Shown: positions 1 through 64,000 of the stretch, one piece after another
Position numbering within the stretch: the stretch's first letter is position 1
Layout of the letters: every line of letters begins with the position of its first letter
Source of the DNA: a virus
Reading direction: 5' to 3' (one strand)
Length of the DNA stretch: 64,000 nt
Virus record (IMG/VR): IMGVR_UViG_3300037851_000757
Location: 714-64,713 of that record
Program-made: the position numbers and the translations under genes
The notes under the pieces: generated by a model
What the model was told of the DNA's origin: nothing
Databases searched by the model: none
The model's input: only the letters and a program-made list of their open reading frames with translations

Positions 1-306
1 AATAGATAGGATAGCATTTTTGGCAAGTATGACTTCACCAGTATCAAGGCATATTTCATCCTTGAACTTTTCGTCGCTTAACTCAATTCGCTTTTCATAG
101 TGCCGTCTTGCGTCGATACTTTTCTCGAATACAAGACGTTTAAAAATAGCCGTTAAATTGGCATTATCGCCATAGTCGGAAACCAGCATTTCAGCGATAG
201 CGTCATGCATAGCGTCTTGATATGAAAGATTTTCTGTTGACTTGATTTTTCCATACTTACGGAAAAATTTTTCATACACCTGAATTTTTTCTTCTTTCGT
301 TTTCAT
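1..306 (-). CDS. Sigma-70/ECF-like factor, region 2-like part; runs off the left edge and is absent from the ORF track
   Basis: Manual translation from ATG 306 (AGGAG upstream) gives MKTKEEKIQVYEKFFRKYG...YQDAMHDAIAEML...FKRLVFEKSIDARRHYEKR, open to position 1. The pattern resembles ECF sigma region 2 (EDxxQD...F..W..RI..N..ID..R). Confidence 0.45.
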   Translation of the reverse strand, partial: MKTKEEKIQVYEKFFRKYGKIKSTENLSYQDAMHDAIAEMLVSDYGDNANLTAIFKRLVFEKSIDARRHYEKRIELSDEKFKDEICLDTGEVILAKNAILSI

Positions 307-413
307 TGGCTTTTCTCCTATAGGTTAGAGTTAGGTGCAAAACTAGAATCAAACTATCACCTTTAAAGAACCAAGTCAAGCGAAAAAGTTACAAGAAATA
401 AAAATATTTTTTT

Positions 414-443
414 TGTAACTTTCAGCCATAGTTAAACGCATAT
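414..443 (+). promoter_or_regulatory. 30-bp element TGTAACTTT-N5-ATAGTTAAACGCATAT, copy 1
   Basis: Matches the reverse complement of 10811-10840, with a 16-bp exact core and a 9-bp exact flank. Confidence 0.55.
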
Positions 444-682
444 GTTTTGAAAGCGAAAAAGTTATTCGCTTTTATAGACGAAAGTCAACCTAAAAAATTG
501 ACTATGGTCTATAGCACAATCGGCCCGGTATTAAAAATCGGCCGCCGTAGGGATACGGTTAGGTTGGCGGTTTAAAACTGAAAAACCGTTAGATAATAAT
601 GCTGGATACTATCCCTCTTGACCCCGATGCATTATTATCGAAGTCCCGTCTATATCCTGAGTCGCCAGAATCGGAGGTTTCT

Positions 683-901
683 ATGTTTCAAAAAATCCGA
701 TGGATACTCGGAGAGAATGTCAAACGCAATGATGTTATGTATGTAACCATTGATGGTATCGCGTTTACGTTGAACGGTATCGAAGCAATGATTCATAACC
801 TTCGACGCCGCAATGAGGAACTTGAGCTATCACTCAAGATAGCTCAGAACGCCTACCTTCGAGCTTCTGGTCATACCTTCAAAAAAATCGCCATCTCATA
901 A
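683..901 (+). CDS. Hypothetical protein with a C-terminal coiled coil
   Basis: Track ORF 599..901; GGAGGT precedes ATG 683 (MFQKI), the likely start. Confidence 0.6.
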   Translation: MFQKIRWILGENVKRNDVMYVTIDGIAFTLNGIEAMIHNLRRRNEELELSLKIAQNAYLRASGHTFKKIAIS

Positions 902-948
902 TGATTTTAAAATCATTCCGGCGACTCAGAATATAGACGGGATCGATT

Positions 949-973
949 TTGGCACCCAATAGATGGCCTCTCC
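949..973 (+). repeat. Left arm of a 25-bp inverted repeat flanking ParB-like gene 1
   Basis: TTGGCACCCAATAGATGGCCTCTCC is a 24/25 match to the reverse complement of 2212-2236. Confidence 0.85.
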
Positions 974-1012
974 AAAATGATTCTTAACATCTATCAAATT
1001 GGAGGTTCCACA

Positions 1013-2188
1013 ATGAAAGAGTATACATCAGCACTCCTTCCGATGAAGGCCATCTACATGGGGCGGAACGTCAGACTTCCGGCCTTGATGAAAATCGCGG
1101 AACTGGCGGCTGATATCGCGGAGAATGGCTTACTCACCCCGATTTTGGTCTATGAAGTGAAACCGAGGGGTTTCGAAGTCATTCAAGGCCATCGGCGGCT
1201 GCACTCCATTCAATCGTTGGCGGAGGAAGCCTTCGAGAAGCACTTCTCAAGAGGAATTCCGGTGACTGTCGTAACCGGCGTTACCTATGACGAGGCGCAG
1301 TTGATGAAGGTCGATCATGGCAACGAAGTCGGCCTCTCCGATCCGATGGAAATCCAACTTTGCGGGAATATCCTCTTCTCGCAGGGCAAATCGGAAAAGG
1401 AAGCAGTTATTCGCCTGGCGGCTCTGATGGATAGAATTAAGCCCATGAAGAGCGAGAAGCTGAAGAAGTACCAGACAATGCTGGCCGACGCCAAGCTGCT
1501 CACCATCAAGGGAATGACCGAGGAAGCAAAGGCCAAGCTGAAGGATGCCGAGGATTTCCTGTTCAACTACCGGCGCGGGTATATCCAGAACATTCACAAT
1601 GCCTGGAGATGCCCCACGGTGGTCATGGCGGCCTTGTACCTGAAAGCAACTGGCACGGCTCCTGAGAAGGGAACGGATTTCTTCACCGAGCAGAAGCTGC
1701 CCAAGGGGATTACTTACCAGCACGTCACGTCTCTTTGGAAGGCTTTTGAGAAGGATCTCACCCACAAGGATGAGACTGGGAAGCTGAAGTACAACAAGAC
1801 GCTGCCCGGTCCAGACTTTACCGCCAAGTGGAATGAGATCTGCACGGAGCTGAACAAAGCGGCCGAAGATTCCGAGAGCGGAGGAACTCGCGCCAAGGCG
1901 ATGTCGGCCGGTGACATGGAGAAGGAGTTGACGGAAGGAAAATGGCAGTCAAACGGCTTCCAGATGCTCACCCGCCATCACCGGAAAGAAGAAGGCGTTG
2001 ATACGGCCCGCCTCATGGCTCTGGACAAACTGGCCTTCCTGGCCGAGCTGTTGTCCGAGCGCGCTCCGAAAGAATGGGCCGACGCCGTGGAACTGGCCGA
2101 GGGCATCATCAAGATCCAGACCGAAGCCCAGACGCAAGCGGTTAGAGTGGAAGCTCCTGCAAGGGCTTCCGGTGGCAAGAAGAAATAA
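1013..2188 (+). CDS. ParB N-terminal (ParB/Srx fold) domain protein 1
   Basis: LAADIAENGLLTPILV...EVIQGHRRL motifs. GGAGG precedes ATG 1013 (track start 977). The C-terminal part is unrecognised. Confidence 0.8.
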   Translation: MKEYTSALLPMKAIYMGRNVRLPALMKIAELAADIAENGLLTPILVYEVKPRGFEVIQGHRRLHSIQSLAEEAFEKHFSRGIPVTVVTGVTYDEAQLMKVDHGNEVGLSDPMEIQLCGNILFSQGKSEKEAVIRLAALMDRIKPMKSEKLKKYQTMLADAKLLTIKGMTEEAKAKLKDAEDFLFNYRRGYIQNIHNAWRCPTVVMAALYLKATGTAPEKGTDFFTEQKLPKGITYQHVTSLWKAFEKDLTHKDETGKLKYNKTLPGPDFTAKWNEICTELNKAAEDSESGGTRAKAMSAGDMEKELTEGKWQSNGFQMLTRHHRKEEGVDTARLMALDKLAFLAELLSERAPKEWADAVELAEGIIKIQTEAQTQAVRVEAPARASGGKKK

Positions 2189-2211
2189 GCAGTTGATTCG
2201 GTAAATCAACC

Positions 2212-2241
2212 GGAGAGGCCATCTCTTGGGTGCCAAGATCC
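2212..2241 (-). repeat. Right arm of the inverted repeat; 2229-2241 is also complementary to 2506-2518
   Basis: GGAGAGGCCATCTCTTGGGTGCCAAGATCC read directly from the sequence. Confidence 0.85.
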
Positions 2242-2255
2242 AGAACGGAGAGCCT

Positions 2256-2462
2256 ATGGCAAATAGCATCGAAGTCTGCATCAAAACCTTTCTCGATGCC
2301 GAGAAGAAGGCAAAGATTGCAAACGATGAAGCCAAACGTGCCTTAAGAGACTTGATGGAAGTTGCGATTGATTATAGAGCAATTGGATTGCTCCAGCTCA
2401 ATCTTCCTGCTATCCGTCATCTTGAGAGGGACTTGTGGAGATTGTCCCAGGCTTCACAATAG
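2256..2462 (+). CDS. Small hypothetical protein
   Basis: Track ORF 2226..2462; GGAG precedes ATG 2256 (MANSIE). Confidence 0.6.
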   Translation: MANSIEVCIKTFLDAEKKAKIANDEAKRALRDLMEVAIDYRAIGLLQLNLPAIRHLERDLWRLSQASQ

Positions 2463-2617
2463 TAATGTTTCTTATCACGATAGTCGGGATGTTCCTATAA
2501 AAATCGGATCTTGGCACCTGTTATTTATAGCTTTTTAAAAAATAGCAGGACTGCGACCCCACGACTCCAGCAGTACTGCGCCCAAAAAATACCTCTTGAT
2601 TCTCAAATCAAACCTCC

Positions 2618-2648
2618 AGCGGCGGGCGTCGAGGGGTGCGCCGCTTTT
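2618..2648 (+). terminator. Possible intrinsic terminator of the rightward unit
   Basis: AGCGGCG...CGCCGCT stem followed by TTTT; the loop is long. Confidence 0.35.
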
Positions 2649-2996
2649 GGCTTCTTATAATGCGCCAGAATCGGGGCTGCGATTTTTAAACTACCTTTTG
2701 AAAAATTAATAAGGCGCGAGAGTGTGGCTGTGGGAAAAGAAAAACAGTTCTTTTAAACGAGATCTCCAGAATCAACATACCAGAATCAAAATCAAAGAGA
2801 TAGAACAGTAACATTTATTCAAAATGACAAAAAGTGTCTCACTAATATGAGACACCTTTTGCCAAAAAAGAGAAAAAACTCAACAAATTGATGCAGGTTT
2901 TTCGCCAATGTCTCACATTACTGGTCAATTTGAGACAATCTAACTTTCCTAATAATATCAGCAAGTTACCATTTTCTTACTAACTATTATAAAATT

Positions 2997-3023
2997 ATCT
3001 AATCTAATCTAATCTAATCTAAT
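2997..3023. repeat. (AATCT)n pentanucleotide tandem repeat in an AT-rich non-coding region
   Basis: ATCT AATCT AATCT AATCT AATCT AAT. Confidence 0.8.
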
Positions 3024-3206
3024 AAAAATATATATAGAGAATATAAATCCAGATAGTCTCAGAATCGGGTTTCCTAAGAATATCAGCGACTTAGCTATCT
3101 GGCAAGAAATTGCACGATAGAAAAATTTTCGGCGAAAACCTAAATCAATTTTTCGACTTTTTCCAAAAACTCGTCTAAAATTACTCAAATTTTTAATTAG
3201 AAAAAT

Positions 3207-3470
3207 TTAGAATCTAACAACCCAAACCTCCATCCACCCGGTTTTTTCCGGATCAAAAATGCCCTTCGGCACTTTTGTCCGAAAGATTTCCACAATCTCA
3301 GAAATGCCAAGAGCCTTTTTTGCAAAATTCTCGACATTCTCAGGCTTGGCGCTCGCCTTCATCCGAATGTATAGTTGCCGGTCATTTGCGTCGATGCGTT
3401 GAACCCACTTTTCCATCGTAAACACGCTCCTTGACAATCCCTCTGGTCTTGTCGTAGGTGTATTTTTCAA
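3207..3470 (-). CDS. Hypothetical protein
   Basis: Last ORF of the leftward arm; the true start may be an internal Met. Confidence 0.5.
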   Translation of the reverse strand: MKNTPTTRPEGLSRSVFTMEKWVQRIDANDRQLYIRMKASAKPENVENFAKKALGISEIVEIFRTKVPKGIFDPEKTGWMEVWVVRF

Positions 3471-3639
3471 CTACTGTCCCCTTGCTGTAGACCCTCACCT
3501 TCTCGACTCCCGACGATCCCATTCTATAATATTCCTGTTGAGCCGGCACCTCCCGTTTAACCTTAACTCGAATCGTTTCCGCGTAAAGACCTCCCGAAAC
3601 TCCAATGCTGATTCCCAAAATCAAGAAAAAGATCTTCAT
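3382..3639 (-). CDS. Small exported or membrane-anchored protein
   Basis: Hydrophobic N-terminus MKIFFLILGISIGVSGGLYA; GGAGG SD; start overlaps the upstream stop. Confidence 0.6.
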   Translation of the reverse strand: MKIFFLILGISIGVSGGLYAETIRVKVKREVPAQQEYYRMGSSGVEKVRVYSKGTVVEKYTYDKTRGIVKERVYDGKVGSTHRRK

Positions 3640-4547
3640 AAAACCTCCAGCAATGCCGAATGCTTGTAGAGATTATCGAGAGCCTGTTGTTTCAGACTGT
3701 CTAAAACAACCCCCGATTTACAGGCTTCCCAAATAGACTGTATTCTTTTCCACAGGCCTATCTGAAATCCCTCAGAAATAGTGTTTCGATGAGACGCCAC
3801 TCTTATTACTGGAAACTGTCCTCCTCCCCTACAGCAAAGTTGGTGAACGGTTGTTAGAAATTCAGAGCCGACAGGGGTCCCAAGTATCCAAGAGTAAATG
3901 CTTAGTTGCGTCGCCCATGATTTATCAACATCTTCTAAAGGAAACGAAGAGACCATCAGCCCGTACCTCATTTTGGGCATCACGTCTTTATGGAAGCCCC
4001 GACGCTCGCCAGCATCATAAAGCTCCATGTACCCTTTTCGAGGAGAGGTAGTCTTAGAAGACATATACCCATTGACTTTCCAATCATGAACGATCTTACA
4101 CCCCGCCCGATTCTTGTAAAAAATATCAGGCTTTCCTAAAAGTACGACCCCGGCTTCCTCCTTTGTGTGCGCCACGCGATTCTCGATTTGAAACTCAAAA
4201 CGAGGCGTATCTTCCGCTCCTTGTAAGTCAAGCAAGAGATCTGCCAATGCCCCGGATTTCCGGTAGCACTCAAAAGCCCAGGCTCCATTTTGCATCGCCC
4301 AGTCTCTATTATGGCTCTCTACTTGATTTTCGAAAATCTCAACAAAGTCGAAACCGCGTAAGCTACCAAATAGAGAGCGCGTTAAAAAGCTCTTGACATA
4401 GGCATCAAAAGCAGCTCCAATAGCCATTGCTTGAGTTTGAGGAGTCCGAGGCGGACGAAAATCTGCAAGATACTGTAAATAAAATGCTTCTCGATCATCC
4501 TCCCATAACATAATTGCTGTGGGTGACAGGTAACGAATTTCCTTCAT
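3636..4547 (-). CDS. PD-(D/E)XK nuclease-family exonuclease
   Basis: YLSPTAI...C/D-x-FYLQY-type N-terminus, LLGKPD...IVHDWK catalytic pattern and QLSIY motif. Confidence 0.75.
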   Translation of the reverse strand: MKEIRYLSPTAIMLWEDDREAFYLQYLADFRPPRTPQTQAMAIGAAFDAYVKSFLTRSLFGSLRGFDFVEIFENQVESHNRDWAMQNGAWAFECYRKSGALADLLLDLQGAEDTPRFEFQIENRVAHTKEEAGVVLLGKPDIFYKNRAGCKIVHDWKVNGYMSSKTTSPRKGYMELYDAGERRGFHKDVMPKMRYGLMVSSFPLEDVDKSWATQLSIYSWILGTPVGSEFLTTVHQLCCRGGGQFPVIRVASHRNTISEGFQIGLWKRIQSIWEACKSGVVLDSLKQQALDNLYKHSALLEVL

Positions 4548-4834
4548 TTTATTCTCCTCCGAAGAATTTCAAGTTGTTCCTCCGCTTCCCCTATTCCTTT
4601 CTTTATCTGCTTCTTCAAGATTCCGAGTTCCGACTCTTCAATTTGTCGATTTACAGAATCAAGACGAGCAAGCAGGTTCATAATATGTTGCCAATGAGAC
4701 TTTAGTTCTGCTGCCCCTATATGCCCTTTGCAGATGTAACTCCCAGGCTCCAGATAGATCTCTGCTTCCTCACTTCCACAAAGAGCGCACAAAAAAGAAG
4801 TTTTTAGTTTGTCGATTTTTTGTTCGTTGTCCAT
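4544..4834 (-). CDS. Hypothetical protein with a Cys/His Zn-finger-like segment and a coiled coil
   Basis: CALC...CKGH followed by heptad-rich sequence. Confidence 0.6.
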   Translation of the reverse strand: MDNEQKIDKLKTSFLCALCGSEEAEIYLEPGSYICKGHIGAAELKSHWQHIMNLLARLDSVNRQIEESELGILKKQIKKGIGEAEEQLEILRRRIK

Positions 4835-5390
4835 CCAAGGTCTCCCGAATCTTATATTTCTTTAAGTGTTCGATAATTTCAAACCATTGTGTGTTGATTT
4901 CGATAATCAGTTTTTCTACCTTCCGTAGCTTCACCCCCATTCCCTGGAGAACTGCATATTCTCCATAGTCAACATCAATTTTTATATAGTCTGGACCAGC
5001 AAGAGGAATATGGTCCCCTCGATAAACGAGCACTTTACCTTGTCCGGTCCCGACTACACCCCCGCTTCTCCCTGCTTCATTCTGGTGAGTAAATGCCTGT
5101 ATTTCTGTTCGCTCCCCTAAAGCTACTGATAAACACTCAACCTGTTCTTCCATATTATTGATTTTAACATTATAGCAAAGAGCTTCATAATTCTTGAGAT
5201 CAGGTTCAAAAGCTACAACTTTCACACCCCGTAACGCTGCATATATCGAATAAATGCCGATATTTGCACCAACGTCCCAGAAAATTTTCTTGGGCTTCAG
5301 GCTGTTTAGCCACGCGATTGTTTCGGGTTCTTTTGTGTAGAGAGTTTCAAGCCTCCACCGCTCCCATTCATTTGATGTCCGAATCTTCAT
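4770..5390 (-). CDS. FkbM-family SAM-dependent methyltransferase
   Basis: FWDVGANIGIYS, VVAFEPD, IKIDVDYGEYAVLQG and LIIE motifs. Confidence 0.85.
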   Translation of the reverse strand: MKIRTSNEWERWRLETLYTKEPETIAWLNSLKPKKIFWDVGANIGIYSIYAALRGVKVVAFEPDLKNYEALCYNVKINNMEEQVECLSVALGERTEIQAFTHQNEAGRSGGVVGTGQGKVLVYRGDHIPLAGPDYIKIDVDYGEYAVLQGMGVKLRKVEKLIIEINTQWFEIIEHLKKYKIRETLDGQRTKNRQTKNFFFVRSLWK

Positions 5391-5615
5391 TCAATTCGGC
5401 TCCTTCCATCGTTCCCCAAATGGGATTACGTTACTTGCTAAAATAGCACAAACTCGTCCATCACTCTCCCACTGAATTCGATACCACTTTTTTCCTGATA
5501 ACTCAAATTCTCCTACTACCCTCCCGCGTTCATTAACAGTTTCATAATCATAAATACCACAGCTCCGACAAAAGGCTGCTTTTTTTACTACAACCATCCC
5601 TACCTCCTTTGGCAT
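5391..5615 (-). CDS. Hypothetical protein
   Basis: Tightly packed in the operon. Confidence 0.55.
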   Translation of the reverse strand: MPKEVGMVVVKKAAFCRSCGIYDYETVNERGRVVGEFELSGKKWYRIQWESDGRVCAILASNVIPFGERWKEPN

Positions 5616-5813
5616 TTAGAAATCACACCCCTTTTCAATCTTATCAGCACAAGAGTTGCAGTAAGCATAATCGGGACGGATTTTCACAATCCTACCACAC
5701 CCCTGACACTTTTTTCGAACAGACTCGCGCTGTACTTTATGATAAAAGTCTTGCATATCAGGGTCGTCCATCCCTTCCCAATGGCCAAAATTATCATCAT
5801 AGTAGGTAGGCAT
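5616..5813 (-). CDS. Small Zn-ribbon protein
   Basis: CQGC...CNSC. Confidence 0.65.
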   Translation of the reverse strand: MPTYYDDNFGHWEGMDDPDMQDFYHKVQRESVRKKCQGCGRIVKIRPDYAYCNSCADKIEKGCDF

Positions 5814-6268
5814 TAGTCACACACCCATTCCATAATTTCTGCATATTTCCCAGTTCCACGTTGACGGCATCCACCACCTGTTCTCATTTGAACTTCAATA
5901 ACAAGTTGATATCCAACATCTTCAGGATAAGTATAATACCAGTAAATATGATCCCTCATTTTGGCTGGATACTCTGTTTCTTTTAATCCTTCTTCTTCAT
6001 AAAGGATTTCGTCAATCAAAATTAGAGCTTCTCGAAGAGGATGTTTTCCTTCATCCGATCTTAAAGAAACAGTAACATGGGTCGCGCCAGCATGATAGCT
6101 AATATGAGCAGTCCCAGACTCAAACTCCTCATATTTTTTAGCAACTAAGGTTGCCAGATTATAGAGCCTTCCAATACCAATAAGAGCCTGTCTCTCCTCT
6201 CGATGACTCTCTAAAATTCTTTTTTGAAGTTCAGCGTAATCTGGATTTCTCATTTTTCTTTCCTCCAA
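5813..6268 (-). CDS. Hypothetical protein
   Basis: Operon packing; GGAGG lies near the second Met. Confidence 0.6.
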   Translation of the reverse strand: MEERKMRNPDYAELQKRILESHREERQALIGIGRLYNLATLVAKKYEEFESGTAHISYHAGATHVTVSLRSDEGKHPLREALILIDEILYEEEGLKETEYPAKMRDHIYWYYTYPEDVGYQLVIEVQMRTGGGCRQRGTGKYAEIMEWVCD

Positions 6269-6428
6269 GAAGAAATAGAATCAATCCAATGAATAAAGCT
6301 TGAGAAGCAAGTAGTGGGTAGCTGTACCAAGCATCAATGATAGATAAATCAAGGTAATGGTAAAGGGCTGTCACCCCCCAAAAATTTAAGGTAAAAACTA
6401 TCCCACCAATCAATAATTTTTCTACCAT
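6231..6428 (-). CDS. Small two-TM membrane protein
   Basis: Two hydrophobic segments. Confidence 0.55.
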   Translation of the reverse strand: MVEKLLIGGIVFTLNFWGVTALYHYLDLSIIDAWYSYPLLASQALFIGLILFLLGGKKNEKSRLR

Positions 6429-6435
6429 ACCCCAC

Positions 6436-6747
6436 CTATTTAAGGATAAGTTTTAAAGCCTTTGCCCGAAGTTTCTCTACTCTCACTTCTAATTTGGAGA
6501 TTCGAGCAGCCAATGCCTTGTACTTAAGGATTTGACTCTCAGTTAATATTGGCTTTTTCTCATTCATAATATTTTGGATCTCCTCTAATGTGTAGACCTT
6601 TACCTTGCCTCGGGTTTCTGCTCTTGGTCTAAATCGAACAGGAACCCGCCGGACACTTTTTGAAATAGTACTTTCTTTTACAATCTCTTTAATGTCCGGG
6701 TCATGAGTCTCTAAAGGCAAACCGTTTAAGGTTACACCTTTAATCAT
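6436..6747 (-). CDS. Hypothetical protein
   Basis: GGAGG SD upstream; C-terminal coiled coil. Confidence 0.65.
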   Translation of the reverse strand: MIKGVTLNGLPLETHDPDIKEIVKESTISKSVRRVPVRFRPRAETRGKVKVYTLEEIQNIMNEKKPILTESQILKYKALAARISKLEVRVEKLRAKALKLILK

Positions 6748-6759
6748 TTTCTCTTCCTC

Positions 6760-7140
6760 CTAAAAGAAGTTCAAGATTGTTGGAATCATTACACGTTGTC
6801 CACATCCATCACACTTAAATTTGCCATGAGCATCATACTCCAGTGTCCTTGGTTCATTGCAACTTGGACACGCAATTGTTCGACATCCATTCGTCATGGC
6901 TTCTTCAAAATACTCGACAGTTGCCTCCTCAATGCCGAGGGCTATAGGTTTCTTGTAGTTTCGATTTGAAGGAGTTCTTTTAATAAATTTTGTTCCAAGA
7001 TACGTTGAAAACTCTCCTTTCTTTAGGCATTCTCCACAAACAAATGCCCAACGTCCAGAGTTAGCTAAAGGAACATCATAGGATGCCTCTTTTCCACAAA
7101 AATTACAATCTGGACACTCTTTCACAAAAAGTTCTTTCAT
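6760..7140 (-). CDS. Hypothetical protein with two Zn-ribbons
   Basis: CNFC..CGEC and CPSC..CDGC. AGGAGG precedes ATG 7140 (track start 7206). Confidence 0.7.
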   Translation of the reverse strand: MKELFVKECPDCNFCGKEASYDVPLANSGRWAFVCGECLKKGEFSTYLGTKFIKRTPSNRNYKKPIALGIEEATVEYFEEAMTNGCRTIACPSCNEPRTLEYDAHGKFKCDGCGQRVMIPTILNFF

Positions 7141-7302
7141 ATCACCTCCTTTCGTGGATGTTCTATTGAGCACAGAATCTGAATTCTGTGCTCTAACAAC
7201 ATCCACCCTGAAATAGGAAGTCGTTAATTTTCCGATTTTGAAAATCGGCGGTGTTTACCAGCCTACAGGGGCCTTCGCCCTGCGCCAGCGATAGATTGTA
7301 TT

Positions 7303-7476
7303 TTAAGACAAAGCTCTGGAAATTCGTTCGCGTTCGGCCCGAAGTCGAATAACTTCAGTTTCAAGTTTCTTGATTTTGGCTTCCAGCTTAGGGACTTGCT
7401 CTGCGACAGTGAGGGAAACTCTAAGATCCTCTGCTTCATCGCGAAGCCGCTCAATACATTGAACAAGATCATCCAT
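7303..7476 (-). CDS. Small coiled-coil protein (57 aa, not in the track)
   Basis: Manual translation MDDLVQCIERLRDEAEDLRVSLTVAEQVPKLEAKIKKLETEVIRLRAERERISRALS with a GGAG SD. Confidence 0.65.
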   Translation of the reverse strand: MDDLVQCIERLRDEAEDLRVSLTVAEQVPKLEAKIKKLETEVIRLRAERERISRALS

Positions 7477-7621
7477 AGTATTCTCCTTTCATTCTTTTTT
7501 CGTATTTCTCTTCTCTTTTAAGATAAGCTAATGCCTTCCCTCTGTTGTATTTGAGCATTTTTAGAAATTCTAAGATTTTAGCATCATCTAAAAAATACTC
7601 ATAGATTCTATTTGAGATCAT
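7469..7621 (-). CDS. Small hypothetical protein
   Basis: C-terminal part of track ORF 7469..7717; the Met at 7621 is coupled to the upstream stop. Confidence 0.45.
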   Translation of the reverse strand: MISNRIYEYFLDDAKILEFLKMLKYNRGKALAYLKREEKYEKRMKGEYYG

Positions 7622-7865
7622 CAGAAGTATCTGTCCTTTTGTGTGGCACAGAACCTTCACTGAAAAATCGGTAGTCTTCGAGGTTTGGCGCAATATGGAA
7701 TCTTGGGTAGATTTCAATTGGAATGGCCTCCGAGACTATTTTAAGATTGTTGAGTTGGCGTTCAAAGTCAAGAAGAACTTCTGGAAGCCGGTTAATTTCT
7801 GTGTCTTCCATTCCTCGAAGAACCACACTGATTGTTGCGGGCATTGTGATTTTCCTAATCTTCAT
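7608..7865 (-). CDS. Hypothetical protein
   Basis: GGAGAG precedes ATG 7865 (MKIRK). Confidence 0.55.
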   Translation of the reverse strand: MKIRKITMPATISVVLRGMEDTEINRLPEVLLDFERQLNNLKIVSEAIPIEIYPRFHIAPNLEDYRFFSEGSVPHKRTDTSDDLK

Positions 7866-8400
7866 ATTTTCTCTCCTTCCATACTTCCGCTGTAACAAAT
7901 CTAGTAGAGACTCGTTTTCCGGTATCAATAAAATGTGGCCGACACTCTTCGATAATTTTGGCGTTTTCTGACCACCCCTTAACGAAAAATTCTCCAGGTC
8001 CTAAGTGTTCCTCTGGGAGATTTACTGTTAATGTTGCAAGAAGCTTTCCTTCTTGTAAAAAAAGTTGGACAGCTGTTCTCCCATTAGAGTATTTTGCATA
8101 CTCTATTGTTACCTCTCCGAAAGATGTCTTAATCTTTTTCATTATGCCCCCCCGCAACTCGTTCAAAAAGGCATATGCCTCTTTTAAAGAAAGATTTCGA
8201 GAATCTTTTAAGTGTCTCACAGCAGCAACTGCCCCATTTTTCATATACAGCTCAGTAATTATTTTAATATCAGGGTATTTCTCATACATCCAGTTTGGCA
8301 GTCGTTTCCGTTGAGAATAAACAGCTTGTCTACCAGTATGCCTCCAACGAATAATTAACCGATTATCCTCATAAACATACATTTTATCTGTTGTTTTCAT
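7855..8400 (-). CDS. Two-domain protein: ribosomal L7/L12 C-terminal-like segment plus a common small phage domain
   Basis: GAVAAVRHLKDSRNLSLKEAYAFLNEL resembles the L7/L12 CTD. Internal ATG 8142 follows a G7 run. Confidence 0.55.
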   Translation of the reverse strand: MKTTDKMYVYEDNRLIIRWRHTGRQAVYSQRKRLPNWMYEKYPDIKIITELYMKNGAVAAVRHLKDSRNLSLKEAYAFLNELRGGIMKKIKTSFGEVTIEYAKYSNGRTAVQLFLQEGKLLATLTVNLPEEHLGPGEFFVKGWSENAKIIEECRPHFIDTGKRVSTRFVTAEVWKERKYED

Positions 8401-8522
8401 TGGACTTCGGCTCCTCTTTCTTCATAAAAACAAGTCCATCCAAATGACTCCCAACGTTTAGAAGTAGGATGCCATGTAACTGGACCAGAGGATGCGGGCC
8501 AGCATTGATTATACCTCAACAT
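8397..8522 (-). CDS. Small hypothetical protein (41 aa, not in the track)
   Basis: MLRYNQCWPASSGPVTWHPTSKRWESFGWTCFYEERGAEVQ; its stop overlaps the next ATG (ATGA). Confidence 0.4.
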   Translation of the reverse strand: MLRYNQCWPASSGPVTWHPTSKRWESFGWTCFYEERGAEVQ

Positions 8523-8575
8523 ATCCACAGGAAAGTAACCAGTTCCTCTAACTTTAAGAAAAATGATAATATTGT

Positions 8576-9649
8576 TTACGCATCTTCTCTTTTCCTCCAG
8601 TATCTTGCTTCTTGTGGAATTCCGTCTTTACTAAGACCGCGATACCGAAAAGTTACTTTCTGTCCTCGTGGAATTTCAATTCCATTTATTTCTTCTGGTA
8701 TCTCCTTTCCTGGGTTATTCGTCGCCCATGATTTTTCAGTCAAGTCTCTTTCATCATCGTTGAGTCCAGCTAACTCCAGTCTCTTACCTTGAAAATCAAT
8801 AATTAATGCACCAATTCTTCCAAGTAACTTGCTTCCTTTATCCGTCTCCTTTCCGCTGATGTAGCCAATCACAACTCCTTCAGCGTCATCAAGCTTTTTT
8901 AATTTGAGCATATCATGAGTCCGCTCAGCCCTCCAACAGGAATCAGGATTTCTAATAATAAGTCCTTCTCCACCTTCAGAAGAAATTCTGTCAAGCTGAA
9001 ACTCAAGTTGCTTCTCAGCAATATAAGTAGAATAATCTAAAGCATTTTGCATAACAATAGTAATTGGGTCTATGTCACAAAAAGCCCACAACTTTTTATA
9101 GATGGTTCTAAATTGAGTTTTTGGAGAACCCATCCACAATAATTTATTAACATACTTTCGATCATTGTAAAAATTTAAACATTCTTGACCATCAATAGCT
9201 TTTTTAAAATGTAGCGTATCAATATATCTTGACCTAAAAATTTCATCAGCAGAAGGGCTGTCAAAAACTGCAAAAACAATAGAAACCCATTCAAAGTCGT
9301 CTGGCTCGAGTTTTTTAATGATTGATGAAATCTCTTGTCGATATAATTTGTTAAAACTCCAAAGCTCTCCGTCTAAAAGCATCGGAGGAAGTTTGTCCAA
9401 AAATCGATCTGGGGCATGAATGACATTCCCATATCTGCTCCAAAGGCCAGTAGCAATTGGAGGTTTCTTGTACCGGGCATCCTTTGCTGTATTTGCCCAA
9501 GGAACCTCTGATTTTGGGACGCCTCGACTTACACCCCCATCCCAAAAACAGCGCTGCCCATCAAGTTTTTCACTCCAATACCAGCCTGCGACCCCATGCT
9601 TCTTCAATTTCAATGGGTGTGCTAAATGTAGGAACTCCGATTTCGCCAT
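8576..9649 (-). CDS. lig: ATP-dependent DNA ligase
   Basis: SEKLDGQR (motif I), LDGEL, EGGEGLIIR, MLKLKK and a C-terminal OB domain. Confidence 0.92.
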   Translation of the reverse strand: MAKSEFLHLAHPLKLKKHGVAGWYWSEKLDGQRCFWDGGVSRGVPKSEVPWANTAKDARYKKPPIATGLWSRYGNVIHAPDRFLDKLPPMLLDGELWSFNKLYRQEISSIIKKLEPDDFEWVSIVFAVFDSPSADEIFRSRYIDTLHFKKAIDGQECLNFYNDRKYVNKLLWMGSPKTQFRTIYKKLWAFCDIDPITIVMQNALDYSTYIAEKQLEFQLDRISSEGGEGLIIRNPDSCWRAERTHDMLKLKKLDDAEGVVIGYISGKETDKGSKLLGRIGALIIDFQGKRLELAGLNDDERDLTEKSWATNNPGKEIPEEINGIEIPRGQKVTFRYRGLSKDGIPQEARYWRKREDA

Positions 9650-10232
9650 CTGTCTCCTCCAGACTTTTATTTAGAATTTTTTTAAGTTCATAATCAATAT
9701 ACCCTAAAGGATTGTAAATTTTTCCAAGACTGTTCCACGGTCTTGGAAACAATATAGACCATCCTCCAGCTCTGGAAAATCTCCTACAAGTTTTTTCATG
9801 ATCATCCAATAAAATTGAGAATCTTGAAGCAAGCAAACTTTTGTCTGGACAAAAAATCACTTTATTACTTTTCACGTATTCTGGAAGATAAGTTAAATAC
9901 CAATCAGCACATTTACCAAGACAGCTTCGAGAAAGTGGAACACTGGTCACAATAAAAACTTGTGAAAATTCAAAATATTTTTTTAGTAATTGAAACAAAT
10001 CGAAAGCTTCTTCTGTTGGGGTCATTTTATCCCAGGATAGGCTATCTAATTCTTTTCCCCAATCTTTTCTTGAGAATCCAAGAATGTCTCGAACATCAGT
10101 TTGATTTGTCCAATTAAAAGTTCGTTGATAGCGTTTTTCACAGGTTCCCACAAAGTCTCTAATAACTCCATCTGAGTCAATAAAGATTTTAAATACCACT
10201 TTTTTTCCTCCAACGTTCTCTAATCTTTTCAA
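9570..10232 (-). CDS. HAD-family 5'(3')-deoxyribonucleotidase
   Basis: IFIDSDGVIRDF and LLDDH motifs. The likely start is GTG 10199 after GGAGG. Confidence 0.8.
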   Translation of the reverse strand: MKRLENVGGKKVVFKIFIDSDGVIRDFVGTCEKRYQRTFNWTNQTDVRDILGFSRKDWGKELDSLSWDKMTPTEEAFDLFQLLKKYFEFSQVFIVTSVPLSRSCLGKCADWYLTYLPEYVKSNKVIFCPDKSLLASRFSILLDDHEKTCRRFSRAGGWSILFPRPWNSLGKIYNPLGYIDYELKKILNKSLEETDGEIGVPTFSTPIEIEEAWGRRLVLE

Positions 10233-10752
10233 TAGTTTTTTGTATTTTTGACTTGCTACAATTTAGTTCTTCCGCAATTTGACGAATGGCTCGTTCTTCA
10301 AGTCGAAGAGATAAAACATCTTTTTCAAATTTAGATAACTGTAAATCTTCGATAGACTCTTTCAACAAGAGGGCATAAAAACCATTATAAGAAATTTTTG
10401 AAATGATAGAAAAATCAGGGTCATTAAAAATGATTGGGTAGATTTCGGAAATCTTAAAAGGTCTTTTTTCATTAAGTGCTTTTAGTCTGGCTTTCTTTAT
10501 ATAAGATGTGGGGAGATAAATAAGTGGGATCTTTTTTAATTCTTCAAAAAGATATCGTCGAATATTTAAATAAATAATTGCTCCTGCATACTCAAATTTC
10601 TTTTGAGAGATAACAATTCTGATTCCATGACACATCCCTTCAAGGGCAGCACTTTTAAGGTCATCTTTATGCTTGGGGAATTTTGTTGTATATCTTCTTG
10701 CTGTTGCTTCAGCTAATTTTTGGAACTTTTTTAAAAGTTCCTCTGATGTCAT
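10189..10752 (-). CDS. Sigma-70-like transcription factor (regions 2 and 4)
   Basis: DDLKSAALEGMCHGI region-2-like segment and LSKFEKDVLSLR...IRQIAEELNCSKSKIQK HTH; AAGGAGGT SD. Confidence 0.75.
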   Translation of the reverse strand: MTSEELLKKFQKLAEATARRYTTKFPKHKDDLKSAALEGMCHGIRIVISQKKFEYAGAIIYLNIRRYLFEELKKIPLIYLPTSYIKKARLKALNEKRPFKISEIYPIIFNDPDFSIISKISYNGFYALLLKESIEDLQLSKFEKDVLSLRLEERAIRQIAEELNCSKSKIQKTIEKIRERWRKKSGI

Positions 10753-10770
10753 AAATCATTACCTCCTTTA

Positions 10771-10891
10771 TGATTTGATTTATATAATAAAAAAAACATG
10801 GTCTTTTGTAATATGCGTTTAACTATAGGCAAAAGTTACAGACCTTCAGATTTGATTTGATTTATAAAAGCTGCTTGACCTGATTTGATTT
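10771..10891. promoter_or_regulatory. Upstream control region of the sigma-like gene
   Basis: Three TGATTTGATTT copies (10771, 10853, 10881) and copy 2 of the 30-bp element (10811-10840). Confidence 0.6.
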
Positions 10892-11351
10892 CACCCACAA
10901 GCCAAGCCTCATGCACAAGATCAATTTCTCTTACACTGATTTTAGAAATCTTCGGAGAGCTTGGGTCATAAATAGCCCCAGAAAAATCTAATACTTTAGC
11001 ATGAGACTCATAGATTAGAATTGCTTGGTTTCCAATAAGTCTAACAAAGAACCTCTCTATAGCATACAGTGGGTCATAAATTAATTTTGCATATCTTTGA
11101 TCTTGGCTCGGACTTGAAGCTGGAAACTTCTCAATTGGAAATAAACACTTTCCGTGAAGGATAAAAAGATCTTGGATTTCTTGAATATGAATTCCTCTTA
11201 AATTTTTCGGTGGAGGGAAATCCTTCCACCAGATTTCTTGGCCGTCTGTTTTTAATACAGCTTGTAAAATTCCAATATCAACATCTAAAAGCATTGCTGC
11301 ACAATAAAGAAGACATTGTTGTTTACCTGGAGTTTGAAGTAAGTGTCTCAT
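10836..11351 (-). CDS. Peptidase C39-like (papain-fold) protein
   Basis: Q-x5-QCLLYCAAMLL N-terminal Cys motif and a later H-x3-LD. Confidence 0.5.
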   Translation of the reverse strand: MRHLLQTPGKQQCLLYCAAMLLDVDIGILQAVLKTDGQEIWWKDFPPPKNLRGIHIQEIQDLFILHGKCLFPIEKFPASSPSQDQRYAKLIYDPLYAIERFFVRLIGNQAILIYESHAKVLDFSGAIYDPSSPKISKISVREIDLVHEAWLVGEIKSGQAAFINQIKSEGL

Positions 11352-11832
11352 CTTTTTTCTCCAAAAGGGATTCCGGAATCTCTACGCAGCATTCACCGAT
11401 AGTTTTAAAATCCCCTGAGATTTTGCAAGCAAAAATAATAACTCGTTTTTGCTTCTCTTTAAGTTTCAAAACAAGAGGAATAAAATCACTATCGGCAGAC
11501 CCAAGGACTACCATATCAAGATTTTCTGCTGCTTCAAGAATATCAACAGCTATTTTTACATCATAGTCAGCTTTCTTTATAATCTGCCCATGTTCTGTAA
11601 AAGATTTTGGGGTTTGATATTTTGGTGTAAACCCAATCTGTTTTAACATATGAATAAATCCAGCGGCCTGATTTTTAACTTGTGCTCCATAGGCATTTGC
11701 GATTGCAACATCTCCAAGTCCCTGGATATATTCAAGGTATTTCTTGTAATTTAATTTTCTTCCTTTGTACTTTTTATTAATGCAGTAGTAAAGATTACTG
11801 ACATCAATAAAAACTCCTATTTGCTTTGGCAT
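11323..11832 (-). CDS. NYN-domain (LabA/DUF88, PIN-like) protein
   Basis: VFIDVSNLY, KKADYDVKIAVD, LGSADSDFIPLV. Confidence 0.85.
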   Translation of the reverse strand: MPKQIGVFIDVSNLYYCINKKYKGRKLNYKKYLEYIQGLGDVAIANAYGAQVKNQAAGFIHMLKQIGFTPKYQTPKSFTEHGQIIKKADYDVKIAVDILEAAENLDMVVLGSADSDFIPLVLKLKEKQKRVIIFACKISGDFKTIGECCVEIPESLLEKKDETLTSNSR

Positions 11833-11841
11833 ATGGTCCCC

Positions 11842-12441
11842 TTATAAGTCATCAAAGACAATTGGGATTGTTGTTTTTAATTCTCTTAGAAGTGGAAGCA
11901 TGAGTTCTCTCATTTGTGGATGAGCTGCTTTTGAACATCGTAATTTAAAAATATGCCTCCATTCTCGGAAATTAGCAGTTGTGATAATTTCAGTTTTTAA
12001 GGAATTTGGAAGAACTTCTCTTGCCTGTTCTGGCCTCCATCCTTGAGAAAGTAGTTGCTTATAATAATATTCAGAAAGTTTGCAGGCTTCGTGAAATAGA
12101 TTAAATTGGTCTAAGTTTGATTGTTCTATCCAAACTGGCATAATAAATTCTATTTCTCTTCCTCCGTAATTGACATATCGTGTTGACTCTTGACTGTAAG
12201 AAGCGAGTCGATGACGTACAAGCTCATGAGTAACACCGCGATTTGTAATAAATCTAACAGACAATACCCCATGTTCAATGACACTTTCATGCCCCCTTTT
12301 GATTATTTGACTGACAAATTTTTCAGCAGATGAAAATGTAATCTTTTCTTCTGATTTATAACACGTTCTTCCACATTCCTCAATATATTCAAGGTTTCCA
12401 GAGATTTTCAAAATCTTATAGGACTGTTTAATTAATTTCAT
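11842..12441 (-). CDS. thyX: Flavin-dependent thymidylate synthase
   Basis: GHESVIEH, THELVRHRLASYSQESTRY signature, EQAREVLP, NFREWRH, AHPQMR. Confidence 0.95.
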   Translation of the reverse strand: MKLIKQSYKILKISGNLEYIEECGRTCYKSEEKITFSSAEKFVSQIIKRGHESVIEHGVLSVRFITNRGVTHELVRHRLASYSQESTRYVNYGGREIEFIMPVWIEQSNLDQFNLFHEACKLSEYYYKQLLSQGWRPEQAREVLPNSLKTEIITTANFREWRHIFKLRCSKAAHPQMRELMLPLLRELKTTIPIVFDDL

Positions 12442-12734
12442 TCTTCTACCTCATAAGTGTCAGAAAGAGAGTTTTCTTTTTTAACTTTATCATATGCAAG
12501 TTGGGCATAGTGAGCAACTTTAATCAAGTCTCTTAGAGATTCTGCTGGTCCTCTTGCATTCGACCCGAATCTGTTGATATATCTTTTTATATTTTGGACA
12601 CAATCATGCGATGTAAAATGTTCTACTTGATCATTCCCATCAGGATTTTGATACTGGGGAATCGTATAGACTTCAATATGCTTTAAAACTTTTTTTGAAA
12701 AGATTCCCCAATCTTTTATACGATCAATAGCCAT
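12438..12734 (-). CDS. DUF3310/T7 gp1.7-like protein (possible nucleotide kinase)
   Basis: NIKRYINRFG...DLIKVAHY pattern, next to thyX. Confidence 0.5.
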   Translation of the reverse strand: MAIDRIKDWGIFSKKVLKHIEVYTIPQYQNPDGNDQVEHFTSHDCVQNIKRYINRFGSNARGPAESLRDLIKVAHYAQLAYDKVKKENSLSDTYEVEE

Positions 12735-12743
12735 AATTACCTC

Positions 12744-13094
12744 CTATCTATAGACACCTGTATATTGCCACCAGTTGTGTCTGGTAAATAATTTTTTATA
12801 TTCTTCTTCTGTGGCACCAACAAGAACCCAGACTCCTGAACCATTGGCACACAATAATGGAAAAGTTTCATGTTGAGCTGGAGTAAAAGGATCACCAGAT
12901 CTTTTAGGATCTTTTACTTCAACCCATCTATGTCCATAGCGTGCGTGAGTACAAAAAAGATCTGGAAATCCTGACTGATACATATTTCCATGTGTTGCTT
13001 TAACAAACCAGCCACGATACCGTAAAAAAGTAATAATAGCTTCTTGTATTCCTTTCTCTGGTCCATGTTTCTTTCGAGGAATAAAAGGTTTCAT
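12744..13094 (-). CDS. VRR-NUC family nuclease (probable junction resolvase)
   Basis: PEKGIQEAI...GFPDLF...WVEVK...TPAQ. GAGG precedes ATG 13094. Confidence 0.8.
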   Translation of the reverse strand: MKPFIPRKKHGPEKGIQEAIITFLRYRGWFVKATHGNMYQSGFPDLFCTHARYGHRWVEVKDPKRSGDPFTPAQHETFPLLCANGSGVWVLVGATEEEYKKLFTRHNWWQYTGVYR

Positions 13095-13095
13095 A

Positions 13096-13356
13096 TTATT
13101 CCTCGGCAAGAACAGATAAGACAAGACACTGAATTGCCCTTATCATGAGCTTTTCATATTCTTCACGCTGCGTCGTCGCTACCCGAATTGCCCGACATTC
13201 CTGGATGTACTCCATCGCTCTCATCTCCAGATAGTTCTTGTCTGCTATCTTTACGAGCACGTTCAGGTTTCCCGGCTCTCTCGGATTGAACTGGGCTTGC
13301 GACAGGATTTTGCGGATGCTCTTTATACTTGGAAATGAACTCTTTTTCGAACTCAT
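13096..13356 (-). CDS. Hypothetical protein overlapping the upstream gene
   Basis: GGAGAGGAG precedes ATG 13356 (MSSKK); ends just before the VRR-NUC start. Confidence 0.55.
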   Translation of the reverse strand: MSSKKSSFPSIKSIRKILSQAQFNPREPGNLNVLVKIADKNYLEMRAMEYIQECRAIRVATTQREEYEKLMIRAIQCLVLSVLAEE

Positions 13357-13513
13357 TGATTTGCTCCTCTCCAATATTAAGTTTTGACTCCAAGTGAAAA
13401 ACACGAAGAACAATATTTTTCAGGACTCCTTGCATTTCGAGAAGGGATTTAGCAAGTTCCTTTTGAGACATTGAAATTTGATTCATTTTCCAAATAATTT
13501 GGCTTTCTTTCAT
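13163..13513 (-). CDS. Hypothetical protein (coiled-coil N-terminus)
   Basis: Start is coupled to the upstream stop (TAATG). Confidence 0.5.
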   Translation of the reverse strand: MKESQIIWKMNQISMSQKELAKSLLEMQGVLKNIVLRVFHLESKLNIGEEQINEFEKEFISKYKEHPQNPVASPVQSERAGKPERARKDSRQELSGDESDGVHPGMSGNSGSDDAA

Positions 13514-14244
13514 TACTCTTTTTCCTTTCTCATTTTTTGTACCAGATTTCTAACAATTGTTTTCTTAAAAAGATCTGGTCGCTTTGCTACCATGACAGTT
13601 TTACGCAATTTTTGAAGAGCTTCTGTTAAAAGAATTGTTTCTCTATGATCTCCAAAATCATTCCAAGAGCGATATCGTTCCCATAGTTCATCACTTAAAA
13701 GGCTCTTAATTGCTTTGGCTGCTCGATATTCATTGTTGTAAATTTGCTCTATCCAATTAAAAGACTCATGTATTAGGCTCTTGTCTAATTCTTCAGCTTC
13801 TTCGTGAATATATAAATAATCTTCAGGGATTCCAGCTTCAGTTAATATTGGTAACATAAGTTGAATCAATTTTTTCATCTCTGGAATTAAAGCTTTTCGA
13901 GAAATCGACGTATGAGTTGTAGGATTTTCTTTAGCTTGTCTAAGGGCTAAAAGAAGCTCCATTTTTGAAAGTCTTGAATAATTAAGAACATAATACTTTC
14001 TTCCCATTTCCCTAAGTTGGACAGTTGTAAGGTCCCCTAATTCAAGAAAAGGATGATTTCGATACCAGTTTATAACTTCTTCTTTATTTTTTTGTTCAAC
14101 AAAGTTAAGAAGTTTTTCTTGTTGTGGCTCATCTGATAATATCCATAAGTTTTCAAAACTTGGACGCCCTATAATATATTCAATATTTCGGAGTGTTTTA
14201 ATCTTTTCATGAAGACGGGATCGAAGTTTTAACAATCTATCCAT
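13513..14244 (-). CDS. Protein containing a Rho N-terminal-like (HeH) domain
   Basis: LTTVQLREMGRKYYVLNYSRLSKMELLLAL matches the Rho_N pattern; GGAGG SD. Confidence 0.6.
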   Translation of the reverse strand: MDRLLKLRSRLHEKIKTLRNIEYIIGRPSFENLWILSDEPQQEKLLNFVEQKNKEEVINWYRNHPFLELGDLTTVQLREMGRKYYVLNYSRLSKMELLLALRQAKENPTTHTSISRKALIPEMKKLIQLMLPILTEAGIPEDYLYIHEEAEELDKSLIHESFNWIEQIYNNEYRAAKAIKSLLSDELWERYRSWNDFGDHRETILLTEALQKLRKTVMVAKRPDLFKKTIVRNLVQKMRKEKE

Positions 14245-14253
14245 TTGACCTCC

Positions 14254-16593
14254 CTATTTCTTTGATGCCCATGAATCTAAATGTGTTTTCCAATCCATTT
14301 TAATTAGAGGAACCTTTTCTTTAAAAGACTCTACTGTTTCTTTAACAGTTCGAGCAACTATTGGTACATATTCAGGATGTGTTGGAGAAAGAATTTCATC
14401 ATGGACATTCATAGGTTGAACCCTCCAATGATTTATTCCACATGGCTGAATGTCCCAAATTTTTCTTTGAACTTTTTTAGTAATTTCGGCACCTGAAGAT
14501 TGAATAACATGATTTGCAGCAGCACGCATATTGGCTGCTTGTTGTGCAAAAGCGGCCGCAAATAAAGCAGATCTAAGAGCACCAGAAGCAGTTTGTTCTC
14601 TATCTCTTCTGATCACTTTGATCGCCATTTTAAGCCAGCTTCTTGGCGGATCATTTGCAAGATCAAAAAGAGCTTTAACGATTTGGTTTTCTAAAGTAAA
14701 ATAACGTCTGAATCCAAACAGGGATTCAATATATTCAGAAGGTTCATGCCATTCCACTTTTGTTCCAATACCGCCAGGTTGTCGCATTGAACAGAACATA
14801 TCAAATATCTTTTTTCGTTCTCTTCCCCACACGATATATCTCGCACACCACCTTCGGTATGCTTCTTCAGCAGTTTTTTCAGGAATCCCAACTCTATTAG
14901 ACAGTGTGTAGGCTTCACCTCCGTAAAGGAGAGCGAAGACTCCATTTTTTGAGCGCCCATAAAAATCTTCGTAAAAATTAGCGGCTCCATCTGATTTCAA
15001 AATCTCCTCATAGGTTTTATCTGGAAAGAGATAAACGCCAAAAAGAGCATGAATCTTTTTACCAGACATTAAGTCGGATCTAAGATCCGGGTCAGCATAA
15101 GCAGCATCGGCAAGGCATACTTCAAAACCAGAAAAATCACCACCGCATAAAACAGTGTTCTCCAATGCAAGAGGGAAACATTTTCTAACATAGTTCGATT
15201 TTTTGATTCCCTGTGGATTGAGTCCGCCAGTACCTGCCATGCGAGAGCTGCGAGTACCGATAACAACAAAGTCAGCATGGAATCTCCCTGCAAGAAGAAG
15301 TTTGTCATAGACTTCTATTTCCTTTTTGGCTTTTCGAGCTTTAATGATTTCAGCAGCACGCTCGGCAGCCGGATGAGGGTCTTTTCCAGGAATAAGACCA
15401 TCATCGCAAGAATTGCACCCCATGCCAGAACAAGCACTACAAACCTCAGATACACGCCATTGGGCAATTTCTTCAAGAATAATTCCTTTTGTTGTGATTT
15501 TCCCATCAACACTCATTACAACTTTTTCTGCTTCTGATAAAACTTCTTCCAAATAAGCTCGGACCACAGCGTGGGAATTATAATTGAATTTTCGTCTTGT
15601 TCCTTCTTCTTTTGCAATCGCTTTTTGACGAAGTTCGACAATGGCTTCGGTGTCAATTCTAAAGCCACGCCAGCGCACAGCCCCAACCATGCAAGTAAGA
15701 ACAGAGTCATCATCATCTGGTTCTGGAGAACCGAAAAAATGATATAACCCGCGAGTATCAGCCACATCATCATAAGCATATTCTCTTGCAAGACTATTGT
15801 ACGACCAATAGTTAACGTGCTGCTGGATTCTAAACGGCCAAGAATATTCCCACATTCCACGGATTTCAGAATCAGAGCTATTTAAAAATACTTTAGCAAA
15901 TGGGGCATACCCAAGCTCTGCCGGGGATGCTTTAGCTGGAAGAGAAATATCAGTATAAAGAAGTCGGTCATCTTTTGCTACCCCAGTATCTATAGCTAAG
16001 GCTTTTAAAGCTGAACTTGGAGAAAATTTTAAAACAAGATCCTTGAATCCTGGAATCATTGCTCCAACATCATCTTTAAGATCAAATACTTGCCATCTTA
16101 TTGTTTTATCTTCTCTTCGAGCAAAATAAATATCCTTTAATGGAATTCTTTTATTTAATTCTGCACAAAGCTGCCAAGCAAGAACGGTAGGAACTTTTTT
16201 GATACGGATATCTTCTCTATCCATTGTTGATTGATATGGGCCTTTGCGTGCGTGCATCATAATGTCAAAGGCTTTTACTGGCTTTAAACATAATCCGTCT
16301 CTTGCATATGGCTCCGCATTGTAGTATTCTTCAATGCAATCAATAGGATGTTTATTTTTATCTTTTAAAAGAGAAAGAGTTGTATAAAGTTGACAAAGAT
16401 GAAAATGATCAAAACTTAGATTAAATCCACAGACTCCTCCATCATGTAGCATAAATTCTTCAATAAGTTCAAGAGTTTCTTGTACGGGCCTGTTCCATGG
16501 AGAATAAAGATTAATGGGGCCTTCATCAAAAGCATATTGAATAAGAACTATCGGCCCGTGAAATCCACAAGTTTCTGTATCATAAAAAATCAT
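14254..16593 (-). CDS. polA: Family A DNA polymerase with a 3'-5' exonuclease domain
   Basis: DTET (ExoI), GFNLSFD (ExoII), YAYDD (ExoIII), TRSSRM, DFSGFE (motif A), KNGVFALLYG (motif B), VHDE (motif C). Confidence 0.93.
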   Translation of the reverse strand: MIFYDTETCGFHGPIVLIQYAFDEGPINLYSPWNRPVQETLELIEEFMLHDGGVCGFNLSFDHFHLCQLYTTLSLLKDKNKHPIDCIEEYYNAEPYARDGLCLKPVKAFDIMMHARKGPYQSTMDREDIRIKKVPTVLAWQLCAELNKRIPLKDIYFARREDKTIRWQVFDLKDDVGAMIPGFKDLVLKFSPSSALKALAIDTGVAKDDRLLYTDISLPAKASPAELGYAPFAKVFLNSSDSEIRGMWEYSWPFRIQQHVNYWSYNSLAREYAYDDVADTRGLYHFFGSPEPDDDDSVLTCMVGAVRWRGFRIDTEAIVELRQKAIAKEEGTRRKFNYNSHAVVRAYLEEVLSEAEKVVMSVDGKITTKGIILEEIAQWRVSEVCSACSGMGCNSCDDGLIPGKDPHPAAERAAEIIKARKAKKEIEVYDKLLLAGRFHADFVVIGTRSSRMAGTGGLNPQGIKKSNYVRKCFPLALENTVLCGGDFSGFEVCLADAAYADPDLRSDLMSGKKIHALFGVYLFPDKTYEEILKSDGAANFYEDFYGRSKNGVFALLYGGEAYTLSNRVGIPEKTAEEAYRRWCARYIVWGRERKKIFDMFCSMRQPGGIGTKVEWHEPSEYIESLFGFRRYFTLENQIVKALFDLANDPPRSWLKMAIKVIRRDREQTASGALRSALFAAAFAQQAANMRAAANHVIQSSGAEITKKVQRKIWDIQPCGINHWRVQPMNVHDEILSPTHPEYVPIVARTVKETVESFKEKVPLIKMDWKTHLDSWASKK

Positions 16594-17444
16594 TCGGTCT
16601 GTCCATCTAAAGTAAATGGGATATATTCAAGATTGTTTTCTTTTGCAAAAGCTTCCAGAGAAAGAACTAAGTCTCCGGTGCTAATTTCACCAGCACACCA
16701 GGACATTGTTCGAGTATGAAGACCATTTCCGATTCCAGAATCTTGAATATGAGCCATCATATTAAAGATCTCAGAGCGTTTCCGTTGTCTCTTTTCTCTC
16801 ATTACTTCTTGTTTTGTCCGGTTGATTTTAATATCACCAGTTCTTGCTTTTCCTTCTTTTAGTTCTTTTATAGCAGAAAAAATTTGAGTAACATCACCAG
16901 TTCTGTTGTAGATTGTATAAAGATCTCGAATGTTCTGTTGAGTAAAAAATCCAGCAGCTGCTTCAAGATGAACTTCTTTTGGAAGACTTAACAACATAAA
17001 ACGAACTTGAACCCATCCTCTTGACATCCCAAGAACAGAAGCAGTATCCATCTCATTAAGACCGAGATCTTTCATTCTCTTGATTGCCAATGCTTCTTGG
17101 TAAATGTTGAGATTTTGCCTTTGAATATTCTCGGCCAGATTGATTTTTAGAGCATCAACTTCACTCAAAATCGGTTTTATTACAGCAAAAATATATTTTT
17201 CTTCATTGACACGATGAGCCATCAAACGACGAAAACCAGCAGCAAGCCGGTATTTTTTTCCAGTCTCCATTTGTTTGGCATCATCGTAAAGGGCAACTAC
17301 AACAGGCTGATGAAGCCCATTTACTTTGATGTCATTTGCAAGATCGATAACATCAATTGGAGTAATCTTCCCACGGCAGTTAAAATTTTCATCATCATGG
17401 ATTTCTGAAATCAAAATTCTTTCTACATTCATTTTGTGATCCAT
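16590..17444 (-). CDS. parB: ParB/RepB/Spo0J-family protein 2 (ParB-N plus HTH)
   Basis: LANDIKVNGLHQPVVV, AAGFRRL, ENIQRQNLNIYQEA, HTH TASVLGMSRGWV. Confidence 0.88.
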   Translation of the reverse strand: MDHKMNVERILISEIHDDENFNCRGKITPIDVIDLANDIKVNGLHQPVVVALYDDAKQMETGKKYRLAAGFRRLMAHRVNEEKYIFAVIKPILSEVDALKINLAENIQRQNLNIYQEALAIKRMKDLGLNEMDTASVLGMSRGWVQVRFMLLSLPKEVHLEAAAGFFTQQNIRDLYTIYNRTGDVTQIFSAIKELKEGKARTGDIKINRTKQEVMREKRQRKRSEIFNMMAHIQDSGIGNGLHTRTMSWCAGEISTGDLVLSLEAFAKENNLEYIPFTLDGQTE

Positions 17445-17605
17445 TGTCTTTGCTCCTCCTCAAATGAATAAAGTAAGGTGATTGTTACATCTGTACTTTT
17501 ATACTCATCCAAAACAACTTGAAGCTCGCCAATAGTCAAAGGACCGATTGCATGAATCTCAAAGAGAGAGTGAGGATGAACAATTATAACATATTTTTCA
17601 CCCAT
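17429..17605 (-). CDS. Small hypothetical protein (58 aa, not in the track)
   Basis: MGEKYVIIVHPH...QWITK fills the gap and overlaps both neighbours. Confidence 0.45.
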   Translation of the reverse strand: MGEKYVIIVHPHSLFEIHAIGPLTIGELQVVLDEYKSTDVTITLLYSFEEEQRQWITK

Positions 17606-19607
17606 TTATATTCTCCTCATATTTTTTCTCAAGAACTGATAGTTCAGCTTGGAACTCTCCAAGAGAAACTGATTGAAGTTCTTTTTTCAGTTTCAAATTA
17701 TTATAGACATATTCATCAGAAGGCAAGAGAAAAAGATCTTTAATTATTAGCCCTCTATTAGAATCCATACCGATTCGATGAGCACGATCCTCTGACTGCA
17801 TTCGTGCTTCTCCTTTAAAGCTATTTGAAAAGAAAAATTCAATAGGAGAAGCAGTTAAGGTTAAAGCCATTCCTCCAGCTTCTGGATTTCCTACAAAACA
17901 AACTCTCGGATAGGTTTCTCGTAATTCTTCTGCTTTAGGATGCGTTCGATCCATTGCTGATAAAAGTTCATCAGAATCAGCAAGTTCTCCGGAAGGAAGT
18001 TTTGCTAAATAGCCTCTTCCATCAACTCTAAGAACTGCCCATCCTTGTTGCAGAGCGATTCGAACTAATCTATCCAAAGTTCCAGTAAAGCCACCCCATA
18101 CGATAAACCGCCCAATATCTTCAGCAGCATCCAATTCTTCAATAAATACTTCATCTTTTGGTGTCCCAATCTCATATGTAACTGTCTCATAAACAGGTTC
18201 CGTTCCTTTTCCGCCGCAAGTAGGGCATTCAATAATTTGTGTTTTTATTTCCGATAAAGAATCCTTAATGTCTGTTGTAACTTGTTCATAATGATTTATA
18301 GAATCGTTTTCAAAAGGAGCTTCAATAGTCTTTTTTCCAGCACATAAACGACAAGTCTGTTCTCCTTTCTCTTGTTGTTTGTATTGGAATCCATCAGCAA
18401 GTTCTCTCAATAATGTCAATGCCTCAATCGCTCTTGTTGCCATTTTTTTAATTAATTTTGCTGCTTGTAACATCTCTACTGACGGTTTGGCTCTTATAAT
18501 TTCATATTGTTTATCTGGCAAATCTAAACAGTCTTTTTTAAAGAAAACAACAACAAGTCCCTTTGTCCTTTCTCGAAGAAGAGCAACTTCATTTATTGAT
18601 TCTTTAAATGCATGAGCGGCGGCTGCTTGTTTGGGGTCTACATCAAAAACCCCGCCTAATTCAGTATGAATAGGGTCATTTCTATATTGGCCACAGATAG
18701 AACATTTTTCTGGGTCGTTAAGCCATGTTACAAGATGAGGATAAACTCCTCCAGTAATTAGGCTCTCTCGTTGTTCAATTATACAAAGTCGTTTTTTAAA
18801 AGCAGCAATACTTCCTTCTTTTAGGAAGCCAGGGCAAGCTACTTCACATTGATGCCACCAATCAGTTGGATCTTTTGGAGCAGGCGATCCGGACATTTCG
18901 ACAATATAACCATCTCTTCCGTACTTTTCTCTGATATTGTTGGCAAGATGCAAAGCTGCCTGAGATCGTTGAGCGTTTGGACTTTTGATTTTTGAGGATT
19001 CATCAAAACAGACAATCTTTGGAACTGGTCTGATGTCAGTCCAGTTTTTAAGCTCTCTAACAAGTCCTTCGTAGGTGAACATTCGCGGTCTGATTTGAGC
19101 ATCCCATTTAAGAAGCTCTCTTCCGACTGCTTTGACACCTGCTCTTGGACCAATGTACCACGCTTCTTCATTTGATACCGCGAATCCCGTTTTTTTGGCA
19201 TAGTCGAGAACCTCAATAAAGGAAAGAGTTTTACCTGTTCCCATCTCAGCAGCCCAAATTCCATGATGAACTGTTAAAAGATGAGAAGTCATATGTTTTT
19301 GATGATCATAAAGAGTACGATTAGTTTCAAAAGAAATAAATTCTTGCTCATAGGGTTCATATGTATTTATCCCCATGAGATAATGCAAATTGAACCAATT
19401 TCTATGGCTATTTTTGATTGACCAAATCTTTCTGGGATTAACTTCATCATAACCATGCCACTTTGCCCCTTCCATATTTCTGATTTCATCAAGCAGAATT
19501 TTATTATAGGCAAATTGGCACTCAATTTTTGACGGAGTTATCCGGAGTTTGATTACTTTCCAAAAATTCCCCGCTCGGACTTTTATCTCTTCGATTTTTT
19601 CGCTCAC
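17598..19607 (-). CDS. SNF2-like superfamily 2 helicase with Zn-finger insertions
   Basis: YDHQ, EMGTGKT, FDESSKIK, SGSPAP, GGMALTL, QSEDRAHRIG. Confidence 0.88.
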   Translation of the reverse strand: MSEKIEEIKVRAGNFWKVIKLRITPSKIECQFAYNKILLDEIRNMEGAKWHGYDEVNPRKIWSIKNSHRNWFNLHYLMGINTYEPYEQEFISFETNRTLYDHQKHMTSHLLTVHHGIWAAEMGTGKTLSFIEVLDYAKKTGFAVSNEEAWYIGPRAGVKAVGRELLKWDAQIRPRMFTYEGLVRELKNWTDIRPVPKIVCFDESSKIKSPNAQRSQAALHLANNIREKYGRDGYIVEMSGSPAPKDPTDWWHQCEVACPGFLKEGSIAAFKKRLCIIEQRESLITGGVYPHLVTWLNDPEKCSICGQYRNDPIHTELGGVFDVDPKQAAAAHAFKESINEVALLRERTKGLVVVFFKKDCLDLPDKQYEIIRAKPSVEMLQAAKLIKKMATRAIEALTLLRELADGFQYKQQEKGEQTCRLCAGKKTIEAPFENDSINHYEQVTTDIKDSLSEIKTQIIECPTCGGKGTEPVYETVTYEIGTPKDEVFIEELDAAEDIGRFIVWGGFTGTLDRLVRIALQQGWAVLRVDGRGYLAKLPSGELADSDELLSAMDRTHPKAEELRETYPRVCFVGNPEAGGMALTLTASPIEFFFSNSFKGEARMQSEDRAHRIGMDSNRGLIIKDLFLLPSDEYVYNNLKLKKELQSVSLGEFQAELSVLEKKYEENING

Positions 19608-19616
19608 GCTTTTCTC

Positions 19617-19859
19617 CTAACAATCAAGCACTATATGGCAATTTTCTTCATACTGAGAACACTGTTGTCTTTCAGGGTCTCCTTGTGAAACAGGATCTCC
19701 TTCTCTCCGAATCGTCCAGCCAGAATTAATTCCAGTAGGGTTCACTCGATTTGCGAAATCCATAACCTGTTCATCGGTATCAGTTTTGGGAACACAAACC
19801 TGTATAGAAAAAACTCCTTGTATTATCACTTCTCTATTCATATCGCCCCCAATAAGCAA
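19617..19859 (-). CDS. Small Cys-containing hypothetical protein
   Basis: Operon packing; the start is probably the second Met. Confidence 0.6.
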   Translation of the reverse strand: MLIGGDMNREVIIQGVFSIQVCVPKTDTDEQVMDFANRVNPTGINSGWTIRREGDPVSQGDPERQQCSQYEENCHIVLDC

Positions 19860-20292
19860 TCATTTTTTCTTGCTTCTCTGTATCTTTTAACTCCACTGGC
19901 CACCAATATGGTGCAGAAACATCAATATCAGTCCAATTAAATTTTTTATAATAATCCGGGAGTTTCCGCATCAAATTGCATTTATGTGATTTATGCAATC
20001 GTTCATCCCCTAACCAGGGTGGAAAAAATATTTTGATTGGAACTTCATAAAATAACATATCATTATCAAAACCTCGGGACACCCATTCATGAATAATACA
20101 ATTTGTATAGTATTTTAAACAGTCCTCCCATCCCTGCCACATCCTTACTACAACATGATTGTGCCAACGATTTTGAGGATTTTTTAAAGCATTTAAAATT
20201 TGCATTGATTCTACACGCTGTTTTCCTAATCGTCTATAATCTAAGATAGTAGCACACTTTTCGAAGTCTGGGTCTGGTAAAAAAGTTTGCAT
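19834..20292 (-). CDS. denV: Pyrimidine-dimer DNA glycosylase (DenV-like)
   Basis: MQTFLP...LDYRRLGKQRVE..QIL, H..V.MW, PPWLG, HKSHKCNL.RK. Confidence 0.8.
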   Translation of the reverse strand: MQTFLPDPDFEKCATILDYRRLGKQRVESMQILNALKNPQNRWHNHVVVRMWQGWEDCLKYYTNCIIHEWVSRGFDNDMLFYEVPIKIFFPPWLGDERLHKSHKCNLMRKLPDYYKKFNWTDIDVSAPYWWPVELKDTEKQEKMIAYWGRYE

Positions 20293-20295
20293 TAT

Positions 20296-20523
20296 TTATC
20301 TTTCTATTTTCCTTTTACAACAGGGGCAAATATCTGTTTGGGTTGTTATTCTCTTCTTGTTGAAAGTGCAGAAATGCCCTGGATCATCGTCATACCAGTC
20401 CCTAAGTAGGAGATTTTCCTCTTCAAGAAAACGCAAATAATCCATCTCTTCGTCTGAGAGGATGTATTTTTCAAAATCTTCTTCTGTGAATTTACTACGG
20501 GGGAGCTTAATAAGTTCTTTCAT
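20296..20523 (-). CDS. Small hypothetical protein
   Basis: Operon packing; HFC...CPCC. Confidence 0.55.
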   Translation of the reverse strand: MKELIKLPRSKFTEEDFEKYILSDEEMDYLRFLEEENLLLRDWYDDDPGHFCTFNKKRITTQTDICPCCKRKIER

Positions 20524-21034
20524 ATTTCGGTCCCATAACTGTTAGGCCATTGACTTCATTTTTCTCCACATCACCCCAAACTTCCTGGAAGCCAAGACGC
20601 ACGAATAGGGCATAAAGATTGTGGAAAAAGATGTGGAGTTCTTCTTTTTGAGAAGAACTCAGTCCTCTACGGACAGCCAAATACCAGTCAGCCACAGTAG
20701 CCGAAATAATTACGAGGAATTCTTTGCGACCTTTTCTAACGAGGTAATTTAGATTGGGGAAATCAGTTAGGAGGGCTGTTACTAAATCACACTCAAGAGC
20801 ACAAATAAAACTTATGCTAAAATGCTCAAAAGTGTTATTAAGAAAATATCCTCTTCTTAAATGATGGAGTGGGTGATTTTTCAGATCTAATGTTGCTAAA
20901 TATGCAACAGGAGATTCTATTTTTATAGTAGTTGCACCCAAGCCAGAAGAAGGACTAAATCCAAGTACTTCTTGGACTGTTTTAATATAGATTTCCCAAT
21001 CAGGTCGAGTTACAGCTAATGGGCTGATTTTCAT
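20507..21034 (-). CDS. Degenerate ThyX-like protein
   Basis: FEHFSISF and IISATVADW align by eye with ThyX IEHGVLSV and ITTANFREW; the RHR..S..Q.S.R signature is absent. Confidence 0.45.
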   Translation of the reverse strand: MKISPLAVTRPDWEIYIKTVQEVLGFSPSSGLGATTIKIESPVAYLATLDLKNHPLHHLRRGYFLNNTFEHFSISFICALECDLVTALLTDFPNLNYLVRKGRKEFLVIISATVADWYLAVRRGLSSSQKEELHIFFHNLYALFVRLGFQEVWGDVEKNEVNGLTVMGPKYERTY

Positions 21035-21046
21035 ATTTCTCTTAAT

Positions 21047-21075
21047 GAGAGGGGTAGAAGGCTTCTACCCCTCTC
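21047..21075. terminator. Strong hairpin (13-bp perfect stem) after the SSB-like gene
   Basis: GAGAGGGGTAGAA-GGC-TTCTACCCCTCTC; no U-tract on the coding strand. Confidence 0.5.
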
Positions 21076-21085
21076 TGAAGATAGA

Positions 21086-21733
21086 TTATCTCGTTCTGGA
21101 AGCTTTTTCATCTTCCTGAACCCGCTCGACGGTCTTTTGTGGAGGATTAATAAATTTCTTGTATTCCTCCTCCAAGTCCTCTTGATCTGGCAAATCAAAT
21201 ACTGTGGTGCATCGTTCTGCTTTTGCGCTGAACCAGGTATATTTGGCGTTTGAAATCTGCACACCTTTCAAGGTTACAGCTTGTCTCATCATTTCATTTA
21301 CAACTGTCGCTTCTCTCCTCATTGATTTTGTCCCCATGAAGAAAGTTGCGAATTTCCGAGCGTCAGGAATCCAGACCAGAAATTCTGGTCCATACATGGC
21401 ACCCGAATCTTTTTCACCAGAAAGATCACGAATACGTGCAAATTCAGGATCTTTGGTATTGTAAATCGAAATGATTTCATCTGAAATTTGAAGAGCCTTT
21501 GGCCGCCAAGCGATAACCAGAATATTTACTTCTTTTCCGAGATCCTTCATGTTTTGATCTCGCACAATCGCAAAATGATTGATTGGGAAAGCTCCAGTTT
21601 TGCAAACTTCAGAAGAAGCGGTCATGAGTTGAAGTCGAGGAAGATAGTCTCCTGTTTTCGTAGCTTCAGAAAAATCATCTTCAGTATAGACTTGTGGAAC
21701 TTCTCCGGTAGGCAGGATAATGAGTTCGTTCAT
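21086..21733 (-). CDS. Putative ssDNA-binding protein
   Basis: YLPRLQLMT N-terminal motif, beta-rich core, charged C-terminus, position in the replication arm. Confidence 0.5.
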   Translation of the reverse strand: MNELIILPTGEVPQVYTEDDFSEATKTGDYLPRLQLMTASSEVCKTGAFPINHFAIVRDQNMKDLGKEVNILVIAWRPKALQISDEIISIYNTKDPEFARIRDLSGEKDSGAMYGPEFLVWIPDARKFATFFMGTKSMRREATVVNEMMRQAVTLKGVQISNAKYTWFSAKAERCTTVFDLPDQEDLEEEYKKFINPPQKTVERVQEDEKASRTR

Positions 21734-21774
21734 TTTCTTGATGTCCTTTCTGAATGTTAAATGATTTTAAAAAT

Positions 21775-21809
21775 ACAGGGGTCTATACCCAGTCAATATA
21801 GACCCCTGT
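21775..21809. terminator. Intrinsic terminator-like hairpin downstream of ParB-like gene 3
   Basis: ACAGGGGTCTATA-9 nt-TATAGACCCCTGT with T-runs on both sides. Confidence 0.7.
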
Positions 21810-21841
21810 TTTACTACACCGACCTGAAGTGGAGGTGTGCT

Positions 21842-22903
21842 TCAGGCAGGCGGGGGTGCAGTAGCAGGAGCCGGTGCTTCTACTTCAGGAGCCTTCCCAA
21901 GATCAGGATAAGGAAGTGCTTCACCCTTCATCTCTGCTTCTGCATTGGCTGCGGCTTTACGAGCGAAATCAGCCTTCTTGTCAGCGACTTCGGCTTTTCT
22001 CTTTTCCCGCTCTGCGCGCCGCTTTGCGTCTTCTTCTTTCTTCGCTTTTTCCCGCGCATCGAAATCAGCTTTCTGAGTTTCGAGACTTACGGGGTCCATG
22101 TGCAGGAGCCAGGCGACAGCCAAAGAGAAGGCAGCTTCAGCCGTCTTCGTTTTGGTTGCCTTGATCAGCTTCGGGCCGACTTCGGGAGTTTCCAGTTCGG
22201 TTTTGACTTCTTTGAGTTTGCGGAGATGTGCAATCGGCTGGAAAACTACTTTCGTGGCGTCCTGACCCTGGCGCTTTGCGTCCTTGATCTCTTTGACCCT
22301 TGCGTTGACGAGTGGGATAAATTCGTCGGGGACTTGCGTGATTGCCCGATCAACAAAATTCGCGAGTTCTTCGGCGGGCAATTTGGCCAGGGCGTAGGCA
22401 TTTGACAGACTGATTTGCCCACTGTTGATGAGTTCAAGGATCTGGGGATTGTCGATCTTGTTGAGGCCAAGGCGTTGCGAAATCCACATTGGAGACTTGC
22501 CAAGACGCTTAGCAAGTTCCGCCTCGGTCATAAGAGGATTGCGGGCCAAAATCCGTTTGAGCTGCTGGCTGTATTCCGCCGGACGGGTTTCGACCTTGTG
22601 AATGTTGGCCATGATTTGGGCTTCCAACATCTGATCTTCGTCCAACGGGACGATATCAACTCCGATTTCGGAAATCCCTGCATCTTTGGCCGCGCTGAAA
22701 CGATGAAGACCGTCGATCAACTCGAAGTATTCTTCTTTCGTCTCAGGGTCTACTCGGGGACGCACAGTGATTGCACCCAAGAAGCCTTTTTCCTTCATGG
22801 ACGCAACCAGCCCCAAATACTCCTCCGACTGGCGGTTGACCGTGCGCAGGGCAACCGGGTTCTCTCTGATTTGCGGAATCTGCACCTTACGAAGATCACC
22901 CAT
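21842..22903 (-). CDS. parB: ParB/RepB/Spo0J-family protein 3 (ParB-N, HTH, charged coiled coil, Pro/Ala tail)
   Basis: LVASMKEKGFLGAITV, LIDGLHRF, ANIHK, HTH MTEAELAKRLGKSPMWISQRL; AGGAGG SD. Confidence 0.88.
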   Translation of the reverse strand: MGDLRKVQIPQIRENPVALRTVNRQSEEYLGLVASMKEKGFLGAITVRPRVDPETKEEYFELIDGLHRFSAAKDAGISEIGVDIVPLDEDQMLEAQIMANIHKVETRPAEYSQQLKRILARNPLMTEAELAKRLGKSPMWISQRLGLNKIDNPQILELINSGQISLSNAYALAKLPAEELANFVDRAITQVPDEFIPLVNARVKEIKDAKRQGQDATKVVFQPIAHLRKLKEVKTELETPEVGPKLIKATKTKTAEAAFSLAVAWLLHMDPVSLETQKADFDAREKAKKEEDAKRRAEREKRKAEVADKKADFARKAAANAEAEMKGEALPYPDLGKAPEVEAPAPATAPPPA

Positions 22904-22996
22904 ACAAAACCTCCTAAATTGTAGTTAGGCTCATTTGAGCCGATTCATAAATCGCGTATGCGCGTTTATTAAATGATTCTATAATCATAATTACAA

Positions 22997-23342
22997 AAAT
23001 CAAATCATGATTTGATTTATATAATAAACGTGATACGCTATCCCACTAAAAGGAAATACGTTTTTTTACGGTTTTTGTACTTATTTTTTTTACCTTATTA
23101 TATGGCATTGACTGGTTTCGCTTACTATTCGCTTTTAAATTGCTATCTATATTTTATATCTTGTATCCTTAATTATATGCTATGCAATTAAAAAATAGTT
23201 AGTAATGAACTGGTAACAAGTTGGAATTTTACCGAAAAAAATTAGAAGTACAAAAACCAGTAAAAAACGTATTACTTTAAAGATAGCCAGTGAATTTAGT
23301 AATGATTTGATTTATGTAATGCTCATAATTAAAATCAAATCA
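22997..23342. promoter_or_regulatory. Divergent control region between the two replication arms
   Basis: Perfect 22-bp palindrome at 22997-23018; imperfect inverted repeat 23047-23082/23246-23279; inverted 11-mers at 23303-23313/23332-23342. Confidence 0.75.
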
Positions 23343-23379
23343 AAAAATAACTTTTTGATTCTACAAATCAAAGGAGCCT

Positions 23380-23838
23380 ATGCAAAATCTTTCTTCATTA
23401 AAAGAGCTTCTTCTTGAAATTTTGGAATCAACCGCCCAAACCAACACTGATATACAGGCAACTCAGCAAATGGGTGTAAGTGTTTCTAATGCTTTAACTA
23501 AGCGCGAAGGTGGAATTGTTGTTATCCAAAATCAAAATGTTGAGATTTATACTAAGATTATCCCGACGATTGTAAAAGCTCTACGTTTATGTGATTCTCT
23601 AAGTTCTCCTGTAATAGAAATGGAAAAACCTTTAACAGATCCAACAGAAAATTATTGTAAATGGATGTATGAGCGTAAAATTGATTGGGAAACCATGCAG
23701 GAGGTTACTCGCAAAAATTATTTAAGTTATGTTATTGATAGATTTAAAACTAAAAAAGAAGCAGCAGAATGGCTTGGGCTTGGCGTTGCCTATGTTTATA
23801 ATTTACTGAGAAAAGAAGAAAAAACTGAAAGCGAATAA
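23380..23838 (+). CDS. Regulator with a C-terminal Fis/NtrC-type HTH
   Basis: YLSYVIDRFKTKKEAAEWLGLGVAYVYNLLRK; AAGGAG SD. Confidence 0.65.
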   Translation: MQNLSSLKELLLEILESTAQTNTDIQATQQMGVSVSNALTKREGGIVVIQNQNVEIYTKIIPTIVKALRLCDSLSSPVIEMEKPLTDPTENYCKWMYERKIDWETMQEVTRKNYLSYVIDRFKTKKEAAEWLGLGVAYVYNLLRKEEKTESE

Positions 23839-26528
23839 TGCCAACAAAAACCGAAGCAATCAAAAAATTTCTAACAATTAAGACCCATAATGATTTGGCC
23901 AATCTCTATACCTATGATATGGAGTGCCAAATTAATGTTTCTCAGGACGGTGGAGATCGAATTGAAGGGGAATTCCAAGGAAGAAAATGGCGTGGGTGGA
24001 CGGACGGCCTAACTACTTGGAAACCTTTTAGAATCCCTCGTAACGCTGGGACTACGCCCGAATATGAAGATTCTGAAATTAAATTTAATTTTGAAGAACA
24101 CGTTGAAGCAATTGGAATGACCGGGTGGGATTGGAAAAATCGATGCTCAAAATGGGTGGCTTTTGATTTTGATGCTATAGTTGGACATAGTGAAAAACAC
24201 GCCAAAAAATTAACTGAAGAACAACTTAAAGAAATTAAGGAAGTTGCTTTTGGCGTCCCTTGGGTAACAATTAGAAAATCAACATCTGGAACAGGTCTTC
24301 ATCTTTATATTTTCTTAAATAATGTTCCAACTGAAAACCACAGTGAACACGCGGCTCTTGGAAGAGCTATTATTGGAGTTTTGTCTGCTTTGACAGCCTA
24401 CGATTTCCAGAATCAAGTTGATATTTGTGGTGGAAATATGTGGGTTTGGCATCGAAAGATGCAAGGAACAGACGGTCTTACTCTTATTAAACAGGGAGAA
24501 ATTTTTTATGATATCCCAAAGAATTGGAGAGATCATGTCAAAGTTATCACAGGACACCGAAGAAAAAATCTTCCTCAACACATTGAGGCAATCGGACTCG
24601 CTGATACCTTTGAAGAGCTTTCTGGACAGTATCCTAAAATCCCACTCGATGAAGAACATAAAAAACTCATCGACTATCTCTCTAAAGAAAATGCCCTTTG
24701 GTGGTGGGACCAAGATCACCATGCTCTCGTTACCCATACCGTGTATCTTAAAAGAGCACATGACGCTCTCAATTTCAGAGGAATCTTTGACACTAACTCT
24801 CCAGCAACAAATCTTAGTGAACAAAATTGCTTCGCATATCCTATGCGTCGTGGAAGCTGGACTGTTCGAAGATTTACTCCAGGAGTCAAAGAGCATGACT
24901 CTTGGGAACAAGATGGAGCCGGATGGACACGCTGTTACTTAAATCGTTCTCCAACATTTGCTTCTGCTTGTCGAAGTTTTGGCGGTCTTGAAGATCCTTC
25001 TGGAGGATTTATTTTTAGAGATGCTGAAGGAGCAATCCAAGCAGCCCTTGCTATTGGAGTTCATCTTCATGTAGGGACGCCTCAGCGTGGACGAGAAACA
25101 AAATTAAGCCTCCATAAAGACGGAAGATTGATTTCTGAAATCGAATACAAACCAACAGACAGAATTGAAGAAATGTCTGGATGGCTTCCTAAAAAAGGAA
25201 AAACATGGTTAAAGATTCATACCGTTCAATCAATGTCTCCAACTGAAAGTGAGCATCAAAGCTATGATGATATTGTAAGGCATTTAGTAACAACAACCAA
25301 TGAAGATTATGGATGGATGATAAAATCAGACAGTATCTGGAGAATTGAACCTCTCGCGCATATTCGCGTAGCTCTTGGAGCAATGGGGTTAAATTCTAAA
25401 GACATTACTTCGATTTTAGGATCAAGCGTTTTTAAATGTTGGAATATTGTAAATAAGCCATTTCAACCAGAATACCCTGGAGATCGAGAATGGAATCGAA
25501 ATGCAGCGCGTCTTCGATTTGTCCCATCAACATACAGTGAAAGTCTCTATTATCCACATTGGACAAAAATTCTTAATCATTGTGGAAAAGGACTTGATGA
25601 AGCAGTCAGACGAAACGGTTGGTGTAAAGCTAATGGAATTTTAACAGGTGGAGATTATCTTAAATGTTGGATAGCTTCACTTTTTAAGGAACCTCATGAA
25701 CCACTTCCATATCTCTTCTTTTATTCAATGCAACAAGGAACAGGAAAATCAATTTTTCATGAAGCCCTTAGTCTCCTTCTCACACGCGGGTATCAGCGTG
25801 CGGATGCAGCTCTTATCTCTCAAGCTGGTTTTAATGCAGAATTGGAAGGTGGCATTATTTGCGTTGTTGAGGAAACAGATCTTCGTAAAAATCAACAGGC
25901 ATATAATCGTATTAAAGATTGGGTCACCTCCCGTGATTTGCTTATACATTGTAAAGGGAAAACTCCTTATCATATCCCCAACACAACACATTGGATACAA
26001 TGCTCGAATAACCATCAATCGTGTCCTATCTTTCAAGGAGATACACGAATAACTATGAGCTATGTTGAGCCTCTCGACCCTCTTGAGCTAATTCCAAAGA
26101 AGAGGCTAATTCCTTTACTTGAAAAAGAAGCGAGTGATTTTTTGTCAGCAGTTATGAATCTTGATTTACCACCATCAACTGATAGGTTAAATGTTCCAGT
26201 TATTGAGACTGAAGATAAATTAATGCTTCAAAAAATAAATGAGACTCCTTTAGAAAGATTCTTGAGTGACGAAACTCTCCCAAAAAACGGGCATTTAATA
26301 AAATTCTCAATTTTCTATGAAAGATTTGTGGAATCACTTGATGTAAGTGAACAGACTGCTTGGTCAAAAATACGAACACGTCGGGAGCTTCCTTCAACAT
26401 TCCCATATGGAAGGGAACACGGAACAGGACAATTTCATATTGGAAACATAGCTTGGAAGGAAGATACTGATCCTCCAGGTATAAGATATATTTTAAAGGA
26501 GGGATATCTTGAGCAAGAGACTAACTGA
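23838..26528 (+). CDS. Primase-helicase (AEP-like N-terminus plus D5/SF3-like NTPase)
   Basis: VAFDFD and GLHLY primase motifs; QGTGKS Walker A, VVEE, SNN. Confidence 0.85.
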   Translation: MPTKTEAIKKFLTIKTHNDLANLYTYDMECQINVSQDGGDRIEGEFQGRKWRGWTDGLTTWKPFRIPRNAGTTPEYEDSEIKFNFEEHVEAIGMTGWDWKNRCSKWVAFDFDAIVGHSEKHAKKLTEEQLKEIKEVAFGVPWVTIRKSTSGTGLHLYIFLNNVPTENHSEHAALGRAIIGVLSALTAYDFQNQVDICGGNMWVWHRKMQGTDGLTLIKQGEIFYDIPKNWRDHVKVITGHRRKNLPQHIEAIGLADTFEELSGQYPKIPLDEEHKKLIDYLSKENALWWWDQDHHALVTHTVYLKRAHDALNFRGIFDTNSPATNLSEQNCFAYPMRRGSWTVRRFTPGVKEHDSWEQDGAGWTRCYLNRSPTFASACRSFGGLEDPSGGFIFRDAEGAIQAALAIGVHLHVGTPQRGRETKLSLHKDGRLISEIEYKPTDRIEEMSGWLPKKGKTWLKIHTVQSMSPTESEHQSYDDIVRHLVTTTNEDYGWMIKSDSIWRIEPLAHIRVALGAMGLNSKDITSILGSSVFKCWNIVNKPFQPEYPGDREWNRNAARLRFVPSTYSESLYYPHWTKILNHCGKGLDEAVRRNGWCKANGILTGGDYLKCWIASLFKEPHEPLPYLFFYSMQQGTGKSIFHEALSLLLTRGYQRADAALISQAGFNAELEGGIICVVEETDLRKNQQAYNRIKDWVTSRDLLIHCKGKTPYHIPNTTHWIQCSNNHQSCPIFQGDTRITMSYVEPLDPLELIPKKRLIPLLEKEASDFLSAVMNLDLPPSTDRLNVPVIETEDKLMLQKINETPLERFLSDETLPKNGHLIKFSIFYERFVESLDVSEQTAWSKIRTRRELPSTFPYGREHGTGQFHIGNIAWKEDTDPPGIRYILKEGYLEQETN

Positions 26529-26739
26529 TTTTCGAGTTTCAAGATATAATGAAGCCATAGCAAATGAGGTTTCTTATCGAGTCGTTCTCAATTTTGGAGA
26601 AATCAGAAAAGAGGAATGTTCCAAAATAATTACAGACCCAATATATTTTTGCGGGTATATTAAAGAAGAATCGAATATATTGGAAGTTGCAAATTTTTTC
26701 GAAGGGCTGTCCAAACAACTTAAAAGTCATTTACTATGA
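26509..26739 (+). CDS. Hypothetical protein
   Basis: GGAGG precedes the TTG start; operon packing. Confidence 0.55.
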   Translation: MSKRLTDFRVSRYNEAIANEVSYRVVLNFGEIRKEECSKIITDPIYFCGYIKEESNILEVANFFEGLSKQLKSHLL

Positions 26740-26954
26740 AATCGATTCGAGAAATCTTAGACGAACTACGAGAACACGAACGCCAGCAACTTATGTATGG
26801 TTTTGAGCACGAGTTTGCTCAATTTGTTTGTCTTCCGGGGAAAAAATTTATTGGTGTAAATGTAAAAGGAATCAAACACCTAAAAATTGAACAAGAGGCA
26901 GGCGTATGGGCAGTCGGCTCAATAATGGGAACCCCGAAGTGCGAACTAAAATAG
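26736..26954 (+). CDS. Hypothetical protein
   Basis: ATGA coupling with the upstream gene. Confidence 0.6.
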   Translation: MKSIREILDELREHERQQLMYGFEHEFAQFVCLPGKKFIGVNVKGIKHLKIEQEAGVWAVGSIMGTPKCELK

Positions 26955-27175
26955 ATTATCGGGCAGCTAAAGAAAATCAAATAGTTCATCAGGTTGTCTA
27001 TGAATGGTTAAAAACTACTAAATCCTCTAAGAAATTTGACCTGCTTAGAGATTGGCGAGATCAAAAAATTCTACTTTTAATTGATTTAAAGAATCTTAAA
27101 GTAAAACCAAAGAACCCAGAACGCTACTATTTTTTACAAAAATATGTAGGGAAATATCTTGGGGTGGATAAATGA
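26906..27175 (+). CDS. Hypothetical protein
   Basis: Operon packing; start uncertain. Confidence 0.5.
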   Translation: MGSRLNNGNPEVRTKIDYRAAKENQIVHQVVYEWLKTTKSSKKFDLLRDWRDQKILLLIDLKNLKVKPKNPERYYFLQKYVGKYLGVDK

Positions 27176-27420
27176 CACCAATACAATTTCCTGAATGTAA
27201 TGTAATTTTTGCAAAAGACCAAAAAGAATATTTGCCATTGCCGGCTTATCTTGAACTTTTTGGTTCTGGCCGAATTATTTCTTGTTGGAAAGCAACTTGG
27301 AAAGAAAGACTGATTTTTCTTTTAACAGGACGAATCTGGTTACAGATTCTAACTTTTTCTGAAAAACTCCAGCCTCAGTTTTTAGGCTTAACTGACCCTT
27401 TTATAAAGGAAAAAAAATGA
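27172..27420 (+). CDS. Small conserved-looking phage protein
   Basis: FPECN..FAKDQKEYLPLPA...ISCW..TWKERL pattern; ATGA coupling. Confidence 0.65.
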   Translation: MTPIQFPECNVIFAKDQKEYLPLPAYLELFGSGRIISCWKATWKERLIFLLTGRIWLQILTFSEKLQPQFLGLTDPFIKEKK

Positions 27421-28304
27421 CTGATTTGATGAATCTTTTTAATGACCTTGATAGACAGACTTCTGAAAAAGATCCAAAAGATAGAATTTTACGTGCTCCT
27501 TTTGGGTATCCTGGTGGTAAAACAAGAAGCCTTGCAAATATTATAAAACATCTTCCATACAAACCTATTTATGTAGAACCTTTTGGAGGATCTGCCTCTC
27601 TTTTATTGGCTCGACAACCTGTAAAATTAGAGGTTTTCAATGATCGGTATGCTGGAGTTGTTGCTTTTTATCGTTGTCTTCGGCATCCGGAAAAATATAA
27701 ACAGCTTATAGATTATTTGGAACTTACCGTCCATTCGCGGGAAGATTTTATTGATGCAAAACAAACTTGGTGTGATGAATCTGATGATGTGATTCGGGCC
27801 GCTAAGTGGTATTATATGATTAGCTATAGTTTTGGGTCACTCGGTAGAAATTTTGGGCGTTCAATAAGTATGAATGGAGTCTTAGCCGGAAAAATTACTA
27901 ATAAATTAAAATATTTTCCACTTATTCATAGTCGTTTACAAAAAGTTCAAATTGAAAATCAAGATTGGAAGGATTGCCTCCATGATTACGATTCTAAAGA
28001 TACTGTATTCTATATTGACCCTCCTTATATTGATGCCTATCCTGGTACTTATGAAATTGAACTTAATAAAAAATCCCACATCGATCTCATTGGTACGATC
28101 TTTCATCTTAAGGGATTTGTGGCCTTAAGCGGATACAGTAATCCTATTTATGAAAATCGAGACTGGGATGCTCGATACGCTTGGGATTCTTTTGTTAGTA
28201 TAGATCCTTGTGCATTTACCGAAACAAATTACAAAGAAAATTTAAAATGTTCTGTTAAAAGACAAAAGGCAGAGGAGATTTTATGGATCAAAGAAGTCCA
28301 TTAA
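27417..28304 (+). CDS. dam: DNA adenine methyltransferase (Dam/D12 class)
   Basis: YPGGK, YVEPFGGSAS, FND, FYIDPPY. Target specificity is not established. Confidence 0.9.
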   Translation: MTDLMNLFNDLDRQTSEKDPKDRILRAPFGYPGGKTRSLANIIKHLPYKPIYVEPFGGSASLLLARQPVKLEVFNDRYAGVVAFYRCLRHPEKYKQLIDYLELTVHSREDFIDAKQTWCDESDDVIRAAKWYYMISYSFGSLGRNFGRSISMNGVLAGKITNKLKYFPLIHSRLQKVQIENQDWKDCLHDYDSKDTVFYIDPPYIDAYPGTYEIELNKKSHIDLIGTIFHLKGFVALSGYSNPIYENRDWDARYAWDSFVSIDPCAFTETNYKENLKCSVKRQKAEEILWIKEVH

Positions 28305-28861
28305 GTCTATCAGACTATGAATGGGCAGCGTCTGAATTAGGCTGTCAACGAGAAGTTATACAAGCTGTTGCTCAAGTAGAATCAATAAAAGATGGGTTCT
28401 TTCCTAATGGCCATCCCAAGATTCTTTTTGAAGGACATATTTTTCACAAATATACTAAAGGTTACTTTGATTTGTCCTATCCGACTCTTTCTTTTCGATC
28501 TTGGACACGAAAATATTATGGCAAAACTTGGAAGATTGAACTATCAAGATTTAATACCGCTCAAATTCTAAATCGTCCAGCAGCTATTTATGCTTCTTCT
28601 TGGGGAAAATTTCAAATAATGGGCTTTAACTGGGGCTGCACCGGATCTAAAAGCGAAGAAGATTTTGTGCGGAACATGAAGGTGAATGAACAAGAACACT
28701 TAAAAGCATTTGTTAGTCTTCTTAAAAGCTGGAAACTTAATCCAGTCTTAGCGTCTTGTGATTGGAGGAGATTTGCAAAAGTCTATAATGGAGCGGGCTA
28801 TGAAGCAAACAACTATCATAAAAAACTTGAAACCGCCTATGAAACGTTGCTCAATTATTGA
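28283..28861 (+). CDS. N-acetylmuramidase-family endolysin (DUF3380-like)
   Basis: AVAQVES..GF...PKILFEGHIF, ASSWGKFQIMGFN, FAKVYNG.GY..NNYHKKL. Confidence 0.9.
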   Translation: MDQRSPLSLSDYEWAASELGCQREVIQAVAQVESIKDGFFPNGHPKILFEGHIFHKYTKGYFDLSYPTLSFRSWTRKYYGKTWKIELSRFNTAQILNRPAAIYASSWGKFQIMGFNWGCTGSKSEEDFVRNMKVNEQEHLKAFVSLLKSWKLNPVLASCDWRRFAKVYNGAGYEANNYHKKLETAYETLLNY

Positions 28862-28973
28862 TCTTCAGGAGTATAAGAAACAACATATTGAGCGGCTAAA
28901 ACAAAAATGTCGGAAGAGTCTTTCTGAAGCTCTTTTACAAGTTTCTGAAAAATCTTCTGCATGGGAGGACTAA
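28839..28973 (+). CDS. Small hypothetical protein
   Basis: 3' part of track ORF 28758..28973; bridges the endolysin and exonuclease. Confidence 0.35.
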   Translation: MKRCSIIDLQEYKKQHIERLKQKCRKSLSEALLQVSEKSSAWED

Positions 28974-29602
28974 TGGCAAGATCTATGCAGCATTGGAATG
29001 GGCATCTTCTTTGTGCAATTGATACTGAAACGTCTGGTCTTGACCCTTTTTGGCATGAGATTTTGCAAATCTGTATTTTGCCACTTGACTCAAATATAGA
29101 ACCTCTTCAAGATCATTTGCCTTTTTATATTAATCTTATCCCAGAGCATCCTGAACGAGTTTCCCAAGAAGCTCTTAATAAAAATGGATTGGATATGGCC
29201 GAATTGACTTTAAAGGGAATAGATAAGGTCAAGGCTATAGATCTCTTTGAAGACTGGATAAAGCAGTTAAAACTCCCGACAACAAAATATGGAACCCCAA
29301 AACAACTAATGCCACTTGGTCATAACTACAGTTTTGATCGAGCCTTTATTATTTCTTGGCTTGGGAATGATCTCTACAATCAATATTTTAATTATCATCA
29401 TCATGATACGATGATAGCTGCTCACTATTTAAACGATCGAGCTGCTTTCCATGCTGAAAAAGTTCCTTTTAGCAAGACAAACCTTCAATGGCTTTGCACC
29501 ACATTAAATATAAAATCGGAAAGAGCACATACAGCTCTTTCCGATTGTGTCTCAACTGCTCAGGTCTATAAGAAATTACTCGCTCGCGGCTTGATTGCAT
29601 GA
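28961..29602 (+). CDS. DEDDh 3'-5' exonuclease
   Basis: IDTETSGL, GHNYSFD, DT, HTALSD. Confidence 0.9.
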   Translation: MGGLMARSMQHWNGHLLCAIDTETSGLDPFWHEILQICILPLDSNIEPLQDHLPFYINLIPEHPERVSQEALNKNGLDMAELTLKGIDKVKAIDLFEDWIKQLKLPTTKYGTPKQLMPLGHNYSFDRAFIISWLGNDLYNQYFNYHHHDTMIAAHYLNDRAAFHAEKVPFSKTNLQWLCTTLNIKSERAHTALSDCVSTAQVYKKLLARGLIA

Positions 29603-29830
29603 TGCACAAACTATCTGAGTGACCTCTTTATCGAACAGACTACATTCTATAATAGTTTCTATTTTACCGCAAGAGAGCTGCTCAGATGTTAAAAATCGAT
29701 AAGAGCATTCTGGAATAACAGGATGGGCCAGATACTTATTTTTAAAATCTAAAACATACCCAGGCGGAGGTTCTGGATTCCCGCGCATAGGTGCAAAGCA
29801 GTCACCGTTTGGAAGCTTCCGCCATAGCAT
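29576..29830 (-). CDS. Small Cys-rich protein, last gene of the late arm
   Basis: C..R, CG, EC, CASC; convergent with the exonuclease. Confidence 0.65.
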   Translation of the reverse strand: MLWRKLPNGDCFAPMRGNPEPPPGYVLDFKNKYLAHPVIPECSYRFLTSEQLSCGKIETIIECSLFDKEVTQIVCASCNQAASE

Positions 29831-30101
29831 CTTTGTGTCTCCTTACAAGACGATCTTTTCTAAGTCTTACAATTTCATTAATTTGACCATTTGTTAATCT
29901 TTCTTCAAGTTCTTTAATTCCTATTGAATTTGCCCCTTCACAGATTTCTGTAATCTTGTGTAAAAGAACATCATCAAGCTTTGTTGGGGTCAATTTTACA
30001 ATGGCTTTTGCGGCTCCAAGACCAGAACCACCTCCAAGAAGAAAGACAATACACCCTGTTAAAAATTGATGCTTATCTATCCAATCTAAAAGAAAATCCA
30101 T
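29802..30101 (-). CDS. Holin-like membrane protein
   Basis: N-terminal TM segment, then IVKLTPTKLDD seen in small holins, and a basic C-terminus. Confidence 0.5.
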   Translation of the reverse strand: MDFLLDWIDKHQFLTGCIVFLLGGGSGLGAAKAIVKLTPTKLDDVLLHKITEICEGANSIGIKELEERLTNGQINEIVRLRKDRLVRRHKDAMAEASKR

Positions 30102-30110
30102 AGTCTCTCC

Positions 30111-30434
30111 TTAGATTTTATGGCATCTATTACAGTCAACAGTTTTTTCAGCGTGTTTTTTGTGATATTTTGTTTGCCATAAAATAAAAACTTTTTTAGT
30201 TGACCCTGAATGACAACTTCCGCAACTATCAAATGCATTTTCACGATTAGGAGTTTTAATTGGTACTTGATCTATCCAACATTTAGGACAAAGTGAGTCC
30301 CATAATGGTGTAAATTCATTTTGAAAACAACGTAACTTACCGGCTTCTTCAATACAAGGGATGAATCCACTTTGAAGAGCTGCAACTGAGGAAGCAAAGA
30401 AAATTAAGATGGGAATAATAATAATTTTTTTCAC
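30111..30434 (-). CDS. Exported di-heme c-type cytochrome
   Basis: Sec-type signal MKKIIIIPILIFFASSVAA; CGSCH and CNRCH; extra His pair YHKKH; additional CPKCW; GGAG plus GTG start. Confidence 0.75.
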   Translation of the reverse strand: MKKIIIIPILIFFASSVAALQSGFIPCIEEAGKLRCFQNEFTPLWDSLCPKCWIDQVPIKTPNRENAFDSCGSCHSGSTKKVFILWQTKYHKKHAEKTVDCNRCHKI

Positions 30435-30444
30435 TTTAGTCTCC

Positions 30445-30885
30445 TTATTTTATCCAAGGTAAAACTTTTGTTCTGTCTTCCTGAATTTGATATTTTAAAT
30501 AGCATCTATCTTTTAGAGAAATTGGTGTAGAAATTGTCTGGAACTTTATTAAATCATCACCAATTATAATAACTTCAGGTCCGAGATTTTCTTGTATAAA
30601 TTTAATTTTGGGCAAAAGATAATTAGCGAGTTCTTGATAAGTTCCAGATGTATCAATAATCTTTTCAGCCCCATCAAGAAACTTTGAAATTTCTTTTTTC
30701 CCAATATTTTCAAGTTTGCTGATTTCATAAATCGATAATTTAATAATTGTGTTAGTTGTTTGTAGATTTGGGAAAAATTGTTCAATATAACTTCCATCGG
30801 GGAATTCTTTACAAATGCTAACAGGTTTTGTTGGAGCTATACATCCAACAATAATTACTAAAAAAAGAAGAAGATATAATTTCAT
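30445..30885 (-). CDS. Lipoprotein
   Basis: MKLYLLLFLVIIVG-C lipobox-like signal; AGGAG SD. Confidence 0.7.
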   Translation of the reverse strand: MKLYLLLFLVIIVGCIAPTKPVSICKEFPDGSYIEQFFPNLQTTNTIIKLSIYEISKLENIGKKEISKFLDGAEKIIDTSGTYQELANYLLPKIKFIQENLGPEVIIIGDDLIKFQTISTPISLKDRCYLKYQIQEDRTKVLPWIK

Positions 30886-30894
30886 GATAGGCTC

Positions 30895-31659
30895 CTATTC
30901 AATTATAACATTAGAAGGATTACTCATTCTTGTTTGAATTAACCAGGGTTGGACTGCTGCATGAGTTTTGCTTGTCCCATAAATAGACTCTTTCAGAACT
31001 CCATCAATTTTTCCTACTGCCTTAACTTCAAAACGAACAGAGTCTTCTTCAGAAAGAATTTTAATAGGAATTTCTTTTTGAGCAGTTTCCCCTTGAAAAA
31101 TTACAGTAGAAGTTTTTTCTTTGACTCCTCGAAACTTGAAAGAAGGTTCTGTTACATTACTTTGTTCCCAATTCCAAGCGAATGTTATAAGTTCTCCAAT
31201 CTTCTTTTTATATAAAAGAATCTCAAGTGGGGTCAATGAAAGCTCATTAGTTAAAAGAAACATATCAACTTTAGTGTTTGATTCCCGTCCTGAAATTGTA
31301 AGGGTATGCTCTCCCTCCGGAAGGTCAAACTCACTGTCATTAAAACGATCCCAAGCAAAAGTTCCACGAGTTCCAACTGGTGTCATCCAGACATATTTTG
31401 TGCCAGTATTCATTGTTACAAAAACAGAGTTTTCTGCGTCAGAGGCTCTTTCGAATCGTCCCCAAAGGGCATACTTTCCAGCAGTTTTTATATTGATTTT
31501 AAAAATCGCAGTACCGGCATTTGAAGCAGTAGCCCAAATAAAAGAATCGCCAGCGGAGAACCCAGTAAGCTGAGCAGATTCAGCCTCAAAGTAAATCTGC
31601 TCAGCTTTACACGTTCCCCCAAATGCCAACAGCGCAAGAAGGAGAATTAGTTTTTTCAT
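30895..31659 (-). CDS. Exported protein with a CBM6/CBM35-like jelly-roll and an Fn3-like domain
   Basis: Signal peptide; FEAES; YALWGR; LPEGEHTLTISGRE.NTKVDMFLLT; C-terminal FAWNW...FEVKAV. Confidence 0.65.
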   Translation of the reverse strand: MKKLILLLALLAFGGTCKAEQIYFEAESAQLTGFSAGDSFIWATASNAGTAIFKINIKTAGKYALWGRFERASDAENSVFVTMNTGTKYVWMTPVGTRGTFAWDRFNDSEFDLPEGEHTLTISGRESNTKVDMFLLTNELSLTPLEILLYKKKIGELITFAWNWEQSNVTEPSFKFRGVKEKTSTVIFQGETAQKEIPIKILSEEDSVRFEVKAVGKIDGVLKESIYGTSKTHAAVQPWLIQTRMSNPSNVIIE

Positions 31660-32060
31660 TGGACAATTACCTCAATAATGACATCAAAAGGAAGCCCAAC
31701 ATTTGAAAATGGAATAACAAATTCAAGATAATCAAGTCCTGTAACAGTTTTTCCCTGAACACGATCTGTCATGTTCCCATTTTTTGAGACAGCCGCAATT
31801 GAAAAATATCTTTTGACTGTTTCTCCAGGCGTCCCCGTTACTGTAACTTGTTTTGAAACTGTAAGAGAAGTTTGTCCAGTGTATGGAACAACTTCTATTT
31901 TCGTGGGGGTAACAGTCGGGGAATCTGCCATGTAAAGAACCCACTCTTTTAGATTCACCAAATCTTCTGTGGGCTGTTTCCAAGACATTTTGACTGTTTC
32001 AGCAAAAACGACAGATGCCATGAGACAAAGAACCAGACTAATTAGACAGCTTTTTTTCAT
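31656..32060 (-). CDS. Exported Fn3/Ig-like protein
   Basis: Signal MKKSCLISLVLCLMASVVFA; MSWKQP...YFSIAAVSKNGN. Confidence 0.65.
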   Translation of the reverse strand: MKKSCLISLVLCLMASVVFAETVKMSWKQPTEDLVNLKEWVLYMADSPTVTPTKIEVVPYTGQTSLTVSKQVTVTGTPGETVKRYFSIAAVSKNGNMTDRVQGKTVTGLDYLEFVIPFSNVGLPFDVIIEVIVQ

Positions 32061-32469
32061 TTACTCCTCCATTGAGTTTGTGGAGTGTCTCCACTTTGTT
32101 TTCAAGCCGCTCCAAACGAGCGTCTTGTCGTTGATTCTCACGATCAATAAGACCGCCAAAAAGTTTTAAATTTTCATTTGTATGGGTTAGTTGCGTTTGG
32201 ACAATTTGGACACTTCCAATAAGTTGTGTAACCTGATTAGAAAGTGCTCCCATTTCTCCTTTCATTGTCCAAAGAAACATTAGTAAAAGAATACATAGTC
32301 CCCCCAGGCCACTGATTATAAGATAAAATGTCAAGGTTGTCGGCCTTGCTTTTACCCCGCTCCAGATGTCGTCTAATTTCGCATCAACGGGCTTACAAAT
32401 TGTTTCACAGGCCATTGGGGGTGTCGTCCTCCTTTCGTGGTGTCTTCTGTTTGCATCCTCGCCTTCCAT
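32038..32469 (-). CDS. Single-TM coiled-coil membrane protein (i-spanin- or holin-like topology)
   Basis: TM FYLIISGLGGLCILLLMFLW followed by a long heptad region. Confidence 0.6.
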   Translation of the reverse strand: MEGEDANRRHHERRTTPPMACETICKPVDAKLDDIWSGVKARPTTLTFYLIISGLGGLCILLLMFLWTMKGEMGALSNQVTQLIGSVQIVQTQLTHTNENLKLFGGLIDRENQRQDARLERLENKVETLHKLNGGVNEKKLSN

Positions 32470-32481
32470 TTCTTTCTCCTT

Positions 32482-33795
32482 TTACTTAAGAACCATTAAA
32501 GTATTCCATGTTTCATTCCCAGGTATGGGTGGACCATTCATAAAAAAAGAAGCATATTCGATTCCTGGGGTTGGGCTTATTGGTTTTTCTACTAAGTCAA
32601 AGATTTCAGTAAATTGTCTTGTCCCATGATTATAATTTCTAAATTTCCAGATACTCCCATCACTCTTTCTCCTAACATAAGCTGCTGCAAAATTTTGCTC
32701 TGCACAGCTACAATCCCATCGCCAGTCCCAACGTGATTCTAAAAGAGAAATTGGGTTATGGCCTTCATCATGAACAGCAGCTCCGACACTATTTAGTGTA
32801 ATCCATCTACCAGGAGCTTGAAAAACAATATAATCTCTTGGTGTAATAACTGATTGGTAGTGTCCTTGATCTGTGTAATAATGACTATGATCAAAAGAAT
32901 TTGCAAAAATTAAAAAATTACTTGTCCACTGATATGAATATCTTAAATAATAAAAAGGACTAACATGAAAAAGAGGCCGTATCCAAGGACGCGCATAAGG
33001 TGGAGTATTCCCAAGTACTCTCCACGGCTGTTCATCAGTTTTAGAATCTGGGCTGAATCCACAAAGTCTGGTTTCCGGCCAATCATCGACACTTTCTCCT
33101 TGATAATAAGCATTATAGAGATTATCTGTTGTCCCAGGCCAAGCAGCTAAAAACTCCATAACAGGAGAAGGGGCAACCCCTTCAGATTCACGAGGACAGT
33201 ATTCTTGAAAACGATAATGGCCATCATCCCAAGCTTCAAGCCAACGACTATAATGCCAGTAGTGATCCGGATCATAATTTGGAGAATCAGTTAGCCAATC
33301 ATACCCATAATTAGTTGGACGATCAATTCCATCAACAATAAATCCATATTCTGGATTATAAACTCCTCTATCACCAAAAGCTTCCCCTGTATACCACCAA
33401 TCTGTTATAAATTCAGCAACCACTTCCCAATCCTCATTCCAACTTACCATAGGACGATAACCTGGTTGATTTTCTGGAATCCTTTTTCCTACCCATTTAA
33501 GTCTCAAAATTCTGTGTGTTGTCGTTTGCGTATCACGATCAGTTGCTTGGCTTAGAAAAATATGCCATCCTGCGGCCAAACCATATTTAGGAGTTCGAAA
33601 TTTAGCTTGAAATGGTCTTGGTCTTAGAGGATATATTGGCTGAATCTCTAATGTTGGGATTTTCCCATAATTAACCCACTCTCTCCCTGTGTGATGCCAT
33701 AAAGTATAATATGTGGCATTTCTTTGAGAATAATCATCATTTGGGTCGAATGAAAGACAAAGACATTCGACCCGTTTTAGAAAGGGCGCACCTGA
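32482..33795 (-). CDS. Trp/Tyr-rich tail-associated frame, probably the -1 frameshift extension of 33777..36176
   Basis: The track starts it at TTG 33579 with no SD. The frame is open upstream to a TGA at 33843-33841 with no ATG/GTG/TTG before 33579. Confidence 0.6.
   Translation of the reverse strand, partial: SGAPFLKRVECLCLSFDPNDDYSQRNATYYTLWHHTGREWVNYGKIPTLEIQPIYPLRPRPFQAKFRTPKYGLAAGWHIFLSQATDRDTQTTTHRILRLKWVGKRIPENQPGYRPMVSWNEDWEVVAEFITDWWYTGEAFGDRGVYNPEYGFIVDGIDRPTNYGYDWLTDSPNYDPDHYWHYSRWLEAWDDGHYRFQEYCPRESEGVAPSPVMEFLAAWPGTTDNLYNAYYQGESVDDWPETRLCGFSPDSKTDEQPWRVLGNTPPYARPWIRPLFHVSPFYYLRYSYQWTSNFLIFANSFDHSHYYTDQGHYQSVITPRDYIVFQAPGRWITLNSVGAAVHDEGHNPISLLESRWDWRWDCSCAEQNFAAAYVRRKSDGSIWKFRNYNHGTRQFTEIFDLVEKPISPTPGIEYASFFMNGPPIPGNETWNTLMVLK
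33743..33773. other. Hairpin with a perfect 10-bp stem just past the tail-tip gene stop
   Basis: GGGTCGAATG-11 nt-CATTCGACCC. Confidence 0.7.
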
Positions 33796-36176
33796 TTTTT
33801 TTCCCCCTTCCTTCCAAGAACAAGGAAGCCGGTGTTCCCTTCAATAAGTTCAAAACTATTAGCTTGTGTTCCTAACTCAACTCCAAGATCAGAAGGTTCG
33901 GGGCCATCAACATATGCAGAAATGTCAAAAGCATTATAGGCTTTTCCTTTTGCTCCTTCAGGGATATCTGTATTTGGAAAATAAACACGGCCAGGAGGGA
34001 GATTATCTTCAGTCGGTTTTCGGATTAAAGCATGATCCCCATCATAGCCATAGTGTTCTGCTGGAGAAAAAGCTGGAATTGCATCTGTTGCTTTTACTTT
34101 TTCAAGATTTTTATCTACAGAACCAGAACCGATAGAAATTCTGCCACCTTCGATTCCTGTTACTACAAACCCACTTCTCGCCTTAGTGAGCCATTGTTTG
34201 TCTTTTTCAGTCCCAACATTATCACCGAGAGCATAGGTCGGGGAGTTAAAGTAGTTTGGATGATTTTGTGGGTTCAAATCATAATCACACCAAACCCCAT
34301 CACCAGCAGGAAATCCCCATCCGTAGTATCCAATAGTATTTTCTTTAGTAAAAAGAACTTTTCCTGAATCAAGATTATCCTCGCGCGGAATCCCAACATG
34401 GGCAACATCCATTGTTTCTTTATCTTCTAAAACAAAAACGTCTTTTTCTACCCAAAGAATTTCATAAGCATTATATGCCCCTATTGAACCATCTTCAATA
34501 TGGATACGTGTTCCACCGGCGTTTTTAAGTTTTTGATTTATAGAATCGTCAATGTCAGAGTCACAAACTAATTTTTCTTCTCTCGCTGGAACAGGAGAAG
34601 TGTACCCATCTTTAGGCTCATTTCCACCAGTCCAATAATGAGGATCTTCAATAGGTTGCCCACCAGAATGATCTCCAGCTTTTGACCCAAGTTCTATTTT
34701 TATTTCAATAAGACTTGAATCATGATTATGGTTAACTGATTCTGCAAATCCGCGAAGGCCATAAGCACTAAGAGCCGGATAAGAAACAAAGACTCCATCG
34801 TAGGCTTCAATGCCAAGTGCAGGTAAAAAAGACTGTACAGTTATTTTCCTCCAAGAGTGTGAATATCTGTACGCCCAAAAAGAAGCGCTAACCTGGACAG
34901 CCCGCAAAGTTGTAAAACAAAAGAAGTTATAATCTTGTGGAATAACCCCGTATCTATCAACTTCATTTTTAAAAACGGTTTTTTGGTTTCCTTCTTTATG
35001 CCCACTATAGTCTTGAACCCAAGTCGCATTAAAAACAGTAACAAGATCCTCCGTTTCAGTAAAACCTAATTCAGCCCCTTTCAACTTAATTTCATTTGCA
35101 GTAAGTGCTCCACCAATTATATTGTTTGTAAAAAGTGGCCGAAGAAAAGCTACATTATCTTTAGTAAAAAGAAGACACCTTGCTTGCCAAGCCATTTTTT
35201 CACTAAGAGAAAGTGCATCCTCTTGATCAGCAAGAACAAAGTGACCAGGAGTATCCCCAACTAAAGAAGCAGCAGTAGAAAAAGAAACTGGGTCAACAGT
35301 TAAATCTGTAAAAGTCTCGAGAATCCATTCAATTTGATTAGCAATATTAGAAGAAAGTCCTGTGCAGTCAACAAAAATATCATCTTGCCAATTTTCCCCC
35401 TCTATTTTTGAAAGAGCAATAGGAAAAGAGACTAAGGTTACTGTTTTTCCACCAACAGACTCATTGTTCACTGAATAATAAGCAGAGTCAACAAGAAATA
35501 AATCATCAGGATCGCCAACAACACAAGACTTTTTTGCAAAAACATTTGAAATAGAAACAGTATTATAGCCAACTAAATATTTTTCAGGTAAATCTGGTTC
35601 TTCATCAGTTGGCCCATAGATTCTGGAAATCGGAACTCGTTTTGGGCTTCCAAAAATAATTGACCAATTAGAATTATAGGCTTCTGGTAAAAGACCCTCA
35701 ACATAGTTAGGGTCTGTTTCGTATTCTGATGGTGAAAATCCAACTTCCCCTTTTCCTTGGAATGTTTCAACACTAAAAGAAAAAGTTCTTTCTTCTTCAC
35801 TCCAAGCAATTGGCCCCGCTATTTTTCCATTTAGCATTAATGTAGCATCAGAAGATGGTAAATCATAATAATGATGCCAAATTTTTGCTTTTGTTCCTTC
35901 AATAACTTCTGTATTTATTTTTGCTTTAATGGCAGAAGAAGTGTCATCAAGAGTCACAGAAACAGATGAGACTTCTCCTGTTGCTCCAATTTTTCCGCTG
36001 CTAACAAATTCTCCTATACTGATAATAGCTACTTGACAGGCTTGCCCATTAAAAGTATAATCAAGCTCAGTATAGTAGACTGTTCCACTTCCCCAATTTA
36101 TCTCAAGGACAATGATTGGAAAAGTTCCCTTAGCAGTTAAAGATTTAGCAAGAGCTGAAGAAGTTTGATTTTTCAT
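33777..36176 (-). CDS. Tail tip/hub-like protein
   Basis: Large ORF downstream of the tape measure; SSVSVTLDD, LLNG, IIFG.PKRVP and MAWQARC features typical of sipho tail-tip proteins. Confidence 0.6.
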   Translation of the reverse strand: MKNQTSSALAKSLTAKGTFPIIVLEINWGSGTVYYTELDYTFNGQACQVAIISIGEFVSSGKIGATGEVSSVSVTLDDTSSAIKAKINTEVIEGTKAKIWHHYYDLPSSDATLMLNGKIAGPIAWSEEERTFSFSVETFQGKGEVGFSPSEYETDPNYVEGLLPEAYNSNWSIIFGSPKRVPISRIYGPTDEEPDLPEKYLVGYNTVSISNVFAKKSCVVGDPDDLFLVDSAYYSVNNESVGGKTVTLVSFPIALSKIEGENWQDDIFVDCTGLSSNIANQIEWILETFTDLTVDPVSFSTAASLVGDTPGHFVLADQEDALSLSEKMAWQARCLLFTKDNVAFLRPLFTNNIIGGALTANEIKLKGAELGFTETEDLVTVFNATWVQDYSGHKEGNQKTVFKNEVDRYGVIPQDYNFFCFTTLRAVQVSASFWAYRYSHSWRKITVQSFLPALGIEAYDGVFVSYPALSAYGLRGFAESVNHNHDSSLIEIKIELGSKAGDHSGGQPIEDPHYWTGGNEPKDGYTSPVPAREEKLVCDSDIDDSINQKLKNAGGTRIHIEDGSIGAYNAYEILWVEKDVFVLEDKETMDVAHVGIPREDNLDSGKVLFTKENTIGYYGWGFPAGDGVWCDYDLNPQNHPNYFNSPTYALGDNVGTEKDKQWLTKARSGFVVTGIEGGRISIGSGSVDKNLEKVKATDAIPAFSPAEHYGYDGDHALIRKPTEDNLPPGRVYFPNTDIPEGAKGKAYNAFDISAYVDGPEPSDLGVELGTQANSFELIEGNTGFLVLGRKGEKNQVRPF

Positions 36177-37324
36177 AGTACATTCCCAAAAAGAAGTTTT
36201 TTTCTTGATGTTGCAAGACAGTCTACACAGCTTAAATGAACAGACTGCTTAACTGCTGAAACCCTTCTTAAAGACTCAGTAAAATTATTATGATAACAAA
36301 CTCCATCAATCTTAATAAATTCGCTTTCACTTTTTGCAACTCCTATAGAGCCATCCCAACTTTTAATATTTAAAAAGACTTGGATATCACTAATATGATT
36401 AGCAAATCCATAAAGACCGTCTTCTGAACCAGCAAAAATAATCCCAACAAGATAATATTGCCCCCCGCTTTTAAATAAAATTGGCGCTCCTGAATCCCCT
36501 GCACTCAAAAATCTTGTTGGGGAATAAAGCAGTATTTGATCATAAAATCTTGCTATTGATCCAGAGTAATCAACATTTGCACTTGCTTTTTTATCAATAA
36601 TTGTAGCTTCTGTATTCCCGGTCGTTCTTCCACTTTTATATACAATATTATCCACACTATATTGGAGTTTGCTGGCATGAGGAAAAGACGCAGGAGAAGC
36701 AACATCTAAAATTCCAGGAAGATGCAAATTTTGAGCATTTAGGGTACAAATAGCTGCATCAATATAATTTGATCCAAGATCCCCAAAGGAAATAGGAATT
36801 GTCCTTTTTCCGGTAGCAATAATATCATAGATTGGGTGTCCACCATCATAGACTCCAGGTTGAACACACTCAGCATAGGAAATATTACTATAGCCAACTC
36901 CAGTTTCAGGAGGAAAAACTGTATTATAAATAACACCAAGAACATGATTACAAGTTAAAAGAACAATTTGCTCATCTTCTTCGTCAACAACAAAGAGGCT
37001 TAAAGTACCAGCATTAACTAAATGGCTGGCCCCAATACTGATACCACCCTGCAAAGGACGATGCTTGATACCGTGAGGGTAACAAGAACCTTCAGTATTA
37101 TTTGGGCAAGAAGTTAATGCTTTTACCTTAGAAAAAACAATAACGTCTGTTAATTGTCCTTCTTCTGTTTGTTTTGGAATCCGATCTTCCTCAGAAAGAT
37201 TTTGCAAATCTTCCTTTTTAGAAACGCCAACAACAAGACAAGGTTTTCCAGTATCTTTACCTTTTACTTTTTTTGTTCCTTTAAAAGTAATTATAACATT
37301 CTTTTTTTGAAGAAGTGTTTTCAT
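36173..37324 (-). CDS. Trypsin-like serine protease (Nal1-like, with prodomain)
   Basis: RPLQGGISIG, LTCNHV (His), IDAAI (Asp), KSGRTTG, AGDSGA (Ser). Confidence 0.88.
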   Translation of the reverse strand: MKTLLQKKNVIITFKGTKKVKGKDTGKPCLVVGVSKKEDLQNLSEEDRIPKQTEEGQLTDVIVFSKVKALTSCPNNTEGSCYPHGIKHRPLQGGISIGASHLVNAGTLSLFVVDEEDEQIVLLTCNHVLGVIYNTVFPPETGVGYSNISYAECVQPGVYDGGHPIYDIIATGKRTIPISFGDLGSNYIDAAICTLNAQNLHLPGILDVASPASFPHASKLQYSVDNIVYKSGRTTGNTEATIIDKKASANVDYSGSIARFYDQILLYSPTRFLSAGDSGAPILFKSGGQYYLVGIIFAGSEDGLYGFANHISDIQVFLNIKSWDGSIGVAKSESEFIKIDGVCYHNNFTESLRRVSAVKQSVHLSCVDCLATSRKKLLFGNVL

Positions 37325-37851
37325 AGGATTCCTTGATTCTTATTTTCACAAAGAGAATATAAGTAATTAAGATTTGCCATACAATAATTAAATATATAAA
37401 AAGTTATTTCTCCAAAATTGCCAATTTGTTCGGCTTCACCTTCAACAGAAAAAGAAAAATATATTGCTGTTCTACTAATCTTTTCTCCATAGGCTTCAAT
37501 AGAAAGTTGAAAACTTACAGAATGAGTAATTTCTACTGCAACAGCTTCAACAGAAAGTTGAAAACTTACAGAATGATAGACATGATCTGCTGAGGCTTCA
37601 ACAGAAAACTGGATACTTCCTTGAAAAAAATTATTATTCCATCCATTTACTGAAAGAGCAAAAGAATTATTACTATTACTTAACTCCCCACCATAAGCTT
37701 CAATTTCAAAAAGAAGAAGAAGAATTTCTGCACCGGCTTGTCCAAGTAGGCCAGAAAAATTTAGACCTATTGCAAAGATACAAGTCCCATCTCCTTCTTG
37801 TATAAGATCCGATACTCTAATATCTGTAAAAAAATCAGAGAGTTTTGGCAT
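37321..37851 (-). CDS. Tail-associated protein with short 17-aa repeats
   Basis: HSVSFQLSVEA/HSVSFQLSIEA; DNA repeat at 37493-37525 and 37544-37576. Confidence 0.6.
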   Translation of the reverse strand: MPKLSDFFTDIRVSDLIQEGDGTCIFAIGLNFSGLLGQAGAEILLLLFEIEAYGGELSNSNNSFALSVNGWNNNFFQGSIQFSVEASADHVYHSVSFQLSVEAVAVEITHSVSFQLSIEAYGEKISRTAIYFSFSVEGEAEQIGNFGEITFYIFNYCMANLNYLYSLCENKNQGIL

Positions 37852-39353
37852 TAAAATAGTCTCCGATATAGAAGATGATTATAACCACTTTCAATTTGAT
37901 CATATATGCCAATTACATTTTCAAGTCTATAAAATCCTCCTATCCCTCCTACAGTATCATTTTTTGTTGTTTTCAAGAGAGTAAAATTAGGAATAGAAAA
38001 ATCGTATTCAATTAATTGTATACTTATAGAAACTATATTTTTTACTGTATCTCTTCCGGCACCATAAATATATCCTGTCTGTGCAGGAAAGATGTATTTT
38101 TCAACCCAAGAACTACCATTCCAAGAAAAGATAACAAGACCACTATATAATGAAAAAATATGTGGAGTTTCTCCATCACAAAGAATGTAAAGTCCTTCAA
38201 GATTTGACCAACTTGATCCAGATGGAAGAGTTTTGACAATTGAAGTAACCCATGATCCAGTTTTATTGGTTGTATGTTTAATATAATAGTATGGAGCTGT
38301 ATATGCTCCAGTTACAATATGAACATACCCTGAGGAATCAACAGTCATATGGAATTGACTCCCCATACTGTTTTCAGAAGTAGCTTGTTCAGCTGTCCAA
38401 GTTCCATTAGATGTTCTTTTTGCTACACTAACTGATTTATTAAATTTTATTGGAACAAAAAGTTCTCCATTTTCTCTTAAAACTTGATATGGAGTATACA
38501 GATTTCCATATTGAAAATACCCTATATATTCTTCATACCATCCAATTGAAGTTTTGATATAATGATAATTATTATAGCTTGATGAATAAGCAAAGAAACA
38601 AGGATTCTTTAAAAGTTTTGAATATAGAGAAACTCCTTGGAAATAATTTGGAGAAATATTTAAAAGCGTTGTCCATGCTTTATTAGCAATAGAATAATGA
38701 AGACCTTCAGAGCCTCTGTAAAAGAAAAAATCACCATTGTCATAAATATAAACGCCCCCTAAATTATATTGATGAGCAGCTTCTCCAATAAATTGATATT
38801 TAGAGACTGGAAAATCTGTCATATAGGCTTCGATTCTCAAAATCTTAAAAGTATAATCAACACCACTTGTAAAAGTAAATGTAAGATACTCAAAAAAAGG
38901 TCTATTTTCTTCAAGACTAAATGCAGTAGGGAGCATTATTAACTGTCCAGACTTATATTTCTGAATCCCTCCTGTTGCGTTATATAACTCTACTTCTATC
39001 TGTTTATTTGGAACAGATGTATAATAGATTCTTAGTGCTGTAATATTACCTCTCATCAATTGGTCATTTCTGACATTTATCCACGCAAAACTATAAGGGG
39101 CAACAGAAGCTGGCATCTTCCAACAATTTAAAAGAGGGTCCCAAATCATTGTATCTGGAAAAGTTGGATGGATTCCTTTATCAGAAGTAAAATATGTATC
39201 GGGGAGAGTTGTCCATTCAGGATTAACTTCAGGATTATATTGGACAAATTCTTCAAAACTTTTAACAAGAACTTGATCTCTATAAGCAGAATATGAGTCA
39301 AGTGCACTTGGCCAAGGAATTGGCCTACCATCATCATCATAGCCCCAAGCCAT
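37851..39353 (-). CDS. Tail-associated protein with a beta-propeller-like C-terminus (possible receptor binding)
   Basis: Tyr/Ser-rich beta repeats such as FHMTVDSSGYVHIV and GSWVTSIV. Confidence 0.5.
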   Translation of the reverse strand: MAWGYDDDGRPIPWPSALDSYSAYRDQVLVKSFEEFVQYNPEVNPEWTTLPDTYFTSDKGIHPTFPDTMIWDPLLNCWKMPASVAPYSFAWINVRNDQLMRGNITALRIYYTSVPNKQIEVELYNATGGIQKYKSGQLIMLPTAFSLEENRPFFEYLTFTFTSGVDYTFKILRIEAYMTDFPVSKYQFIGEAAHQYNLGGVYIYDNGDFFFYRGSEGLHYSIANKAWTTLLNISPNYFQGVSLYSKLLKNPCFFAYSSSYNNYHYIKTSIGWYEEYIGYFQYGNLYTPYQVLRENGELFVPIKFNKSVSVAKRTSNGTWTAEQATSENSMGSQFHMTVDSSGYVHIVTGAYTAPYYYIKHTTNKTGSWVTSIVKTLPSGSSWSNLEGLYILCDGETPHIFSLYSGLVIFSWNGSSWVEKYIFPAQTGYIYGAGRDTVKNIVSISIQLIEYDFSIPNFTLLKTTKNDTVGGIGGFYRLENVIGIYDQIESGYNHLLYRRLF

Positions 39354-39364
39354 TAGTCTTCCTT

Positions 39365-40285
39365 TTATTTATAAATTCTTAGTAGACTTGCTGTTATATT
39401 CACTGGCCCCCAGAGACCAGCTCCTGGGACATATGTAGCGAGAGAAATATTTTTCCAATTAAAAGCATATGCCACTATATAGTCAGGCATATCCCACCCA
39501 ATATCATATTCAGGGATAGCAAAAACTCCTATAATTGCATTTTGATAATAACATGGAATGATTGTCCATTCATGATAAAATTGAATAGCTGCATCATAGG
39601 TTTTATCTTCATCTATCAACTGTTTAAGAAGTGAATCTGTGATTCCAGAAATCTTTTCAGTCTGAACATTTACAATAGAGGACTCATTAAAAGGATATTT
39701 TGGATATGCATAAGGTTGATATTGTCTAACAAGATGTCTAACAAACTCAGTCTGATCAATTTCGTCTGGTGGAAGATAGTCTGGAGGAGGAATTGGAGGT
39801 TGGACTCCCCCACCCCCTCCTCCAGGAGGAGGTGGATTCCAGATAGGAGGATCTGGTGGAATATAAATATCAGGGATCTCTGTTGTTTTAGGGATATTTG
39901 TATATAAATTTGATTGACGAGAAAAAGTAAATGTCTTTCCATTGTGCCAAGATTTTATCTTAAAAAACTTTTCAACAAAAAGCCAAAAATTTGGGGCATT
40001 TGTTGGATAGAAGAAAGTCCCATATCCTTCCATAATTAGCTTTATTCCAAACTGGAAGTCTGATCCTGTATCAGTATAAATTGCCTGAAGCCAATATTTT
40101 TCTTTTGTGTATTCTGTATAGTAATTTTTGAATTGTTCAGAGTCAGGTGTTGCATTTAAATAAAGAATTTGCCCCTCTACCCACGGCCCTTCCAATAGAA
40201 CTATGGCAGGGCCGCAGGTTAAACGAATCTGTCGCTGGTACCCTTTAAGCCAGCAATTTAAAGTCTGGGAGGCACCGTACCTCAT
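39365..40285 (-). CDS. Tail-associated protein with a Pro/Gly-rich linker
   Basis: PPDPPIWNPPPPGGGGGGVQPPIPPPDYLPP. Confidence 0.6.
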   Translation of the reverse strand: MRYGASQTLNCWLKGYQRQIRLTCGPAIVLLEGPWVEGQILYLNATPDSEQFKNYYTEYTKEKYWLQAIYTDTGSDFQFGIKLIMEGYGTFFYPTNAPNFWLFVEKFFKIKSWHNGKTFTFSRQSNLYTNIPKTTEIPDIYIPPDPPIWNPPPPGGGGGGVQPPIPPPDYLPPDEIDQTEFVRHLVRQYQPYAYPKYPFNESSIVNVQTEKISGITDSLLKQLIDEDKTYDAAIQFYHEWTIIPCYYQNAIIGVFAIPEYDIGWDMPDYIVAYAFNWKNISLATYVPGAGLWGPVNITASLLRIYK

Positions 40286-41019
40286 AAAGCAACTCCAATA
40301 ATATCAAACTGATTGATCATGAAATCAGTTCCAGTATTAATTGAAAGATTAGCTACATTTAATTGCGCCCCACTAAGAGCAACAGCCCCATCAAAACGAA
40401 CGGCAACTGAACTTGATCCAGTAATTCCTTCTTGGGCATAGAACCGGAACCATCCCGCCGTTCCACTATTGGAAGGAGATCCTTTCCAAGTCTGTGTTGA
40501 GAGCTTACTTAGTTTTCCAGGAGTAGTCGGAGTATCTTCAAATTGAAGACCATTTTCACCAGTTGAAGTATTGTGTGCTCCACCATTATCGGTAATTTTA
40601 ACAAGCTCAGTCCCAGTTTCAGAGGAATCCGCATCAGCCGGCTGTGACCCGGAAAAAATTTTAATAAATCCGAATTTTAAAAGATCATTAACACTTGCGC
40701 CTTTGGCACAAACGACAGCAGTTGTTGCAGCACCAGCTTCTGCGGTAGCAACAGAACCAGTGGCAATTCCAAGAGTTGTTGCAGAAACAGTAAGGATCTT
40801 TCTTAAGAAATTATTTCCACCAGTTGTTGCATTAAAAACTTGAATCCAGTCACCAACTTGAAATCCATCGGTGATCCAAGATCCAGTAGTTCTTGTAATA
40901 CTATCATTTCCAGCCCCTCCATCCACAAAAGAGATGTCAGTTCCAGCATAAACACCTTTTGGGACACCAGGGGAAGAGACTAATCCATTCAGAAATCCGG
41001 TACTAAGTTTCAGTGACAT
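40282..41019 (-). CDS. Virion structural protein (tail or fibre associated)
   Basis: MSLKLSTG...IFSGSQPADAD...GTAGWFRF pattern recurring in phage structural genes; Gly/Thr-rich. Confidence 0.7.
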   Translation of the reverse strand: MSLKLSTGFLNGLVSSPGVPKGVYAGTDISFVDGGAGNDSITRTTGSWITDGFQVGDWIQVFNATTGGNNFLRKILTVSATTLGIATGSVATAEAGAATTAVVCAKGASVNDLLKFGFIKIFSGSQPADADSSETGTELVKITDNGGAHNTSTGENGLQFEDTPTTPGKLSKLSTQTWKGSPSNSGTAGWFRFYAQEGITGSSSVAVRFDGAVALSGAQLNVANLSINTGTDFMINQFDIIGVAL

Positions 41020-41031
41020 TGTTCTTTCTCC

Positions 41032-41565
41032 TTATTCTTCTATTTGGTATTTACCATACACGCTGTAGCCATTGAGGGTTTTTAAAAATGTGTTTACTTC
41101 ATTAGGGGCTAAACACTCCTTTTCTGGATACCGAGAATCAATAAGATGAAGATACGCGGCATGTTCACTACAAATTTTTGCCCAAGGAGATTGGATACAA
41201 GCTAACCCAAGAAGTTGTCCGAAAATTGCCAATACATCATAACGAGTTTTTAAAAGTGGTTTTTTAAGTTCTTCATTGATTCTGGAAATCACAAGCTCTT
41301 TTTGACTTTTTGTTGCAAAATCAATCGTCCAAAATTTAAGAATCTGGCACTTATTTAAGAATTTATCTACTGGAACTTCTTTGAACCACAAATGTTGGGA
41401 AGCAAAATAACCTGGCCGATGCGCCCACATAAAATGAGAATAAATACTTTTTTTCTTTGCTCTTATTCCAAAAGAAAAGAAGCTGGTTAAACAGGTGCTA
41501 AAAACTGGCATCGGTAATAAATCTACTGGAAGATTTCGGACAGTTTCTGGAGTTAGATAATTCAT
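41032..41565 (-). CDS. Permuted papain-like (YiiX/YebB-type NlpC/P60) enzyme
   Basis: YSHFMW (His), YDVLAIFG, ICSEH (Cys after His). Confidence 0.7.
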   Translation of the reverse strand: MNYLTPETVRNLPVDLLPMPVFSTCLTSFFSFGIRAKKKSIYSHFMWAHRPGYFASQHLWFKEVPVDKFLNKCQILKFWTIDFATKSQKELVISRINEELKKPLLKTRYDVLAIFGQLLGLACIQSPWAKICSEHAAYLHLIDSRYPEKECLAPNEVNTFLKTLNGYSVYGKYQIEE

Positions 41566-41573
41566 AATTCCTC

Positions 41574-42224
41574 TTAAATGTTGAAAGTGATTGCAATTCC
41601 AAGACCCTTTGGTGGAGTAGTTGGAAGTTGGTCAATATCAACATAAATTTGATCACCAGTCTGCAAATCATCATAGCTTGTGTTAACAACTCCATCCTCT
41701 GCATAATATTCAGTTGGATCAATAGTGATTCTGGTAGAAAGCATATCAACATTGGCTCCAGCTCTTCGTCGTCGAAGTTGAATAGTTGTCGCCCCTGTTC
41801 CTGCACCAAGAGTATGAACAGAAGCTAATACACCAACAAGATTATAACCATTCAAAAGAGGAGGGACTGTAAAAGCAATTGTTCCATCTCCGACAGCTAC
41901 ATCAATAATACTTTCAATTGGGGCAAAAGTTATGATTTTTGCTGTACTATTTGCAGCAATAAAAGAGTCAATTTGTGCATGAGTGTTTGTACCAATATCT
42001 GTCAAATTTGTATGAGATTTTGTTGCTAAGTCAGCAATACTGCTTCCAGTTTTATCGACAGCAGCCCAAGGAACATCACCAATTCCAATAGTAGCTAAAA
42101 GACTTGATAAAAAATTAGAAGCCGATGCCCGAATATTTGACCATGTTTGACCTACAGGGCGAATCATAATAACATGATCTGTTCCAGTAATAGAGCCAAC
42201 TTCTGTACTATCAGAGAGTTTCAT
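41574..42224 (-). CDS. Virion structural protein
   Basis: HTNLTDIGTNTHAQID linker and a beta-rich C-terminal domain. Confidence 0.6.
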   Translation of the reverse strand: MKLSDSTEVGSITGTDHVIMIRPVGQTWSNIRASASNFLSSLLATIGIGDVPWAAVDKTGSSIADLATKSHTNLTDIGTNTHAQIDSFIAANSTAKIITFAPIESIIDVAVGDGTIAFTVPPLLNGYNLVGVLASVHTLGAGTGATTIQLRRRRAGANVDMLSTRITIDPTEYYAEDGVVNTSYDDLQTGDQIYVDIDQLPTTPPKGLGIAITFNI

Positions 42225-42586
42225 ATTTTTATTCCTCGAAATTCAAGAGTTATTGAAGCAAAGGATTTTGAATCTTGGCTTTTTTCAAAAGGATTATTTA
42301 AAAAGACTCCTTTCCATTGACGATTTCGAGAATCAAGATAGCCAGCCATATTATTTACAGCTTGATATAAAAAAAGCTTTAAATTAGCAAACTGAGTAAA
42401 AGATAACTTCTCAAATGTCATTAAGAGCTTCTGTGTTCCAGTAGCTTTTCTATAGGTATAGACCCGTCCGGTTGCTGACCAGTCAATATTAAAAGGCTCT
42501 TCGAGTTGCCGAGAGTTCCCCAATATAGGACTCGGCAAAACTAAAATAACAGATGGAGTAGGATATGGGTAAGAGAGAGTCACCAT
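42221..42586 (-). CDS. Distal tail-like protein
   Basis: Position after the tape measure; LPSPILGN...YTY...LLMTFE.L; similar to its upstream neighbour. Confidence 0.55.
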   Translation of the reverse strand: MVTLSYPYPTPSVILVLPSPILGNSRQLEEPFNIDWSATGRVYTYRKATGTQKLLMTFEKLSFTQFANLKLFLYQAVNNMAGYLDSRNRQWKGVFLNNPFEKSQDSKSFASITLEFRGIKI

Positions 42587-43129
42587 TTAAAAATTTTCTC
42601 CATATAAATATCCGCCTTCTTCCATTTCAAAATGAGCTGCTTCTGCTTCTGATAAAAGCTGATAAAAATAATCATTTTCAAGAGTTGGATAATAGTTACT
42701 CTGTCCTGGTACTGGTGTTATAGTATTATAATCAAGACTTCCATAGCATCCACCAACTTGATATGAAATAAGAGTAGCAAGATACTCAAATTCTATATCA
42801 TACCAGCAAAGATCTCTGATCTCGAGAATCTCAATTACAGGATTTATAATAAAGCCGGTAAGAGCAACCCCATAGCTTTCTGAAAGGGTCACAGAAAGAC
42901 CAATAGACGCTCTATATAGTGCTTCAAAATCATTTACTTGGGCTTCCTTTAATCCTGTAAAAGAATATTGTCTTTTCTCTATAACCGGCCAAAGAGGATC
43001 TTTAAAAATCTTAGGGAGTCCACCTTTTAGATTTCGGACAACTGCTCCTGACTCAAATCGAAGAATATCCCCTAAATCTGCACTTACAAGAGAAACACTG
43101 TAAGTACTATATGTTAGGCTAATTGGCAA
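42587..43129 (-). CDS. Distal tail-like protein
   Basis: Directly follows the tape measure; GGAGG precedes TTG 43129 (track start 43213). Confidence 0.55.
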   Translation of the reverse strand: MPISLTYSTYSVSLVSADLGDILRFESGAVVRNLKGGLPKIFKDPLWPVIEKRQYSFTGLKEAQVNDFEALYRASIGLSVTLSESYGVALTGFIINPVIEILEIRDLCWYDIEFEYLATLISYQVGGCYGSLDYNTITPVPGQSNYYPTLENDYFYQLLSEAEAAHFEMEEGGYLYGENF

Positions 43130-46100
43130 AGGAAAGCCTCCCAAGTCTAATTTGTTTTTTGATGCTTTTGCCAAGTCTAAGGACATTAACTTCTGGAGAA
43201 GATGAAACTCCATTAAAGTTCATGTCCCCAAAATTATAAGTTGTACTGCCAGAGTTAAATCGCCTGACTCCAGAGTTCATTGCAACAAGCTGACTATAGA
43301 ATTTTCTTGAAGCTGCTGGATTCATGACCATTTCATCAGGAGATAACCAAGCCAACTGGGTGTCAATTCCTGCACTTCTACCACTGGCATACCGAGGATT
43401 TCCTTTTGAATCCATAGTAATAGAGGGAGAGGTAATCAGATTTGATAAGATTCCTCTAACTTCACCAATAGCAGTTCTGGCACTTTCAACATATCTCAAC
43501 CAAATTTGTCGGTTTCCTTCAATTTCTTCAATTTGCCGATTCCGGACATCAATCAAAACCTGTTGCTGAGCAGCTAAAGAAGCATCTTTAAGACGAAGGT
43601 TAACAAGACTCTCTATCTGGAGTTTTTCAAAAGCTATTTGAGCGTCTTTATAAAATTGTGTTCCATATTTTTTGCTATACTCCTCCATTTTCTTAAAAGC
43701 TGTACTTTGAGCCTCTGTGACTTTTTGGAGTTCTTCTGGAGAAGTAATTTTAGTTAAATCTGTCCAAGAAGCTTTTGTTACAATATTTGACAAATCTTTA
43801 ATGATAGAAAGTTCATCTTCTAAATATTGCTGCCTCTGCTTTTCAGTAGTAAGACGAGAAGCTGCCACTCCCTGCATCATTCGATCATATCTGGCAATTT
43901 CTTCAAGATAGTATCTATAATACCCTTCACCACTTTTAATTGGCGACCATTTTTTTGCGTCAATTAATTGATCTGAGAAATCAATTTGTTCTTTAACAAG
44001 CTTTTTTAATTCAGCAGAGATTGCTTCAAAGCGTTCTTTATTAGTCGCTTTTGCAGCTTTTGCAAGTTCTTCTTCAAGAAGCCCAACCTGTGCAGCAGTT
44101 GCTTGATATTTTGAAAATAGATCTGGTTCCTTTCGATCATAGCGATCTTTACCAGAGAGACGGCGCTCCATAATATAATTGGTAGCTTCCATCTCTTTAT
44201 TAAAATCTTTTTGTTTCTTTTTTGCAATATCTTCAAGGCGATTAATTTCTTCTCGAACAGTAGATAAACGATCTCGAATAGAATCAATAATCTTTTCTTC
44301 AAATCTTGTTACGGACCCAAGAAAATCTTCATAAGGCTCTTTTTGAAGATTGATCATTTGGGTAAGAAGCCCACGCTCTTCTGCCAAAGATTGCAATTGT
44401 TTTTTTGAAGCATCTTCAACAGCCTTCACGCGGGCGTCATACGCCGTGTTTATATTGAGAAGCTCTCTATCAAGCCACTTTTTTTGGTTATCTGCTGTTG
44501 CTCTATCAATTTTATCAGCTTTTTCTTGCCCAAGTCTAATAATAAATCGAGAAATAAAAACACCTGTCCCAAGGGCAGCAAGTCCTGCTAAAATTGGATT
44601 TAATCCAGCAAGAGCAAAAGTTAAAGCTCCAACAGCAGGGACAGCTGTATAAAAAATAGTATCAGAAAAAGCTTTAACACCAGCAGTAATATTATCAAAA
44701 TTTGCACCAAGACCTGCAACAGTATCAATCATTCTTTTACCGACATCAACGGTAAAGAAATTCTTGATTCGCTCCATCACTACTGCAAGTTGTTTTTCAG
44801 GTTTTTCTGTGATTAGTTTTATTTGATCATTATATGTTTTAACAGCTTCGGTAATGTCTACATAATCTTGCTCAACTTCCTTAAGACTTTTACCAGTAAT
44901 GGACATGACACCTTGCATGGCTCGGAGTCTGCCCATTAATTTTCCTATTTCAGCTGTATCTTCTCCAAATCTATCAGAAAGCAGCGTTAAAAAAGGTAAA
45001 AATCCATATGTCTCAATGGCTGCTTGGCCAGTTTCAACACCAAGTTCTTTAAACCATTTTGACATTTCCTCTGTTGGTTTGATTAATTTAAGAAAAACGT
45101 TCCGAAGATACGTGGCAGTCGTATTATATTTGATACCTTGTCGAGAAGCAACTGTGATAAGAGACTGGAGTTCGTTTAATTTAACTCCTACTTGTGCAGC
45201 AGGAACAGCTAATTGACCAAAAGTCTGAGCCATTTCAGATGCTTTGACTCGACCAAGGTCAATAGTTGCAAAGAAAGAAGCCGCAATCTCATTTGCTCTT
45301 GATGTATCTAATTTAAAAGCGTTAATTGTGGCATCAAGAAGTTGGACAGCTTCAGTAGTAGTTGAGACAGAAGTTACTGCAAACTGATTTACTTCTTGTA
45401 GATACCGAAAAGTATCTGCACCTTCAACAATCTGATCTGAAATTGCTTCATAGCCTGCTGCAACTTGATCAAGAAGTGGACCTCCCCAAGTATCAGAAAG
45501 TTTCCTAAAACCATCTACCCATTGATTAACACCTAAAGGAAATTTTGAAGATATAGTCTGGACTTCACCTATTCTGATTCCAAGTTCTATAACAGTCCCC
45601 ATTCCTTCCCGAATGGTTCTTATTATAGAAGAAACAGCTTGGTGAATTAATTGAACGCCAATAAGTCTGGTAAAACTTTTCCAAGAAAGAGTAACTTCAT
45701 CAAGCGCGCCTTTTAATTTTTTTGTTGACTGTGTGGCTTGCCCCTGTTGAACAGCAACTTTGAAAAAAGCTGCTGCTTGTGCATCAATCTGTTTTGTAAA
45801 AGAAGCTCCAAGTTGTGCTTGAGTATTCTTAACTCTTAGCATGGCAGTTTGGATATCGCTCAAACCACCAACATAAGAACGAATACGATTTTTCCCAATA
45901 TCGTCCCACATCTTAGAGATTTGGGAATAAGCAATATCATGCTGTGCACGAAGTTCTCGAACAGAAGTAATAGCATTTTTGTAGCTAAGAATTTCTTCTG
46001 GGGTTGCCTGTCTTTTAGCAATTTCAGTTCGAGAAATACCTTTTTGAAGAAGTAATGATGTTGCAGAATCAGCCTTTCTTGAAAGTTGCTGTCTCCTTTT

Positions 46101-46787
46101 AAGGGCTGCTTCTTCTTGTGCCGCTGCTTTTGCTTCTTCAAGAGCACGAAGACGTTGTTTTTCCGCAACCTCAGCTTCTGCTTTTGCTTTTGCTAATTGT
46201 TTTCGTGATTCTGCACCAAGCCTCTCTTTTGCAATTAAAACATCTTCAAGGGCATTACGAACTTTTCGCAGAGCACCTGCGTAGGCTTGAGTTTCTCCTC
46301 GTCCAAGTTCTCCCCAAATTTTAGTAATATGTTCTCTTGCAACATTGTGCTGTGCAACGATTTCCCGTAAACGCCCAGCAGCGTTTTTATAGTCAACTTG
46401 CTCTCCACGAGTTGCGCCAAGTTGCCCAATGCCTGCTTGGGTTGTCCCTCGCTGGACAAGATCACCAGCATATCGAGCATTTGTTGAAGCGAGGTCAACT
46501 ATAGCCCTTCTTTGACGCTGAATAGAAGAAGTTGTAGAGTCAGTCTGAGAGGAAAGACGTTGTTGAGCAGAAATTATAGAATCAAAATTTTTAACAACTG
46601 TCCCAAGTGATTTTGCTAAATCAGAAACAGTTTTAGCTGTCTCTGCAAATTTTGTCAGAGTTTTATCAGCACTCTTATTTGTTTTTTCTTGAGCTTTTGC
46701 AACAGTTTCCCACTGTTTTACGAGCTTCTCAAGTTCTTTGAAGACTGCACTAAAATCAGCGGAGGCTTGAGCAGTATCGGTTGCCAT
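43119..46787 (-). CDS. Tape measure protein
   Basis: 1222 aa, Ala-rich helical, with a TP901-like core (AAGYEAISD...ATIDLGRV..SEMAQTFG), downstream of the tail chaperones. Confidence 0.92.
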   Translation of the reverse strand: MATDTAQASADFSAVFKELEKLVKQWETVAKAQEKTNKSADKTLTKFAETAKTVSDLAKSLGTVVKNFDSIISAQQRLSSQTDSTTSSIQRQRRAIVDLASTNARYAGDLVQRGTTQAGIGQLGATRGEQVDYKNAAGRLREIVAQHNVAREHITKIWGELGRGETQAYAGALRKVRNALEDVLIAKERLGAESRKQLAKAKAEAEVAEKQRLRALEEAKAAAQEEAALKRRQQLSRKADSATSLLLQKGISRTEIAKRQATPEEILSYKNAITSVRELRAQHDIAYSQISKMWDDIGKNRIRSYVGGLSDIQTAMLRVKNTQAQLGASFTKQIDAQAAAFFKVAVQQGQATQSTKKLKGALDEVTLSWKSFTRLIGVQLIHQAVSSIIRTIREGMGTVIELGIRIGEVQTISSKFPLGVNQWVDGFRKLSDTWGGPLLDQVAAGYEAISDQIVEGADTFRYLQEVNQFAVTSVSTTTEAVQLLDATINAFKLDTSRANEIAASFFATIDLGRVKASEMAQTFGQLAVPAAQVGVKLNELQSLITVASRQGIKYNTTATYLRNVFLKLIKPTEEMSKWFKELGVETGQAAIETYGFLPFLTLLSDRFGEDTAEIGKLMGRLRAMQGVMSITGKSLKEVEQDYVDITEAVKTYNDQIKLITEKPEKQLAVVMERIKNFFTVDVGKRMIDTVAGLGANFDNITAGVKAFSDTIFYTAVPAVGALTFALAGLNPILAGLAALGTGVFISRFIIRLGQEKADKIDRATADNQKKWLDRELLNINTAYDARVKAVEDASKKQLQSLAEERGLLTQMINLQKEPYEDFLGSVTRFEEKIIDSIRDRLSTVREEINRLEDIAKKKQKDFNKEMEATNYIMERRLSGKDRYDRKEPDLFSKYQATAAQVGLLEEELAKAAKATNKERFEAISAELKKLVKEQIDFSDQLIDAKKWSPIKSGEGYYRYYLEEIARYDRMMQGVAASRLTTEKQRQQYLEDELSIIKDLSNIVTKASWTDLTKITSPEELQKVTEAQSTAFKKMEEYSKKYGTQFYKDAQIAFEKLQIESLVNLRLKDASLAAQQQVLIDVRNRQIEEIEGNRQIWLRYVESARTAIGEVRGILSNLITSPSITMDSKGNPRYASGRSAGIDTQLAWLSPDEMVMNPAASRKFYSQLVAMNSGVRRFNSGSTTYNFGDMNFNGVSSSPEVNVLRLGKSIKKQIRLGRLSFAN

Positions 46788-47323
46788 TAGTAATTTACCT
46801 TTGATCTAAATTTAAAGGGAAAATGACTTGCGTCTGGCAGATACTTTTCATAGTTATTCTCAATAAAGATTTCAGCATCTATCATAGCTTCATTTAAGCT
46901 CTGCCACTGTGGCTCCCAATACCAATATTGCCAAACTTTTATTTGAAACCGAAAAGACATTGTTGGGCGGTCTATTGACCCATAATTAAATTTAAAAGCA
47001 TTTAGCCCTGCTTTAACGCCTTCCGGGATTCCTTTTATTTTTTTCGGATAATATCTTCCACTTATAGCAGTTACTCCACGCCTAACTCTTTTAGGGGCAA
47101 CATAAGGAAGAATACTTGTTTTTGCTACTTTAGCCATTGGCTCAAGAGATGCTGCCGACATTCCCGTATCTACCGCTACATTAGTTACAGCAGATTTTAC
47201 AAAGACGCCCGCAGCATCTCGCATGAGCCGCTTCATCGCTTCATAGTACTTCCTTTTCCATTCAGCAAAAGCACTTTTGATTGCTGAAATCTCGACTCTA
47301 CCGTATGTCAGTTTCAGTACCAC
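46787..47323 (-). CDS. Neck/tail-completion-like virion protein
   Basis: VAVDTGMSAASL resembles HK97 gp10-like PVDTG..R.S. Confidence 0.5.
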   Translation of the reverse strand: MVLKLTYGRVEISAIKSAFAEWKRKYYEAMKRLMRDAAGVFVKSAVTNVAVDTGMSAASLEPMAKVAKTSILPYVAPKRVRRGVTAISGRYYPKKIKGIPEGVKAGLNAFKFNYGSIDRPTMSFRFQIKVWQYWYWEPQWQSLNEAMIDAEIFIENNYEKYLPDASHFPFKFRSKVNY

Positions 47324-47953
47324 TTTCCTCTATCATCCTTAGATGATTATAACCAATTAAAGATGCTTGAGTCCAGATATCGCAATCATCCCACACTGAT
47401 TTTACTCCAGAAGGTTGAATCCCAAATCTTTCACAAGCTCTCCAAATTGCATACCGCTCGCTACGAAATTTAGGGATTATGCTTTGTCTTTCTCCTCCTG
47501 GAGACCAGCTAAAAAACTATCTGTTGCAGCCTTTACCTTTTCATCATCCAATCCTTGGACTTCAATATAGGCTCGCATCAGACGAAGGCGTTCTGCATCT
47601 GTTAGCCCAGACGAAACAAGTTCACTTTCAACATTCCCCCAGGTTTCAGGATTTGCAAGATCAATAGTTTCCCATTCAAGTCCAGGGGTTGAACTTAAGG
47701 CTTTTATTAACATCCAATTAGACTTGTGCTCTCCCCATTTTTGAAGACTTTTTCTATAATCAGGATCTTCAATCAAGTGGATTTTCTGTCCATCTGCCGT
47801 CTTTTTTACAGGTGGAATTGGAGCAGGATAAATTTTGTCAAATTCATTTGACTCTAAAACGGCCTGGATAACAAATACTAAGTTTCCAGTGTCACGCGGC
47901 AATACGATAGTTTTTTTTGGCGCTCCGGCCACTTTTATACCGTGCAATTTCAT
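47298..47953 (-). CDS. Tail assembly chaperone GT (-1 frameshift product)
   Basis: Slippery T TTT TTA at 47516-47510. The -1 frame reads SWSPGGERQSIIPKFRSERYAIWRACERFG...DIR to TAG at 47298. Confidence 0.8.
47477..47953 (-). CDS. Tail assembly chaperone G
   Basis: Lies between the major tail and tape measure genes and carries the slippery site near its end. Confidence 0.8.
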   Translation of the reverse strand: MKLHGIKVAGAPKKTIVLPRDTGNLVFVIQAVLESNEFDKIYPAPIPPVKKTADGQKIHLIEDPDYRKSLQKWGEHKSNWMLIKALSSTPGLEWETIDLANPETWGNVESELVSSGLTDAERLRLMRAYIEVQGLDDEKVKAATDSFLAGLQEEKDKA

Positions 47954-47972
47954 AATACCTCTTTTTTAGAGT

Positions 47973-48002
47973 GACTGGCGGACCAGCTTTGATCCGCCAG
48001 TC
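47973..48002. terminator. Hairpin after the major tail gene
   Basis: GACTGGCGGA-10 nt-TCCGCCAGTC; no U-tract on the coding strand. Confidence 0.5.
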
Positions 48003-48008
48003 TCAGAA

Positions 48009-48503
48009 TTAAGTTGATTGAGGAGTCCGAACTGAAGATGCCTGAGTAGCGTTACATTTGCCAGAACAGCTAATCGAGGCTCCCCGAAGATCGTGTTCAA
48101 GAGATTCCCATCGAAAATCAGGAAAAGTAATTACTTCTTGGTCCCCACAGGTTGATGGAGTAGGAAGATATTCAAGCTCCAGGTCTACAGCATACGGGCG
48201 ACAGGCATCAGAATCAGTTGAAATCCAACCAATTCGAGACGCCCCTTTGAGTGCTTCTTCGACACTTGGAGCTGTGCTCGAAGACCCAAGAATGTATTCC
48301 CACATGAAGTCAAAACTGACCTCCATCGGGACTTCATCCCCCTGTTTGACATCACTGAGAACACCACGATCAAGAATGTATTCATTGTTTCTTTTCTCAG
48401 AGTAGGTTAGATTTCCTTCCCCGATCTTGACCGTGAGTGTTTTTGGGGTGCCAGTCCCGTCCTTAATTTTGAGAGTAGCCTTTTTCAAGTCTATGGCTGC
48501 CAT
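48009..48503 (-). CDS. Major tail (tube) protein
   Basis: Position, size, beta-rich composition; AGGAG SD. Confidence 0.75.
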   Translation of the reverse strand: MAAIDLKKATLKIKDGTGTPKTLTVKIGEGNLTYSEKRNNEYILDRGVLSDVKQGDEVPMEVSFDFMWEYILGSSSTAPSVEEALKGASRIGWISTDSDACRPYAVDLELEYLPTPSTCGDQEVITFPDFRWESLEHDLRGASISCSGKCNATQASSVRTPQST

Positions 48504-48521
48504 CTTGTGATCATCTCCTTG

Positions 48522-48980
48522 TTAGAGGTCTAATTTGTAATGACCTTCAACAGTAGCTTGCTGAAGGGCTTTGTCCTGAGCAATTACACCAAAATGACTA
48601 ATAACTAAAAGCTGTCGATCCCGTTTGTTTTGTAGAAGCTCAGCACACGTCAGGAGAGACTGATCATCTGATGGTCCTGACCCATATTTAAAAATTTGTA
48701 AAGGGGAATAAAACTTAGCTGCTATAGCTCCAGCCATTGTGTGAATTTTATGAAGATTTGAAAAATCAACAACAGACTGAAGTAAAACATTAACCTCAAT
48801 CAAAGCTTCCCAAGTTGCTTTGTCGAGTTGTGAAAAATAAGGACCATCCATACGAACTTCAATAAAATCTTTATCCTCCCAAGTTGTCCGAGGTTCTCCT
48901 TCAATAAAAGTTTTATAGCCGGTTGATGCAAAATGTTCTGTTACAGAAGCATAAATCCAGCGAGGCCAATTAGAATTCAT
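48522..48980 (-). CDS. Tail terminator-like protein
   Basis: Position just upstream of the major tail gene. Confidence 0.6.
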   Translation of the reverse strand: MNSNWPRWIYASVTEHFASTGYKTFIEGEPRTTWEDKDFIEVRMDGPYFSQLDKATWEALIEVNVLLQSVVDFSNLHKIHTMAGAIAAKFYSPLQIFKYGSGPSDDQSLLTCAELLQNKRDRQLLVISHFGVIAQDKALQQATVEGHYKLDL

Positions 48981-49404
48981 TGGAGTTCTCCGAATTTGTA
49001 AGAGTCGTCATAGTTATTAAATATCCGAGGCCATTAACAATTGCTTCAGCTGATTTAACAAGATACACAACTGTGTCTATCAAAACTTGAGTACTTTCTT
49101 TTATTTCAAATTCTTTTGGTACATCAGCCCCATCAATAATAACGACCCTTGTATCCGCCCCAAAGAACCCGCCATAAGTAAAATTCTTATTAGCAGCAAT
49201 AAAAGACAGGTCATAGACGAATGAAGGCTTTAGATGAGTTGGTAACAAAATCGCCCTCATTACTGAAATTGTGTGATAAGTCTTGAACACTTTTCCAGTT
49301 TTTCTATCAACATTAGACTCGACAATGTTCCTTAGTCTGATTGACGAAGGATAGTCTTTTTTCAGTTGATATAAAACGTTTTTGACCTGTCTTAGATTGT
49401 CCAT
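48970..49404 (-). CDS. Head closure-like protein
   Basis: Position after the capsid gene; beta-rich; GAGG SD. Confidence 0.55.
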   Translation of the reverse strand: MDNLRQVKNVLYQLKKDYPSSIRLRNIVESNVDRKTGKVFKTYHTISVMRAILLPTHLKPSFVYDLSFIAANKNFTYGGFFGADTRVVIIDGADVPKEFEIKESTQVLIDTVVYLVKSAEAIVNGLGYLITMTTLTNSENSNEF

Positions 49405-49424
49405 GTACCTCTTACCTCATTTCG

Positions 49425-50828
49425 CTATGACAGCAGCGCAATTCCGAGATTGGTGTCGAGGACTTTGATTCCGCAAAGCATATCAACAGTCACTCGATGA
49501 CCTTGTTTCACACCGTCATAGGTAATAACGACACGAATAGCCAGATCATTGAACTTGGCCACAAAAGACTGTGCGCCTTGGGTGATCGGCTCCGGAAGTG
49601 GACGAGAAACAAATGCCATTGCGTTGGGATGCAGGCAAAGGCCATAATTTCCGGAAGGACCGATGCCGACCATGCCGTTATCTGCCTTGAGTGCATCCAA
49701 CGGAACATCAAGCAGAAGTTCGGTAGTGCTTGCCTGGAGTGCAGAATACTGATCCACATTCCAGTTTGCATGAGAACCAGAAATGATTGGACCAACCGAA
49801 ATAAGCTGGCCAGCCTGCGGCGCTACCGAGAAACCATCAACAGTAATGGGCTTCAGCCATCCTGCGGCATAACCTGCACCCAAATTGATGGCCCCAGGAA
49901 CATAAATGGTGACTGCTGCGGTTGAAGCGCAAGCATACTTGAGACCCGGAGAAATGGTGATGGTTTCTCCAGATGCATCAATATTTACGATCTTCTGCGG
50001 AGTCATGTCACCAGCAACAGTCAGCCAGCCGCCTTTGTGTGCGTCATGCTCAGTCGTGAAAGCAGTTACGTTCAGGACGGTGGAGCCAACCGCTTCATTT
50101 GCCGTCAATGCTGTGGCATAAGTGGTATTGCCCGGAGCGATTGAAGGAGCATTTTGGGCCATAACCCAATTGGTTCCAAGCAGAAGGCCAAGAGAGCCAG
50201 TTCGGACAGCCGTTCCGTTGTCACCGATTTTCTCAGCAGAAGAAAATTCGGCGACCATCGAAAGATCACCTTTCTGCTGAGGAGTGAGTAGGCCATAGCG
50301 AGCACCAGGCGGGACATGAAGTGTATTGAACTTGGTCTCGACATCAACGACAGCCTGCTTACTAAGAGGGGTTCCAAGTTTCCCAACAGAATTGCCAAGG
50401 AATTTGTAGACCTGAGAAAGAATCATCAAATCAACACCCTGGACGATGCTGGACAGAGCCGGAATCAGGTACATCTCGCGCAGCCGTTTGAAAGAAAGAG
50501 CTTCTTCACCGTCTCGAATAATGAAGCTGGTGTAGAGATGCTGATTCAAGGCCACAGGAACATTTTCAGCCGTGGCATCCTGAGATACAACATCATCATT
50601 GTGCCATTTGCGCTTCATGCTGAACTTGCCAGGACGATGAGCATTCACGATGTCGCCGGCTTGCGCAATCTCATCCTCGAAATCGCGATAGACAAAATTC
50701 AACCCGACGGCCTGTGCTTCAAGAACCATAAGAGCTTCTTGCGCCCAGACTTCCGGAATGAGTGCATCGATGTTGTTGTCAAAAACTGGCGTCCAAATCT
50801 TGTAAAAGGTTGTCTTCATGATTTGCAA
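49425..50828 (-). CDS. Major capsid protein (P22 coat-like, with an inserted domain)
   Basis: IPEVWAQEAL, RDFE....GD.V, DMLCGIKVLD C-terminus; follows the scaffold gene; GC-richer codons. Confidence 0.88.
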   Translation of the reverse strand: MQIMKTTFYKIWTPVFDNNIDALIPEVWAQEALMVLEAQAVGLNFVYRDFEDEIAQAGDIVNAHRPGKFSMKRKWHNDDVVSQDATAENVPVALNQHLYTSFIIRDGEEALSFKRLREMYLIPALSSIVQGVDLMILSQVYKFLGNSVGKLGTPLSKQAVVDVETKFNTLHVPPGARYGLLTPQQKGDLSMVAEFSSAEKIGDNGTAVRTGSLGLLLGTNWVMAQNAPSIAPGNTTYATALTANEAVGSTVLNVTAFTTEHDAHKGGWLTVAGDMTPQKIVNIDASGETITISPGLKYACASTAAVTIYVPGAINLGAGYAAGWLKPITVDGFSVAPQAGQLISVGPIISGSHANWNVDQYSALQASTTELLLDVPLDALKADNGMVGIGPSGNYGLCLHPNAMAFVSRPLPEPITQGAQSFVAKFNDLAIRVVITYDGVKQGHRVTVDMLCGIKVLDTNLGIALLS

Positions 50829-50838
50829 AATCCTTTCG

Positions 50839-51693
50839 CTATTTGATTAGTCCTTCTTTTCTGGCTTTTCGATAAGCCTCAGGATCTCTCGCCAATGTTC
50901 TTGTGTCGAGATCCTTTCCTTTGACTGTGCGGTACCGCCCAAAGCCAGGATTTCCTTCTGCTGAAAATAGATTTAGATGTTCTTCCATCTCAGACATTCT
51001 TTTGATGGCATCTCCGGGGTTGAGATCAAGGACGATAGGTTTTCCGTTTTTGTCCTTGTCAGCAAAAGAAACCTTTGAAACATACTTGCCTGTGGGTTTC
51101 CCATCTTCTCCAAGTTCCTCGACTAATCGAGTATGAGGCCGCAATAAGGTCAAAATCTGATTTGGATTTACTGCTTTTGGAGACGATCCAGAAGCGGCCG
51201 AAAGAATAGATGTTTCTATTGTTGATTCTGTGTAGCGTTTTTTCCAAGTATCACGATCCATGCTAACAGCATCAATTTCTTTTTTATGATTCTTTAAAAG
51301 TTTTTCTCTCTCCTGAGCAGCCGTTTCTTCTTTTGTTTTCAATGTTGCCTGTGTAGCTTGAATACGCTGTTCCAATTCTTCTCGTTCTTCGCTTGAAAGA
51401 GTCGCTTTTGTTTTCAAAGATTCAAGTTCATCAAGAGTCCGTTGAAGTAGAGTTTGATGTTTTCTACGATCCTCAGCCAGAATAGTGTTAACTCGTTCTT
51501 GGGTGTGAAGTTTGCCTGCTTTAACATCTAAATTCAATTTAGCAGCGGTAAGAAGTTTTGAAGTTTTCTTGTACTCAGGAGAATTTGCATCAGAAATCTT
51601 AGAGAGCTGTGTCTCTAAGTCTGTTACAAGAGCAGCATCTTCATCCCCGTCAAAGACGGTAATCCACAATTTTTTATAGAAAATCTGATTCAT
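50839..51693 (-). CDS. Capsid scaffolding protein
   Basis: Charged coiled coil immediately upstream of the capsid gene; ends DPEAYRKARKEGLIK. Confidence 0.75.
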   Translation of the reverse strand: MNQIFYKKLWITVFDGDEDAALVTDLETQLSKISDANSPEYKKTSKLLTAAKLNLDVKAGKLHTQERVNTILAEDRRKHQTLLQRTLDELESLKTKATLSSEEREELEQRIQATQATLKTKEETAAQEREKLLKNHKKEIDAVSMDRDTWKKRYTESTIETSILSAASGSSPKAVNPNQILTLLRPHTRLVEELGEDGKPTGKYVSKVSFADKDKNGKPIVLDLNPGDAIKRMSEMEEHLNLFSAEGNPGFGRYRTVKGKDLDTRTLARDPEAYRKARKEGLIK

Positions 51694-51704
51694 ATAATCT
51701 CTCC

Positions 51705-52379
51705 TTATGAAGCCCTACTAAGAATAACCCCTTGGGAAACATCTAAATACGGGCGAATTAATTTCCAAGCCAAATAGCTTGGTATCCCTGCCTGGATATG
51801 TTCCTGAGGGATGGATCGGTCGTAGGTTGACCGAACACTTGAGTATTGACTTGTTAAAAGGGATAAATTTTCAAATTCCATTTCTGGATTTCTTCCATCA
51901 AGTAGAGCAAGTGCTAATTCACAGACTGCATTCTTTAAATCTTGTGGGGTAACTGTAAAACTGATAATGGATAATCTCGAAATCAAACTTGTTGCCATAA
52001 TCAAAGCTTTATCTTTTTCTGTATCTAAAGCATTTTCCCAAGGTCGAATGAATAATCTTTCCCCAAAATAAGCATCTGCATCAAGACGATTAACCCAAGA
52101 TTTCCCACTGGTTACAAGTTCAGGACCATCTATAATGTTTGGGACATAAGTAAAGATTCCAGCATCATATTCAATTTTAAAGCAATAGTCATATTCAAGG
52201 TCATAAGCCGGATCTGTAAAAGTATATGAATATTCTAAAGCACTTATTTTAGTTACTGCTGTTGCTGGAGGAGCTACAAGAACCTGATTATCTGATCGTT
52301 TGATACCGTAAGTAGCATCCTGATTTGATAGAACGATAGTAATAGGTTCAGATATAGCAGTAAAATTAATCGTCGTCAT
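51705..52379 (-). CDS. Head-tail connector-like protein (DnaT-like C-terminal domain)
   Basis: SWVNRLDADAYF...EKDKALIMAT...PQDLKNAVCELALALL. Confidence 0.65.
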   Translation of the reverse strand: MTTINFTAISEPITIVLSNQDATYGIKRSDNQVLVAPPATAVTKISALEYSYTFTDPAYDLEYDYCFKIEYDAGIFTYVPNIIDGPELVTSGKSWVNRLDADAYFGERLFIRPWENALDTEKDKALIMATSLISRLSIISFTVTPQDLKNAVCELALALLDGRNPEMEFENLSLLTSQYSSVRSTYDRSIPQEHIQAGIPSYLAWKLIRPYLDVSQGVILSRAS

Positions 52380-54054
52380 TTGATGCTCCTCTGCGGTCTT
52401 TATTGAGCTTATCTATTTCATCGTCATTTAGATTTTGCAAATCTCTTACGCCTCTATTAGAAACAGCAGATTGTGCCTTTGCGATTCTTGCTGCTCGATC
52501 TGCATGATCTTTTTTGGCTTTTTCTGCTTCTCCTTTTGGGTAGCCCAGAGCTTCTGAAGCAGTTGCATCCGAAACAAGACCTTCTTTGTGATCTTCTCTT
52601 ATTATTTCATGATCCATTGTGGTAACTTGAGCAGTCAATATTTCTTCATAAATTACTTCCATCGTTTCTTGTCTAACTTTAGTTTCAAGAGCAGTAATGG
52701 CAATCTGTCTATCAATTTCTTTTTGAAAAGTAATAGAAGGAACAACTGTTTTTAATTCTTTTAACTTTTTAATTTCATCAAGACGCTCTGCATCTGATCG
52801 AAGACTATATTTTTTTGGGTATTTAATAACAGCCGCACTTTTTCCAGATTCATACATTGTCCAGATTTCTGCAATCTCTCGTTCAACTCTTTCCAACTCC
52901 ATACCAATATAACTTAGCCCTGCTTCCAAACCTTTTTCATCTGTTAAATCTGCACTCTGAGAACCAGCAGGCCGTTCTAAATTCTTTAAAGAAAGGTTAA
53001 CCAATTTTCGAATATCTTCTTTTAACTGATCACTTTTTTTCATGCTTGCTAAAAGCGGCTCTGGAGATGGATTTATAAAATCAGGTCGCTCTAACCCTTT
53101 TGCATATTTTCGACCATGTGTGACACCTATTTTAATATCAGATCTGCCTTGTGCATCAGCAGTCTCTCTTGCTGGAACCCCTTCTTCTGTGTCACTAAGT
53201 TGTAATTTTGCAAAATTTTCCATTTGAGGATTAAATTGCTCAGTATAAAATGGAAAATTACTTTTTAGTGAGTATCCAATATCAGAACTTTCTAAATTAA
53301 GTAGAGCAATTTGATAATCAGAGACATCAGTTAAAAGGCTCTGACTTAGAGTTGCAATTACTAAAGGAATTCGAGGGAGATCTATTTTAAGGGCTTCTCC
53401 TTCTTGCTCTCCTTTTGAATTATAAATAGTTAAAGAGACACCATTTTCTTCAAGAATAATGTGCCTATATTTTATTTCTCTTCCTTTTACAAGATGTGTA
53501 ACAGGGTCAACAACATCTATATAATCTTTTAAAAGGACTGCTACTAAGATGTTGTCTACATAAGTCCAAGATTGGATATCTTCTGCTGGATAGTAATAAA
53601 GATAAGGAGAAAATTGTTTTGACTGTAATTTGGTTGTTCCAATATCTGATGCTTTGTCAACAAAGATTCCAACTTTTGCCATTGGAAGCAGTTCTGGTAA
53701 AACTTGAGTTCCGATAAAAGTTGTCATAGTCATACCAGCTCTGTCAACACCACCAGTGTCTCCATAAACAGCTTTTTGATAAGAAGAAGAACCACCGATT
53801 CGCTGAATCTCAACGAGTCGTTGATATATTGAATTTTTAATATCAATAATAGCTGCTTTTGCATGAGCTGGACAATAAGAAATATCTCGTCTTGTTACAA
53901 AATCTGTTGCTTCTTCTCTATGAGAAAATTTTTTCAAATATTTATTAACAAAATCCTTGCCACCTACAAAAGTTGCCCGATATTTTTCCCAATTTGAAAC
54001 ACTTGAAAGATAATCAGGGTGAAAAGTTTCCGTAATTTTTGATTTCCGAGCCAT
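52366..54054 (-). CDS. Portal protein
   Basis: HPDY...W.KYR..F.GG...YL N-terminus; directly downstream of TerL. Confidence 0.85.
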   Translation of the reverse strand: MARKSKITETFHPDYLSSVSNWEKYRATFVGGKDFVNKYLKKFSHREEATDFVTRRDISYCPAHAKAAIIDIKNSIYQRLVEIQRIGGSSSYQKAVYGDTGGVDRAGMTMTTFIGTQVLPELLPMAKVGIFVDKASDIGTTKLQSKQFSPYLYYYPAEDIQSWTYVDNILVAVLLKDYIDVVDPVTHLVKGREIKYRHIILEENGVSLTIYNSKGEQEGEALKIDLPRIPLVIATLSQSLLTDVSDYQIALLNLESSDIGYSLKSNFPFYTEQFNPQMENFAKLQLSDTEEGVPARETADAQGRSDIKIGVTHGRKYAKGLERPDFINPSPEPLLASMKKSDQLKEDIRKLVNLSLKNLERPAGSQSADLTDEKGLEAGLSYIGMELERVEREIAEIWTMYESGKSAAVIKYPKKYSLRSDAERLDEIKKLKELKTVVPSITFQKEIDRQIAITALETKVRQETMEVIYEEILTAQVTTMDHEIIREDHKEGLVSDATASEALGYPKGEAEKAKKDHADRAARIAKAQSAVSNRGVRDLQNLNDDEIDKLNKDRRGASNDDD

Positions 54055-55715
54055 TATAAGATTCTCCCAATATTATAATTTACTGCTAAATTTGCCGCCA
54101 ATGGCAAAGCAATTTCAGCATAATTACCACTATGAGCAAAATGGTCAGAATCGTGCTCACTCTTAACATAGCGACCAACAGGATTTCCATCTTGATCTTT
54201 TTCATAGACACGGACAAGTGATTTAATATGATCTTTATATTCTGTGCTTAAATCAATTGGGAGAATAATTTTATTTTTACGGTATCTTGAAAATCTTAAA
54301 TCAAGCCAAGAAGTTCTATCCACAGTAATTGTATATTCTTCCTCACTGTGGATATGAATTTGTTTTGTATTGCCAACTTTATTCCCATAATAGCAGAGTT
54401 TTACTCTCCCAAAATGTCTTTGAGCAAACTCTAAGGCTTTTCTTTTTTCCGGGTGTGCATCAATCACACAAAAAGCAATCCCAAATCTTCTCATTAAGTC
54501 ATCAAGATTTTCAAAATCTAAAGTCTTCCCTTCATTTATTAATTTACAAGTAGCAGCTAAGCTAATATCTGTTTCTAAATCTTTACCTCCAAAAAACCAT
54601 TGATCGATTTCAAAATGTAACCATTTTCCAACATCTACTCCCATTGTTAAAAGAGCATCTTTTGGAACAATTCCTATTTTTTGATGATTTCCAAGACAAG
54701 CCAATATGTCAGTATCAGTAATCCGTGCTCCTTCAACAATATGAGTCAATCCAAGCTTTGAATTATAAAATTCCTGTTCATCTGCTGGATTACTTTTAGA
54801 TTTAAGATAGAGACTTGCAATTTCATAAGGCTTTACAGTCATGGAATATAACTGGCTAATATGATACCCATAAATGTCTCTATCATCATATGTTGGAATC
54901 CATTTGGCATTTGGTGGCGCTAAAAAATTAATCTTATCTTCATGTTCTAATATCTTTTTACATTCTTTACAAATTAGATGGCTTTCTCGAATTTTTTGAT
55001 CTGTTACCTCCTCTGCTGTTATGATTAAACAATCTGGAAAAATTAAATGGGTATATTTTGAACAATGTGGACAACGAAAATAATAAAGATGTTGTGTACT
55101 GATTTTGAAATCTGCATTTATTCCGTAATTATCTATGGTTGGAGTTGAAATTTGAAAAAATTGTTTTTCAATTTGTCCAGAAGCCCGTTCAAAGATCATT
55201 GGGACATTCTCTTGGACCATTTCATCTTTTTCATCAATAATTGCCAAGCCAACAGGAATTGATTTAAGTTGACTCCGACTTCTTGAACCGCGAATATATA
55301 AATTTGCACTTCCAGCCCTTTTATGTCCGATGTTTTTAACATCTGTAAAAAGACTTTTTAAATGTGGACTCATCTCTAACGCAGAGTCAAATCGAGCTGT
55401 TGAAAAGTCACTGGCGTCTGGTGTCGTTGCTGGTAGCACATATAGAACACTTGTTCGATCAACATCTATGGCTTTAAAAGATCTATTTAAAGCGACTTCC
55501 GTATATCCCATTTGGGCAGCTTTCTGCCCAATAATATTTTCAGCAACACAATCATGCAAATCAATTAACCAAGGATGATACTTAAATGTCCAAGGACCAG
55601 GAAAAGGTTTCCCCATTATCCTATAAGTCGAAGCATATCTTGAGACAGTTGTTACTGCTTTTCTCTGAAGGCCAGAAACAACTCTTTCATATAAAAGTTT
55701 TTGGAGAGAGTGCAT
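54054..55715 (-). CDS. terL: Terminase large subunit (lambda GpA-like)
   Basis: QKAAQMGYTE Walker A, IIDEKD Walker B, ISTPT, CPHC..CKEC, GVDVG, DHFAH. Confidence 0.92.
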   Translation of the reverse strand: MHSLQKLLYERVVSGLQRKAVTTVSRYASTYRIMGKPFPGPWTFKYHPWLIDLHDCVAENIIGQKAAQMGYTEVALNRSFKAIDVDRTSVLYVLPATTPDASDFSTARFDSALEMSPHLKSLFTDVKNIGHKRAGSANLYIRGSRSRSQLKSIPVGLAIIDEKDEMVQENVPMIFERASGQIEKQFFQISTPTIDNYGINADFKISTQHLYYFRCPHCSKYTHLIFPDCLIITAEEVTDQKIRESHLICKECKKILEHEDKINFLAPPNAKWIPTYDDRDIYGYHISQLYSMTVKPYEIASLYLKSKSNPADEQEFYNSKLGLTHIVEGARITDTDILACLGNHQKIGIVPKDALLTMGVDVGKWLHFEIDQWFFGGKDLETDISLAATCKLINEGKTLDFENLDDLMRRFGIAFCVIDAHPEKRKALEFAQRHFGRVKLCYYGNKVGNTKQIHIHSEEEYTITVDRTSWLDLRFSRYRKNKIILPIDLSTEYKDHIKSLVRVYEKDQDGNPVGRYVKSEHDSDHFAHSGNYAEIALPLAANLAVNYNIGRIL

Positions 55716-56023
55716 TAATAATCCACCACATTAAATTCTAAAATAAATTCGCCAATACTCTGTTGATTTGTTGTAACAACCATCCGAATGATATATGAAT
55801 TTTTATCAAGACCACCTTTTAAATAAGGCTTAAGATAAACACCTGTAAATGTTGATTTTACAGAATCAAGAACTTCTGGAGAAGATGATTTACTCTTTTT
55901 GTTGAAAGCTGTAAAATCAACATTTGTTATTGTTTCAGTTAAAAGCCAGCTCGAAATATCTATGGAAGCATACCCGGCTTCTTTAGGAGTCTTCTCGGTT
56001 AAGATTTTTAAAATCTCACTCAT
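55715..56023 (-). CDS. Fibre adaptor-like small virion protein
   Basis: KTPKE..Y.SID.S.WL...GG....Y.I...V.T pattern. Confidence 0.5.
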   Translation of the reverse strand: MSEILKILTEKTPKEAGYASIDISSWLLTETITNVDFTAFNKKSKSSSPEVLDSVKSTFTGVYLKPYLKGGLDKNSYIIRMVVTTNQQSIGEFILEFNVVDY

Positions 56024-56376
56024 AGATAGACCTCATAATCCTGTCTGGTGACAAGGGTGCGTCCGCATGAATGAATTACATAAAATCGATATTTTTGAGT
56101 CACACAACAATTCAAATACTCTTTTAACTGGATTCCCTCTTTTGTTTGTTTCAGAAAACCTCGTCCAAATCTTCTGACAAACTGTTCTCCAGCAGCCAAA
56201 TCAATTAAAACATCATGGCGAGGAAATCCTGGAACCGAGGGAAGAAAAGAACAACGTATAATCTTTTCTATAGGGAGTACTTTCCAAGTATTCTCTTTCC
56301 CATCGGCTTCGTATTGTGAAAGAATCTGGCCATCGACAGTTTCCATCTGCCAATGGTATGTAGTACGGAAATCCAT
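56020..56376 (-). CDS. Hypothetical protein
   Basis: AAAGG precedes ATG 56376 (MDFRTT); track start 56415. Confidence 0.65.
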   Translation of the reverse strand: MDFRTTYHWQMETVDGQILSQYEADGKENTWKVLPIEKIIRCSFLPSVPGFPRHDVLIDLAAGEQFVRRFGRGFLKQTKEGIQLKEYLNCCVTQKYRFYVIHSCGRTLVTRQDYEVYL

Positions 56377-56395
56377 GCGAACGCACCTTTCTTTT

Positions 56396-56890
56396 TTAAG
56401 TCTCGTCATAAGCAAATGTCAAAGTTTCTGCCGTGAGTGTCCCAGGATTTGCCGTGCTCGCAACGGTCAACTGAAGCCGCAAAAAGTCACCTTTGTAAGC
56501 GGCACTCCCAGTGTGAGGACCAGTATTAGTTACATCCAAATCTATTGGTGATCCACTGGTCTTTGTGAACAAATCAGTCCCAGAAATATTGGTATTGACG
56601 TTAGTGGCCCAAGAACCGGAAGTTGTGTATTGAACACCTACGCCAGTTCCAAAACCACTGCTACCATCCGAGTATGCCCGTAGATTTGTGATATCAACTG
56701 AAGGCGCAGTACTGAAATAAAAACGAAGAGTCTTTGTATAAGAATAAGAAGTCCCAGACGGAGGAATTTGAACGCGATTGTTGTTATCAACAGTGTTTTC
56801 ATCTGCACTCTTAAAGCGAACAGTTCCAGAGGTTTTGTCAACTCCTGTTGAAGTTCCAGACATTTCATGAATTTGGACGACAGCTGCCAT
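56396..56890 (-). CDS. Virion structural protein (beta-rich)
   Basis: Ser/Thr/Gly-rich; GGAG SD. Confidence 0.65.
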   Translation of the reverse strand: MAAVVQIHEMSGTSTGVDKTSGTVRFKSADENTVDNNNRVQIPPSGTSYSYTKTLRFYFSTAPSVDITNLRAYSDGSSGFGTGVGVQYTTSGSWATNVNTNISGTDLFTKTSGSPIDLDVTNTGPHTGSAAYKGDFLRLQLTVASTANPGTLTAETLTFAYDET

Positions 56891-56892
56891 TG

Positions 56893-59800
56893 TTAGTCTC
56901 CTATGAGCTGATCCCGGTACTTAAATGACCAATTAGGATTTACAGTTTTTAAAACCGGACGAGTAGATGCTGTTTTAAGTGGGACTCTATGTGATTTTGA
57001 AAATCCTGACCATTTCGGTGTGGCTAAAACAAGAGTCGTATAAATTATTGCATCTAAGAGAGTCTGTTTTTGCATATTGATTTTATGCAAAAGACTATCC
57101 ATTGATGCAGCAACTTCAATTGTTCCACTTAAAATTGCATCTATGTAAATATCCTTAATTGATCCACTATAGAGTTCCGCATCTATGCTCACAGTTTTGG
57201 TTTGGCCAGCACGGCTCAATAGAGCATCCAGCTCCAAGGAGCTGAAAGATTCTTTTATAAAATAAGCGTCAAGATTCGTTGAGATTGTTCTAAGATTAAA
57301 TGTAATTGCATCAAGAACAGCTGATTTTGTTTGTTGTTTTGTAAGAAGTGAATCCAAAAGAAGGTCAGAAATTAATGTTTTCCAGAGTATAGCGTCGAGT
57401 GTAGGTTGCTGTAAAAATGTTTTTTGTGTAATAGCATCAATATCTGTTCCAAGAGTATGAGAACGAGCAAGAAGGCTGTCTATTGAAAGAGTTGTAAGAA
57501 TATTAGCCTTATTTAAAAGGCTGTCAATAGAAAAAGTTTTTGCTTGAACTCCATTCAAATAAGCATCTAAAAGAACTGGTAAAGATCCACCGTATCCTAA
57601 AAGAGCATCTATTGAAAGACTTGTTTGTATCCCTATTTTATTTAGAAAAGCATCAAGTCCAAGTGTTTTTATATAAGAAATATAAAGCTGAGCATCAAGT
57701 CCGAGAGTCTTTAATATTCCAGTTTTATTGAGAAGACTATCAATATTAACAGGACGTGTGCCAGTATAAAATAGAATTGCATCTAAAGCAAGCTGTTTTG
57801 TAAGGATTTGATAAATCAAACTATCTAAAGAAGTAGTTTTAAGAATATCGAGTTTGTGTAAAGCTGCATCAAGAGAAGTTGTAATTTGACTTCCTGTAAT
57901 AGCAAATAGAATAGCATCTAAGCTAAGAGTTTTTGTAAGATCAAGTTTGTGAAGCAAAGAGTCAAGAGAAGTTGTTTTTGTAAGATCGAGTTTATTTAAA
58001 ACAGAATCAAGAGAAAGAGTTTTAAGTTCTTCTTTTGAAATTTGAGCATCTAAAAAAGTAGATAAAGTTTGGCTGGCTTTATTCAATAAGCTATCTAATG
58101 AAATTGTTTCAGATTGCAGAATCTGTAGAAAAGCGTCAATAGAAGTAGTTACAGACAAACCCGTTTTATGTAAAGCTGCATCAAGAGAAGTTGTTTTTGT
58201 AAGATCGAGTTTATATAAAACAGCATCCAAAGAAACATCTTTGAGTCCAAGATAAGCTAAAAAAGCATCAAGAGAAGTTGTTCTTATAAGCTCAAGTTTG
58301 TTTAAAACAGAATCAAGAGAAGCAGTTCTTTCAATCCCTGAATGTTGAAGAATAGAATCAATCAAAAAGGTTTGGGTAAGTCCGACAGCATTTAAAAGAC
58401 TGTCTAAAGAAATCGTTTTATAAATAATCTGATACAAGAAAGCATCAATAGAAACAGATTTTGTAAGATCAAGTTTGTGAAGAAGTGCATCAATATAAAC
58501 ACTATCTAAGCCAGTTTTAAATAGAAAAGCATCAAGACTTGAAAAGCGTGTTAAGTCAAGTTTGTTTAAAAGAGCGTCAAGAGAAACAGTTTTAAGAATA
58601 TCAAGTTTGTTTAAAAGTGAGTCAAGAGAAGTTGTTCTTGTAAGATCAAGTTTGTTTAAAAGTGAGTCAAGAGAAGTATCGATTGCATAAATCTTAGCAA
58701 GAATTGAATCAATACTTAAGGTTATTGGAACTTGTTTTGTTAAATAAGAGTCAAGAGAAGTAGTTTTAAGAATATCGAGTTTGCTTAAAAGAGAATCAAG
58801 TGAAACTGTTTTTGTATAAGTGGCCGCTGTACTTAATAAATTTAAATGATCTCGTCGCTGCGGCCGGAACATCGCATAAGGGTCTTGAGTAATAAGTGCC
58901 GGAAATCCCGACTGCTCGGCATACTGGCCATCATCGTCCCAATGATAAAAATAGGCCAAATCAATGTTTGCGTAATCGTAGGTGGTCGAAGTCCACCAAG
59001 CTCCCAAACAATAATAGATCGTGCCGCTTACTTGGTTGAACCAATAGGCGGTTGTGCCTGTTCCCCCAACAACTCCGGTTTGGACAACATACTTTCCGTT
59101 GATGTAGATTCTCGCATTGTCACCGGATTGCGACACAAAAACATGGTACCATTTGCCATTTTGCAAACTCTCATGGACCACCAATTCGTAATAATTGGTT
59201 GAAGTCGTTCCTATTACTTGGAGAGTGAGTTGCCCACTTATTGTAACAAGCAAATTAAGTCTGGGATTGGTAGCCGCACTTGCACTCGCTATAAAAATTT
59301 GGCTATTTGATCCATCAGCCCTTGATTCTCTCCACCTGAATCCTGCGGCAAACGAGCTTTTGGAATGACTGAAATATGTGCCAATGCTTGTGGGAAATTT
59401 TACGGCATCATCATTGCCGTCCAAAACCAGATACCCGCGACTATCGACTGCCGCCCCGCCCACTATATCAGAAGAATAAAGGTCTAAGGCTAAGTCTTCG
59501 GCCTTTAAACCGCCCCCTTGAGTTGAAAAAACGTGCGCCCATGTCAACGCCTGGGCGTGGGGATGGCTTTTGTTAAGCAAAAGCGCATGGGGGGCTGGCG
59601 GCACAAAAATTTCGGGAATCTCATCCGAATAAGACGCATCGACAATTTCAATTTGTGCCGCTTTCCAGTAATCGGCGTTGACCGCAGTACACGTTTTTGT
59701 TGTCGTTGCCCCTGTCGAAGATACTGTTCCCCATGAGGCGTGGATCGAAAGGCCGCTTGAACTGGCGGCACTCTGCCTGTCGGCAATCTCGGTATATGTC

Positions 59801-60276
59801 GGCGTTGAGCCACTCGGTGCCGTCCAAGTGGTGCCATACATTGAGCTTGCGATGCACAAAGATACGTTGTTCGCCCGCATGACGATTATTGGGCAAACGG
59901 CGCTTGTCGATGACGCATTGGCTGTCGATGTTACAAAATCACCTATCGGCGCTGATGTTTTTATCCCGCTCCACGCCGAAATAAATCCAGCATTTTCAAT
60001 CGAAGAAGAAAACCCCCAAACGAAATTGGACGCCGATACGTCCGAAGCAGTTGCGATTTTGTAATAAGCATACTGGGTATGCGTCCTAGTCCCGATCACT
60101 GAACGATACAACATGGTCCACCCAGATGGGGCTGAGTTGACCAAATTGCTTGCCGACTCGATACAAAAAGCCGCAATCATCAAATGACCCTCAGCCAAAC
60201 CTGTCGGCTTGGTGAGGGTTATTGATGTCGCCCCTGTGCTGCTTGCAAGTTGCGTATTGACGTGTCCGATTGCCAT
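56893..60276 (-). CDS. Fibre-like protein: beta-sandwich N-domain, LamG/ConA-like domain and about 41 repeats of 14-15 aa
   Basis: LDGNDD, GKWYHV...YING (LamG-like); repeat x-S-(L/I)-D-(S/A)-x-L-x-K counted by hand. Confidence 0.8.
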   Translation of the reverse strand: MAIGHVNTQLASSTGATSITLTKPTGLAEGHLMIAAFCIESASNLVNSAPSGWTMLYRSVIGTRTHTQYAYYKIATASDVSASNFVWGFSSSIENAGFISAWSGIKTSAPIGDFVTSTANASSTSAVCPIIVMRANNVSLCIASSMYGTTWTAPSGSTPTYTEIADRQSAASSSGLSIHASWGTVSSTGATTTKTCTAVNADYWKAAQIEIVDASYSDEIPEIFVPPAPHALLLNKSHPHAQALTWAHVFSTQGGGLKAEDLALDLYSSDIVGGAAVDSRGYLVLDGNDDAVKFPTSIGTYFSHSKSSFAAGFRWRESRADGSNSQIFIASASAATNPRLNLLVTISGQLTLQVIGTTSTNYYELVVHESLQNGKWYHVFVSQSGDNARIYINGKYVVQTGVVGGTGTTAYWFNQVSGTIYYCLGAWWTSTTYDYANIDLAYFYHWDDDGQYAEQSGFPALITQDPYAMFRPQRRDHLNLLSTAATYTKTVSLDSLLSKLDILKTTSLDSYLTKQVPITLSIDSILAKIYAIDTSLDSLLNKLDLTRTTSLDSLLNKLDILKTVSLDALLNKLDLTRFSSLDAFLFKTGLDSVYIDALLHKLDLTKSVSIDAFLYQIIYKTISLDSLLNAVGLTQTFLIDSILQHSGIERTASLDSVLNKLELIRTTSLDAFLAYLGLKDVSLDAVLYKLDLTKTTSLDAALHKTGLSVTTSIDAFLQILQSETISLDSLLNKASQTLSTFLDAQISKEELKTLSLDSVLNKLDLTKTTSLDSLLHKLDLTKTLSLDAILFAITGSQITTSLDAALHKLDILKTTSLDSLIYQILTKQLALDAILFYTGTRPVNIDSLLNKTGILKTLGLDAQLYISYIKTLGLDAFLNKIGIQTSLSIDALLGYGGSLPVLLDAYLNGVQAKTFSIDSLLNKANILTTLSIDSLLARSHTLGTDIDAITQKTFLQQPTLDAILWKTLISDLLLDSLLTKQQTKSAVLDAITFNLRTISTNLDAYFIKESFSSLELDALLSRAGQTKTVSIDAELYSGSIKDIYIDAILSGTIEVAASMDSLLHKINMQKQTLLDAIIYTTLVLATPKWSGFSKSHRVPLKTASTRPVLKTVNPNWSFKYRDQLIGD
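57030..58830 (-). repeat. Coding tandem repeat array (42-45 bp period)
   Basis: Recurring TCAAGAGAAGTTGTT...AAGATC(A/G)AGTTT(G/A)T units on the + strand. Confidence 0.85.
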
Positions 60277-60277
60277 T

Positions 60278-61294
60278 TTAACTCAGCGATAAGATTGCTG
60301 TTCCTATGACAGAGATAGCAACATTTTGACCAGTGTTATCAGCAGCAATACAGCGAAGATATTTTACCCCAACAGGGATTTCTATTGAATGGGAAAAAAT
60401 TCCATTAGCAGTTATTGGACCGAATATCCATGGACCGAAATTATACCAATCTTTATTGTTTGCACTCACTTCAATTTTAACAGCAACTGGGAGAGTAGGA
60501 CCAGTTGATTCATTTGTAAATTTGATTTCTAAAATCGCACCATAGCTTCCAGATAAATCCCATGTTGCAGAATAGACTGGCAGATACGGCATTACGGTAA
60601 CATTGTTCAATAAGACATATACACCAAGCATATCTGTTGATGCTTGCTGCAAACAACAAGCAACGCAAATCATCCAAAGTTGATTGCCAGAATTCCCATC
60701 TGGGTCAAATTGCACTTGGACACTTCCTGATGGAAATCCTTCAGCCGTCACGCCATATGAATTGTTATAAGAATCACCTTCAAGAGTCGTTGCATTCGTC
60801 CATGTTACTCCAGTCGGTAGATTCGCGTCATAGGCATATGCCGCAACAAAAATAGCATCTCCAGAAAGACAATAGAGAGAAGGAAGTATAAGATATGAGT
60901 TTGAAGCAATCTCACTAAAAGTTCCATCTCCATCTGCGTGTCTAAATGGGCATTTTGTATTTATTCCTTTATAGGTAGCATAATGAAGATGTCCACCATC
61001 AAGGAAAGTTGAAGATCCATCAAAATCCCATGCTAAGGTTTGTGTTCCAGTAGGGGGGTTAACCAAGTAATAAATTGCTACAAAATTATCTACAAAGTCA
61101 TTTGAAACTAAACACGTTAATTCTACCGAGTTAAGTGTAATGACCGCATCGGTAGCAAATTTGCCGATAGTGGTAACACAACCAACGACGGCGAGCATGA
61201 AAATCTCGGCATCAGAGGGTACCGAAATTGATTGCGATCCACTGTTCGCGGAAGAATGAATGGATGCGCTTGATCCTGTTCTTGTAACAGCCAT
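60278..61294 (-). CDS. Virion structural protein, two beta domains
   Basis: The C-terminal part (PTLPVAVKIEVS...WYNFG...IEIPVGVKYL) is paralogous to 61294..61659. Confidence 0.7.
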   Translation of the reverse strand: MAVTRTGSSASIHSSANSGSQSISVPSDAEIFMLAVVGCVTTIGKFATDAVITLNSVELTCLVSNDFVDNFVAIYYLVNPPTGTQTLAWDFDGSSTFLDGGHLHYATYKGINTKCPFRHADGDGTFSEIASNSYLILPSLYCLSGDAIFVAAYAYDANLPTGVTWTNATTLEGDSYNNSYGVTAEGFPSGSVQVQFDPDGNSGNQLWMICVACCLQQASTDMLGVYVLLNNVTVMPYLPVYSATWDLSGSYGAILEIKFTNESTGPTLPVAVKIEVSANNKDWYNFGPWIFGPITANGIFSHSIEIPVGVKYLRCIAADNTGQNVAISVIGTAILSLS

Positions 61295-61659
61295 TAACTT
61301 AAAGCCGACACTTCGGCTCCCTCAACTCGCAGAGTTACGTTCTGTCCGGTATTTGAACCTGAAACTGTTTTTAAATATTTTGCACCTATTGGAATTTCAA
61401 CAGAATAGGATGCAACCGCATTGTTTGTGATCGACCCCTGAATCGCTGCGCCGAAGTTGTAATAGTTGGAATCATCTGGACTTAACTGGATCTGCACCTT
61501 AGCCGCCACGGTAGGGCCAGTTGCACCATTGGTCAATTTAATGTACAACATCCCACCGAAGCCATCAGCCAGATTCCATGCAGTTGAAGTCGTATCACCT
61601 GCACCAGCCGTAAGAGTCACATTGTTGTGAATGACTGTTACGGTTTTAGTTGTTGCCAT
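61294..61659 (-). CDS. Small virion structural protein
   Basis: TNGATGPTVAAKVQIQLS...YYNFG...EIPIGAKYL...NTGQNV. Confidence 0.7.
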   Translation of the reverse strand: MATTKTVTVIHNNVTLTAGAGDTTSTAWNLADGFGGMLYIKLTNGATGPTVAAKVQIQLSPDDSNYYNFGAAIQGSITNNAVASYSVEIPIGAKYLKTVSGSNTGQNVTLRVEGAEVSALS

Positions 61660-61670
61660 GATTCCTCCAA

Positions 61671-61922
61671 TCAGACTTGTGGATCAGCCGCAATTATTGC
61701 AGTCAAAACGTTTGCAGCTTTTGCAGCTTCATTTGCTTTTAGAACTTGCCAAGCATCTCTCGCAGTAATTGCTTGAGCAACAAATTCATTGCGTCCTTCA
61801 ACACTTGCGATCGCCCGTTGCGAAAATGAAAACGTTCCATATGTTGGGTCTGTCCAGATTCCAACAATAGTCCCAGTGTCAACTTTGTCGGGGTCGAATG
61901 AAATTTGAATCTGCCAGGACAT
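61671..61922 (-). CDS. Hypothetical protein
   Basis: Operon packing; GAGG SD. Confidence 0.6.
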   Translation of the reverse strand: MSWQIQISFDPDKVDTGTIVGIWTDPTYGTFSFSQRAIASVEGRNEFVAQAITARDAWQVLKANEAAKAANVLTAIIAADPQV

Positions 61923-61924
61923 TT

Positions 61925-62398
61925 TTAATTTCCTCTCATTGGGATAAAATCAAAAACAATCTTGAACTTTGCACCATTAACAGAGTTTCCAGTAATTTTC
62001 AACCAGAGAGAATTATACACTGGAGCGTCGAAAACAGAACCGCCAGCCAGAGGCCGAAAATGATTATTTGCAGCAGCATCGATGGTGTTCGCGCCCGCGC
62101 CGCCCAAAAGATCGTAAGCAACATCAATAGGCTCGACAGTGAAATCACTATCAAGAGTAGGAGCTGGAGATCCAAAGTATGTGTGCAAAGATCTAAGAGC
62201 ATATCCCTCCTGAAAAGTCAAGACTTTTTGTAGACTGTCAGCAAGCTGAGTATCTGCGACAGTCCCATCAGTGTGTGCTGTTACGTTAGCAGTTACTTGC
62301 ACCCCTCCACCTGTCAATTTAGTAGAGGTGTAAATAACTTCACTGGCCGCAAAACAGATTTGTGGAATCAAAAAAAGAAGAAAAAAAAGTCTTTTCAT
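61925..62398 (-). CDS. Protein with a signal-peptide-like N-terminus and a beta-rich body
   Basis: MKRLFFLLFLIPQICFA-A. Confidence 0.65.
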   Translation of the reverse strand: MKRLFFLLFLIPQICFAASEVIYTSTKLTGGGVQVTANVTAHTDGTVADTQLADSLQKVLTFQEGYALRSLHTYFGSPAPTLDSDFTVEPIDVAYDLLGGAGANTIDAAANNHFRPLAGGSVFDAPVYNSLWLKITGNSVNGAKFKIVFDFIPMRGN

Positions 62399-62399
62399 T

Positions 62400-63104
62400 T
62401 TATTTCTCCTTTATAAGAAGTGTATAAAAGTCTTCTATATTTTGAAGACAATTAGCGGCCCCTTTATACTGCTGTAACATATCATGATGCTTTTGTGATT
62501 CAGTATTGATATATTCTCTCATGGCTGCGATGCGATGATACCAGAGCTTTCTCTTTCCTTCTGTAAAAGCATAAAAAGAATCACTCTCAAGAAGCGGGGA
62601 ATCTTTGCCTGTAATAACCTCGATGCCCAATCCCTCAGCCAAGCCACAGAAATAGGTAACTGAGGCTTTTTGTTCTACATACTCCTGAGAAGTACATAGA
62701 TCAATCCCACCGAGGCGAATACAGGTAAAACCCTCCATGATCGCTAAAGCGATCATATAGGACATTGTTGCATCAAAAAAGTGACGGAATTTTGTTTTCA
62801 GAGCTTCTAAAGGAAGAACAACAGCATGAGTGAAAGGATTAACTGGAAGAATTTCTTGAGTATAGATAGGGACATTAAGAGCGTTGAGTTCTTGTATATA
62901 GACATCTACTGGTTTGTCTCGAAAAATTGAAGAACCTTTTCTTAACCACCCATTTTGTGAGAGGCTGAAAGCATGAACTTCAAAAATTCTCGAGAAGGAG
63001 ACACCTGGAAAAATAGTGTAATTATTATTGATTCCCCAAATCTCTCCTTCCAAAGAGATTTCGGAGTCCCCACCACCAAGCATTGTGACAGTTTTATGAT
63101 TCAT
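62400..63104 (-). CDS. Putative glycosyltransferase-like (Maf/sialyltransferase-like fold) protein
   Basis: TMLGGGDS...WGINN...MIALAIMEGFTCIRLGGID resembles I.GNGPS...N...A+..G...I.L.G.D. Tentative. Confidence 0.4.
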   Translation of the reverse strand: MNHKTVTMLGGGDSEISLEGEIWGINNNYTIFPGVSFSRIFEVHAFSLSQNGWLRKGSSIFRDKPVDVYIQELNALNVPIYTQEILPVNPFTHAVVLPLEALKTKFRHFFDATMSYMIALAIMEGFTCIRLGGIDLCTSQEYVEQKASVTYFCGLAEGLGIEVITGKDSPLLESDSFYAFTEGKRKLWYHRIAAMREYINTESQKHHDMLQQYKGAANCLQNIEDFYTLLIKEK

Positions 63105-63648
63105 TATTCAAACCTTTGCCAATCAAACCCAGGATACGAGTTGAAATAAGATCGAGCTTTTCTTGATCATCACCGATTACTTCTGCAATGATGTTGACAA
63201 TCTCTCCAGCAAAAATCATAAGCTGGCCTTTTTCAAGATGCTCGCCCATTGCAGACTCTAAACGGTGACAAGAGGCGACAACTTTTTCAATTTTTAGTAC
63301 AAGATCACTGATCGGGCCAGCCTGGAGCATAAGATCAGTTGAGCTTTTGCAATGAGCAAATCGTTCTTCAAGTAAGATTCGGAGAATCCCGACTTCTTCA
63401 CGAAGAGATTTGATATTGGGGTGGGAGTTAAATTCATCGGCTCGTGCCTGCCATTGGCCGAGTCGAAAAATTCGTAAGCTTACTGCTCTTTGGGACTCCA
63501 ATTCTTTATGTCCACCATGAGCGAGACATTTAACCCCTCCCTCCACGGCTTGATTACGGCATTGCCCGATATTTGGGATTACCTGCTGACAGCGATTAGG
63601 AGCGGCAGGGTATTCGACTCTTTTAATTGTTTCTGGGAGGTCATGCAT
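63094..63648 (-). CDS. Terminase small subunit-like protein (C..C..HGG type)
   Basis: RC...QC...KCLAHGG followed by a helical region; first gene of the late arm; likely start ATG 63648. Confidence 0.6.
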   Translation of the reverse strand: MHDLPETIKRVEYPAAPNRCQQVIPNIGQCRNQAVEGGVKCLAHGGHKELESQRAVSLRIFRLGQWQARADEFNSHPNIKSLREEVGILRILLEERFAHCKSSTDLMLQAGPISDLVLKIEKVVASCHRLESAMGEHLEKGQLMIFAGEIVNIIAEVIGDDQEKLDLISTRILGLIGKGLNNES

Positions 63649-63741
63649 TTTTGAGCTTCTTTTTTTTGATTTTTGAAATCGCTCATCTTTTTGAGCAGGC
63701 TTTTCGCCAAAATAAAAAACAAAGAGGTATCCATATAATAT

Positions 63742-63777
63742 ATACGTTTTTTTACGGGTTTTGGACACTTATTTTTT
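63742..63777 (-). promoter_or_regulatory. Operon-head motif, copy 3
   Basis: ATACGTTTTTTTACGG is identical to 23056-23071. Confidence 0.65.
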
Positions 63778-63910
63778 CTGCAATTTTTTTCGCCGAAAAT
63801 CATGCGCAGAAATATGTGCATAGTGCTAAAAGGGTCATATTTGATTCGATAAATCTATTCTTTCTTTATAAAGTTTCTTTATAAAAATTCTTTATAAAAA
63901 AATTTTTTAG

Positions 63911-64000
63911 AAAAAATTTTTCTAAAAAATTTTTCTAAAAAATTTTTCTAAAAAATTTTTCTAAAAAATTTTTCTAAAAAATTTTTCTAAAAAATTTTTC
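63911..64000. repeat. Tandem repeat (AAAAAATTTTTCT) x7, running off the window
   Basis: Counted directly. It is preceded by three TTCTTTATAAA units at about 63862-63898. Confidence 0.9.

Follow-up and report, generated by a model that had tools for sequence, protein, structure and literature searches.

A phage-borne family of small exported proteins with the sequence signature of two-heme c-type cytochromes

Do some phages encode an exported c-type cytochrome of their own and, if so, what would such a protein do in the infected cell? The question is raised by one small gene in a 64,000-nucleotide stretch of viral DNA, referred to hereafter as the window, which makes up nearly all of an IMG/VR virus record of 64,750 bases with direct terminal repeats. 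An earlier note, made from the letters of the window without database searches, had described the gene product as a phage-encoded, exported di-heme cytochrome. The phage origin was supported by the terminal repeats of the virus record and by the gene content of the window. Among the phage functions encoded there are ThyX, a family A DNA polymerase and a Dam-type methylase, as well as a gpA-type large terminase, a P22-like coat protein, a tape-measure protein of 1222 aa and a muramidase endolysin.

The gene for the cytochrome-like protein (P0001, 107 aa) lies on the minus strand at 30111..30434 and was assigned from the ORF list, from conserved homologues and from purifying selection. It starts with GTG (30434-30432) and stops with TAA (30113-30111). 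The clean Shine-Dalgarno sequence ascribed to the GTG start in the earlier note was found as AAGGAG at 30441..30446 on the minus strand, read from the sequence 6 nt 5' of the GTG. This site shares nucleotides with the TAA that ends the upstream gene, and the TAA of the P0001 gene in turn overlaps a TAAGGAGAG site, 9 nt ahead of the next gene. The overlaps between stop codons and ribosome-binding sites on both sides suggest that the three genes are tightly coupled. The upstream, translationally coupled gene (30445..30885, minus strand) encodes a predicted lipoprotein of 146 aa, whose signal ends in I-V-G-C and which had no family match in Pfam, PHROGs or NCBIfam. The downstream gene (29802..30101, minus strand) encodes a protein of 99 aa that has a single membrane segment at its N-terminus (hydrophobic segment, residues 13-31) and a charged tail. 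This product matched no holin family and matched PHROGs of unknown function alone (E about 5e-4); the label "holin-like" that it had been given is a guess.

The P0001 gene is the third from the end of a long minus-strand late operon, after the tail genes, and is preceded by a run of envelope-targeted products comprising a membrane plus coiled-coil protein, two secreted proteins and the lipoprotein. A terminator-like hairpin with a 13-bp stem and a T-rich tail (29514..29546, minus strand) ends the operon two genes past the cytochrome. Beyond it, on the converging plus strand, lies the muramidase endolysin gene (28283..28861; Pfam PF11860, E 6.5e-51; PHROG endolysin, E 8e-55), 1.25 kb from the P0001 gene. 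Neither a promoter nor a terminator belonging to the P0001 gene itself was seen beside it, and a reading of the gene as a "moron" cassette was rejected for this reason. No other heme, tetrapyrrole or respiratory genes were found among the scanned ORFs of the window.

P0001 is a real gene. A 1496-base contig assembled from an independent freshwater sample (run X2) corresponds to 29562-31057 of the window with zero differences and spans both junctions of the gene, so the junctions are no assembly artefact; this disposes of the concern, voiced in the earlier note, that this part of the sequence might be chimeric. That the ORF is non-coding, or that the segment is a chimeric assembly or host contamination, is extremely improbable, even though the record comes from a metagenome and was rated 70% complete by CheckV despite its terminal repeats. 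In addition to the evidence of the second-sample contig, the gene is conserved under purifying selection across six phage types, coupling through ribosome-binding sites is seen on either side of it, and its GC content, at 33%, differs little from the 39% of the phage; on these grounds the artefact reading was rejected.

The heme-binding motif that drew attention to the gene is rare in the window. Only one of 246 six-frame ORFs of at least 50 aa, namely P0001, carries any CxxCH, where about 0.24 motifs in total were expected, and shuffling of the mature P0001 sequence gave two CxxCH motifs in only 35 of 200,000 trials. The protein consists of a 19-residue signal peptide and an 88-residue mature part. 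The predicted signal peptide (residues 1-19; 30378..30434, minus strand) has two lysines (KK) and a hydrophobic core of 16 residues with a mean Kyte-Doolittle value of 2.7, followed by a predicted signal-peptidase I site, V-A-A (then L). Small residues at -1 and -3 were present in all homologues, and by the same rules each of the six homologous proteins has a signal peptide whose cleavage site is of the small-x-small type. By sequence criteria, then, the product is exported with a predicted Sec-type signal, in agreement with the earlier note.

Three parts follow the signal peptide. The first is an acidic N-terminal mini-domain of 37 residues (residues 20-57; 30264..30377, minus strand), which contains C27, C36 and the C49-P-K-C52 motif; in the four closest homologues no other part is as well conserved. 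C27 and C36 stand at the ends of a predicted hairpin. The second part is a short Pro-rich linker and the third a basic two-heme module of about 46 residues (linker and module, residues 58-107; 30114..30263, minus strand) with eight invariant residues. The module contains the motifs C71-x2-C74-H75 and C101-x2-C104-H105 and, between them, the spare histidines H91 and H94, which form an HxxH pair. Both sites fall within about 46-50 residues, or about 23-25 residues per CxxCH site, a density like that of the class III multiheme cytochromes (c3/c7), which combine bis-His ligation with about 25-30 residues per heme. P0001 has exactly eight cysteines and four histidines in all, and its mature part has no methionine.

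Relatives were sought in two ways: 5.8 billion proteins were searched by means of a word index, and 1.84 billion cluster representatives were searched exhaustively with HMMER. The resulting family comprises seven proteins, P0001 and six relatives (P0002-P0007) with 35-71% identity. All six relatives are encoded on phage-like contigs, and the metagenomes concerned come from freshwater and groundwater. Two further candidates were discarded: P0008 (1167 aa), a spurious match to a translated tandem repeat, and P0009, a multiheme protein of cellular origin that lacks the HxxH pair. The latter was the single weak cellular match among the 1.84 billion representatives (E 8e-4). No family match was obtained by tblastn (E<=1) among 50,697 GenBank phage records, and no PHROGs family was found for P0001. 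A scan for close relatives only, covering prophage and cellular copies in the genomes of 185,579 prokaryote species, found none. As far as these searches reach, P0001 does not have the close cellular homologue by which a host-derived auxiliary metabolic gene is recognized.

The residues that would bind heme are kept throughout the family. C71, C74, H75, H91, H94, C101, C104 and H105 are invariant in all six homologues, so that the two CxxCH motifs and two spare histidines pointed out in the earlier note, including the histidines whose conservation it had wanted checked, make up a complete two-heme signature. The one departure in spacing is the first site of P0006, which reads Cx4CH; this variant occurs in c3-type cytochromes, and the P0006 site resembles some c3 hemes in this respect. 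By sequence, P0001 therefore has everything expected of a c-type cytochrome with two hemes, and in our judgement it probably binds both. The only invariant histidines are these four, for two predicted hemes, and methionine is absent from five of six mature proteins; if heme is bound, both hemes should be ligated by two histidines.

The N-terminal domain was more variable in its cysteines. P0006 lacks the CPxC pair, and P0007 has none of the four N-terminal cysteines; in P0007 the N-terminal domain is replaced altogether, and a polyproline linker joins the new domain to a retained heme module. The heme module would thus be the constant element of the family. Loss of the second cysteine pair alone in P0006 suggests two independent disulfides among the N-terminal cysteines and not a metal site; a four-Cys metal site was rejected on the ground that the pairs are lost independently. 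The earlier note had also pointed to a third CxxC lacking histidine. This motif is present, as C49-P-K-C52, but it is dispensable, and a third heme site there was rejected, since CxxC is missing from two homologues. A link between the CPxC motif and the CcmH-like thiol oxidoreductases was dropped as well, with no Pfam match at E<=1 and no CcmH in the PDB at E<=10. The domain had no match in the PDB or the Atlas.

When the family was compared with known cytochromes, all family matches were to the multiheme classes, at scores below the curated thresholds. Pfam Cytochrom_c3_2 (PF14537) matched five of six members below cut-off, with a best E of 4e-5, and the other sub-threshold Pfam matches (CIII, C7, NrfB-like and MtrC-like) were all to multiheme cytochrome families. 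Sub-threshold NCBIfam matches were to c7, HmcA, NrfH, NrfB and DmsE, and the top ten feature neighbours in the Atlas were all multiheme cytochromes. P0001 itself scored 22.3 bits against a cut-off of 25 for PF14537, 17.4 against 22.9 for PF02085 and 16.1 against 24.8 for PF14522 (Cytochrome_C7). Against the NCBIfam c7 equivalog NF043011 it scored 16.7 bits, where the cut-off is 120, and it has two CxxCH motifs where that protein has three hemes. Judged by these scores, which all fall short, P0001 belongs to no curated family.

A search of PDB sequences with the single P0001 protein returned nothing. With a profile of the heme module, the best match was to residues 15-33 of the cytochrome c7 3h4n, with identical H-x2-H-x6-C-x2-C-H spacing, and nearly all of the 27 weak PDB matches were c-type cytochromes. 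The spacing of spare histidines and CxxCH that the earlier note had likened to small multiheme cytochromes is thus that of c7 and c3. Models were less informative. The full-length AlphaFold model was poor (pLDDT 55.6). The heme module, modelled in its apo form, gave a helical bundle of four short helices (pLDDT 79.3), for which Foldseek found no PDB match at E<=0.001 and the best VIA match had a Z of 2.7, none of it informative. The absence of a fold match is probably due to the model having been built without hemes.

Three groups of known proteins invite comparison. Cytochrome c7 (the triheme PpcA family of Geobacter; 3h4n) is likewise small, basic, periplasmic and bis-His, with about 24 residues per heme, properties that for P0001 are read from its sequence. 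Residues 15-33 of 3h4n align residue for residue with T-x2-H-K-K-H-A-x5-C-x2-C-H of P0001. However, c7 has three hemes whereas P0001 has two sites, the first of its CxxCH motifs standing before the HxxH pair and not after it. Unlike c7, P0001 also has an extra N-terminal domain, predicted to be stapled by disulfides, is borne by phages and has no cellular orthologues. With the tetraheme cytochrome c3 of sulfate reducers (PF02085/PF14537; 1gyo), the P0001 module aligns over the central part, in the order heme site, spacer, His, heme site, and all hemes would be bis-His in both; P0001 would have half the hemes and scores below the gathering thresholds, and a fold match could not be demonstrated. 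The small diheme cytochromes (DHC of Rhodobacter, 2fwt/2fw5; 3u99 of Shewanella; NapB) likewise have two c-type hemes, a periplasmic location and a size of about 10-15 kDa. They matched at E 0.66-1.5 around one CxxCH only, no Pfam NapB match was seen at E<=1 and, unlike P0001, they are cellular proteins with defined enzyme partners. The closest known counterparts of P0001 are thus the c3/c7-type multiheme cytochromes, of which it would be a cut-down version, restricted to phages and mobile among them.

Attachment of heme would require machinery that the phages appear to lack. Genes of the CcsA, CcmC or CcmF type were sought in four phage records, each with one copy of the cytochrome gene, and none was found, which implies that maturation by the host is required. 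This agrees with the cytochrome-maturing host expected in the earlier note, and such a system is assumed to be present in the host here. The note had also expected a host with peptidoglycan, which the muramidase endolysin fits. The identity of that host was not reached from tRNAs, from the terminase or from relatives of the endolysin. The window has no tRNA genes; no cultured relative of the phage was found, the terminase having at most 26% identity to its matches; and the relatives of the endolysin, with at most 46% identity, are scattered over Gammaproteobacteria and Bacteroidota.

The family gene appears to be both old and mobile. The GC content of the contigs ranged from 29% to 60% across the family, and the GC content of the gene tracked that of its contig; for P0001 the values were 33% for the gene and 39% for the phage. 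Synonymous sites were saturated and pN was 0.2-0.5 among family members, a comparison in which the gene was shown to be under purifying selection. Agreement of gene GC with contig GC, together with saturation of the synonymous sites, suggests that the gene has been resident in each lineage for a long time, and its occurrence on such contigs indicates that it has moved between very different phages.

Consistent with mobility, the seven proteins are encoded in six unrelated gene neighbourhoods. Besides the late operon of the window, the gene was found within a replication module (DnaB, SNF2, DUF4326 and primase) in L001-L003, where the product is of the P0002 type (110 aa) and is encoded beside DUF4326. 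In L004-L006 and L034 the gene stands 4.6 kb after an amidase gene and just before the gene for a 4290-aa ART-PolyVal protein, in a region of large proteins without family matches; this context includes a 64.9-kb genome rated complete. In L010 and L011 it lies about 1.8 kb before the terminase gene, and its neighbours in L010 encode a lipoprotein, a 69-aa membrane protein with two segments and a secreted Fn3-like protein. In L012, L013 and L028 it begins 22 nt after the gene for an M15/VanY endolysin, on a record of 201 kb that also carries sheath and baseplate genes, and in L014 it is part of a short contig of small genes. A conserved partner gene of the cytochrome was sought across these contexts and none was found. 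The distance to lysis genes varied, from directly after an endolysin in one type to within 1.3 kb in the window and 4.6 kb in another, with a replication module in yet another, and there was no common neighbour. No relation could be demonstrated between the lipoproteins adjoining the gene here and in L010. The sole gene common to the window and the examined parts of the relatives' contigs encodes a pyrimidine-dimer glycosylase. Since the gene belongs to a late operon here and to a replication module in L001-L003, the timing of its expression gives no clue to its function. RNA evidence for the gene was looked for and none turned up.

These observations bear on several explanations of what the protein is for. 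The most basic alternative is that P0001 is a secreted Cys/His-rich protein that binds no heme, is held together by disulfides or zinc, and has its CxxCH motifs by coincidence. Its scores below every cytochrome cut-off and the lack of a structural match would fit such a protein, as would the four further cysteines, which surely do not bind heme. We nevertheless consider it very unlikely, for the histidine after the second cysteine is invariant at both sites whereas the CxxC without histidine is dispensable, the HxxH-x6-CxxCH spacing is the same as in cytochrome c7, the weak family matches are all to cytochromes, two motifs seldom arise in shuffled sequences, and the predicted export would bring the protein to the compartment where heme is attached. 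If heme is bound, the protein could still serve lysis, as a periplasmic cytochrome that senses the redox or energy state of the envelope and modulates holin, spanin or endolysin. The timing of lysis was a suggestion of the earlier note, and the gene indeed adjoins or lies near an endolysin gene in two or three of the six contexts: 22 nt past the M15/VanY endolysin on the 201-kb record and, in the window, 1.25 kb from the muramidase and coupled to the gene for a single-pass membrane protein, within a run of envelope-targeted proteins. The membrane and secreted neighbours in L010 point the same way, and the absence of cellular homologues would fit a job specific to phages. Against this, the gene stands between DnaB, SNF2, DUF4326 and primase genes in L001-L003 and, in L004, 4.6 kb from the amidase among large proteins without family matches, and no membrane or lysis gene is conserved beside it. 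The product of 29802-30101, with its N-terminus predicted to face out and its tail in, would offer almost no periplasmic part for binding. Lysis cassettes are moreover a common landing site for accessory genes, which makes proximity weak evidence, and on balance we rate a heme-based regulator of lysis as quite unlikely. There is a functional analogy, though no sequence relation, in RI of T4, a small secreted periplasmic antiholin that is not known to have a cofactor; like P0001 it is small (about 100 aa), phage-specific, exported and encoded near lysis genes in some genomes.

Alternatively, the hemes might have no respiratory role and the protein might act in takeover of the host or in exclusion, as a sink for heme or for the maturation machinery, as a block to superinfection or as a protector against reactive species. 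Known phage-encoded periplasmic proteins mostly serve exclusion or lysis, and P0001 is a phage-only protein; the phages between which it moves differ greatly in GC and probably in their hosts. The N-terminal domain, being its most conserved part, suggests binding of a conserved target. A mere sink, however, would have no use for four invariant histidines spaced as in c7, P0007 swaps the N-terminal domain yet keeps the heme module, and no precedent was found in the literature searched; we regard a takeover or exclusion factor as decidedly unlikely.

The reading that we prefer, in an evenly balanced judgement, is that P0001 is a small periplasmic two-heme c-type cytochrome, of phages rather than of cells, which serves as a low-potential carrier or store of electrons. 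According to this proposal the product would be exported by Sec and cleaved after residue 19, and the System I (Ccm) or System II (Ccs) machinery of the host would then attach one heme to each CxxCH, with H75 and H105 as the proximal ligands. In c7 the two histidines of the HxxH pair cap two different hemes. By analogy, H91 would cap the heme at C101/C104 and H94 the heme at C71/C74; all four histidines would thereby be used, and the outcome would be a pair of low-spin, low-potential bis-His hemes packed close together. The N-terminal domain, held by the separate predicted disulfides C27-C36 and C49-C52, may dock the cytochrome to a partner. A soluble carrier or store of this kind could plug into the periplasmic redox network of the infected cell and keep respiratory electrons flowing, or redirect them, while virions are made. 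That electron transfer in host respiration is the actual job of P0001 is a tentative assignment, to which we give a little less than an even chance. Unlike a classical metabolic helper gene, this one has no cellular homologue, which suggests a task particular to phages, not necessarily respiration. Phages might even have evolved a mini-cytochrome class of their own, a two-heme module on a docking domain that senses or short-circuits the redox state of the periplasm and could, for example, gate lysis, or lysis inhibition, by respiratory status, a reading that we consider unlikely. Were it true, redox-gated lysis would be the first case in which the lytic switch of a phage is regulated by way of a cofactor, and a mini-cytochrome that senses or short-circuits periplasmic redox would be the first respiratory protein that is specific to phages and not copied from a host.

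Cytochromes are not new to phage genomes. Phage-borne soxD has been reported from metagenomes (10.1101/2020.08.24.253096), a NapC/NirT multiheme cytochrome of amoC jumbo phages groups with homologues from the predicted hosts (10.64898/2026.06.18.733297), and ccm and cbb are among the genes that a survey of a river virome lists (PMC13547368). The statement in the earlier note that no characterised phage example was known thus stands in so far as we found none that had been characterised biochemically, but it overlooked the soxD and NapC/NirT genes reported from metagenomes. These genes, like the P0001 family, encode c-type cytochromes, come from aquatic samples and are assumed to be matured by the host. 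They are, however, presented as counterparts of cellular genes and belong to named pathways, whereas the P0001 family has neither a close cellular homologue nor a pathway partner. In the literature on phage and viral cytochrome c, on diheme cytochromes and on c3 in viral genomes, we found no study of a family of this kind. The phage c-type cytochromes reported so far have been copies of host pathway genes, and the P0001 family would differ from them in being without a cellular counterpart. If P0001 binds heme, phages own a periplasmic redox protein, and its gene becomes a marker by which the hosts of these phages can be said to mature cytochromes c. At 10 kDa with two hemes, the protein would also make a very small model cytochrome.

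The two junctions of the cytochrome gene (window 30435-30447 and 30102-30113) share one design. At each, the sequence TAAGGAG serves as a whole as the ribosome-binding site of the next gene, while its first three bases, TAA, are the stop codon of the upstream gene. Because the stop codon forms the first part of this motif at both junctions, the arrangement suggests that translation is coupled across both of them.

The cytochrome gene is preceded by a run of genes for envelope-targeted proteins (window 30445-32469, minus strand), comprising a membrane plus coiled-coil protein, two secreted proteins and one lipoprotein. The membrane plus coiled-coil protein had weak matches to Rz-like PHROGs (E about 0.01-0.03). 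A comparable mix adjoins the cytochrome gene of an unrelated phage (L010, 1015-2353), where a lipoprotein, a 69-aa membrane protein with two membrane segments and a secreted Fn3-like protein are encoded. The Fn3-like protein is 28% identical to the product of window 31656-32060 (pairwise E 0.002).

The final gene of the late operon (window 29576-29830, minus strand) shares 29 nt with the gene before it. Its 84-aa product has neither a signal peptide nor a family match; it contains six cysteines, among them a C-terminal CxxC. An exonuclease gene converges on the operon (window 28961-29602, plus strand), and its 3' end contains the operon's strong terminator-like hairpin (window 29514-29546, minus strand).

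Apart from the cytochrome, the only protein common to the window phage and the P0002-type phage (L002) is a pyrimidine-dimer DNA glycosylase (Pfam Pyr_excise; window 19834-20292 and L002 288-788), and the two versions are 54.6% identical. In one relative of the cytochrome, P0006 (L014 659-1012), Cx4CH replaces CxxCH at the first heme site, eight residues are inserted ahead of the HxxH pair and the CPxC pair has been lost.

The phage carrying P0003 (L004) is 64.9 kb with 60% GC, and its cytochrome-gene region is bounded by two giant proteins with ART-PolyVal domains (547-4560 and 11146-20330), one of 1337 aa and the other of 4290 aa, the latter with a RadC domain. The phage record carrying P0007 (L012) is 201 kb with 29% GC. 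About 7 kb downstream of its cytochrome gene lies a gene (15527-16411) for a hybrid protein of 795 aa, of the PAS / histidine-kinase / response-regulator kind.

What the first reader, a model, noticed from the sequence alone, without database searches (positions are those of the whole stretch)
32482..33843. Probable second programmed -1 frameshift extending the tail-tip protein by about 437 aa
Seen: the 799-aa gene ends ...AAG GGG GAA AAA AAT CAG GTG CGC CCT TTC TAA, containing the slippery heptamer A AAA AAT (33801-33795) within a G5A7 run. The -1 frame is open from there (KSGAPFLKRVECLCLSFDPNDDYSQRNATYYTLWHH...) into the 365-aa ORF, which has no start codon before a TTG lacking an SD. A 10-bp hairpin lies 21 nt downstream, farther than the usual 5-9 nt. 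Inference: short (799 aa) and long (about 1230 aa) tail-tip forms, or slippage-based host-range switching. A homopolymer assembly error is the main alternative.
Basis: partly seen in the sequence, partly recalled or inferred. Interest (0 to 1): 0.7.

Follow-up and report, generated by a model that had tools for sequence, protein, structure and literature searches.

The report
Frameshift-extended phage tail-tip hub protein

Summary
The 799-aa gene (33777-36176, minus strand) ends GGG GAA AAA AAT CAG GTG CGC CCT TTC TAA. The -1 frame is open from 33840 to 32482. It has no ATG, GTG or TTG before 33579, and a 10-bp hairpin sits at 33773-33743.

A programmed -1 frameshift is well supported, but the slip site is not the A7 run. 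Every related locus whose contig spans the junction keeps C CCU UUY on the last two codons, then the stop, 3 nt and a stable hairpin. The A-rich heptamer is absent from most relatives. Two distant relatives carry a different stem sequence at the same place, with three compensatory pair changes.

Between the stop and the annotated start, nearly all substitutions are synonymous in the -1 frame. The annotated start codon itself drifts between TTG, CTG and CTT, all Leu. Only 4 of 109 comparable codon columns are frozen, and two of them are the heptamer's CGC CCT.

By fold, the 799-aa protein is a T5 pb3 / lambda J-like tail-tip hub and the extension is a beta-propeller. An assembly error is excluded.

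No protein evidence exists. Earlier unchecked notes from this scan describe similar frameshifts on J proteins of other phages. I found no paper reporting this.

The parts
33777..36176 (-). Tail-tip / baseplate hub gene (short form, 799 aa, P0001), T5 pb3 / lambda gpJ-like
   Evidence: ORF. AlphaFold model (N-terminal ~500 aa confident). Foldseek PDB top hits are T5 tail-tip pb3 (7zhj_b, E 3e-16), the DT57C baseplate and the lambda, Chi and T1 tail tips. BFVD hits are 'Tip attachment protein J'. The gene lies downstream of the tape measure gene 43119-46787.
33780..33786 (-). Conserved slippery heptamer C CCT TTC (zero frame CG-C CCT TTC); proposed -1 slip site
   Evidence: CCCTTTY is invariant in all 15 distinct loci whose contig spans the junction. 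The CGC and CCT codons are 2 of only 4 frozen codons among 109 comparable columns. The H_HH.U_UU.Y class is among the most efficient heptamers in E. coli (PMC4066793).
33777..33779 (-). Zero-frame stop codon TAA, directly abutting the heptamer
   Evidence: In every relative a TGA or TAA occupies the same position.
33774..33779 (-). 6-nt spacer (TAAAAC) between heptamer and stem
   Evidence: The spacer is 6 nt in the 13 class-I loci and 5-6 nt in L020.
33743..33773 (-). Stimulatory hairpin: 5' arm 33773-33764, 11-nt loop 33763-33753, 3' arm 33752-33743
   Evidence: RNAfold. All cells pair in 12 distinct sequences. A different stem sequence occupies the same place in L020 and L022, with compensatory changes at pairs 4, 6 and 7. 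No T-tract, no terminator call and no Rfam match.
32482..33779 (-). -1-frame extension: 432 codons after the slip (LKRVECLCLSFDP... to ...NTLMVLK) plus the stop; predicted beta-propeller
   Evidence: Open frame. Homologues are and the alignments are A1 and A3. The model has pLDDT 76 and pTM 0.81 and is all-beta. Beta-propeller matches reach Z up to 10.3. Between the stop and the annotated start, 7 of 9 variable codons are synonymous in this frame.
33754..33756 (-). CTT (Leu) codon at the position where gene callers place a TTG start in relatives
   Evidence: The codon is TTG, CTG or CTT across relatives, always Leu. It lies in the hairpin loop with no Shine-Dalgarno sequence upstream. The predicted beta-strand at model residues 7-13 spans it.
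33795..33801 (-).
   Evidence: Present in the window, L020 and L021 but absent from the L002-L014 clade. The hairpin lies 21 nt away. The related A_AA.A_AA.C heptamer is rated low efficiency in E. coli.
33803..33815 (-). Purine-rich Shine-Dalgarno-like tract (GGAAGGAAGGGGG) upstream of the slip site; possible dnaX-style upstream stimulator (inferred only)
   Evidence: Relatives carry GGGAG, AAGGA or AAGGAGG 10-16 nt upstream of the heptamer. The tract also encodes the conserved GRKGG motif, so its conservation may be purely protein-coding.

Best explanation
The tail-tip hub gene ends in a canonical -1 programmed ribosomal frameshift cassette.

When the ribosome holds CCU (Pro798) in the P site and UUC (Phe799) in the A site, the 10-bp hairpin starting 6 nt downstream sits at the mRNA entrance and resists unwinding. 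A fraction of ribosomes slip both tRNAs back one base onto CCC and UUU. They then read CUA AAA CGG GUC and onward in the -1 frame, missing the UAA stop.

Two products result. Ribosomes that do not slip terminate and give the 799-aa hub. Ribosomes that slip give a 1231-aa hub with junction ...NQVRPF-LKRVECLCLSFDP.... Its extra 432 residues fold as a beta-propeller.

The hub is a pb3 / gpJ-type protein that closes the tail tube as a trimer. The extension would therefore sit at the distal tip, most plausibly as the host-surface (glycan) binding head, and the frameshift efficiency would set how many heads each tip carries.

Shown here:
- the cassette anatomy;
- its strict conservation;
- coding constraint in the -1 frame across the stop;
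- absence of a conserved start codon;
- the two folds.

Inferred:
- that slippage actually occurs, and how often;
- that the propeller binds a receptor;
- that the stoichiometry matters.
For: 1. Conservation of the cassette. CCCTTTY + stop + 3 nt + hairpin is present in all 13 close loci and in L023. L020 has the heptamer with a different hairpin. L021 has the heptamer only. L022 has the hairpin, but its contig starts just after the heptamer position.

2. Frozen codons. Among 109 columns with an invariant amino acid of at least four-fold degeneracy, in 7 hub genes, only 4 keep a single codon. Two of those are the terminal CGC CCT that make up the heptamer.

3. Hairpin. All cells pair. Pair 8 is A-U, G-U or G-C. 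Class II stems (L020, L022) change pairs 4, 6 and 7 on both sides while keeping the position. Fold z-scores range from -3.4 to -5.1.

4. Coding constraint in the -1 frame between the zero-frame stop and the annotated start. Seven of 9 variable codons are purely synonymous, including Leu CTT/CTC/TTA, Leu CTG/TTG/CTT and Arg AGG/CGG. The figure is 0 of 9 in the +1 frame.

5. No start codon. The window has no ATG, GTG, TTG, CTG or ATH anywhere in the open -1 frame before 33579. The genome otherwise uses ATG, mostly with a Shine-Dalgarno sequence. Gene callers place the start of identical DNA at two different sites.

6. Heptamer competence. C_CC.U_UU.C shows 'high level frameshifting' and H_HH.U_UU.Y is among the most efficient classes in E. 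coli (PMC4066793). West Nile virus uses C_CCU_UUU.

7. Structure. The predicted first beta-strand of the propeller (model residues 7-13, ECLCLSF) spans the supposed start codon.

8. Architecture in distant relatives. Distant hub homologues of 1362-1380 aa carry an in-frame C-terminal Kelch beta-propeller. A hub with a terminal propeller is therefore a natural architecture.

9. Not an assembly artefact. Two Logan assemblies show no indel.
Against: - There is no protein, RNA or reporter evidence, so efficiency is unknown.
- The library of 1.84 billion cluster representatives holds no single-ORF fused form of hub plus this propeller. The two parts are never seen as one uninterrupted gene.
- Most relatives have a CTG or TTG overlapping the stop (CUGA / UUGA) and a TTG or CTG in the loop. 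Weak independent initiation or reinitiation cannot be excluded for them. L020 has an in-frame ATG 14 nt after the stop, preceded by a G-rich tract.
- Covariation within the main hairpin class is weak: 8 of 10 pairs never vary, and the shuffle control is not significant.
- The stem also encodes the conserved residues V-E-C and S-F-D-P, so part of its conservation is protein-level.
- L021 shows no convincing hairpin.
Confidence: 0.8

Rival explanations
1. There are two separate genes. The propeller protein is initiated independently, or by termination-reinitiation coupling, at a weak non-ATG codon near the stop: TTG or CTG in the hairpin loop, or CTG / TTG overlapping the stop. The hairpin serves to tune or couple that initiation.
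For: Public gene calls treat it as a standalone 393-427-aa protein starting 20 nt after the stop. Most relatives have CUGA or UUGA at the stop and TTG or CTG in the loop. L020 has an ATG with a G-rich tract upstream. No fused ORF is known.
Against: The window has CTA at the stop overlap and CTT in the loop, so it has no possible start before 33579. That would delete about 60 well-conserved residues. The 'start' codon drifts synonymously among Leu codons, and the codons upstream of it are under -1-frame coding constraint. No Shine-Dalgarno sequence is present in a genome that uses them. This reading does not explain why CGC CCT is frozen.
Confidence: 0.1
2. The frameshift happens at the A AAA AAT / G5A7 run (33801-33795), either by ribosomal slippage or by transcriptional slippage on the A7 run.
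For: It is an in-frame X_XXY_YYZ heptamer and the -1 frame is open there in the window, L020 and L021. A-runs can cause polymerase slippage (general knowledge; PMC4066793 notes this for AAAAAAA).
Against: It is absent from the 12-locus L002-L014 clade. In L002 and L004 a -1-frame stop lies between its position and the real heptamer. The hairpin is 21 nt away, outside the usual spacing. The window's A7 run results from a single GGA-to-GAA difference from L020 and L021. The closely related A_AA.A_AA.C heptamer is rated low efficiency in E. coli.
Confidence: 0.05
3. It is an artefact or decay: a homopolymer assembly error, or a genuine frameshift mutation, has split what is really one 1231-aa gene.
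For: The window is a metagenome-assembled contig, and an A7/G5 run lies next to the junction.
Against: The same two-frame layout, with a stop at the same codon, is found in more than 15 loci from many samples and assemblers. Most of these have no homopolymer there. Two Logan assemblies (depth 131 and 8) agree base for base. No relative has the uninterrupted form.
Confidence: 0.02

Closest known systems
Lactobacillus phage A2 major head protein gp5A/gp5B, and T3/T7 capsid 10A/10B (-1 frameshift at the 3' end of a structural gene)
   Same: A -1 slip near the last codons of a virion structural gene, helped by a downstream stem-loop, yields a full-length short form plus a C-terminally extended form that are both built into the virion. 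This is from my own knowledge of Garcia et al. 2004, cited in PMC10885494, and from the Atkins review PMC5009743.
   Different: Those are capsid proteins with short extensions, often Ig-like. Here the gene is the tail-tip hub and the extension is a 432-aa beta-propeller. The heptamer differs: C CCA AAA in A2 (from memory) against C CCU UUC here.
Lambda gpG/gpGT and other tail assembly chaperone frameshifts (Xu, Hendrix & Duda 2004)
   Same: A conserved -1 programmed frameshift inside the tail operon of tailed phages. It is recognised by a conserved heptamer, an open -1 frame and no start codon for the downstream ORF.
   Different: The chaperone products are not virion components and lie upstream of the tape measure gene. 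This cassette lies about 9 kb downstream, on the hub gene, and adds a presumptive receptor-binding domain.
E. coli dnaX tau/gamma -1 frameshift signal
   Same: A bacterial heptamer plus a downstream hairpin about 6 nt away, possibly with an upstream Shine-Dalgarno-like purine tract 10-16 nt before the site.
   Different: dnaX uses A AAA AAG, and there the frameshift shortens the product. Here the heptamer is C CCU UUC, it abuts the stop, and the frameshift lengthens the product. The upstream Shine-Dalgarno-like role is not shown here.
West Nile virus NS1' frameshift site (C_CCU_UUU plus downstream structure)
   Same: The same heptamer class. L013, L020 and L021 use exactly CCCUUUU.
   Different: That is a eukaryotic ribosome with a pseudoknot stimulator and an unrelated protein.
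Lambda gpJ / T5 pb3 tail-tip (baseplate hub) proteins
   Same: The predicted fold and the gene position of the 799-aa protein match. In lambda the C-terminal domain of J is the receptor-binding domain.
   Different: gpJ carries its receptor-binding domain in frame, and no frameshift is described for gpJ or pb3. Neither Pfam nor PHROG recognises this protein.
Earlier notes of this scan on other phages (e1-3540589, e1-5327907): dnaX-type -1 frameshift at the stop of host-specificity protein J
   Same: The same idea: a slip site at the stop codon of the J-type tail-tip gene, fusing it to a downstream receptor-binding-like ORF.
   Different: These are different genomes with a different heptamer (dnaX-like). 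They are unchecked AI notes that I did not test, so they are not independent evidence.

Membership tests
Canonical -1 programmed ribosomal frameshift cassette | An X_XXY_YYZ heptamer in the zero frame | tested here: met
   C CCT TTC at 33786-33780 with zero-frame codons CCT TTC. CCCTTTY is present in 15 of 15 loci that span the junction.
Canonical -1 programmed ribosomal frameshift cassette | A long ORF open in the -1 frame from the slip site, lacking its own initiation signals | tested here: met
   There are 434 open codons from the heptamer. The window has no near-cognate start before 33579 and no Shine-Dalgarno sequence.
Canonical -1 programmed ribosomal frameshift cassette | A stable downstream RNA structure 5-9 nt after the heptamer | tested here: met
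   A 10-bp stem starts 6 nt after the heptamer. It is present in 15 of 16 loci and missing in L021.
Canonical -1 programmed ribosomal frameshift cassette | Conservation of the signal beyond what coding requires | tested here: met
   Only 4 of 109 comparable columns keep one codon, and 2 of those form the heptamer. Class I and class II stems differ by compensatory changes at 3 pairs. Within class I, covariation is weak.
Canonical -1 programmed ribosomal frameshift cassette | Two protein products with a junction peptide, at measurable efficiency | not testable with these tools
   The phage is uncultured. No RNA run is listed as holding the region and there are no proteomics data.
dnaX-type tripartite signal | A Shine-Dalgarno-like element about 10-14 nt upstream that stimulates the -1 slip | tested here: inconclusive
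   Purine-rich GGGAG, AAGGA or AAGGAGG lies 10-16 nt upstream in all loci. The same bases encode the conserved GRKGG motif.
Tail-tip / baseplate hub protein (lambda gpJ, T5 pb3 type) | Hub fold (gp27 / gpJ N-terminal domains) | tested here: met
   Foldseek E 3e-16 to T5 pb3 (7zhj_b) with probability 1.0. Lambda, Chi and T1 tips and the Mu gp44 hub also match. BFVD gives 'Tip attachment protein J'. TM-scores are modest (about 0.34), and the C-terminal 250 aa are poorly modelled.
Tail-tip / baseplate hub protein (lambda gpJ, T5 pb3 type) | Sequence-family membership (Pfam / PHROG) | tested here: not met
   No Pfam or PHROG hit at the thresholds used. Membership therefore rests on fold and gene order only.
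Tail-tip / baseplate hub protein (lambda gpJ, T5 pb3 type) | Position in the tail module downstream of the tape measure gene | tested here: met
   The tape measure gene is at 43119-46787 and the hub gene is the tenth ORF after it on the same strand. The same order holds in relatives.
Beta-propeller (Kelch / lectin-like) domain | A multi-bladed all-beta propeller fold | tested here: met
   The model has pLDDT 76 and pTM 0.81. VIA-align gives Z 10.3-8 to the UmbA4 propeller, Kelch domains, the methylamine dehydrogenase heavy chain and TolB. Foldseek hits are all propellers.
Beta-propeller (Kelch / lectin-like) domain | Kelch sequence motifs / homology to the Kelch domain of distant hub homologues | tested here: not met
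   No Pfam hit. hhalign against P0031 gives probability 0.1%. It is therefore a propeller by fold, not a Kelch family member.

The most novel reading that the evidence does not exclude
Programmed frameshifting at the stop codon of the tail-tip hub is a general, overlooked way for siphophages to set the copy number of a receptor-binding head on a threefold tip. For example, it could give one propeller per trimer and so solve the 3-to-1 symmetry mismatch that T5 solves with separate proteins. The cassette would then act as a portable joint at which different heads can be swapped. This would link this family to the J-protein frameshifts noted elsewhere in this scan.
Probability: 0.2. Interest if true: 0.8.

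Novelty: new variant of a known kind. Interest (0 to 1): 0.62.

Why it matters
Frameshift-made long and short forms are textbook for phage tail chaperones, capsids and tail tubes. I found no published case for the tail-tip hub / J protein, the component that decides which host a siphophage recognises.

- **Annotation.** If this is true, public annotation of this phage group is wrong. A 'hypothetical protein' with an arbitrary TTG start is really the C-terminal domain of the hub.
- **Host recognition.** The phage would control the dose of its host-binding head by translation rather than by a separate gene.
- **Experimental use.** It offers a compact, fully conserved bacterial frameshift cassette (heptamer abutting the stop, 6-nt spacer, 10-bp stem) that can be tested directly in a reporter.
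- **Gene finding.** A missing start codon together with a frozen terminal codon pair can flag such events in metagenomes.

Tried and rejected
- **Phage genome search.** Megablast of the locus against 50,697 phage genomes gave no match.
- **Viral-contig search.** Peptide-pattern search of viral contigs with the single protein found nothing. With the alignment it found one locus.
- **Family searches.** Pfam and PHROGs gave nothing for the hub or the extension.
- **Fused form.** A profile search of 1.84 billion representatives found only 10 clusters, none longer than 427 aa.
- **Homology to Kelch propellers.** hhalign of the extension against the Kelch-bearing distant hub homologue showed no homology.
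- **Covariation.** The covariation test within the main hairpin class was not significant against shuffles, because 8 of 10 pairs never vary. MAFFT put the class II hairpins out of register, so I compared those stems by folding them.
- **L021.** I found no hairpin there.
- **Expression.** No RNA holder is listed for the region.
- **Read pileup.** The only runs served are Logan contigs, so a true read pileup over the homopolymer was not possible. The contigs agree with the window.
- **Terminator or known RNA.** The terminator scan and Rfam were both negative, so I rejected a terminator or known-RNA reading of the hairpin.
- **DNA not served.** Five look-ups returned gene tables but no DNA (and one more), so those junctions were judged only from the gene spacing: 20 nt in three of them and a 4-nt overlap in one.
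- **Pseudoknot.** I considered but did not pursue a pseudoknot between the loop and downstream sequence. The window's loop UCUUUG could pair with CAAAGA at about 33729, but I did not test whether this is conserved.
- **Complex prediction.** I did not use complex prediction.

Full report
**Context**

The window is almost the whole of a 64,750-bp IMG/VR viral contig with direct terminal repeats, from a freshwater metagenome. The minus strand carries a siphophage-type late operon. It runs terminase large subunit (54054-55715), portal, major head protein, tape measure protein (43119-46787), and then ten tail-tip genes ending with the two ORFs in question.

**Check of the observation**

One search confirms the gene end on the minus strand: AAG GGG GAA AAA AAT CAG GTG CGC CCT TTC TAA.
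- The stop is at 33779-33777.
- The A7 run is at 33802-33796.
- A 10-bp perfect hairpin, GGGTCGAATG (33773-33764) / CATTCGACCC (33752-33743), has an 11-nt loop.

The -1 frame is open from 33840 to 32482, 452 codons. Its first canonical start is a TTG at 33579 with no Shine-Dalgarno sequence. Nearly all other genes in the window start with ATG and most carry a GGAG-type Shine-Dalgarno sequence. The hairpin is in the predicted minimum-energy fold of the region (91 nt, -26.6 kcal/mol, z = -3.35).

**What the relatives show**

The downstream frame has 19 database homologues, all called as standalone proteins of 276-427 aa. The full-length ones align to the window's frame well upstream of its TTG, starting at LSFDP. 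In every contig with context, an ~800-aa gene precedes the homologue, and the called start lies exactly 20 nt after its stop.

I recovered DNA for 13 distinct junctions of this type. I also recovered three more distant ones: L020, L021 and L022.

The A-rich heptamer is not conserved. The L002-L014 clade reads GGA AGG AAC or GGG AGA AAC there. In L002 and L004 the -1 frame is closed by a stop only 7 codons upstream of the gene end.

The invariant element is C CCT TTY on the last two sense codons, followed by the stop, 3 nt, and the hairpin. C CCU UUC is itself a perfect X_XXY_YYZ heptamer. With it the spacer to the stem is 6 nt, the textbook distance.

**Is the conservation more than coding?**

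Four tests bear on this.

- *Frozen codons.* In an alignment of seven hub genes, 109 columns hold an invariant amino acid with at least four synonymous codons. Only 4 keep a single codon, and two of them are the adjacent terminal CGC (Arg) and CCT (Pro) that build the heptamer.

- *Substitutions across the stop.* Between the zero-frame stop and the position where gene callers put the start, 7 of 9 variable codons are purely synonymous in the -1 frame. These include three six-fold codons that change at first and third positions (Leu CTT/CTC/TTA, Leu CTG/TTG/CTT, Arg AGG/CGG). In the +1 frame the figure is 0 of 9. So ribosomes read this stretch in the -1 frame upstream of the supposed start. The 'start' codon behaves as an ordinary Leu codon. 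In the window it is CTT, and no near-cognate initiator exists anywhere in the open -1 frame before 33579.

- *The hairpin.* It pairs in 100% of cells across 12 distinct sequences, and pair 8 is A-U, G-U or G-C. Within this class the covariation statistics are weak, because 8 of 10 pairs never vary. L020 and L022 carry a different stem at the same place (GGGGCUU...AAGCCCC, -24.5 kcal/mol, z = -3.6). Relative to class I it changes both sides of pairs 4, 6 and 7. That is the compensatory evidence class I lacks.

- *L021, the exception.* It keeps the heptamer (CCCUUUU) and an open -1 frame with no start for 29 codons. I found no convincing stem there.

**Competence of the heptamer**

Sharma et al. 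2014 (PMC4066793) measured all heptamers in E. coli. They place H_HH.U_UU.Y among the most efficient classes and single out C_CC.U_UU.C for 'high level frameshifting'. A_AA.A_AA.C is described as of low efficiency. West Nile virus uses C_CCU_UUU for its very efficient NS1' frameshift.

A purine-rich Shine-Dalgarno-like tract lies 10-16 nt upstream in all loci, which recalls dnaX. It also encodes the conserved GRKGG motif, so I count it only as a possibility.

**What the proteins are**

Neither protein hits Pfam or PHROGs.

The AlphaFold model of the 799-aa protein is confident over about 500 N-terminal residues. It matches the T5 tail-tip protein pb3 (7zhj_b, E 3e-16), the DT57C baseplate, the lambda, Chi and T1 tail tips and Mu-type hubs. 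It also matches 'Tip attachment protein J' models in BFVD. All close homologues end ...GRK(G/D)xRNQ(Y/F)RPF.

The extension was modelled from the slip site (pLDDT 76, pTM 0.81). It is an all-beta protein whose matches are uniformly beta-propellers: the UmbA4 lectin propeller at Z 10.3, Kelch domains, TolB and lactonases. Its first predicted strand, ECLCLSF, straddles the annotated start codon.

Distant hub homologues of 1362-1380 aa carry an in-frame C-terminal Kelch propeller. That domain is not sequence-related to this one. A hub with a terminal propeller is thus a natural architecture, reached here by recoding rather than fusion.

**Mechanism proposed**

With CCU and UUC in the P and A sites and the stem at the mRNA entrance, a fraction of ribosomes slip to CCC and UUU. 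They continue CUA AAA CGG and onward, giving a 1231-aa product (799 + 432 residues, junction ...NQVRPF-LKRVECLCLSFDP...). The remaining ribosomes terminate at UAA and give the 799-aa hub.

Hubs of this type are trimers at the tube end (T5, lambda structures). The efficiency would therefore fix how many propellers each tip carries. That the propeller is the receptor- or glycan-binding head is inferred from its position and fold only.

**Rivals**

- *Independent initiation or termination-reinitiation* cannot be fully excluded for relatives that have CUGA / UUGA at the stop, TTG or CTG in the loop, or an ATG as in L020. It fails for the window, and it does not explain the frozen CGC CCT or the coding constraint upstream of the 'start' (about 0.1).
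- *The A-run site* may add a minor contribution in this phage, but it is not the conserved signal (about 0.05).
- *Assembly error or pseudogene* is rejected. The layout recurs in more than 15 loci, and two Logan assemblies (depth 131 and 8) agree with the window without any indel (about 0.02).
- *A terminator or a known RNA family* is not supported.

**Novelty**

The mechanism is canonical. Its use is not. The comprehensive recoding review (PMC5009743) lists phage frameshifts in capsid, major tail and chaperone genes. It contains no mention of tail tip, baseplate or tail fibre in the 300,000 characters held. My literature searches found no case on a J / pb3-type hub.

Earlier unchecked AI notes of this scan report dnaX-type frameshifts at the stop of J proteins in two other phages. 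So the scan has seen the same idea before on other DNA. I did not test those cases.

I rate this a new variant of a known kind. My confidence in the frameshift is 0.8, and I set interest at about 0.6. It still lacks any protein-level evidence.

Noticed in passing
window 47300-47530 (minus strand): The 158-aa ORF upstream of the tape measure gene (47477-47953) contains AGTTTTTTAG near its end. By eye, the -1 frame from this T6 run stays open for about 70 codons, past the stop. The 46787-47329 ORF is in yet another frame.
   Followed up: no
window 36173-37324 (minus strand): The gene immediately upstream of the hub overlaps its start by ATGA. It hits PHROG 20754 'protease' (E 8e-40). Its homologues in relatives carry weak Nal1_C hits, and the gene is syntenic in every relative. 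A serine protease is thus conserved next to the tail-tip hub.
   Followed up: partly
L023 / L024 6382-6619: Identical DNA in two samples was given different starts for the propeller gene by the same pipeline: 6403 (393 aa) against 6619 (321 aa). The window's own database entry (P0003) uses the TTG at 33579 (365 aa). Public calls for this family are inconsistent and all appear N-terminally truncated.
   Followed up: partly
P0031 / P0032 (1380 and 1362 aa): Distant homologues of the N-terminal ~330 aa of the hub carry an in-frame C-terminal Kelch beta-propeller (Pfam Kelch hits at residues 1113-1370). Others (P0033-P0035, 994-1338 aa) have long C-termini with no Pfam hit. The hub N-terminus is a conserved platform with swappable distal domains.
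   Followed up: partly
L021 3880-4001: The most distant relative with DNA keeps both heptamers (A AAA AAC and C CCU UUU) and an open -1 frame. It has no detectable downstream hairpin in an AT-rich stretch. It may use another stimulator or slip less.
   Followed up: partly
L023-L025 1-2446: In the L005 / L023 lineage, a gene of at least 820 aa upstream of the protease carries weak or faint WD40-type beta-propeller Pfam hits. These phages may therefore carry more than one propeller protein in the tail-tip module.
   Followed up: no
window 33720-33763 (minus strand): The hairpin loop UCUUUG is complementary to CAAAGA about 25 nt downstream of the stem. This raises the possibility of an H-type pseudoknot in the window. 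I did not check conservation in relatives.
   Followed up: no
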